Numbered from the stretch's first letter, positions 1 through 32,559 are shown. The stretch: 32,559 nt of DNA from Candidatus Helarchaeota archaeon (GCA_029838215.1 JALGVI010000048.1:1-32559), one strand, 5' to 3'. Notes: a model not told the origin generated them from the sequence alone. Made by a program: numbers and translations.

Positions 1-33
1 GATTAGGAATGAAAATTCAAGGAGTGTTTTAAC

Positions 34-792
34 GTGGGAAAGATATTAAGCGTTCACAGTTTTCGAGGAGGAACGGGTAAATCAAACATTACAGCAAATT
101 TAGCCGTTGCCTGCGCAATGTATGGAGATGCCCGTGTTGGAGTCATAGATACCGACATTCAATCCCCAGGAGTTCACGTGATCTTTGGACTTGGCGGAAA
201 AAAACTCCAGCATCCGCTCAATCAATACCTGCAAGGGCAGTGCAAGATCGAAGATGTTGCTGTCGATGTGACGAAATCCCTGAAACTAGAAAAAGGGCAA
301 CTCTTCATGTTCCCTGCGGCCTTGGAAGCCAGCGAGATCACCAAGATACTTCGAGAGGGCTATGAAGTGAGCATGCTCTCGGAGGGGTTTAACCAAATCA
401 TCGATAACATGAATTTAGATTACTTATTGATAGACACGCATCCAGGATTGAATGAAGAAACGTTCCTATCCATTGCAGTTTCGGATGGTTTATTCGTAGT
501 AATGCGTCCAGACTCACAAGATTACCTGGGAACATCCGTAACGCTTGAAATTGCCAAAAAACTGGATGTCCCGAACATATACATGATCATCAACAAGCTT
601 CTCCCAAAATATGATGTTGCATCCGTCAAGAAGGAAGTAGAGAAAACTTACAAGATTCCTGTTGCGGGCATTATTAAGTTCTATGAGGAACTTGCAGATA
701 CTGCCAGCAAGGAAGTTTTCATCACGATACATCCTGAACATGAATTGACAGGAATCTTTAAAGAAATTTACGAAATTGCCCGTCAAATATAA
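34..792 (+). CDS. MinD/ParA-family (SIMIBI) P-loop ATPase
   Basis: Deviant Walker A SFRGGTGKS, VIDTDIQSPG, switch II LIDTHPG, INKL motif; GTG start with GGAGTG at 21-26; no C-terminal membrane-targeting extension. Confidence 0.9.
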   Translation: MGKILSVHSFRGGTGKSNITANLAVACAMYGDARVGVIDTDIQSPGVHVIFGLGGKKLQHPLNQYLQGQCKIEDVAVDVTKSLKLEKGQLFMFPAALEASEITKILREGYEVSMLSEGFNQIIDNMNLDYLLIDTHPGLNEETFLSIAVSDGLFVVMRPDSQDYLGTSVTLEIAKKLDVPNIYMIINKLLPKYDVASVKKEVEKTYKIPVAGIIKFYEELADTASKEVFITIHPEHELTGIFKEIYEIARQI

Positions 793-806
793 CATTGGGG
801 AACACC

Positions 807-1493
807 ATGGTTGAGGGAGACAAAAACCTATCTTTATTGCGGAACATCTCCGATCTACAAGCAAGCTTCAGTGAAATGACGAAAGAATTCCAGGCATTAA
901 TGAATAACAGCGAGATTCAGCAGGCAGTTCTAAAGCAACTTGGAGACATGTTCCAAAAATTTACGAGAATGCGGGAAGCATTATCCAGCATAATGAATTA
1001 TTTTGATTCAATTTTGCAGAAAAAACCCCGAAAGAACTTATCTACTTTAAGTATCATTGATACGATAAACATACCTGATAATCTTCGCAAGAGCATGATG
1101 GCAGTCATCCGATTTGGAAAGGCAACTGCAGAGAAAGTCGCTTCAAGGACTAAGAGAGAACCAACCGTAGAAGAGGAATATCTATCAATGCTTGTCCAGA
1201 TGGGTCATCTTAATGTCGAATCGAAGGATGGCAAGCAAGTTTATTCATTTTCAATGGGAAAGAGGAAATCACGCATATCAGATGAAATATGGAAGTCCCT
1301 CATCAAGGACAGGACCGAGATGATCAATTTCGTATGTTCAACGGAGATTGAAAAATCCGAACTTAAAAAAATGGATTTAGACGAAATGAAAAAGATGGTT
1401 TCAGGAATTGATGAGGATCTCAACGCCATCAAATCATATTTAAATGAATATATAACATCATTATCTGAACTTCAAAAAAAATACAAATTTTAA
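807..1493 (+). CDS. Coiled-coil / winged-helix / coiled-coil protein
   Basis: Central segment IPDNLRKSMMAVIRFGKATAEKVASRTKREPTVEEEYLSMLVQMGHLNVESKDGKQVYSF has a helix-HTH-beta-wing pattern, with amphipathic helical flanks. ORF opens at TTG 795, 2 nt after the ATPase stop; ATG 807 preferred. Confidence 0.7.
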   Translation: MVEGDKNLSLLRNISDLQASFSEMTKEFQALMNNSEIQQAVLKQLGDMFQKFTRMREALSSIMNYFDSILQKKPRKNLSTLSIIDTINIPDNLRKSMMAVIRFGKATAEKVASRTKREPTVEEEYLSMLVQMGHLNVESKDGKQVYSFSMGKRKSRISDEIWKSLIKDRTEMINFVCSTEIEKSELKKMDLDEMKKMVSGIDEDLNAIKSYLNEYITSLSELQKKYKF

Positions 1494-1633
1494 ATCCGAT
1501 TCACGTCATCAGAAGCAGAAGTCTGCCCACTCAATCATGGTGAGGTTATCATCGTTGAATAGAAAGTGAAATTTTATTTATTAAGATGTAAGAATAAATG
1601 TTACCCGTCAGGATCGATTTTGGGTGAGATTAA

Positions 1634-4429
1634 ATGACAGATTTAACCGTGAAGTTTCAACAAAAATTTTTAAAAAAATTGAAGAAAGGGCTTGAAGGTT
1701 TTAACGCCGCCGAGAAATCATTCCAAAGAGAGAATGAAACAACAAAAGAGCGGATAAAAACAAATCTGACTAAAATTTTCAATAAAGAATTCACCAAAAA
1801 GAATAATTCGATCCTGCAAAAAGAACTTGCACCAGTTGAGAATTCGATTTTTACGTTATCCAACAAGTTCGATGAACAAATTGAAAAAACAAAACAAGAA
1901 GCTGAGAATTTAATCAATGATTTCATTGAAAAATTGCTGAATCTCTCCGCTAACATAAATGATGAAATAATGAATAAGACCAAATCAGTAAAAAGTAATT
2001 TTGATCAATTACATGAAGAAATTTCCAAGATTTTTGACACAAACATATCGTATTTTTTAAATCAAGTTAAACTGTCCGAGGAAAAACTCAATTCGGATAA
2101 TGAAATGGCATACAAAAACAATTTTGAAAAAATAAAAGAATATTTCGATTTATCCATTGGAAATATTAAACAAATTGAGGAGTCAGAATTAAATCTCATC
2201 TCAAAAACGAAAGATTACATAGACGATACTTTAAACGCAAACAAGCACCAATTAAAGGAAGAAGTAAACGAGCTCGTTGTTTTCTTTAAGGAAACCCTCA
2301 GTAAATATCTTGAGGATTTTAATGCCGCCCATGATCGCTTGATGGGATTACTTCAAGAAAAAGTTACTGATTTTAAAACACGCATCCATGAATTCCATGA
2401 AGAGATTTCAAAACAACACGAAGGATTTAAAAAAGGATTACAAGCTCAAAATATCACAAATCTTGAGCAACTTCAGGGAATCTTATTCGACATTATTATT
2501 AAAATATTGCGTAAGATGAACGAAAAGTTTGAGAGAAATGTTCAGGAGTTACTAGAAAGCATTAAACAACAGGTCGCAAGTACCATTAAGCTCTTCCAAA
2601 ATGAAATCATTCAATATGAAGAAGATTCATACAACATATTTCATGAAATGATTTCAAGCCAAGAAAATGCGTTCAAAAAGCTGAAAGGAAATGTTGATGA
2701 AGTAATTGACGAATTTCATGATGACATTTCTCAATTAATAAAAGAATTTAAAACGGATTTATTAAAAACACTTGAAATTAACGAAAAAGAACATTCAAAC
2801 AGTATTGAAAAAATTACAAGTGAGATTTTGACGGCAGTCGAGAATAAGAATCAAATTTTTGAACGAATTCAAAATCAGTTCCTTGAAGTATTAGAAGTAA
2901 TCAATGAGAAAGTCATTGAGTCAGATGATCGCCTATTCAACGTCGAAGACAAAGGAGTCTACAACATCATCAATGACTCCACGTTTCGAAAAGAAATTCG
3001 AAATGTCAGGGCCGTTACGGCATTATTAAATAAACAAATTGAAGAACTAAAGACGCAACTACCTGCATTTAACCAGAAGTGCAAGGTCGATTACCAAGAA
3101 AAAATCAAGGAAGTAATTCCAAAAATCCTGACCGAAACCCACGTTGCGTTTCAAAACGACCTGAAAATGATGGCAGCAAATTTCGAAAATGAACTTGCAA
3201 AACACCAAGAAGGATTGCAAGCACGCATTGCTAAGTTAAAACAATCCGAAACATTTTTTGGGTTAGTGAATCAACACTTGCAGGTTTTTAAAGAAAATAC
3301 AGAATCATTGTTTGAGAAAATGAGCCTTCTTTCGAATAAATTTAAAGAAACCGTGAATTCTGCTTCGAATGCTTTAAACGAGAAAATAGTAGGCATGACG
3401 AATGCGGTTCGAGAACAACATCAATTAATTCAAAATACTTTTCGTTCTAATTTCGAGGAGATTTTCACGCAAAACCTCCAAAACGTAACAGTCTACGTGG
3501 AGCATCTTTTTACAAATAATGAACTACTTCCTATTGAATTCTCTAACTCGCTTGAAGAATTTGATGAGTTATATTCAGGATTGGCAAAAAATATAAGCAA
3601 ATTTCAAAAGTCAATTACCGAAGAATTTAATAACATGACTCCCGACTTGATGGGAAAAATAAATGAAAGCATGGATGTCTTTTTCAAGGATGTTAATGAT
3701 GACTTGGTAAGTTTTTCATCGGAGAGTAAAAAAGAAACGGAAAAAAGGATTGAAGATTTAAAGACTGCAGTCATCGAAAGAGTTCGGACACACAATCAAT
3801 TATTTGAAGATAATGCTTCTAAAGCAGATCAAGATATAAAGCAAGTAATTGAAGAAACCGCAGCGGGATTACATGAGATCATAGAGAAAAACGAAACTTC
3901 GGCTACATTAATATATAATAGTGCCGCAGAAGAAGGTGCTCAATTTTTTAAACGAATAGATGAAACAATTGGGACGTTTAGGAAAAATTTTTCCGATTCA
4001 TTCACGAATCTCAAGCAACTCACGATAGACAAAGTCTCCGAAACTACAAATAAGCTGCTCGATGTATTATTAGAATTTCCCGTGATGGTTCGTTCGGAAT
4101 ATGATGAAGAGCTCGAGAACTTCAAAAAAGAAATGCAACAATTCACGAATCTTCATGTCGACGTTCTTGTCAATGAGAAAGTCACTTTTATTCAAAACGT
4201 AAAAGAACATTCTACGGCTCTATTTAATCAACTTCATGATTCAGTGAATAATGATAAATTGTTGAACATGTTTTTAGAAGAAATCAATCAAAGACTGGAT
4301 GCCTCGATCGAACAGTTTCTCACGAGCTACGTGAAAATAACAAAGAAAATTCACGATCTTTTTATAAGGCTTTCAGAAAATGACCAAGAATTCTTGGCTT
4401 TCATGAGCGAAACGATTGAAGAAAAATAA
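1634..4429 (+). CDS. Large all-helical coiled-coil protein with hendecad (11-aa) periodicity, function unknown
   Basis: 931-aa ORF, E/K/N/Q/F/I/L rich, very few Pro/Gly, no TM segments or enzyme motifs; hydrophobic residues recur every 11 positions. Confidence 0.85.
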   Translation: MTDLTVKFQQKFLKKLKKGLEGFNAAEKSFQRENETTKERIKTNLTKIFNKEFTKKNNSILQKELAPVENSIFTLSNKFDEQIEKTKQEAENLINDFIEKLLNLSANINDEIMNKTKSVKSNFDQLHEEISKIFDTNISYFLNQVKLSEEKLNSDNEMAYKNNFEKIKEYFDLSIGNIKQIEESELNLISKTKDYIDDTLNANKHQLKEEVNELVVFFKETLSKYLEDFNAAHDRLMGLLQEKVTDFKTRIHEFHEEISKQHEGFKKGLQAQNITNLEQLQGILFDIIIKILRKMNEKFERNVQELLESIKQQVASTIKLFQNEIIQYEEDSYNIFHEMISSQENAFKKLKGNVDEVIDEFHDDISQLIKEFKTDLLKTLEINEKEHSNSIEKITSEILTAVENKNQIFERIQNQFLEVLEVINEKVIESDDRLFNVEDKGVYNIINDSTFRKEIRNVRAVTALLNKQIEELKTQLPAFNQKCKVDYQEKIKEVIPKILTETHVAFQNDLKMMAANFENELAKHQEGLQARIAKLKQSETFFGLVNQHLQVFKENTESLFEKMSLLSNKFKETVNSASNALNEKIVGMTNAVREQHQLIQNTFRSNFEEIFTQNLQNVTVYVEHLFTNNELLPIEFSNSLEEFDELYSGLAKNISKFQKSITEEFNNMTPDLMGKINESMDVFFKDVNDDLVSFSSESKKETEKRIEDLKTAVIERVRTHNQLFEDNASKADQDIKQVIEETAAGLHEIIEKNETSATLIYNSAAEEGAQFFKRIDETIGTFRKNFSDSFTNLKQLTIDKVSETTNKLLDVLLEFPVMVRSEYDEELENFKKEMQQFTNLHVDVLVNEKVTFIQNVKEHSTALFNQLHDSVNNDKLLNMFLEEINQRLDASIEQFLTSYVKITKKIHDLFIRLSENDQEFLAFMSETIEEK

Positions 4430-4443
4430 AAAGAAAAAAGGAA
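4430..4443 (-). terminator. Candidate T-tract terminator for the minus-strand hydrolase gene
   Basis: AAAGAAAAAAGGAA between convergent stops reads as a T-rich tract on the minus strand. Confidence 0.4.
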
Positions 4444-5274
4444 TCAAGCGTGTTTATCCAGCCAATCACCCAAATCCTTGAGCACGATCTTCCGATCTTT
4501 CTCTAATTCATTGTAGACTTCGTGGAATAAACCATCGTAACGCTTTATTGTTTTGTCTTCCATGGTAAATTCTTTTTCCAATTCTTCGGAACCTGTTACT
4601 GCTTGATCTGCAGAGCCTTTTTGATAGAGAAGCGGTATCTTGAAATTTCCAACGATATGTTTTGCATTTTTAAATGCTTTTAAAAGTTCCATTCCCGCCT
4701 TAAAAGTCGTGTCGCTGAAAATGAGCGGATCCTCTTCATATGCCTTGACAACTTCAGGATCTCTACTAATAAACTCGGTTCCCAACCCCGCATCAATTCG
4801 TCCACGAGGTGAAATGATTGCTAGAAGTTTGCCGATAGCTCTAACAAAAGCACCCTTTCCACCACCAACAGCAGTCCCACAACCAGAAAGAATGAGTCCT
4901 TTTATTAAATCTTCATGCTTGGCAACAAAATAAATTGCAATGGCAGAACCCATGGAATGACCCAGCATGAAAATCGGTAGGTTGGGATGCTTTTTTCGGA
5001 TTAATTCATTAAAAATTTTTTCATCCTCAACATATTGATCAAACGAATCGACGTGACTTCTTATGCCTTCAGACTTGCCATGACCTCTATGGTCATTTGC
5101 ATAAACGGCGTATCCACGGGGTACCAATTCATTAACTACATTCATGTATCGCCCAGAATGTTCTGCCCACCCATGAACAACTTGCACTACTGCCTTTGGA
5201 TTATCAGGTAACCATGCTTGATAGTAAATCTTAAACCCATTAACGCCCTTGAATTCTCCTTCATCGTGTTTCAT
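4444..5274 (-). CDS. Alpha/beta hydrolase, monoacylglycerol lipase / lysophospholipase (PldB-like) family
   Basis: HGWAEHSGRY, DHRGHGKSEG, nucleophile GHSMG, GSAD (Asp), GLFHEVYNE (His). ORF opens at GTG 5286; ATG 5274 follows AGGTG. Confidence 0.9.
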   Translation of the reverse strand: MKHDEGEFKGVNGFKIYYQAWLPDNPKAVVQVVHGWAEHSGRYMNVVNELVPRGYAVYANDHRGHGKSEGIRSHVDSFDQYVEDEKIFNELIRKKHPNLPIFMLGHSMGSAIAIYFVAKHEDLIKGLILSGCGTAVGGGKGAFVRAIGKLLAIISPRGRIDAGLGTEFISRDPEVVKAYEEDPLIFSDTTFKAGMELLKAFKNAKHIVGNFKIPLLYQKGSADQAVTGSEELEKEFTMEDKTIKRYDGLFHEVYNELEKDRKIVLKDLGDWLDKHA

Positions 5275-5385
5275 TTCATTCAACACCTAAAACATGTTCA
5301 GTTTATTTTCTAAAATTCAAATGATATAAAAATTATAATTATCCAGTCTCTTATTTATGTTCATTCTTGCTTCCTTGACGTTTTC

Positions 5386-6600
5386 TTAAGGAATGAAATA
5401 AAAACCGAACGTATAAGCGGGGAAAAAGAGACCGAAAATGATAAGACCGACAATGCCACACAAAACAGGGTTGACTACATTATCCGAAACTTTTAGTGGA
5501 GGGCTAAAGTAGTCGATGATAAAGAAAACTCCAGCACCAGCTAAAGACATTAAAATCCCTGCTATAATGATGGTTAGGTTAATCGTTCCAAAATAGTAGG
5601 TGGCCATTATGAAATATGAAATTAGACCAAACACGAAGGAACCGATAATACCTCCCAAGCACCCTTCCCACGTTTTCCGAGTTTCGGGATGATTTGGATG
5701 AACCCGTCGCTTTCCAAGAGTTATGCCGACGATCGTAGCCATTGCGTCACCTAGTGCAGAAATGGAGATAGCGACCATTGCAACAACAGGAGGAAATAGT
5801 AGAACCGCAACCAACATGCCCGTAATGAGGTAAACATGCGGACCAAAAACGTTTCTTTCTTTGGTACGAATCATGTTCCCGACTTCTTTTATGGGATAAT
5901 ACCTGAACTTATAGATTCTGACCAAATCAGTAAGAATGCAAATATAGAAAATGATTGAAAGAACAAACGAACTGATGGATTTTCCAACGATAGGTAGTAA
6001 TTCAGGATGATTTACAAGGCTGACATCAGATCCAAAGAATAATTTCATAAATGGATCAATATTCACCACGTAATCATAAATAGCTTCGAATACCAACGCA
6101 CCAACAAATAAATAACAAACAATAAATCCGTTTACGAGTGAATGGAATAACTTGCGCGAAATTTCGAGATCTAATGGATTATTTTTGAAAGCCTGTTGCT
6201 GAAGGGCTTTCAATTGTGCTTCTTCAGTTTCGTAATCCTTTTTAATATAATGTTCAAAAAATGCGTAAATCATGATGTAAACGATAATCACGGAATTCAA
6301 AAATATGATGATCCCCGACATTGGACTCGGATAAGGATTGAAACGAAAGTTCAGATATACAAACGCATTCGAATTAATTGGAGCCACGATCTGACCTACA
6401 ATGACAACAAAGAACCCACTAATGGTCACATACACGCCAAGAACAATGCATAAAATGGCGGTGATGAAAGTTGAATATTTGGCTTCACTATTTTTCACAC
6501 TTTTTCGCACGACGAATAAAAGCAGAACAGCAATTACGAGAAATTGAATGCCGTTTGCAATATTAACAGCTCCATAAAAAGGCATGTCAGCAATCTCCAT
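5386..6600 (-). CDS. CTP-dependent lipid/isoprenol kinase (Sec59/Dgk1/VTE5 family) with N-terminal membrane extension
   Basis: EISRKLFH, GDAMATIVG..LGKR, KTWEGCLGG and DN motifs; multiple TM segments; about 140-aa extra N-terminal region with about 3 TMs. Confidence 0.8.
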   Translation of the reverse strand: MEIADMPFYGAVNIANGIQFLVIAVLLLFVVRKSVKNSEAKYSTFITAILCIVLGVYVTISGFFVVIVGQIVAPINSNAFVYLNFRFNPYPSPMSGIIIFLNSVIIVYIMIYAFFEHYIKKDYETEEAQLKALQQQAFKNNPLDLEISRKLFHSLVNGFIVCYLFVGALVFEAIYDYVVNIDPFMKLFFGSDVSLVNHPELLPIVGKSISSFVLSIIFYICILTDLVRIYKFRYYPIKEVGNMIRTKERNVFGPHVYLITGMLVAVLLFPPVVAMVAISISALGDAMATIVGITLGKRRVHPNHPETRKTWEGCLGGIIGSFVFGLISYFIMATYYFGTINLTIIIAGILMSLAGAGVFFIIDYFSPPLKVSDNVVNPVLCGIVGLIIFGLFFPAYTFGFYFIP

Positions 6601-6741
6601 TTAATTCTTGCAGCTAATTGTTCTTTTGTTTAAAAGCGGAATTTTGTTTAAAAAACATTATTTTATGAACATAAACTATTGATTTAAAAAACCTAAATCC
6701 GAAAGGAAGCATGTAAACAAATTCAAGGAGAGATCAAAAAA

Positions 6742-6954
6742 ATGCCTATAAATTGGTATCTGTGGGACCAGTTCATATTTTTCTATAACATCCTCATGAC
6801 GGTTTTAGCCATAGTGGCTATTATTCATTTCTTTATGTTGTTGAATGATAGAAAAGTTAAACTAAACATAATTATTTGCTTGACCTGTGCCATACTAATA
6901 ATCAGCACGTCTATAGTGTACATGGTGACACCGATAATCTTACAATTCATATAG
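6742..6954 (+). CDS. Small two-TM membrane protein, unknown function
   Basis: 70 aa with two hydrophobic stretches; GGAG upstream of ATG; lies in an otherwise empty gap. Confidence 0.55.
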   Translation: MPINWYLWDQFIFFYNILMTVLAIVAIIHFFMLLNDRKVKLNIIICLTCAILIISTSIVYMVTPIILQFI

Positions 6955-7120
6955 ATACTCCAAAAAACACGCTTTTTTTCTTCAAGTGCCGAAAAAATCA
7001 TTTCAAATATCATGTTAATAGTGGAAACTCCCCGTTTAAGTCAAGCAATATCAGAATATTTTAAAACCTTATATGCTCTAAATAACCTATAAATATAGAA
7101 GTAAAATCATTTCAATTCAA

Positions 7121-7771
7121 GTGAGGATCGTGGAGTCCATGTCGAAGGATGAACAGAACTTGGTAAAGCAAGCGATTGAATTTGTTGCGGAAGGCAATAC
7201 TCAGGAAGCCATCGCCTGCTTGATCGAAGCTTTGAATAATGACGACTGGTCTATTCGATCCTATGCTGCCCAGATCTTAGGAGAAATTGGGAAAGTCTCA
7301 CTGGATGAAAAATTATTCAGGAAAATCATTGATAGAATGTTAGAAGCCATCAAAATCGAGAAAGATGGTTGGGTTCGTGAAGCATTCACTAAATCATTTG
7401 GAAAATTGGGGCAAAATCATCCGGAAGTAATTCAAGAACTCCTACCTCCATTGCTTTCAGTTCTAATGGAAGATGATCACGATGGCGCTCGGGGAAGTGC
7501 GGTAAAAGCAATCGGGGACTTGGGAAGAATTCGCCCTGAACATGTTGAAAAATCACTGCCTGACTTGGCTGAAAAATTGGAGAGCGATGAATCTTGGCTC
7601 GTGCGATACTATTCAGCATATGCATTGGGAGAAATTGGAAAAACCATCCCCGAAAAAATAGAAACTTATCTTGAAACTCTAACGCGAGTAAACGAAAATG
7701 ACGTGGATAATGGAGTCCAAGATGCAGCGCGTGATGCTCTCGAAAAGATAAAAACGGCTTTAAATCAATAA
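7121..7771 (+). CDS. HEAT/PBS-lyase repeat protein
   Basis: About five repeats of type D..W.VR..A..ALGEIG (DDWSIRSYAAQILGEIG; DESWLVRYYSAYALGEIG). Start may be ATG 7139. Confidence 0.85.
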   Translation: MRIVESMSKDEQNLVKQAIEFVAEGNTQEAIACLIEALNNDDWSIRSYAAQILGEIGKVSLDEKLFRKIIDRMLEAIKIEKDGWVREAFTKSFGKLGQNHPEVIQELLPPLLSVLMEDDHDGARGSAVKAIGDLGRIRPEHVEKSLPDLAEKLESDESWLVRYYSAYALGEIGKTIPEKIETYLETLTRVNENDVDNGVQDAARDALEKIKTALNQ

Positions 7772-7785
7772 AAAAAGAAAAAAAA

Positions 7786-9507
7786 TTAGTCGGCAGATTT
7801 CTCTTCTTCTGTTTTTGTTTTTTGATTCCCGTACTTATAGAAGGGTGACTTTTGATTGATCTTTCTTATGGTTTCAACGAGGTTCTTCAAGATTGGAAAT
7901 CCACCAAAGAAGTCAAGGTCTTCATCGGCGAATCCTGCAAGACCGAGCATGCATAAAATGAAAATCCCGACAGGAATGATTGCACCACCTAGAAAAATGA
8001 GAATGGCATAAGTCGTATGAATTATTCCAGAAAGGATGATTCCAGCATTAGTGAACGTTTCTGCGAAATTGAGGTTGAGCATGATTAAATAATTGAACGG
8101 AACGAACAAAGAAACCAAATAATAGATTAGAATTCCAACAAACACGCTCACGGCTCCCTTCCATAAGACGTCAGTAAATTGACGGCTTGAAACCGAAACA
8201 CGTTTCAAGATATATCGGAAGCTAAATGGAAATAAAATCACGCAAATGATTAATAGACAAACGGGGCCAACATAAAGTGCAAATATGGGTGGAACTAGGG
8301 CTAAACCTAATGGCACGGCTATTATCTGGAACACTGTTAAAATTAAGATCAGAATAAATCCAATTTTGGCTTCACCACGGCCAATTGATAGACTACAAGC
8401 GAGAAATATCAAACCAATAAAAACGACCGCAACAGATTGAATGATGAACGGTAAGAATCCGGGAACATATTCAGGACCATGAATGACGAGTAATAAAGTC
8501 ATTGCTTGGCTGACATAAAGCGCAAGAAACAGCACGGATAGATTGTAACCCATCCGAAATGATGTTTTTACCAGCGAATCGATTTCTTGTTGGTCCTGAC
8601 GTGCGTGTGCCTCGGATATGGCAGGGACCTGTGGCCAACCAAACACGCAAGCAGATGCCATGACTCCAGCATAACCAGTGAAAATACTATAGATGCTTAC
8701 TATTGGACTTGTTGGAGTGAAAATTAGAGTATAATAGATCGATGATATCGCATATATGGTTCCAATGAGAATCAACATTGGAAAAGCAGAATACATGCCG
8801 TATTTTAAAATTGACTTTATCTCTGTTCGATCGACTTTTCCGATTAAAGCATTCATCTTGTAAGGTGCTGCCTTTTTCAAGAGAAAAACACCTGCCACGA
8901 TTTGAAAAATTGCCCCGATAAAAGCCAATCCCATGGCGATGATGATCCAATTTAGCGGCACGGGCATTATCAATCCAATTAATCCAAGTACGGAGCCGCT
9001 TGTTGCTAAAAAAGAAATAATGGAAACGTAATCGAATCGTTGAAGACCAGTAAGATTTCCAATAAACCAATCTCGGATGAAGGCAATGAAGACGGCAATT
9101 GAGACGATTAAAAACACGACACCTAAGAAGAAATTATAGGCAATGGTTATGATACCCATGATGATTAACAAGATAGAAAAAGTCAACCCCAATAGACTCA
9201 TCACGATGAAACCAGCTCGAGCGTGTTTGATAGCACTCGTTTCAGATTCAACCAAACCTTCTGAGATATATTTCGAGAGAGCTTGATGCATGCCCCCTGA
9301 AATCCAAGTAAATGCAAGACTTAATGAAAGACCGGCTGCAACCAAGCCATATCCTTCAGGACCGATCCCGACATCAGATCTTGAAAAAATGGCAGCAAAT
9401 ATCCATCCAACAACACCAGCACCCAGACTGAATACTAAAAGATATCCACCTCCGCCGATGATCTTTTGGGCGGCGATTTCATCCTTTTCAGAGCTTGTAC
9501 CACTCAT
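7786..9507 (-). CDS. MOP-superfamily flippase / oligosaccharide or lipid exporter (Wzx/MurJ/MATE-like)
   Basis: About 14 TM segments; IGPEGYG loop after TM1, ALSKYISE, PAISEAHA patterns typical of flippases. ORF opens at 9528; ATG 9507 preferred. Confidence 0.8.
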   Translation of the reverse strand: MSGTSSEKDEIAAQKIIGGGGYLLVFSLGAGVVGWIFAAIFSRSDVGIGPEGYGLVAAGLSLSLAFTWISGGMHQALSKYISEGLVESETSAIKHARAGFIVMSLLGLTFSILLIIMGIITIAYNFFLGVVFLIVSIAVFIAFIRDWFIGNLTGLQRFDYVSIISFLATSGSVLGLIGLIMPVPLNWIIIAMGLAFIGAIFQIVAGVFLLKKAAPYKMNALIGKVDRTEIKSILKYGMYSAFPMLILIGTIYAISSIYYTLIFTPTSPIVSIYSIFTGYAGVMASACVFGWPQVPAISEAHARQDQQEIDSLVKTSFRMGYNLSVLFLALYVSQAMTLLLVIHGPEYVPGFLPFIIQSVAVVFIGLIFLACSLSIGRGEAKIGFILILILTVFQIIAVPLGLALVPPIFALYVGPVCLLIICVILFPFSFRYILKRVSVSSRQFTDVLWKGAVSVFVGILIYYLVSLFVPFNYLIMLNLNFAETFTNAGIILSGIIHTTYAILIFLGGAIIPVGIFILCMLGLAGFADEDLDFFGGFPILKNLVETIRKINQKSPFYKYGNQKTKTEEEKSAD

Positions 9508-9627
9508 TTTTCTTGCACGAATCCTCAAATTTTTAGGGAAATTTCAGATGAGAAAGATTAATTCTAACGATTTCCTTCATAAAATAAATATGTTATTAAA
9601 AAAAATTAGAGATAGTCAATTGAAACA

Positions 9628-9645
9628 TCGAGCTCATGAACTCGA
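9628..9645. promoter_or_regulatory. Near-perfect 18-bp palindrome, candidate operator
   Basis: TCGAG-C-TCATGA-A-CTCGA (one mismatched pair), 18 nt upstream of the modE-like ATG. Confidence 0.4.
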
Positions 9646-9663
9646 GAACGAAGTGGATTCAGA

Positions 9664-10242
9664 ATGAGCGAGGAGTTCCAAATCAAGTATAAATTCTGGC
9701 TTGGCAAGGATGAAAGCACAGATGGAAAGCGGCAGGGGCTGGGAAAAGGGGCAATTAAACTCTTAGAAGCCATAAAAGAAACCAGCAATCTTGGAAAAGC
9801 TGCTAATAAAGTGGGATATTCATACAAGTATGCGTGGAACATCCTAAAACGAATTGAAAAGCAATTTGGTCAAGAACCGGTGAAAGCATTTCGAGGCGGA
9901 AAAGGTGGTGGAGGAGGAGTAGAATTAACGGAGCTCGGTGAGAAATTATTACTTTATTATAAGGCGTTCCAGAATTTTTTAGATACGACTATTAGAAGCC
10001 CACATCAATGGAAATTCCAAGGATTGAACACGCCAGCACCCAATGTCATGACGGGAAGGGTCTTGAGTATCGAAAAAGACGAGAACGTGGCAATTCTTAA
10101 AATCGAAATCCCGGGACCCGTGAAGATCATGTCCATAATTACACGAGATTCGAAAAAAAGACTGGGAATTAAAAAAGGCGTACCGGTTGAATTATTGTTT
10201 AAAGCAACGGCAGTTTCAATTACAAAAGAGGAGATGTTTTAG
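9664..10242 (+). CDS. modE: ModE-family molybdate/tungstate-responsive regulator (wHTH plus a single TOBE domain)
   Basis: LLEAIKETSNLGKAANKVGYSYKYAWNILKRIE HTH, RGGKGGGGVELT wing, C-terminal TOBE SIITRDS...LFKATAV. Confidence 0.85.
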   Translation: MSEEFQIKYKFWLGKDESTDGKRQGLGKGAIKLLEAIKETSNLGKAANKVGYSYKYAWNILKRIEKQFGQEPVKAFRGGKGGGGGVELTELGEKLLLYYKAFQNFLDTTIRSPHQWKFQGLNTPAPNVMTGRVLSIEKDENVAILKIEIPGPVKIMSIITRDSKKRLGIKKGVPVELLFKATAVSITKEEMF

Positions 10243-10454
10243 TGGAGACGAGCGCACGAAATCAACTCAGGGGTAAAGTTGAGAAGTTAGAAGAAACAGA
10301 TTTGACTGCATTATGTGAAGTTATTGTAACTGAGACAAGCATTGTTACAGCCGTCATCGATCGTAGCGCGTTGGACTTGTTATCCATAAAAGAAGGCGAT
10401 GAAGTCTCGCTTTTAGTCAGTCCAAATCAAATAGTCGTCCGTGCTAAAAAATAA
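10242..10454 (+). CDS. Stand-alone TOBE/Mop (molbindin-like) protein
   Basis: TSARNQLRGKV Mop signature; GTG overlaps the upstream TAG by 1 nt; GAGGAG upstream. Confidence 0.8.
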   Translation: METSARNQLRGKVEKLEETDLTALCEVIVTETSIVTAVIDRSALDLLSIKEGDEVSLLVSPNQIVVRAKK

Positions 10455-10510
10455 ATACTCAAGAATCAAATCCTATATTAGGATTTGAAATAAATAACGA
10501 GTGGATTTAC

Positions 10511-11140
10511 ATGAAAATAAAATGGGTTTCTCACGCATGTTTTCAAATCACGGCAGATTCTGGCAAGGTTCTTTATACTGATCCTTACAATATTCCCGAT
10601 GGCATGGAGCCCGCAGATATAATATTGTGTTCTCATGATCACTATGATCATGCCGATGCAAAGGCGATTAAAAAAATAATCACGAAGGATACAACCGTAA
10701 TCTGCCCGAAATCCTGTGAAAACAAGCTTAAAAAATTCTCTCCGAAGACACTTGGAATCAATGACACCATCGAACTTGCGGGAATGAAAATCACGGCAGT
10801 TCCTGCCTATAACGTCGGAAAGGCATTTCATCCAAAGGCAAATAATTGGCTGGGATACATAATTGAAGTCGACAACAAAAGAATCTATCATGCAGGTGAT
10901 ACGGACCTCATAGATGAAATGAAAACCTTTGAAAATATTGACGTGGCACTCCTCCCAGTAGGTGACACTTACACGATGGGATTTGAGGCGGCAGCTGAAG
11001 CATGTGCCGTTATCAAGCCAAAAATTTGCGTGCCAATGCATGATTGGGACAAGGACCTCGAGCCATTTGTAAAAATGGCAAATGATAAGGCTCCTGACGT
11101 AAAAGTCGAAATTCTAAAAAACAAAGACCTTTCCATATAA
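10511..11140 (+). CDS. Metallo-beta-lactamase-fold hydrolase (UPF0173/UlaG-like)
   Basis: HACF, TDPY, SHDHYDH (HxHxDH), YHAGDT, PMH motifs. Confidence 0.9.
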   Translation: MKIKWVSHACFQITADSGKVLYTDPYNIPDGMEPADIILCSHDHYDHADAKAIKKIITKDTTVICPKSCENKLKKFSPKTLGINDTIELAGMKITAVPAYNVGKAFHPKANNWLGYIIEVDNKRIYHAGDTDLIDEMKTFENIDVALLPVGDTYTMGFEAAAEACAVIKPKICVPMHDWDKDLEPFVKMANDKAPDVKVEILKNKDLSI

Positions 11141-11190
11141 TTTCTTTTTATTCTTTTAAAAAAAATCGTCAATTCTGCTCTTGATTGAAA

Positions 11191-11418
11191 TCAATGCTCG
11201 CCACGTAATGCCCGAACGCGATGAATCACTTCTCCCAATGTTATCGTTCCCTTAAAACAGCGAAGCGGAAGATCCAAGCAATCATGACATATCAGGGCAT
11301 TGTTTCCGTATTTTTCATGTCGCTTGAGAACTTTCTCCGATAAGACTTCATCACCAGTATCCAATATTTTTTCTCCACAGATCGAACAATAATTCATCAA
11401 ATTTTTATCCATTCTCAT
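11191..11418 (-). CDS. Small putative zinc-finger protein
   Basis: CSIC ... CHDC pairs in 75 aa; GGTG upstream; 29 nt downstream of the co-oriented eIF2B-like gene. Confidence 0.55.
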   Translation of the reverse strand: MRMDKNLMNYCSICGEKILDTGDEVLSEKVLKRHEKYGNNALICHDCLDLPLRCFKGTITLGEVIHRVRALRGEH

Positions 11419-11447
11419 TCACACCAAATGACGTCGTCTTGAAATCT

Positions 11448-12395
11448 TCAATCGAACAAATACTTTTTAAATAATTCTAATTCTTTTTGAGATTCCACTT
11501 TTTGAATGAAATTTTCTGGTGAAAGCACCCCATACTCCGAAACAATGGACGTGACGTACTTAGCAGGTGTCATCTCAAAATACTTGTTGATTACTTTAAT
11601 AGAAGTCTCCTGTTTCGGAAGAATTTCTCCGGGATCGTTTTCTTCAATTAAGAGCTCCTTGCCAAAATAATGCAAGATGTTAAATTTTGAACTTTCAGTT
11701 ATGACATGAAATGGCACGCGGAATTCTCTCGCCATTACTGCTAATGGGAAAGTTCCGACTTTATTTATAAAAGAACCATCTTTTAAAATGCTATCAGCAC
11801 CAGTAAGAATGAGATCCACGGGCATTACTTGTCCCATTGCCGCATCCACTAAAACAGTAATGTCATGTTTATTCAGATGACTCAGCATTTCAGCAGTTTT
11901 GATGCCTTCGTTTAATGGGCGAGATTCTAAAACATAAATTCTTAGTCGTTTCGGAGTTTTTCTAAATACTTCCAGAACCGTGGAACTGTAACTTAAGGTC
12001 ATCACGGAAGATGCTGGTTCAAGAACGGCTTGAGCATTTTTCATTAATTGGTTTCTGTTTTGTGCGGAGAGAATATTTTGGGCGTTCAATGCATTTATCA
12101 GGTCAGTTTTTAATGCCTGTAAAGTTATCGGAGGGTCGTTCAAGATTTTCAAGAGCGGCTTGAATACATGCAAAAGTGGAGCCATGTAAGGTCTCGTTTT
12201 CATTAAGACTTTAATGAGTTTTTCGAGGTCATCGATAAAAAGTTCGAACTTCTTCTCGTTGGACTTTTGGACTTGGAGCAATAGGGCAGCTTTTACTTTT
12301 TCCGTTAATTCTGCGGCACCGGACTGCTTGTCTTCCTTGATTTTCTTGATGAGTTTGCTCACTTCATGTATTACTGGCATCTTCGACGATCTCAT
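11448..12395 (-). CDS. eIF2B alpha/beta/delta-family protein (aIF2B-like)
   Basis: SGAAE N-terminal motif, TRPYMAPL, TLSYSSTV, ESRPLNEG, GADSI..DG..INKVGT, FEMTPAKYVTSIVSEYG. Confidence 0.88.
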   Translation of the reverse strand: MRSSKMPVIHEVSKLIKKIKEDKQSGAAELTEKVKAALLLQVQKSNEKKFELFIDDLEKLIKVLMKTRPYMAPLLHVFKPLLKILNDPPITLQALKTDLINALNAQNILSAQNRNQLMKNAQAVLEPASSVMTLSYSSTVLEVFRKTPKRLRIYVLESRPLNEGIKTAEMLSHLNKHDITVLVDAAMGQVMPVDLILTGADSILKDGSFINKVGTFPLAVMAREFRVPFHVITESSKFNILHYFGKELLIEENDPGEILPKQETSIKVINKYFEMTPAKYVTSIVSEYGVLSPENFIQKVESQKELELFKKYLFD

Positions 12396-12492
12396 TAAAG
12401 CAAAAATTGAACTTTATTTTTATATGAAATCATTTCTTAAATAATTAAATAAAATGCATCTTTGAAAATTGCAGAACGGAAGGAAACATGAA

Positions 12493-13227
12493 ATGGCACA
12501 CGAATACGATTTATCTAAAGGAAACGCTCCTCTGAGAGATGAAATTGCCAGCACGGAGATCTTCTTTTTAAACAAGAAGATAGGAAAACCCGAGGCAAAA
12601 GTGATCATTGAAAGTAAATTGAACAAGGTTTTTAAAGGAGCATCAGGAGTAGACGTTCAATATCTTGAAGTTAAGGATAATTATAATCCATACATTCACA
12701 TTCGAGGAAACTACAAGATCCGGTACTTGAAAAAACAGGTATTAAGCATTAATGTATCCCATGAAATCGTAGGGGCGAAAGTCTGCCAAGAATGCGATGT
12801 GGTGATGGAATTAGGCGAAGCTCGCCCAGGTGAGGAGAAGAAAAAACGAAAACTTGATATTCTCGTGGTGTTAAAAGCGCATCATGAACACGGAGACGTG
12901 GATTTAGCATTTGATCCAAATGGCAAGAAAATGAACCCTGATAAGTTAATGGGTTGGAAAAAAGAACCAGGTCCATCGGATTTTCTTGAAACAAATGGGG
13001 ATGAGGTTCGTAGATTTGCAGTCACGATTGAGCAAGCCATTGACATGCTTCGTAAACAGATCACTCGCCGCCCAACAGACGCGGTTCGTATTATTGAAGA
13101 AATCTTTGAAGTCTCAAAAGTAGAAGTCATTCTTAGTCCCGTCTATATTTATACGTTGAAATATCAAGATGATACGAGAAAAATCCAAATTGATGCAATA
13201 AACCAGTCATTTAAAATCATTTCTTAG
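12493..13227 (+). CDS. Soluble hypothetical protein
   Basis: Long ORF with protein-like composition, divergent from the eIF2B-like gene. ORF opens at TTG 12469; ATG 12493 preferred. No family recognised. Confidence 0.7.
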   Translation: MAHEYDLSKGNAPLRDEIASTEIFFLNKKIGKPEAKVIIESKLNKVFKGASGVDVQYLEVKDNYNPYIHIRGNYKIRYLKKQVLSINVSHEIVGAKVCQECDVVMELGEARPGEEKKKRKLDILVVLKAHHEHGDVDLAFDPNGKKMNPDKLMGWKKEPGPSDFLETNGDEVRRFAVTIEQAIDMLRKQITRRPTDAVRIIEEIFEVSKVEVILSPVYIYTLKYQDDTRKIQIDAINQSFKIIS

Positions 13228-13307
13228 AGAAATAAAAAACATTTTAACATTCTTTTTTTTCTCCTTATAGAATAAAAAAATTGAGATAAAAAGGAGCATG
13301 TATTTTT
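13228..13307. terminator. Candidate bidirectional T-tract terminator region
   Basis: T-run (ttctttttttct, about 13250-13262) on + and an A-run (about 13274-13280) between convergent genes. Confidence 0.4.
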
Positions 13308-14417
13308 TTATAGATGATAGGAAATCAATGAATCGAAGAAGAACAACAACAGCACGCCGATGGCAATGATCAATAGAAGGACAGAAAGAAACCAGCGAGA
13401 TTTAGACCACTGTATTACTTTTTTGCCGTCTAGGATTGCAATCGGAACTAGATTAAAAATTCCAAGAAAGAAATTCAAGAACACGCCGATAACCAGAGGC
13501 GATTGAAATCCATCTAGTAACCCAAGCCCTGTCATGAATGCAGATTTCCCGAAAATAAATAGAAGTGCCAACAAAATCGTGCCAAAAGAGAAGTTATAAA
13601 GTGGACCTGCTAAGGCGATCTTTCCCATTGTCTTTTTTGCTTGGGCTTGTGGTGGAATCATGACTGCTCCCGGCAATGCGAATTTGAAAGGTAGAAATAT
13701 GCTAATGGCAGAAATGATCGTAAAAAATGGCGTTAATCTGAACTCGCTCCAATGCCCAAGTCGTATGCTTGCAAATTTATGCGCTAATTCATGACCGATG
13801 AATGCGACCACGCCCACTCCTACGGCAGTCATGAGCATGGCGAAAATGAGAATGGGAGGGTATGGAAGAATCGTGAAAATTTGACCGAAAATTATGAGAA
13901 ACATGCTCAATGTAATGCCGAAAATGATGAGGGTTGCTACAGACAATTGCCATACTTCTCGCTTGCTGGTGATCCCTAAGATCGGTTTTTCGGGTTTTTT
14001 CACGTGTCCCCACGGCACGAGCAACTTTCGAAAGCCCTTTGTATCGTACACGTAATAACGGACAACGGTTTCACCCGTTAAAGGATCAACATATTCTTCT
14101 ATATCAAAAACATTTTCAGGAATTTCGTGGTCATACTCATATTCAGATGATGAAAAATCCTCGGAAAATGGAGTGATCCTGCCCGTATCTCCCGCTTGAT
14201 CCACAAAATCTTGTTGCACGGGTCCTGATGAAGGCACGTCAACATGATAATCATCGTGAGATTGATATTGTACTTGTTCACGGTGTCTTGGACCCCGAAT
14301 TAGGTTCTTGCAGTCATGAGCTTCGGGAAGGCGATGATCTGCACAAAAGCTCAATTGACAGTATTTGCATTTAAAAGGCATGTATATCTCTTTACCGCAG
14401 TGGTCACATTTAACCAT
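13308..14417 (-). CDS. AN1-type zinc finger fused to an M50 (site-2) intramembrane metalloprotease
   Basis: N-terminal C-x2-C-x9-C-x2-C-x4-C-x2-H-x5-H-x-C; HELAH zinc motif in a TM, AGPLYN, NLVPIAILDG; ATG 14417 after GAGG. Confidence 0.88.
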   Translation of the reverse strand: MVKCDHCGKEIYMPFKCKYCQLSFCADHRLPEAHDCKNLIRGPRHREQVQYQSHDDYHVDVPSSGPVQQDFVDQAGDTGRITPFSEDFSSSEYEYDHEIPENVFDIEEYVDPLTGETVVRYYVYDTKGFRKLLVPWGHVKKPEKPILGITSKREVWQLSVATLIIFGITLSMFLIIFGQIFTILPYPPILIFAMLMTAVGVGVVAFIGHELAHKFASIRLGHWSEFRLTPFFTIISAISIFLPFKFALPGAVMIPPQAQAKKTMGKIALAGPLYNFSFGTILLALLFIFGKSAFMTGLGLLDGFQSPLVIGVFLNFFLGIFNLVPIAILDGKKVIQWSKSRWFLSVLLLIIAIGVLLLFFFDSLISYHL

Positions 14418-14594
14418 CAGGACTAACCTCAACTAGTTTTATAAAACATGAGATTCCATCAATGATTGAACATATATTTATTAAAAGAGTTAATGTTTTT
14501 TAAAGAAATCATTCGTGAAGGATCTGATTAGGTAGGTCTCACGGAAAAAGTCGCCGTATTGAATAACGGAAATTAATCAAGAGATGAGAAAAAG

Positions 14595-15230
14595 ATGAGT
14601 GAGGATTTTAAGCCTTATAGTTCACCAATTCCAATAACTGGAACCAGTTATAGTGCTCAAATAGGAAAAAATCCAGAAGATAAATGGGTTATCAGGTTAA
14701 TCAAGGCACGTCAAGTTGTTGAAACCGAAGTTTTTGATGAATTGAATGGAAATTTAATGGTGGGTTTTATCTTACGCGCCACTGCCATCCCAATGTTAAA
14801 TCCATATAAGATTTCTCAAAATATTAAGATGCTTATCACGCAAGCCGAGCGTGGACCGCTTCAAGTCAAACCCCCTGCCCCAACACCACCACCTGTTAGT
14901 GCTGGAATGCCCGCGCAGGGAATGGGGAGCCTTACAGCAGGAATATCGCGAACTTCAGAATACGATATTCCACGTCCAAGTAGTTCCGCAGCACCTCCAC
15001 CAACCTCGATTCCTGCTGCGCCTGCGGCACCAGCGGCACCAGCGGCACCAGCTACTCCTGCAGCCCCTGTAGGATCCAATTGCCCGCAGTGTAGTTCACC
15101 AATTCAATCCAATTGGAATTTATGCGCATTTTGTGGACACGTGTTAAAAAAGCTAAATTGTCCGGGCTGTGGCAAGGAAATTAATTTTAGTTTCAAGATA
15201 TGTCCATATTGCGGTCTCGCTCTCAAGTAG
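14595..15230 (+). CDS. Unknown N-terminal domain, Pro/Ala-rich linker and C-terminal double zinc ribbon
   Basis: Four CxxC pairs (CPQC, CAFC, CPGC, CPYC) at the C terminus; PAAPAAPAAPAT linker. Confidence 0.8.
   Translation: MSEDFKPYSSPIPITGTSYSAQIGKNPEDKWVIRLIKARQVVETEVFDELNGNLMVGFILRATAIPMLNPYKISQNIKMLITQAERGPLQVKPPAPTPPPVSAGMPAQGMGSLTAGISRTSEYDIPRPSSSAAPPPTSIPAAPAAPAAPAAPATPAAPVGSNCPQCSSPIQSNWNLCAFCGHVLKKLNCPGCGKEINFSFKICPYCGLALK
15024..15050 (+). repeat. 9-bp tandem repeat (GCGGCACCA)x3 inside a longer degenerate PAA-coding array (15012-15068)
   Basis: Three exact units read directly; in-frame, encodes Ala-Ala-Pro. Confidence 0.9.
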
Positions 15231-15399
15231 AATCGTTTGCACGATGCTTTTGAGCTAAGAAACATTCCTTTTTTCCAATTTTTGTCGAAATCATGCACTC
15301 CTTTATGTTTGAGAACCGCAAATTTAAAATAAACTCAACTTGAATAACTAAAAATAGGTAATCAGAAAAACGTGATACGAAGGAATGGTGTAGAATCAC

Positions 15400-15822
15400 A
15401 TGTCAGCTTTGATTGATTGGAAGAATGAGTGCATCAAAAAAGAACAGAAAATCATGGAGCTTGAAAAAAAACTTCAAGATTGTGCGAAGAAAAATATTGA
15501 ATTATTGAATGATAAAAAGGTAATGGAAGAATCAATTAAAAAACTTGAAACATTTGCTAATTCCATCCAGATGCAAGAGAAAGATCATAATAAAATAGTC
15601 GAGAAAATGGAGAAAGTATGGAAGGGTAAGGTTCTCGAAGCCGAACGAAAAATCAAGGCACTTGAAAAACTTCTCGAAGAAAAACGCAAGGTCGAATTTA
15701 ACGAACAATCCTTAACACTTCAGACATATTTGAAATCATATAAGGAAAAAATACAAAAATTGGAAGATGAATTAAAAGAAAAGGATCAGAAGATCAAAAA
15801 ATTAGAAGGAATTAAATTATAA
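15400..15822 (+). CDS. Coiled-coil protein, unknown function
   Basis: 140 aa, very K/E rich with heptad Leu/Ile pattern throughout. Confidence 0.75.
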   Translation: MSALIDWKNECIKKEQKIMELEKKLQDCAKKNIELLNDKKVMEESIKKLETFANSIQMQEKDHNKIVEKMEKVWKGKVLEAERKIKALEKLLEEKRKVEFNEQSLTLQTYLKSYKEKIQKLEDELKEKDQKIKKLEGIKL

Positions 15823-15869
15823 AAAACTATTTTTTAATTGTTTAACGGTGGACGTTGTCCATCGCTCAT

Positions 15870-16625
15870 CTACATGAATTGTCCGCCTGATACAAGTATT
15901 ACTTCTCCGGTTATGTACGAAGCCTCTTCAGATGCCAAAAACAAGGCAACGTTTGCGATGTCTTCAGGTTCTCCAGGACGTTTTAGTGGGACTTGGTCCA
16001 CGAGCATGTCGAAGATTTTTTGCGGCATGCTGGCAGTCATGTCGGTTTTTATGAGTCCGGGTTGTATGGCATTGACGTTTATGGGGGTTCCCTTGTAGCT
16101 CAGCTCTTTTGCAAGAGTTTTCGTCAAGCCCACCAACGCGGCCTTTGTAGCGGTATAATTCGCTTGACCAACATTACCAACTTTTCCCATGACTGATGAA
16201 ATATTTATGATTTTTCCCCATTTATTCTTCGTCATTATTGGAGCGGCAATCTTGCACATGTTGAAAACACCCGTGAGATTAACACGTATAACTTCATCCC
16301 ATTGTTCATTTGTCATCTTGAAAAATAATGCATCACGAATGATCCCGGCATTATTAACCAATATTAATTTGATATCATCAATGTTGAAATTCGCACGGAT
16401 GATTTCTTCTGCTTTTTTCACGTCATCACGATTTCCAACATCGCAATGAATGGCAATTGCCTTTCGCCCCAGAACCTCGCATTCCTTGGCGGTTTGCTCC
16501 ACAAGGTCTTTGAGAATGTCCAGACAAACAATGTCGGCACCTTCACGGGCAAATTTGAGTGCAATTGCTTTCCCAATTCCTCTCGCCGCACCAGTTACGA
16601 TGGCGACGGTATCTTTTAATCGCAT
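15870..16625 (-). CDS. fabG: Classical SDR, FabG / 3-oxoacyl reductase-like
   Basis: TGAARGIG, VNNAGI, NISSV, YTATK, PG.IKTDM, ITGEVI motifs; physiological substrate unknown. Confidence 0.85.
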   Translation of the reverse strand: MRLKDTVAIVTGAARGIGKAIALKFAREGADIVCLDILKDLVEQTAKECEVLGRKAIAIHCDVGNRDDVKKAEEIIRANFNIDDIKLILVNNAGIIRDALFFKMTNEQWDEVIRVNLTGVFNMCKIAAPIMTKNKWGKIINISSVMGKVGNVGQANYTATKAALVGLTKTLAKELSYKGTPINVNAIQPGLIKTDMTASMPQKIFDMLVDQVPLKRPGEPEDIANVALFLASEEASYITGEVILVSGGQFM

Positions 16626-16722
16626 TTTTTCACCTACAGATATTTAGTCAGATATTTAACATTAATCAGTAAAATGAACGAAATCGAATTTTATTAAAAT
16701 ACCGAAAAATCGTTAAACGACC

Positions 16723-17256
16723 TTATTCTAACAGAGAAAGACCAAGATCAAGTGCCTCCAAATTAATTGAAACGAATTTTCTCGGCACCAAATTTTTTAT
16801 CGAATCAATGAGAGATTTGGAGGAAACTATTGTTTTTAATCTTGTAAGAACGCCTATCATTATGATATTTGCAACTATACGCTTTCCCAATTTTAATGCC
16901 AATTCTGTAGCAGGGATGGCGACGATTTCATGACCTTGTTCTTCTGGCAATTCGACGCTATTTGAATTTATCAAAACCAAGGCTTTGGTTGTAATCAGCG
17001 GGAAATACACGTCGAATGCTTCTTGGGACATCGCTACTAAGATATCGGCTTTATCAATAATGGGAAAATTTATTGAACGATCTGCTGAGATTATCATGTC
17101 ACTTTTCAACCGTCCGCCACGTTGTTCAGGACCATAAGATTGAATTTGCGCGACCTTGTAGCCGTCTCTAATTGCGGCATCACCAAAAATAATGGAGGCT
17201 CTCACGATTCCTTGTCCTCCTTGACCAGAGAATCTAATTTTAATCTTTTTGTTCAT
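16723..17256 (-). CDS. korC: 2-oxoacid:ferredoxin oxidoreductase gamma subunit
   Basis: GQGGQGI, SYGPEQRGG, ANIIMIG motifs; overlaps the beta gene. Confidence 0.9.
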   Translation of the reverse strand: MNKKIKIRFSGQGGQGIVRASIIFGDAAIRDGYKVAQIQSYGPEQRGGRLKSDMIISADRSINFPIIDKADILVAMSQEAFDVYFPLITTKALVLINSNSVELPEEQGHEIVAIPATELALKLGKRIVANIIMIGVLTRLKTIVSSKSLIDSIKNLVPRKFVSINLEALDLGLSLLE

Positions 17257-18154
17257 CTTTGGCCGCCCAGAATTGTTTTTTTGCTCGTTTTTTCATTTCT
17301 TCGTATAATTCATGAAAATCCGACTTGTAAAGGTCACTAAATTCACCTATGAGTATCTTACCTGCCTTGGATTGAGTGATTTTAAACAAGTCACAAAGAT
17401 CATTATCAGGATAGGTTTTTGCACTTTCAAGGTGGTGCTTGGTCTCAGGAGAGTAGAGCAGAGAGTTATCCAGAAAAGAGCGAATCATTTTTCGTGGGTC
17501 TCCAGAGATATTACGTCGTCCATAGGATACGGGACAGGTACTGATCATTTCCACGAATGAAAATCCTTTTCTTGTAACGGCTTTTTTTATTGCGGTAATG
17601 GCTTGGACGGAATGTGCAACAGTCCAACGCGCCACGTAGACAGCACCAGCAGCTTTCGCTAGCACGCTTAAGTTAAACGAATGTTCGATGTTTCTATACG
17701 GAGTTGTCGTGCTCAGATCGCCCATTGGCATGGTCGATGATGCTTGTCCACCCGTCATGCCGTAGTTAAAATTATTGATACAAATGACGGTGATATCAAT
17801 GTTCCTCCTTATTGCGTGAATGAAATGACTCATTCCTATCGAACCCAAATCACCATCCCCTGTAATGACGATCACGTTGAGGGCTGGATTTGTCGCCTTG
17901 ATTCCCGTGGCAAAAGCTATGGCACGACCATGAGTCGTATGAAGCCCATCAGACTCGAAATAGGCGGGAAGACGAGATGAACACCCAATCCCTGATACCA
18001 AAACCAAATCATTTTGATTAATCTTCAAGTCATCTAATGCCCGCACTAAATAATTTAAAACCATACCATTTCCACAGCCGGGACAAAATATCGTGGGTAA
18101 CAGGGGTTCTCGCAAATATTTCTTAACGAGTTCTCTTCCCGTCTTGCTTGTCAT
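17240..18154 (-). CDS. korB: 2-oxoacid:ferredoxin oxidoreductase beta subunit (TPP-binding)
   Basis: FCPGCG, GIGCS, HTTHGRA, GDGD...NNFNYGMTGGQ, STCP. Confidence 0.93.
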   Translation of the reverse strand: MTSKTGRELVKKYLREPLLPTIFCPGCGNGMVLNYLVRALDDLKINQNDLVLVSGIGCSSRLPAYFESDGLHTTHGRAIAFATGIKATNPALNVIVITGDGDLGSIGMSHFIHAIRRNIDITVICINNFNYGMTGGQASSTMPMGDLSTTTPYRNIEHSFNLSVLAKAAGAVYVARWTVAHSVQAITAIKKAVTRKGFSFVEMISTCPVSYGRRNISGDPRKMIRSFLDNSLLYSPETKHHLESAKTYPDNDLCDLFKITQSKAGKILIGEFSDLYKSDFHELYEEMKKRAKKQFWAAKDEQKD

Positions 18155-19341
18155 TAGAGCACCTCTTTGATCTTTGCCAATATTTCCTCAGGTGAATGAA
18201 GTTCGCCCCCGATCTTGCCAAAACGAATTACTTCAGCATTTCCCCTCGAATACTCAGATACCTTGTGAAAAATTTGTCCCATGTTCATCTCAGGGACGAT
18301 AAAATATTTGGTCTTCTGGCTCAGATTGAAGATGAGTTCATCTGCAAAGGGCCAAATTGTTATCAATCGAAGATTTCCGACGCTAATATCCTGCGCACGT
18401 GCCATCTCAACGGCTTCAATTGCAGGACGCGATGTTATGCCGTGGCTCACGATGATGATTTTTGGATCATCGTCAAGGTATTGAGCTTCATACCTGACGA
18501 TGTCATCTCTATTGTCTGAAATTTTTTCGTAAAAACGCCTTACAAGTTCTTCATGGACTTTAGGGTCTTGTGTTGCTGGATACGATTTCCAATCATGAGT
18601 TAGCCCCGTGAGATAAGTATGGTATTCATCACCTAATTTGTCCATTTCCGGTACCTTGCTTTCAGGATGGGTGAAACCGGTCCGAAATGGAAGGTATTGA
18701 GATACGTCAATGGTGACAGGAGAGCGCTTCTTGATAACCACGTCATTTGGGTCAGGAATTATTAAGGATTCACGTAAATGAGCTGTAATGGCATCAGACA
18801 AGATGATGACAGGAGTTCGATATTTATCCGCAAGATTGAAAGCTTGGATGGTGATATCTAAACAATCTTGAACACCATTCGGAGCAAGTGCTATGATACT
18901 ATGATCACCGTGCGTGCCCCACCGTGCCTGCATTATATCCCCTTGGCTTGCCTTTGTTGGTTGACCCGTTGATGGTCCGGACCGTTGAACATCCACGATC
19001 ACGATGGGTGTTTCAGTCATGCAAGCATACCCAATATTCTCTTGCATGAGCGAAAAGCCGGGACCGGATGTTGCAGTCATCGTTCGGATTCCATTCCACG
19101 AGGCACCTATAATGGCAGCAATTGCAGCAATTTCATCTTCCATTTGAAGAAACATTCCATCAAGTAACGGCAAGAACTTAGCCATTTTTTCAAGAATTTC
19201 GGTGGCGGGCGTTATGGGGTATCCCGCGAAAAATCGGCATCCGGCTAAAAGAGCTCCATATACCATGGCATCATTACCCGTAACGAATTGCTTCTTTGGT
19301 TGAAGAATGTCTTCCAATTTAATTGCTTTATCCTTCAGCAC
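18154..19341 (-). CDS. korA: 2-oxoacid:ferredoxin oxidoreductase alpha subunit
   Basis: GNDA, FAGYPITPATE, QMEDEIAA, TATSGPGFSLMQE, QRSGPSTG. GTG 19341 follows GGAGG (ORF opens at 19377); TAATG overlap with beta. Exact 2-oxoacid substrate not determinable. Confidence 0.93.
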   Translation of the reverse strand: MLKDKAIKLEDILQPKKQFVTGNDAMVYGALLAGCRFFAGYPITPATEILEKMAKFLPLLDGMFLQMEDEIAAIAAIIGASWNGIRTMTATSGPGFSLMQENIGYACMTETPIVIVDVQRSGPSTGQPTKASQGDIMQARWGTHGDHSIIALAPNGVQDCLDITIQAFNLADKYRTPVIILSDAITAHLRESLIIPDPNDVVIKKRSPVTIDVSQYLPFRTGFTHPESKVPEMDKLGDEYHTYLTGLTHDWKSYPATQDPKVHEELVRRFYEKISDNRDDIVRYEAQYLDDDPKIIIVSHGITSRPAIEAVEMARAQDISVGNLRLITIWPFADELIFNLSQKTKYFIVPEMNMGQIFHKVSEYSRGNAEVIRFGKIGGELHSPEEILAKIKEVL

Positions 19342-19573
19342 TTGTTGCCTCCTTTTCATTTTCAAATTCCTCGACACTAATGGCGAAATCAGGGCAGATT
19401 AGCTCGCATCTCTTGCAATTGATACAGGCTTCGGGATCTTTGACTTCTACAACATCGTATCCCTTCTTATTAAATCGACCTGAAAAATCTAACACGTTTT
19501 TCGGGCAGACCTCAATGCACAAGCCGCAACCTTTACAACATTCTTCATTTATCACGGGAACCAAGAATTTCAC
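19328..19573 (-). CDS. korD: 2x[4Fe-4S] ferredoxin / delta subunit
   Basis: CKGCGLCIEVCP and CINCKRCELICP. Confidence 0.9.
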   Translation of the reverse strand: MKFLVPVINEECCKGCGLCIEVCPKNVLDFSGRFNKKGYDVVEVKDPEACINCKRCELICPDFAISVEEFENEKEATSAEG

Positions 19574-19670
19574 CGCAAGGAAAACGCTTAATCTAAATAA
19601 TGAAATGGGCGCAGTTCAGATATCTAAATATCCAAAGAAAAATTATAGCACGTCCAATAATACTTCATTG

Positions 19671-21767
19671 ATGGATTCGTTAAATATATTTGGAAGCCTG
19701 AGTTTTAAGAATTTAGTAAAAAATCCCGAATTTCGTCAATTTTTGAGGGCTTTAGGAGGAGTGAATATCCATTCAGATGTGGAAAACATCGTTCCGTCAT
19801 ATTGGACATCAACTCGTTGGAGAATTGAAAAAATCAAAGGTAAGGATTACGTCTTATCCCCTGCATTTTACAGAGATGAAGATTTAAGCATTCGGTTTGC
19901 CATTCGCGTGGACAAGGACAAATTCCAACTAAACGTTCATGTAAAGAAAAAAAACGAAGAGAAAATACTTGATTCAATTGCATGTTATAAAATCGTAACA
20001 GAATACATGGAAGATGAAAAGAAAAGCACGTACAGAGTCGAGTTGACACCGTTCGAAGAATTATTCGTGACCATTTCGAATCTAGATGCTTATTTTCAGG
20101 AAAAATTACCGATATATGAAACTTGGGACTTGAATATTGTCAATCAGGCATTTGATATCGTGATCGAACGGGGATATGCCACGCAAGAGATTCGGAAGAA
20201 GAAATGCAAGGAGATCACTGAAAACATAATTCTCTTATCGGAAGATGAAGATCTCTACAAGGCGCAAATTTACATTCAAATCAAGTCCTTGCTGGATTTT
20301 TGGGATTTTGACTGGTTTAACGATCTCAATGAGCATGTTGATTTGTTGGGTTTTCTTCACGAAATCGCGGCAAAAGAGAGTTCCGAAGAAATTGAACACA
20401 AGATTGCATTCATAGCCGAGAGGCGAACGGATGAGCGACTCTTGGATAAATTCATTACAGAAATGACAACCATGAATTTAAATGCTAAGAATCGAGTTTA
20501 TTGGTTTGTTTCCTGCATAAAGCGCCAATCAATTCGCCGCAGGCTTGAAAGCATCTTGTTAAGACGTTTAGAACGAGAGAATGAAACGAATTCCAAGAAC
20601 ATCATCGAACTATTACTAAAAATAGGTCATGTTGAAAATAAATTACTGCTTTTCGAGAAATTTTCACGGTTGGATTTAACAACGAAAATATTCATTTTAG
20701 AGAATCTTGAATCAAACTTAGATCTCCGTCACGTGCCATTTCTAATGCAACTTTTAGAAGATAGAAACTGGCAAGTTCGGCAGAAAACCATCGAAATTTT
20801 GGCTCTAATAGGAGATATTAAAGTTGTCGAGCCCATCATCATTCATCTCGATGATTCGCATTTTTTGGTTCGTTCTCAAGCGGCTTCTCTACTCGGTCAA
20901 TTTAAAAGCAAGATTGCATTGAAGCCTCTCATCTTACGATTAAGAAAAGAAGAAAACATTAACGTGCAGATGAGCATATTGGATTCCATTGAGGAAATAA
21001 AGGAAAAATCGGCTTCATTTCCATTAATCGAGACTTTCAGGAACAAGCAATTTGAAGACAAAGTCCAAACCAGAATCATAGAAGTCCTTGCAAGGATTGG
21101 TGGAAGCAAGGTAGAAGAATTCTTGAAGGAATTGATGACTCCGAAAACCACGAAACACTTACTATTAGCGGCTCTGGAAGCGGCTAAATTGTTAAATGAG
21201 CAAGAAATAATTAAAAGCGTTTATCAAAATTTAACACATCCCGAACCAAGTGTTCGAATGAAAGCACTTGAAACGATTCGATTTTTTCCAACGCCATCAG
21301 AACCAGAAATAATCTTTGCTCGTCTTAAGGACGAGAGAAGCGTTCAATTGGAAGCAATTAGGACGATTGGGCACTTACAGATTAAGAACGGTTATATTCA
21401 TCTCGCACAATTGCTAAAATCAACAGATGATGAGATTGTTCGAGAAACGATCCTTTCGCTCGGTCGAATTAAAGATGAAAGGGGAATATCTTCCTTATTG
21501 AACATCTCGGACATCCGTTTTAGAAATCACGTGGCACTAGCTCTTCCAAAACTGATCAAGCACCCAACGATTTCTGCACTCATGAAACGTCTAATTAATC
21601 CAGATTGGAAAGTCCGGTTATCAGTCGTTCGGACAATTGGTGAGTTTAAAAACCCGGAATCAATTCCTGCCTTGATTTTTTCAATTCAAGATAAAAACGA
21701 AAACGTCCGCTCTGAAGCAAGGAAATTCTTATCAGAATATGAAAAGTTAAAAATAGAAATGAATTGA
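19671..21767 (+). CDS. Large HEAT/PBS-repeat protein with uncharacterised N-terminal region
   Basis: Repeats such as LLEDRNWQVRQKTIEILALIG, LDDSHFLVRSQAASLLGQF, LINPDWKVRLSVVRTIGEF. ORF from 19323 overlaps korD; ATG 19671 preferred. Confidence 0.82.
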   Translation: MDSLNIFGSLSFKNLVKNPEFRQFLRALGGVNIHSDVENIVPSYWTSTRWRIEKIKGKDYVLSPAFYRDEDLSIRFAIRVDKDKFQLNVHVKKKNEEKILDSIACYKIVTEYMEDEKKSTYRVELTPFEELFVTISNLDAYFQEKLPIYETWDLNIVNQAFDIVIERGYATQEIRKKKCKEITENIILLSEDEDLYKAQIYIQIKSLLDFWDFDWFNDLNEHVDLLGFLHEIAAKESSEEIEHKIAFIAERRTDERLLDKFITEMTTMNLNAKNRVYWFVSCIKRQSIRRRLESILLRRLERENETNSKNIIELLLKIGHVENKLLLFEKFSRLDLTTKIFILENLESNLDLRHVPFLMQLLEDRNWQVRQKTIEILALIGDIKVVEPIIIHLDDSHFLVRSQAASLLGQFKSKIALKPLILRLRKEENINVQMSILDSIEEIKEKSASFPLIETFRNKQFEDKVQTRIIEVLARIGGSKVEEFLKELMTPKTTKHLLLAALEAAKLLNEQEIIKSVYQNLTHPEPSVRMKALETIRFFPTPSEPEIIFARLKDERSVQLEAIRTIGHLQIKNGYIHLAQLLKSTDDEIVRETILSLGRIKDERGISSLLNISDIRFRNHVALALPKLIKHPTISALMKRLINPDWKVRLSVVRTIGEFKNPESIPALIFSIQDKNENVRSEARKFLSEYEKLKIEMN

Positions 21768-22574
21768 TTACCACGGAACTGACTTTTTACCGAGCTTGTA
21801 AGCAACAAAGTTAGCAAATAAGGCTATTAAGGGAGTAAATATGAGAATCAGAACGTAATAGTACCACGGTAAGAAATACCACGGCATTAGAAAGAGGGGC
21901 AACGTGAATAAAATCGAAATACATATGAAATCAATCTGATCTAGGACAGGAAATTGTGCACCTCTTGGAACTTTAAATCGCCTTTTAATAAAGGAGCCGA
22001 CGAGATCCCCCACGGGAGTTCCAATTGATAGCAATATGATTCGAGGAACGTGTACCCATATTATAGTTAAGGGATAAACAGCCAGAACCCGGGTGAATTC
22101 GTCGAACGTGATGAGTTTCATGGCAACATAATAGAGAGGACCACCGAATAGAGAAATTCGCGTTTCAAAATATGCGACACTTTGAGCAAGGAAATGCAAG
22201 AACAATAAAAAGGGCGAAATTGCAATCCCTATTATGACACCACCGATGAATCCCTCGACGGTCTTGCCATCTCCGAAGATTCTCTCACCATCAAAAAAGT
22301 TCTTGCCAAAATCAATGGGATGTGATGTTCTCCTGAGCGTTCCGGCAATAGTCATTCCTGCATTAGCAATAAAGGCCGGTGCAAAAGTAAGAATGGATAA
22401 CATTAACATTATAAGCCAATCTAGCGGTTTACCATTCAGTATCACAAAAATTACAAAAAGAATATTAATTACACCTAAAATCACGATGAAAATTTCGACA
22501 TTCCGAATGTCTTTCTTTCGAAGTGTATCTTTCTCAGCACGTATTGCCGTGAGGGATAAATCTTCGGAAGTCAT
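21768..22574 (-). CDS. carS: CDP-archaeol synthase (CDP-2,3-bis-O-geranylgeranyl-sn-glycerol synthase)
   Basis: PAFIANA, PIDFGKNFFDGERIFGDGKTVEG, GDLVGSFIKRR..PRG..FPVLDQIDF, C-terminal AYKLGKKSVPW. Confidence 0.92.
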   Translation of the reverse strand: MTSEDLSLTAIRAEKDTLRKKDIRNVEIFIVILGVINILFVIFVILNGKPLDWLIMLMLSILTFAPAFIANAGMTIAGTLRRTSHPIDFGKNFFDGERIFGDGKTVEGFIGGVIIGIAISPFLLFLHFLAQSVAYFETRISLFGGPLYYVAMKLITFDEFTRVLAVYPLTIIWVHVPRIILLSIGTPVGDLVGSFIKRRFKVPRGAQFPVLDQIDFICISILFTLPLFLMPWYFLPWYYYVLILIFTPLIALFANFVAYKLGKKSVPW

Positions 22575-22850
22575 GTCTTTCCTCCGTGAGTTTATTAAGT
22601 GGACTAGAATAATTTATTTAAAAAAGTTTTTAATTTCCAATCTTTTGGGAAAATCATCAGAATTAATAGAAAAAATCCCTTTTTAAAAACATCATCCAAG
22701 CACGATTGTTTAGATGCTTTTTAAATATGGAACTTTGCTTTGGCAGGTCTGAAGAAACTAATCTTCACGCCTTCTTCATTTTCTTTTATAAAAAACAATT
22801 GAAAAAAAATCGATAATTTACGACAAAAGATTTAAAGAGAAAGCGAAGAT

Positions 22851-22879
22851 AATTTGGATTATAAAACAGAATCCAAATT
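22851..22879. promoter_or_regulatory. Perfect 10-bp inverted repeat with 9-bp spacer overlapping a TATA-like element
   Basis: AATTTGGATT-ataaaacag-AATCCAAATT; TTATAAAA at 22859-22866; ends 26 nt upstream of TTG 22906. Confidence 0.55.
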
Positions 22880-22905
22880 CATGCCAATAAAGCATAAATC
22901 ACAAC

Positions 22906-24891
22906 TTGAAATTCTTGTCCAAAAAGACATTGTTATTCATTTTTAAGAAGGTTTTTTTAGTGGTAGGCATTTGCCTGTTCGCTGTTTCCCTGATAGTGAC
23001 TTTGACTTTCAACGTTTTCCTTGCTCCAAGTATTGAAACGCATTTTCAGATCGAAGTAAACCAGCCGTTTGGCATCTGGGGAGAAAATGGAACAGTTATT
23101 GATGCAGTGATATATCAACCTAGAGGAGTACCATTCACGCAAGTAGTTTATGCTAAAAGACCCGTGGTCATTCTCGTGCACGGTTTCAGTTGTGATAAAA
23201 CTTACATGAAAGGAGCGGCATATGAATTAAACAAGCGTGGTTTTGTAACGATTTCGATTTCGGCTCGAGGTCATGGTGCTTCAATGGGTCAATTTGCTGG
23301 CGGTGTTTATTTTTATAACGAAACTCTTGCAATGGTACAATGGATACGTGAGAATGCTGGACGGTTTAATATCGACGTGGATAGAATTGGATTAGTGGGA
23401 CACTCGATGGGAGCTGTGACCGTTACGAATGCCGCGACCATGGACCAAGAACTCGGTAACTTCTGGATAAATTCCACGGTGGCAATTGCAGGTCCAGTAT
23501 TAAACTACACGCGGGGAGACCCGGGCGTTCCTGGAACGGGTGAGGGTCAGTCCGAATTTTCGGCGCCTCATTTAATCGGTTTCTACTTACCACAGCTTGC
23601 ACTCACTCGAAACGTCCAAAGTAACATGCTCGAAAGCATCATAGAAGGTCGCGTGAACGATACGAAGCCGTATAACTATCTTAACATCATCGGTAGCATG
23701 GATCAAGCATTCACGGTGGCATCTGCCAAGGAAGTTGTATATGCGATGGGAGAACAGCCAGTCTTTGGAGTAACCGATTTTACGGCATTGCCTGAAGGAA
23801 CAGTATACGGCAATTTTCAGGATGGCACGGCAAGAAAACTCTCAGTGGTTCCCGGAATCGATCATCTTTTAGAAATGCACGATCCCGAAGTCCTTGTAGA
23901 AATGATTGATTGGTTTGAAGAATCCATGATGCTCACGACGGAAGCAGGATATCCCGGTCAGGTGAACGTGTTCAACATAACGGAACCAATAAGGTTCAGT
24001 GCCAATATATTTTGCATTTTGGCAATTTTAATTTTATTCATTCCACTTACGGTATACCTTGGCAATGCCCTTAAACCATTGATGGCACCATCCCCAAAGG
24101 CTGCTCATGACATCCCTGAAAAAGACACGAAGAAATTGTTCCTTATCTATGGTGCAATTTTTGCGGGTACCGCAATTCCAGTTTTACCGATAATATTGAC
24201 ATTTAACTTGCAATTTATCATTGCAACGGATTTCTTGCTATCAAACATATTTGTTCTCTTTGGATTCATTCATTCGATGATATTGCTCCCAGCTCTAATC
24301 ATCTTGATGATCTTTGAAAATAGAAAATACTCGGAAAAACTATCGGACTTTGGTCTTGCGAAGGAATCGATCCCATCAAGCATTCTATATGGAATCACAA
24401 TCGTTGGAATCTATTTTATCATGGGAAATTTGATAGCCACGAATAATTACCACAACATGATGCCTTACAAGATCTGGGGATTTCTTGAAATTTTCGGTTA
24501 TCTTTTCGTTTTCTTCTTGATAAGTGAATTATTCTTGAGAGGTCTCATTCAGACAAAACTGAGCCGATATAAAGGAAAGAAAATTTGGAAATTTCCGGGA
24601 AAGGAACTGATACTGACGTCATTGATAACGGGCACGATCCAAGGTACTGGACTTGGAATAATTTTCGGAATGTTCAACTTCTATGCATCGGGAAGTATAG
24701 TAACTGCTATATTGATTCCCTTTGCTTGCATTCTCCTGTTCGTACCCATTGCCGCCATTCAGGCTTGGTTTTATCGAAAATGTCGGAATGTCTTTGCTTC
24801 TATCATGGTGTCAAGTCTATTTCTTGCTTGGATCTTTAGCATCATCATGCCAGCCATAGATTCTGTAATGGTCTTTAACATCATTACTTAA
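22906..24891 (+). CDS. Membrane-anchored alpha/beta hydrolase with multi-TM C-terminal domain
   Basis: N-terminal TM; VHGFS, GHGAS, GHSMG nucleophile, GSMD, GIDHL; about 8 C-terminal TM segments. Confidence 0.82.
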   Translation: MKFLSKKTLLFIFKKVFLVVGICLFAVSLIVTLTFNVFLAPSIETHFQIEVNQPFGIWGENGTVIDAVIYQPRGVPFTQVVYAKRPVVILVHGFSCDKTYMKGAAYELNKRGFVTISISARGHGASMGQFAGGVYFYNETLAMVQWIRENAGRFNIDVDRIGLVGHSMGAVTVTNAATMDQELGNFWINSTVAIAGPVLNYTRGDPGVPGTGEGQSEFSAPHLIGFYLPQLALTRNVQSNMLESIIEGRVNDTKPYNYLNIIGSMDQAFTVASAKEVVYAMGEQPVFGVTDFTALPEGTVYGNFQDGTARKLSVVPGIDHLLEMHDPEVLVEMIDWFEESMMLTTEAGYPGQVNVFNITEPIRFSANIFCILAILILFIPLTVYLGNALKPLMAPSPKAAHDIPEKDTKKLFLIYGAIFAGTAIPVLPIILTFNLQFIIATDFLLSNIFVLFGFIHSMILLPALIILMIFENRKYSEKLSDFGLAKESIPSSILYGITIVGIYFIMGNLIATNNYHNMMPYKIWGFLEIFGYLFVFFLISELFLRGLIQTKLSRYKGKKIWKFPGKELILTSLITGTIQGTGLGIIFGMFNFYASGSIVTAILIPFACILLFVPIAAIQAWFYRKCRNVFASIMVSSLFLAWIFSIIMPAIDSVMVFNIIT

Positions 24892-24912
24892 TCCTTTTTT
24901 TAAAAAAAAGGA
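24892..24912 (+). terminator. Near-palindromic T7/A8 tract, candidate terminator
   Basis: TCC-TTTTTTT-AAAAAAAA-GGA immediately after the hydrolase stop. Confidence 0.45.
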
Positions 24913-25015
24913 ATGATTTCGACCTGATTTCTCATCATTAGTTTTCACGAAGGAGAAAAAGAGTGCTTTTTTTGACCGATTGAAAAGCGCATTGATGTAA
25001 CTTGTTTCTAGGCAT

Positions 25016-25097
25016 TTTTCTCACAAGATGTTAGGAACATTTATAAACTATTAATGACCAAGTTAGTTTAAGTAAAAAGTCACATAATGTTAGAAAA
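25016..25097 (+). promoter_or_regulatory. Archaeal promoter of the chaperone operon (TATA TTTATAAA 25040-25047) flanked by two TCAC-N5-GTTAG boxes
   Basis: tcacaagatgttag (25021-25034) and tcacataatgttag (25080-25093), 12/14 identical; resemble archaeal heat-shock repressor sites. Confidence 0.55.
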
Positions 25098-25100
25098 TAC

Positions 25101-25724
25101 GTGATGAAAAAAGGGTCTGATGTTCCAATGAAAAAAAATGAAGAGAGATTTGAACCCGATTTCTCCGAGGATTCCGCAGAAAAAAAAGCGAAAGAAGTTA
25201 TCGAGATATCTAAAGCAGAATATGAACATTTAAAAGAACAGGATAAGTTGGCTAAGCGTTACCTATCCAGCCTTCATCAGATACAAGCAGATTTTGAAAA
25301 TTTCAGGAGAATTGCGGAGAAAAATAAGGAACATTATATCAAGTACGGGAATGAAAATATCATTAAAAAGTTAATTCGAATAAATGATGACTTGATTCGA
25401 GCCGTGCAGATGGCAAAAAGTCCCAAAGATGAAAATATAACCTTAAATGATTACGAAACTCTACATGCAGGATTAAGAATGATTCAAGAGAATCTTTCAA
25501 GACTTCTGGACTCAGAAGGCGTCAAACCAATCAATGCAAAAGGAAAGCCGTTTGATCCTTATGAACACGAAGTCATGTATGTAGAAGATACAACAGGAGT
25601 TCCGGATAATACATGCCTGGAAGAGCTTGAAAATGGTTATTATTTCAAGGATAAAGTCATCAGACCCTCAAAAGTGAAGGTATCACGTTATAACAAGCAA
25701 AAAAGTGAGGAAATTAGTGTTTAA
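25101..25724 (+). CDS. grpE: Nucleotide exchange factor GrpE
   Basis: QADFENFRR, FDPYEHEVM, GYYFKDKVIRPSKVKV. Start may be ATG 25104 or 25128. Confidence 0.95.
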   Translation: MMKKGSDVPMKKNEERFEPDFSEDSAEKKAKEVIEISKAEYEHLKEQDKLAKRYLSSLHQIQADFENFRRIAEKNKEHYIKYGNENIIKKLIRINDDLIRAVQMAKSPKDENITLNDYETLHAGLRMIQENLSRLLDSEGVKPINAKGKPFDPYEHEVMYVEDTTGVPDNTCLEELENGYYFKDKVIRPSKVKVSRYNKQKSEEISV

Positions 25725-25750
25725 ATTAAGTAAAAATAAGGAAGTGATAC

Positions 25751-27616
25751 ATGATGCCAAAAAAAATTTTAGGAATTGATTTAGGAACTTCCAATTCAGC
25801 CGCAGCAGTCCTCATGGGTGGCAAGCCCACCATCATTCCGAGTGCTGAAGGCGTTTCAATCGGTGGAAAGGCATTTCCATCCTATGTAGCGTTTACGAAA
25901 GATGGACAGCGACTAGTTGGTGAACCAGCAAGACGACAGGCCATTTCCAATCCAGAACGAACCATCCAAGCAATTAAGCGTAAGATGGGTACAAACTACA
26001 AGGTAACAATTGATGGAAAAAGTTATACTCCTCAAGAAATTAGTGCAATGATCTTGCGAAAGATCAAGGAAGATGCAGAGGCATTTATCGGTGAGGAAAT
26101 AAAGGATGCAATCATCACGGTTCCAGCATATTTCAACGACAATCAACGACAGGCAACTAAAGATGCAGGCAAGATCGCAGGATTAAACGTTCTTCGATTA
26201 ATTAACGAACCAACTGCAGCAGCCGTTGCTTATGGTCTTGATAAGGAAGATAAACACCTAACAATTGCCGTTTTAGATTTGGGTGGTGGAACTTTTGACG
26301 TTACCATCATGGAGATGGGTGATGGTGTCTTTGAAGTCAAATCGACTGCAGGAGATACTGCTTTGGGTGGCACAGACATGGATAAAAAACTTGTCGATTA
26401 CATCGCCAATGAATTTCAGCGTGAACAAGGCATTGATCTGCGAAAAGACCCGATGGCACTTCAACGACTTCGAGAAGCAGCAGAAAAAGCAAAAATCGAG
26501 TTATCCAATGTTACGAGTACCGAAATAAATCTTCCATACATTACGGCAGATTCGAATGGACCCAAGCATCTCACGATGACAATCACGCGAGCAAAATTGG
26601 AACAGATAATTGAACCCGTGTTGGATCGACTTGATGGACCAATCAAACGAGCATTAAAAGATGCAGGTCTGAAAACGGTAGACAAGATAATTTTAGTGGG
26701 CGGACCAACGCGAATGCCATCAGTTCGTGAGCGTTTTGCAAAATTCTTCGGAAAAGAACCTGAACGCGGTATCGATCCAATGGAATGCGTTGCAATGGGT
26801 GCCGCAATTCAAGGTGGAGTCTTAACTGGTGAAGTCAAAGATATAATACTTCTTGATGTTACGCCATTATCGCTAGGCGTCGAAACTTTGGGCGGCGTGT
26901 TTACGAAACTCATTGAACGAAACACGGCAATTCCAACGCGAAAAACAGAGATATTCTCAACAGCAGAGGATAATCAGTCCGCAGTAACAATCCATGTTCT
27001 TCAAGGAGAACGACCCAAAGCTGCAAATAACATAACGCTCGGGAAATTTAACCTTGTTGGAATTCCTCCAGCACCACGCGGTGTTCCACAAATCGAAGTA
27101 ACATTTGATATCGATGCAAACGGGATTCTCAACGTCTCAGCAAAAGATCTAGCGACTGGCAAGAGCCAAGCCATTACAATAACTGCAAGTACGAAGATGT
27201 CTGAGGAAGAGATACAGAAGAAAATAAGAGAAGCAGAATCTCACGCAGAGGAAGACCGAAAATTCAAGGAACTTACTGAAACCAAAAATGCCGCAGAGGC
27301 ATTAGTATATCGTATTGAAAAAGTAATGAAAGAGAACGAAGAAAAACTCGGAGACCTGAGTGGAAAGATCAATCCATTAATCCAAAACCTCAGAGGTGCT
27401 ATTGAAGCAAATGACGTCCAAAGGATGAAAGAAGGAATTGAAAAATTGCAAAATGCTTTCCACGAAATATCGCAAAAACTCTATCAGCAACAAGGACCTG
27501 CAGGAGCAGAACAACAGGCATACCAATCCCAACCAGGATATGAACAACAATACCAAAATTACCAGAACGCAACAAATCCTGACGATGCGGTTGATGTAGA
27601 GTTCGAGGTGGATTAA
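25751..27616 (+). CDS. dnaK: Chaperone DnaK (Hsp70)
   Basis: [63 protein letters not shown]. Confidence 0.98.
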
Positions 27617-27697
27617 AAAAAGACAATTTTTAATCTCCCTTCCCTTTTTATTTTCGTGCGGTGAAAATAAATCGGAGAGAAGTATTGAGGTGAGTTT

Positions 27698-28687
27698 GTG
27701 CCAAAGAAAAACCTATATGAACTTCTCGGAATAAAGAAAGGTGCATCAAAAGAAGATATCAAGCGTGCCTTTCGTAAAATGGCTAGAAAATATCACCCAG
27801 ACGTGAATCCAGGTGATAAAAATGCAGAAGAGAAATTTAAAGAAATAAATCAAGCTTATCAAATCCTCATGGATGATGAAAAGCGAAAAATGTATGATCA
27901 GTTTGGCGTGATTGATGGCGATCCTTCTTCAAGTCCCTTCCAAGGAAGAGCGGGACCCGGTGGAACTTATACGTATTATACTACGGGAGGTCCCGGTGGC
28001 TTTGACTTCAGTGAAATATTTAGCAGGGTAGGAGGACGGGGAAGCGGAGTCCACGTGAATGTCGGAGATTTTGACTTCTTTAATGATTTAGGAGATATCT
28101 TCGATGTTTTTACAGGAGCACGCAGTACCCGAGGTAGAAAGAAAACGAGAAGACCACGAGCAGGTGAAGATCTTCGTTACACCATGGAAATATCGCTAGA
28201 AGAAGCTTTTCATGGAGGGGAACAAAGAATTTCCTTTCAAGATCCCATAACTAACAAAAACAAAACCCTTACGATAAAGATCCCTCGAGGAATTGCAGAT
28301 GGACAAAAACTTCGTCTTGCAGGCGAAGGAATGCCCGGGATAAATAATGGACCACCAGGTGATCTTTATGTGGTCATCAAGATTCGTCCTCATCCGATCT
28401 TTAAACGAGAAGGGAATGATTTACTGGTTAAAATTCCAATAAAATTAACTGATGCCGTTCTAGGTACAAAAATTCGAATTCCAAATATAGAAAATGAAAA
28501 AATCACGATTACCATACCACCAGGTACTCAACCCAATCAGAAATTCAGGGTAAAAGGAAAGGGTTTTCACATCTTGAAATCGTCGGAACGTGGAAATCTC
28601 ATTGTCGAAACGATCGTGAAAATTCCAAAGAAATTGAACTCGGAACAGCGTCAGCATTTTGAAAAATTGAAAAAAATGAATGTATAA
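27698..28687 (+). CDS. dnaJ: Class B J-domain protein (DnaJ without zinc finger, CbpA-like)
   Basis: J-domain with HPD, G/F-rich region, C-terminal GDLYV / G.DL substrate-binding repeats; no CxxCxGxG motifs; GTG after GAGGTGA. Confidence 0.92.
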
Positions 28688-28705
28688 ATTTAGGTGGTGT
28701 AAGTA

Positions 28706-31300
28706 ATGTTAAGATTTGACAATTTTACAATCAAGTTACAAGAAGCATTGATTGCTGCCAAGCAATTTGCAGAAGATAGTGGACATCAACAAATTGAAGT
28801 TGAACATTTTCTGAAAGTTCTAATCGAGCAGCCTGATGGTCTTGTACCGCTCATCCTTCAAAAAATAGGCTTAGAACCATCCCGCATTTTGCAAGACTTA
28901 ATGCGCGAGATTGAAAAGATTCCACGTGTTTCGGGATCAGGTTTCGGTGAAGCTACAATTTCACGTAGTCTAAAGCAACTTCTCGATGATGCATGGAAAG
29001 AAGTAGGGTTCATGCACGATTCCTACTGCAGCGTTGAACACGTTCTCATTGCCATCGTAGAATATTCAAAGACTCCGTCCGCAAAGATACTCAAAAAATA
29101 CAATGTTAATAAAGAGAGAATCATGCAAGCTCTGGTAACCATACGCGGAGCCCAAACCGTGACGGATCAAGACCCGGAAGGAAAATATCAGGCACTTCAA
29201 AAATATAGTAGAAATCTAACGGACATGGCTCGTCGAGGTAAGCTGGACCCGGTGATTGGTCGAGACGATGAGATTCGAAGAGTCATCCATGTTCTTTCAC
29301 GACGGACTAAAAATAATCCCGTGCTAATTGGTGAAGCAGGAGTAGGAAAAACGGCAATTATTGAAGGATTAGCACAGCGAATTGCAAGCGGCGACGTCCC
29401 TGATAGCATCAAAAATAAAGAAGTAATTGCATTAGACTTAGGTGCACTGGTCGCAGGTTCTAAATATCGAGGAGAATTCGAAGATAGACTAAAAGCAGTA
29501 TTGAAGGAGATAAACCAAGGTCAAGGAAAATATATCCTTTTCATTGATGAGCTCCACACGTTAGTCGGAGCAGGAGCCGCAGAAGGAGCCATTGACGCTT
29601 CCAACATGTTAAAACCTGCCCTAGCCAGAGGCGAATTACGTTGTATCGGTGCCACGACCATAAATGAATATCGAAAATACATAGAAAAAGATGCCGCACT
29701 TACCAGAAGATTCCAAACAGTATATGTCGCCGAACCGTCCATTGAAGATTCCATTGCCATCCTTCGAGGACTAAAAGAACGATACGAAAATCACCATGGC
29801 GTGAGAATACAAGACTCAGCAATAATAGCTGCAGTGACATTATCCCATCGTTACATAACGGATCGCTTTTTGCCAGATAAAGCCATAGACCTCATGGACG
29901 AAGCAGCTTCACGACTTAGAATTGAAATTGATTCCATGCCAACGGTCATTGATGAACTAGAACGGAAAATCATCCAACTTGAAATCGAAAAAGAAGCCCT
30001 GAAAAAAGAAAAAACAAAAGAATGCGAAGATAACTGCATCAAAATAGAACAAGAACTCGCCGAATTACGCGAGGAAAGCGAAAGAATGAAAAAACAATGG
30101 CGTGCAGAAAAAGAATACATTTCAAAGATAACGTCCATTAAAAAGCAAATCGAAAGCACGCGGTTAGAAGCAGAAAGAGCGGAGAAAGAAGGAGATTTAG
30201 GAAGGGCAGCAGAACTACGTTATGGAGTCCTCACGGATCTTAAAAAACAGTTAGAAGAAAATACAAAGGCCCTAGCAGAAATCCAAAAAGAAGATAAAAT
30301 GCTTAAGGAAGAAGTAGATGCTGAAGATATTGCAGCTGTCGTTTCAAAGTGGACGGGAATTCCCGTGTCCCGAATGATGGAAGGAGAACTCGAAAAACTC
30401 ATCCATATAGAAGACCGCTTGAAGCAACGCGTTGTTGGACAAGACCACGCCCTAACGTTAGTGGCAAACGCAATTCGACGCGGACGGTCAGGAATTCAAG
30501 ACCCAAACCGACCCATTGGAGTCTTCATCTTCATGGGACCAACTGGCGTGGGAAAAACAGAAACGGCAAGGGCACTTGCAGAGTTCCTTTTTGACGATGA
30601 AAATGCAATGATCCGGATTGACATGAGCGAATTCATGGAAAAACATTCCGTTGCTCGGCTCATTGGCGCTCCACCAGGATACGTGGGATATGATGAAGGC
30701 GGGTATTTAACTGAAGCAGTTCGGCGCCGTCCATATAGCGTGGTCCTTTTCGATGAAATAGAAAAGGCACATCCCGAAGTCTTTAACGTGTTATTACAAA
30801 TCATGGACGATGGGAGACTAACAGATGGACATGGTCGAACGGTCGATTTCCGAAATACCATCATAATAATGACCAGCAATATTGGAAGTCGATTAATCCT
30901 TGAAAAGCATCATACTCATGAAGATTTCGATGACGAAACCATACGCAAGACACTCGGAACGCATTTCAGACCTGAATTCATAAACCGCGTGGATGACATA
31001 ATCGTGTTCAATTTCCTCGAGAAAGAACAAATCAAGGCAATCGTGGACATCCAGATTCGCAAGCTCAATAAAATCCTGAGCGAAAAGAAAGTTCAAATTG
31101 AACTCACGGATGCTGCTAAAGAATTTCTAGCACAAAAAGGATTTGACCAGGACTTTGGAGCACGTCCATTGAAAAGAGCCATCCAAAAACATCTTCAAGA
31201 TAAACTGGCAATGGCACTATTGAAGCACGAATTTACAGAAGGCGAAACCATCCTTGTAGATGCGAGTGCCAAAGGTGGACTTGAATTCAAGAAAAAATAA
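28706..31300 (+). CDS. clpB: Hsp100 disaggregase ClpB
   Basis: Clp N-domain, NBD1 GEAGVGKT / FIDELH / GSKYRGEFE, long M-domain coiled coil, NBD2 GPTGVGKT / GYVGY / FDEIEKAH; no IGF/L ClpP-docking loop recognised. Confidence 0.97.
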
Positions 31301-31312
31301 GGAGGAAACAAC

Positions 31313-31663
31313 GTGATTGAAATCAATCAAACAAATCTCCACGACATCGTAAAAAAAACACCTTTGGTTCTCGTTGATTTTTATGCAACGTGGTGCGCCC
31401 CCTGTCGGATGCAAGAAAACATACTGAAAAAACTCGAAAAGAAACACGGTGAACAGATTTTATTCACGAAAATCGATTTAGACGCAAACAAGGCACTTGC
31501 ACAACGATATGGAATCATGTCTATTCCAACTTTGATGTTTTATCTTAAAGGAAAATTAGTCCGATTCCCATCTAAAACACGCGGAAAAGTGGATAAACTC
31601 TTGGGCGTGCAAAATTACGGAAAATTGGATGAAATTCTAAATTTTCTCAAGAAAAAGATCTAA
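31313..31663 (+). CDS. trxA: Thioredoxin
   Basis: DFYATWCAPC active site, SIPTL cis-Pro loop; GGAGG upstream of GTG. Confidence 0.93.
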   Translation: MIEINQTNLHDIVKKTPLVLVDFYATWCAPCRMQENILKKLEKKHGEQILFTKIDLDANKALAQRYGIMSIPTLMFYLKGKLVRFPSKTRGKVDKLLGVQNYGKLDEILNFLKKKI

Positions 31664-31678
31664 AATCAACACGCCCTA

Positions 31679-31698
31679 TTTTTTTTTTTATTAAAAAA
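31679..31698. terminator. Bidirectional T-tract terminator
   Basis: T11 run (31679-31689) after trxA plus an A-run before the convergent stop. Confidence 0.55.
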
Positions 31699-31701
31699 TG
31701 A

Positions 31702-32559
31702 TTAATAAATGCTAAAAACTATTTCTATCACGTTTAATATGAAAATCAGCACGCTAAAAGCAACGGTACTTATCAAAAAATAACTCGGTCGGCCTTTTCC
31801 TTTTTCGGGAATGACTTCTCTCACGATTATGTACATCATTTCTCCACCGATAAAAGCGAAAATCACGGTGATCCAGAACTGATCGAGATAAAAAAAGATA
31901 TCCAACAATAATCCAACCACGATACCAATAGACGTAGCAGTAGATAAAAGCGACTTTTCAAGAAATCCCTTTCCCCTATGCATGTGAAATTCATACTCTT
32001 CATTTCCAAAGTGAATTTCAACGTGTCGTTTTAGTGGATTTGAAATTAGGGTTTTAAAAGCGGCGAATGCAAAAAATAAGAAAGCCGCAAAGATTTCCGT
32101 TGCCAATAGATCTACCAGAATTAAGCCAATCAGAAAATGATATACATAATCACTAATTGTATTTACAATAACCAGGTCCTTGTAAATGTGATTGATTACC
32201 GTCTTTTTTAAATGGGATTCTTCCATGAGTAATTCGCGTTCTTTTTCCTTGATTTTTATATCGGTATCTGCCAAAGATTTTAGGATATCATCATCAATTT
32301 CTTCATTCCTTATCTTGTCGATAACTGAACTCTCAATTCTTTTTTCTTCATCGACAAGCATTGCTTCTGCCTTTTTTATATCATTTATCCGTTTCTGAGA
32401 TTTCTTCTCGACGTCTTGTAGAATCCATTTCTCAGTCAAGTGAATGAAGACAAAACCAATCATTATAATTAAAAATAAGAGGCTTTCAATGGGTAATACG
32501 GGAAAGGTCTTCGTGATATATGGCAATAATTCAAGAAAGAAAAATGAAACCGAGATCCC
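31702..32559 (-). CDS. ZIP-like membrane protein, 5'-truncated by the window edge
   Basis: Frame stays open to 32559 (GISVSFFFLELLPY...); C-terminal FIGGEMMYIIVREVIPE resembles ZIP TM7-8; large charged loop. Confidence 0.6.
   Translation of the reverse strand, partial: GISVSFFFLELLPYITKTFPVLPIESLLFLIIMIGFVFIHLTEKWILQDVEKKSQKRINDIKKAEAMLVDEEKRIESSVIDKIRNEEIDDDILKSLADTDIKIKEKERELLMEESHLKKTVINHIYKDLVIVNTISDYVYHFLIGLILVDLLATEIFAAFLFFAFAAFKTLISNPLKRHVEIHFGNEEYEFHMHRGKGFLEKSLLSTATSIGIVVGLLLDIFFYLDQFWITVIFAFIGGEMMYIIVREVIPEKGKGRPSYFLISTVAFSVLIFILNVIEIVFSIY

Follow-up and report, generated by a model that had tools for sequence, protein, structure and literature searches.

A ParA-wHTH-like gene pair and an adjoining hendecad protein of narrow distribution in a Candidatus Helarchaeota archaeon

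Do the three co-oriented genes at one end of a contig from a Candidatus Helarchaeota archaeon encode a single positioning or cytoskeletal machine, or does the third gene only adjoin a conserved pair? The first-pass annotation of the window (the whole stretch of 32,559 nucleotides analyzed here, GCA_029838215.1 JALGVI010000048.1:1-32559) had proposed an undescribed three-gene module composed of a MinD/ParA-type ATPase, a winged helix-turn-helix (wHTH) adaptor (ORF2), and a giant hendecad scaffold (ORF3). The positions and common orientation of the three genes were confirmed (Table 1), as was the near abutment of the first two; the TTG and in-frame ATG codons of ORF2 are located 2 and 14 nt past the ATPase stop codon, respectively, the latter being preceded by GGGGA and used as the start in the database copy (P0004, 228 aa). 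An SD-like GGAG is found 9 nt 5' of the ATPase start. The first base of the window is the contig end, 33 nt before the ATPase gene, and therefore the lack of a partner gene pointed out in the first pass is uninformative for the upstream side, although it stands for the downstream 32 kb, which is occupied by housekeeping genes. In the clusters of relatives, a conserved TPR-like gene encoding 400–530 aa and a small gene are located upstream, and the complete operon here may have further parts in that direction. No centromere-like repeats were found in the available DNA.

Table 1. Coordinates of the features at the beginning of the window
Feature	Position	Strand	Description
ATPase gene, MinD/ParA superfamily	34..792	+	252 aa; GTG start; stop codon 790-792
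ORF2	807..1493	+	228 aa from ATG 807; 232 aa from TTG 795
Intergenic gap ORF2-ORF3	1494..1633	+	140 nt; AT-rich TATA-like element 1572-1584; SD-like GGGTGA 1621-1626
ORF3	1634..4429	+	931 aa; ATG start; predicted almost entirely alpha-helical

The superfamily assignment of the ATPase was borne out by matches to Pfam ParA, CbiA, and AAA_31, and the protein is, judging from its motifs, a member of the MinD-side ParA clade that is unusual among MinD/ParA-type ATPases. Its Walker A motif reads S-F-R-G-G-T-G-K-S, in which Arg11 occupies the first (signature) lysine position; the sensor-1 region is D-T-D-I-Q-S-P-G, the Walker B motif is I-D-T-H-P-G, and Asn187-Lys188 are present. These motifs, including Arg11, are invariant across 14 orthologues, with Pro45 invariant and Gly46 nearly invariant. 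The position two after DxD is Gln here and Ala or Gln in the orthologues, so a conserved Gln is absent from this ATPase family. The best matches in the PDB and NCBIfam, with similar size, are to MinD (Archaeoglobus MinD-1, PDB ID: 1hyq, and bacterial MinD), whereas the scores are far under the cut-offs for both minD_arch (TIGR01969; 84.1 bits vs. 201.75), the best NCBIfam match, and minD_bact (TIGR01968; 52.3 bits vs. 212.9). Also in contrast to MinD, the signature lysine is replaced by arginine, the polypeptide stops at residue 252, where the fold is complete, and lacks an amphipathic C-terminal membrane-targeting extension, and no MinC or MinE domains were found among the scanned ORFs of the window, the upstream side lying beyond the contig end. 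The ATPase differs from ParA/Soj of the ParB-associated type (PriB1) in having Ser, not Asn, at the first position of Walker A and in lacking the conserved Gln after DxD. Neither ParA_partition (NF041546; 43.2 bits vs. 180) nor the NCBIfam KGGVGR-variant model (58.8 bits vs. 90) reached its cut-off, and the sequence matches in the PDB with E ≤ 1e-5 include no SegA chain. By these motif tests and family scores, the ATPase was ruled out both as MinD proper and as ParA proper.

In the AF2 model of ORF2 (pLDDT, 85.6), two long N-terminal helices (residues 4–32 and 39–71) are followed by a wHTH at about residues 83–148 and a C-terminal helical hairpin (residues 159–226); the sequence contains a conserved motif, L-P-[DE]-x-L-R-K. 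A Foldseek search with this model gave Sso10a-2, PadR, MarR, and AspA (each about 1e-3) as structural neighbors, and no match to a ParB domain was detected in ORF2. A profile search collected 636 proteins, mostly of 100–160 aa and consisting of a helix and a wHTH; of 30 Asgard loci encoding a protein of this type, 21 have a gene for a ParA-like ATPase within 1.5 kb, among them a second pair of the present genome (C149), pointing to a general link of this wHTH family with ParA-like ATPases. ORF2 orthologues are 31–66% identical, compared with 57–85% for the ATPases in the same genome pairs, and ORF2 is thus the faster-evolving of the two.

Orthologues of the ATPase and ORF2 are encoded in one co-oriented cluster in all loci recovered from Helarchaeales, the linkage being kept in seven (G002–G005, L053, L054, and the P0008 contig), with an ACD-alpha-like gene inserted between the two genes in G003 and G005. 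On the evidence of this gene order, the ATPase and ORF2 constitute a genuine conserved gene pair. The pair was not found in two of the seven Helarchaeales representatives (G001, 94% complete; G006, 88% complete), indicating that it is optional within the order. A second, paralogous ATPase/wHTH pair, present in the same genome (C149), is kept in metagenomes and is common across Asgard genomes. Two other Asgard families have single-copy orthologues of the ATPase with about 50% identity, in 62/76 and 17/19 genomes and with stable, family-specific synteny, and none of the 68 genomes of family f4 has one; the ATPase tree agrees with the taxonomic families (f10, 100/99; f15, 97/98). Each of these more distant orthologues is overlapped by an upstream gene for a protein of 420–435 aa, with a weak longin match in its N-terminal part and a weak wHTH match in its C-terminal part. 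The Thor-type longin-wHTH (NPRL2/NPRL3-like) systems share with the present pair an orthologous ATPase (about 50% identity, same motifs), a wHTH-bearing partner, and tight coupling of the genes, whereas ORF2 lacks a longin domain, is half as large, and is encoded downstream instead of upstream; a profile–profile comparison of ORF2 with the Thor-type partner was not significant (hhalign probability, 6%).

A complex of the two proteins is weakly supported by structure prediction with two ATPase chains, two ATP molecules, and ORF2. The score was 0.43 against 0.00 for the best control, passing a mark that 58 of 80 solved complexes attain, as do 2 of 110 mismatched pairs; scores passing the mark at 0.60 or under were obtained for 7 of the 80 solved complexes and for both of the passing mismatches. 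At least 88% of the contacts agreed between runs, with a partner pLDDT of at least 65. To read the first two genes as an ATPase motor or switch and a DNA-binding adaptor is reasonable.

A similar combination of a deviant-Walker-A ATPase and a small, fast-evolving DNA-binding adaptor is seen in ParA/ParB, archaeal SegA/SegB, and pNOB8 ParA/ParB/AspA, and AspA, one of the structural neighbors of ORF2, is a wHTH centromere binder. Centromere-binding adaptors typically evolve fast. Different from these partition systems, neither a ParB nor an RHH partner is found here, and the locus is chromosomal with housekeeping neighbors.

The description of the module as novel does not hold for the first two genes, because a ParA-wHTH anatomy has already been defined computationally by Li, Burroughs and Aravind (bioRxiv 10.64898/2026.10.19.760177, October 2026). 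As described there, ParA-wHTH systems form the ConB2 assemblage of the MinD-side (PriB2) ParA clade and are mostly archaeal. Their ATPases are marked by Ser at the first position of Walker A, by Arg in place of a lysine of the same motif, and by PG following sensor-1, and the neighboring gene encodes a wHTH that evolves rapidly and is extended by an elongated N-terminal helix; a profilin/longin-like domain is present in some versions, the form seen here with the Thor-type orthologues. Judged by motifs and gene anatomy, the present pair matches this system: the ATPase has the initial Ser of Walker A, no conserved Gln after DxD, and PG downstream of sensor-1 (DTDIQSPG), and is linked to a fast-evolving wHTH protein with elongated N-terminal helices. 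In the present ATPase, Arg replaces the first (signature) lysine, whereas a figure legend in the preprint places the substitution at the "second lysine". Furthermore, ORF2 of Helarchaeales carries an additional helical hairpin of about 70 aa at its C terminus, and the system as described in the preprint does not include a giant hendecad neighbor.

In the same source, ParA-wHTH systems are read as immunity systems against selfish elements. Applied to this locus, the wHTH would recognize invader DNA, and the ParA-type ATPase would multimerize and coat or sequester it, with ORF3 as a possible lineage-specific, fast-evolving accessory. The shared anatomy, the divergence of ORF2 relative to the ATPase, and the optional presence of the pair within Helarchaeales are in line with this reading, which we nevertheless consider quite improbable. 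Fast evolution, as seen in ORF2, is also typical of centromere-binding adaptors. Mobile defense genes are usually patchy in distribution, whereas the ATPase is a single-copy gene in most genomes of the two other families, follows the taxonomy, and keeps its synteny; a vertical, near-universal branch suits an immune role poorly. In addition, no defense, integrase, or transposase genes were seen within the 32-kb window, neither the ATPase (19.8 bits) nor ORF2 had a meaningful match in PADLOC, and an effector gene is absent.

The hendecad character assigned to ORF3 in the first pass proved to be very strong. The hydrophobic power at period 11/3 (3.667) is 9.9–11.1, compared with a maximum of 1.2–1.3 and a 99th percentile of about 2.1 in shuffle controls, and power at the heptad period of 3.5 does not rise above background. 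Hydrophobic residues follow an a-d-e-h pattern, which runs in phase over residues ~45–420 and ~530–850, and the best-conserved islands are residues 1–30, 46–75, 421–465 (out of hendecad phase), and 781–810. The AF2 model is all-helical with low confidence (pLDDT, 57.7), no transmembrane segment was found (highest 19-residue hydropathy, 1.18), and no Pfam or NCBIfam model matches ORF3 above its cut-off. PADLOC returned ZorA matches with E-values down to 4.7e-13, confined to the tail part of the models; ORF3 was rejected as ZorA (Zorya defense), since the MotA/ExbB-type membrane domain is missing. ORF3 resembles the cytoskeletal hendecad coiled coils Scy and FilP of Streptomyces in being long, almost purely helical, and of 11/3 periodicity, and in adjoining a ParA-type ATPase; the periodicity in a long helical protein is also found in apolipoproteins, perilipins, and LEA proteins. 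ORF3 has no sequence homology to any of these, and its family is known from three sequences.

These three sequences are ORF3 itself, P0155, and a paralogue at C51:18517-21330, and the family is, as far as sequence comparison goes, confined to a very narrow lineage; no homologues were found in six genomes of the same order or in about 40 related genomes. The paralogue, the sole one of ORF3, begins 11 nt after a different NTPase pair, MoxR AAA+ and VWA, and precedes a gene for a longin-domain protein, so both ORF3 paralogues follow an NTPase and adaptor pair. The trio is kept in one other contig only (L053), in which the identities to the window are 79% for the ATPase, 59% for ORF2, and 47% for ORF3; ORF3 is hence the fastest-evolving of the three. 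This rate would also be compatible with the immune reading, as would the MoxR-vWA neighbors of the paralogue, a combination mentioned as an immunity/apoptosis system in the preprint.

According to the model of one three-gene machine, the ATPase would be the motor, ORF2 the adaptor, and ORF3 a filament or scaffold, to which the ATPase is recruited or which it remodels; in Streptomyces, Scy recruits ParA. The trio is retained in L053, although the gene next to ORF3 there differs from the hydrolase gene found at that place in the window, and phase-coherent ORF3 has conserved islands as possible docking sites; given its place downstream of the pair in L053 despite the divergence, together with the position of the paralogue, a functional link is conceivable. 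However, co-location of the three genes fails in all but the closest lineage: five loci keeping the pair (G002–G005 and the P0008 contig) have no detectable ORF3 homologue, the closest relative (L054) has an oppositely oriented DUF3368 gene after ORF2, and the linkage is seen in two genomes of one narrow lineage. An independent promoter before ORF3, which together with unrelated expression was named in the first pass as evidence against the module, is plausible and indeed probable from the sequence of the gap: the TATA-like element is located about 56 nt 5' of the ORF3 ATG, L053 has one at a similar distance in a gap of 145 nt, and only a T4 run is seen 3' of ORF2. Of the proposed three-gene system, the conserved ATPase/wHTH pair is retained, whereas ORF3 is probably not a core part, and we regard a single machine of three components as unlikely.

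It is also conceivable, though very improbable in our estimation, that ORF3 is unrelated to the ATPase and acts as an amphipathic 11-mer protein binding lipid or membrane surfaces (similar to apolipoproteins, perilipins, or LEA proteins), or as a stress protein. The 11-residue amphipathic repeat pattern, in which the hydrophobic stripe is broad, the probable promoter of its own, and the convergent neighbors, an alpha/beta hydrolase (Hydrolase_4) and a CTP_transf_1/CarS-like lipid-synthesis enzyme, are consistent with this possibility, as are matches of ORF3 (49 bits) and its C51 paralogue (40 bits) to Pfam Apolipoprotein (PF01442). Those matches are, however, under the gathering threshold of 90 bits and probably a result of the periodicity. 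Coiled coils or bundles would account for the a-d-e-h pattern equally well, the lipid-gene neighbors are not kept in L053, and confidence in the AF2 model is low.

Altogether, we hold it to be reasonably probable that the first two genes are a cassette of the ParA-wHTH kind with a cellular role, and that ORF3 is at most a lineage-specific accessory. The signature lysine normally reaches across the dimer; Arg11 may stand in for it when the ATPase dimerizes on ATP. ORF2 would dimerize through its long N-terminal helices, bind DNA with its winged helix, and engage or stimulate the ATPase. We favor a pair acting as a ParA/ParB-like ATP switch and DNA-binding adaptor, following the logic of ParA/ParB, SegA/SegB, and ParA/AspA through unrelated adaptor folds. 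Because the ATPase branch is single-copy and vertical, with housekeeping neighbors and an almost universal presence in two Asgard families, a role in the organization of DNA or cargo, or as a switch, is preferred to mobile defense, and ORF3, under its own probable promoter, probably joined this neighborhood only in a narrow lineage of Helarchaeales.

The three genes that the first-pass annotation placed on the plus strand at the start of the window, encoding a MinD/ParA-type ATPase, a coiled-coil winged helix-turn-helix (wHTH) protein (ORF2), and a hendecad protein (ORF3), are present as described, with spacings of 2 nt (ATPase to the TTG of ORF2), 14 nt (to its ATG), and 140 nt (before ORF3). 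The ATPase gene starts 33 nt from the contig end, all upstream sequence being absent, and its GTG has an SD-like GGAG in front of it, as would be expected of a gene inside an operon. In Helarchaeales relatives, a 400–530-aa TPR-like protein and a small or medium-sized protein are encoded upstream of the ATPase; these genes are the portion lost at the contig end. Searches of the source genome for a missing upstream gene found no homologue of the relatives' small upstream protein or of a 272-aa Zn-ribbon protein from L053 (the one other locus with all three genes), and a TPR-like match on contig C159 was rejected, being away from the contig end and without an adjoining ATPase. A search of window positions 1–7200 for centromere-like repeat arrays and tandem repeats gave only chance-level short matches. 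Lipid-related genes recur in the window (4444–6600 and 21768–24891), and two CarS-like genes lie ~5 kb from the ATPase–ORF2 pair on a further contig that keeps it (P0008).

Coordinates of the genes in the window and of the paralogous loci on other contigs of the same genome
Feature	Position	Strand	Remarks
ATPase	34–792	+	252 aa; GTG start
ORF2	795–1493	+	TTG start; the database copy starts at the in-frame ATG at 807, which follows GGGGA
ORF3	1634–4429	+	931 aa
Alpha/beta hydrolase	4444–5286	−	Hydrolase_4; convergent with ORF3
CTP_transf_1 protein	5386–6600	−	404 aa; convergent with ORF3
HEAT-repeat protein	7121–7771		
ORF	7786–9528	−	580 aa; no Pfam match at E ≤ 0.001
ORF	10478–11041	−	187 aa; no Pfam match at E ≤ 0.001
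ORF	12469–13227	+	252 aa; no Pfam match at E ≤ 0.001
HEAT-repeat protein	19323–21767		
CDP-archaeol synthase	21768–22574	−	CarS-like
Hydrolase	22906–24891		661 aa
Second pair, contig C149 (L016)	2130–2597 and 2600–3370	+ and −	Convergent, almost touching
Hendecad cluster, contig C51	16711–22321		4712–10322 of L048; co-oriented
ORF3 paralogue, contig C51	18517–21330		938 aa

The ATPase belongs to the MinD/ParA superfamily, as indicated by its Pfam matches (ParA, CbiA, and AAA_31). It reaches the curated cut-off of none of the families minD_arch (84 bits; cut-off, 201.75), KGGVGR-variant (58.8; 90), minD_bact (52; 213), and ParA_partition (43; 180), and among solved structures it comes closest, with modest scores, to MinD of archaea and bacteria and to FleN. 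Four motifs are invariant in 14 orthologues, H-S-F-R-G-G-T-G-K-S, D-T-D-x-x-S-P-G, I-D-T-H-P-G, and N-K, in the first of which Arg occupies the position of the signature lysine. A C-terminal membrane-targeting extension is absent. A single cysteine, C70 (in L-x-G-x-C-x-I), is nearly invariant in the orthologues with this Arg and missing from the Lys-type paralogue; a role as an Mrp/NBP35-type Fe–S carrier was rejected on the grounds that there is no CxxC, that C70 is the only conserved cysteine, and that scores fall well short of the cut-offs. Neither the ATPase nor ORF2 had a credible match to a defence family in PADLOC.

The AF2 model of ORF2 (pLDDT, 85.6; 49-row alignment) consists of long N-terminal helices (residues 4–32 and 39–71), a wHTH (~83–148), and a C-terminal helical hairpin (159–226). 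A Foldseek search with this model found only generic wHTH DNA binders at ~1e-3 (Sso10a-2, PadR, MarR, and the pNOB8 centromere binder AspA), and a sequence search of the PDB gave nothing at E ≤ 1. A word-indexed search with ORF2 alone retrieved only two proteins, and wider reach needed a profile search; the family profile matched 636 proteins at E ≤ 1e-3, nearly all of them 100–160-aa 'helix + wHTH' proteins whose wHTH matches, of the TrmB or SoFic-C type, are weak. Only a handful of Helarchaeales-type sequences have the complete form, C-terminal hairpin included, and a 65%-identical homologue is annotated as Candidatus Helarchaeales. ORF2 evolves faster than the ATPase, with identities of 31–66% and 57–85%, respectively, in the same genomes.

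The pairing of the ATPase with ORF2, the part of the first-pass interpretation that stands, is real. The two genes are clustered in the same orientation in four other Helarchaeales genomes (G002, G003, G004, and G005), at L053, at L054 (the closest relative), and on the P0008 contig, although the pair is optional in the order. A CoA-ligase gene resembling ACD-alpha is located between the ATPase and ORF2 in G003 and G005, and after ORF2 in G004; this gene (CoA_binding_2 + Succ_CoA_lig, ~488 aa) stands in or beside the cluster at L011, L012, L013, and on the P0008 contig, and has ~20 paralogues elsewhere in the window genome, none at the pair locus. The source genome also contains a second, paralogous pair, on C149, composed of a 155-aa helix + wHTH protein and an ATPase of ParA-like type (Walker A S-Y-K-GGTGKT; DLDFRAPS), and its arrangement is kept in metagenome contigs. 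Most helix–wHTH genes in Asgard genomes have an ATPase of this type beside them. More widely in Asgard genomes, a ParA-like ATPase was found within 1.5 kb of a helix–wHTH gene of the family at 21 of 30 loci, several of the other nine being short contigs. At L053, a public call of a 492-aa ATPase–ORF2 fusion (968–2446) crosses two in-frame TGA codons, giving two genes under code 11, and is probably a gene-calling artefact. Complex prediction, which the first-pass annotation had proposed as a check, weakly supported the pair: the ATPase dimer with ATP and ORF2 scored 0.43 (best control, 0.00), reaching a mark that 58 of 80 solved complexes attain but also 2 of 110 mismatches; with a score of ≤0.60 it is attained by only 7 of the 80 solved complexes and by both passing mismatches. 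At least 88% of the contacts agreed between runs, and the pLDDT of the partner was at least 65.

Single-copy orthologues of the ATPase (~50% identity) are present in other Asgard families, namely in 62 of 76 genomes of f10, 17 of 19 of f15, and 1 of 1 of f29, and in 0 of 68 of f4. At these loci (L020–L047), the ATPase gene is always overlapped upstream by that of a 420–435-aa protein with a weak longin match in its N-terminal part and a weak NPRL3-type HTH match in its C-terminal part. Profile–profile comparison of the ORF2 family with these longin–wHTH proteins aligned the wHTH regions only (E, 0.0061; probability, 6%), giving no support to a common origin, and the upstream TPR-like protein of Helarchaeales shows no similarity to them. 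Downstream of the orthologue, f10 has a gene for a 149-aa protein without Pfam match followed by an aldehyde-oxidoreductase-like gene, and f15 a convergent gene of ~460 aa. The ATPase tree tracks the families (f10, 100/99; f15, 97/98), indicating vertical descent.

Systems of this kind, mostly archaeal, have recently been defined as 'ParA-wHTH systems' by Li, Burroughs and Aravind (bioRxiv 10.64898/2026.10.19.760177, 22 Oct 2026), so that, contrary to the first-pass annotation, the pair is not undescribed. In that preprint, the ATPase is a ParA of the ConB2 assemblage, a MinD-side clade with Arg for a Walker A Lys and PG after sensor-1, and its partner is a fast-evolving wHTH with a long helix fused at its N-terminus and, in some cases, a profilin/longin-like domain. 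Apart from which lysine is replaced, the window pair shares all describable features with the system as presented there, and is the Helarchaeales form of this already computationally predicted kind. As to the lysine, the Arg of the window ATPase is at the first Walker A lysine, whereas the legend in the preprint has the 'second lysine' replaced. Most likely, the ATPase would serve as an ATP-dependent dimer switch and ORF2 as a dimeric DNA-binding adaptor, the two operating on a ParA/ParB-like logic. The preprint hypothesises that ParA-wHTH systems coat invader DNA, and the optional occurrence of the pair in Helarchaeales and the fast evolution of its wHTH partner are in keeping with such a mobile defence. 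However, a mobile defence role agrees poorly with the ATPase branch, which is single-copy and near-universal in two families, descends vertically, keeps a stable synteny, and has housekeeping genes but no effector around it, and we lean towards a housekeeping role for the pair.

ORF3 is a hendecad protein, its hydrophobic periodicity peaking exactly at 11/3 (power, 9.9–11.1; shuffle maximum, 1.2–1.3), with only background power at the heptad period. The a-d-e-h pattern keeps a single phase across residues ~45–420 and ~530–850, and residues 421–465 form a well-conserved island out of the hendecad phase. No transmembrane segment was found, and the AF2 model is all-helical at low confidence (pLDDT, 57.7 from three sequences). 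PADLOC matches to ZorA cover the tail only. The first-pass annotation took ORF3 as the scaffold of a three-gene module, which synteny does not bear out: no homologue was found in six genomes of the same order, four of which keep the pair, or in ~40 relatives, and at L054 a DUF3368 gene in the opposite orientation comes after ORF2, the contig ending beyond it. In a set of 5.8 billion proteins, one orthologue of near length was found (P0155, 47%) and no fragments at shorter lengths. P0155 is encoded at L053 directly after the ATPase (79%) and ORF2 (59%), and the gene beyond it is unlike that of the window. Outside the closest lineage, ORF3 does not pass the synteny test for a third partner, and it is a lineage-specific neighbour. 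In front of each of the two ORF3 genes lies a gap of 140–145 nt with an AT-rich TATA-like element ~55–60 nt before the ATG and an SD-like motif, making a promoter of its own plausible.

A link between ORF3 and the pair is kept alive by the L053 trio and by the only paralogue of ORF3, another hendecad protein. The C51 cluster encodes, in order, a MoxR-type AAA+ (AAA_5, CbbQ_C), a protein of 301 aa that matches VWA weakly, this paralogue, starting 11 nt behind the MoxR/VWA pair, and a protein of 271 aa that matches longin weakly; ScpB-like and Arf-like GTPase genes are nearby. No homologue of the paralogue was found in 40 related genomes. The two family members of this genome each lie directly behind a different NTPase–adaptor pair, and what is most original here is ORF3 together with its MoxR-linked paralogue. 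It is conceivable, though unlikely, that the family is a scaffold or filament new to Asgard archaea and acted on by NTPase switches, and the trio a lineage-specific three-part positioning machine, as the first-pass annotation proposed, in which case the conserved islands of ORF3 (residues 1–75, 421–465, and 781–810) would be the docking sites.

In bacteria, DNA and protein cargo are organised by ATPases of the ParA/MinD type, and Asgard archaea are the closest prokaryotic relatives of eukaryotes. The Asgard-wide 'Arg-for-Lys' ATPase retains a winged-helix partner even without the eukaryote-like longin domain at the locus, which points to the wHTH, not the longin domain, as the half that stays constant. 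The vertical inheritance of the branch and its near-universality in two families bear on the validity of the immune role proposed for it. The hendecad protein, at present a neighbour only, makes a well-defined candidate scaffold of archaea, specific to its lineage.
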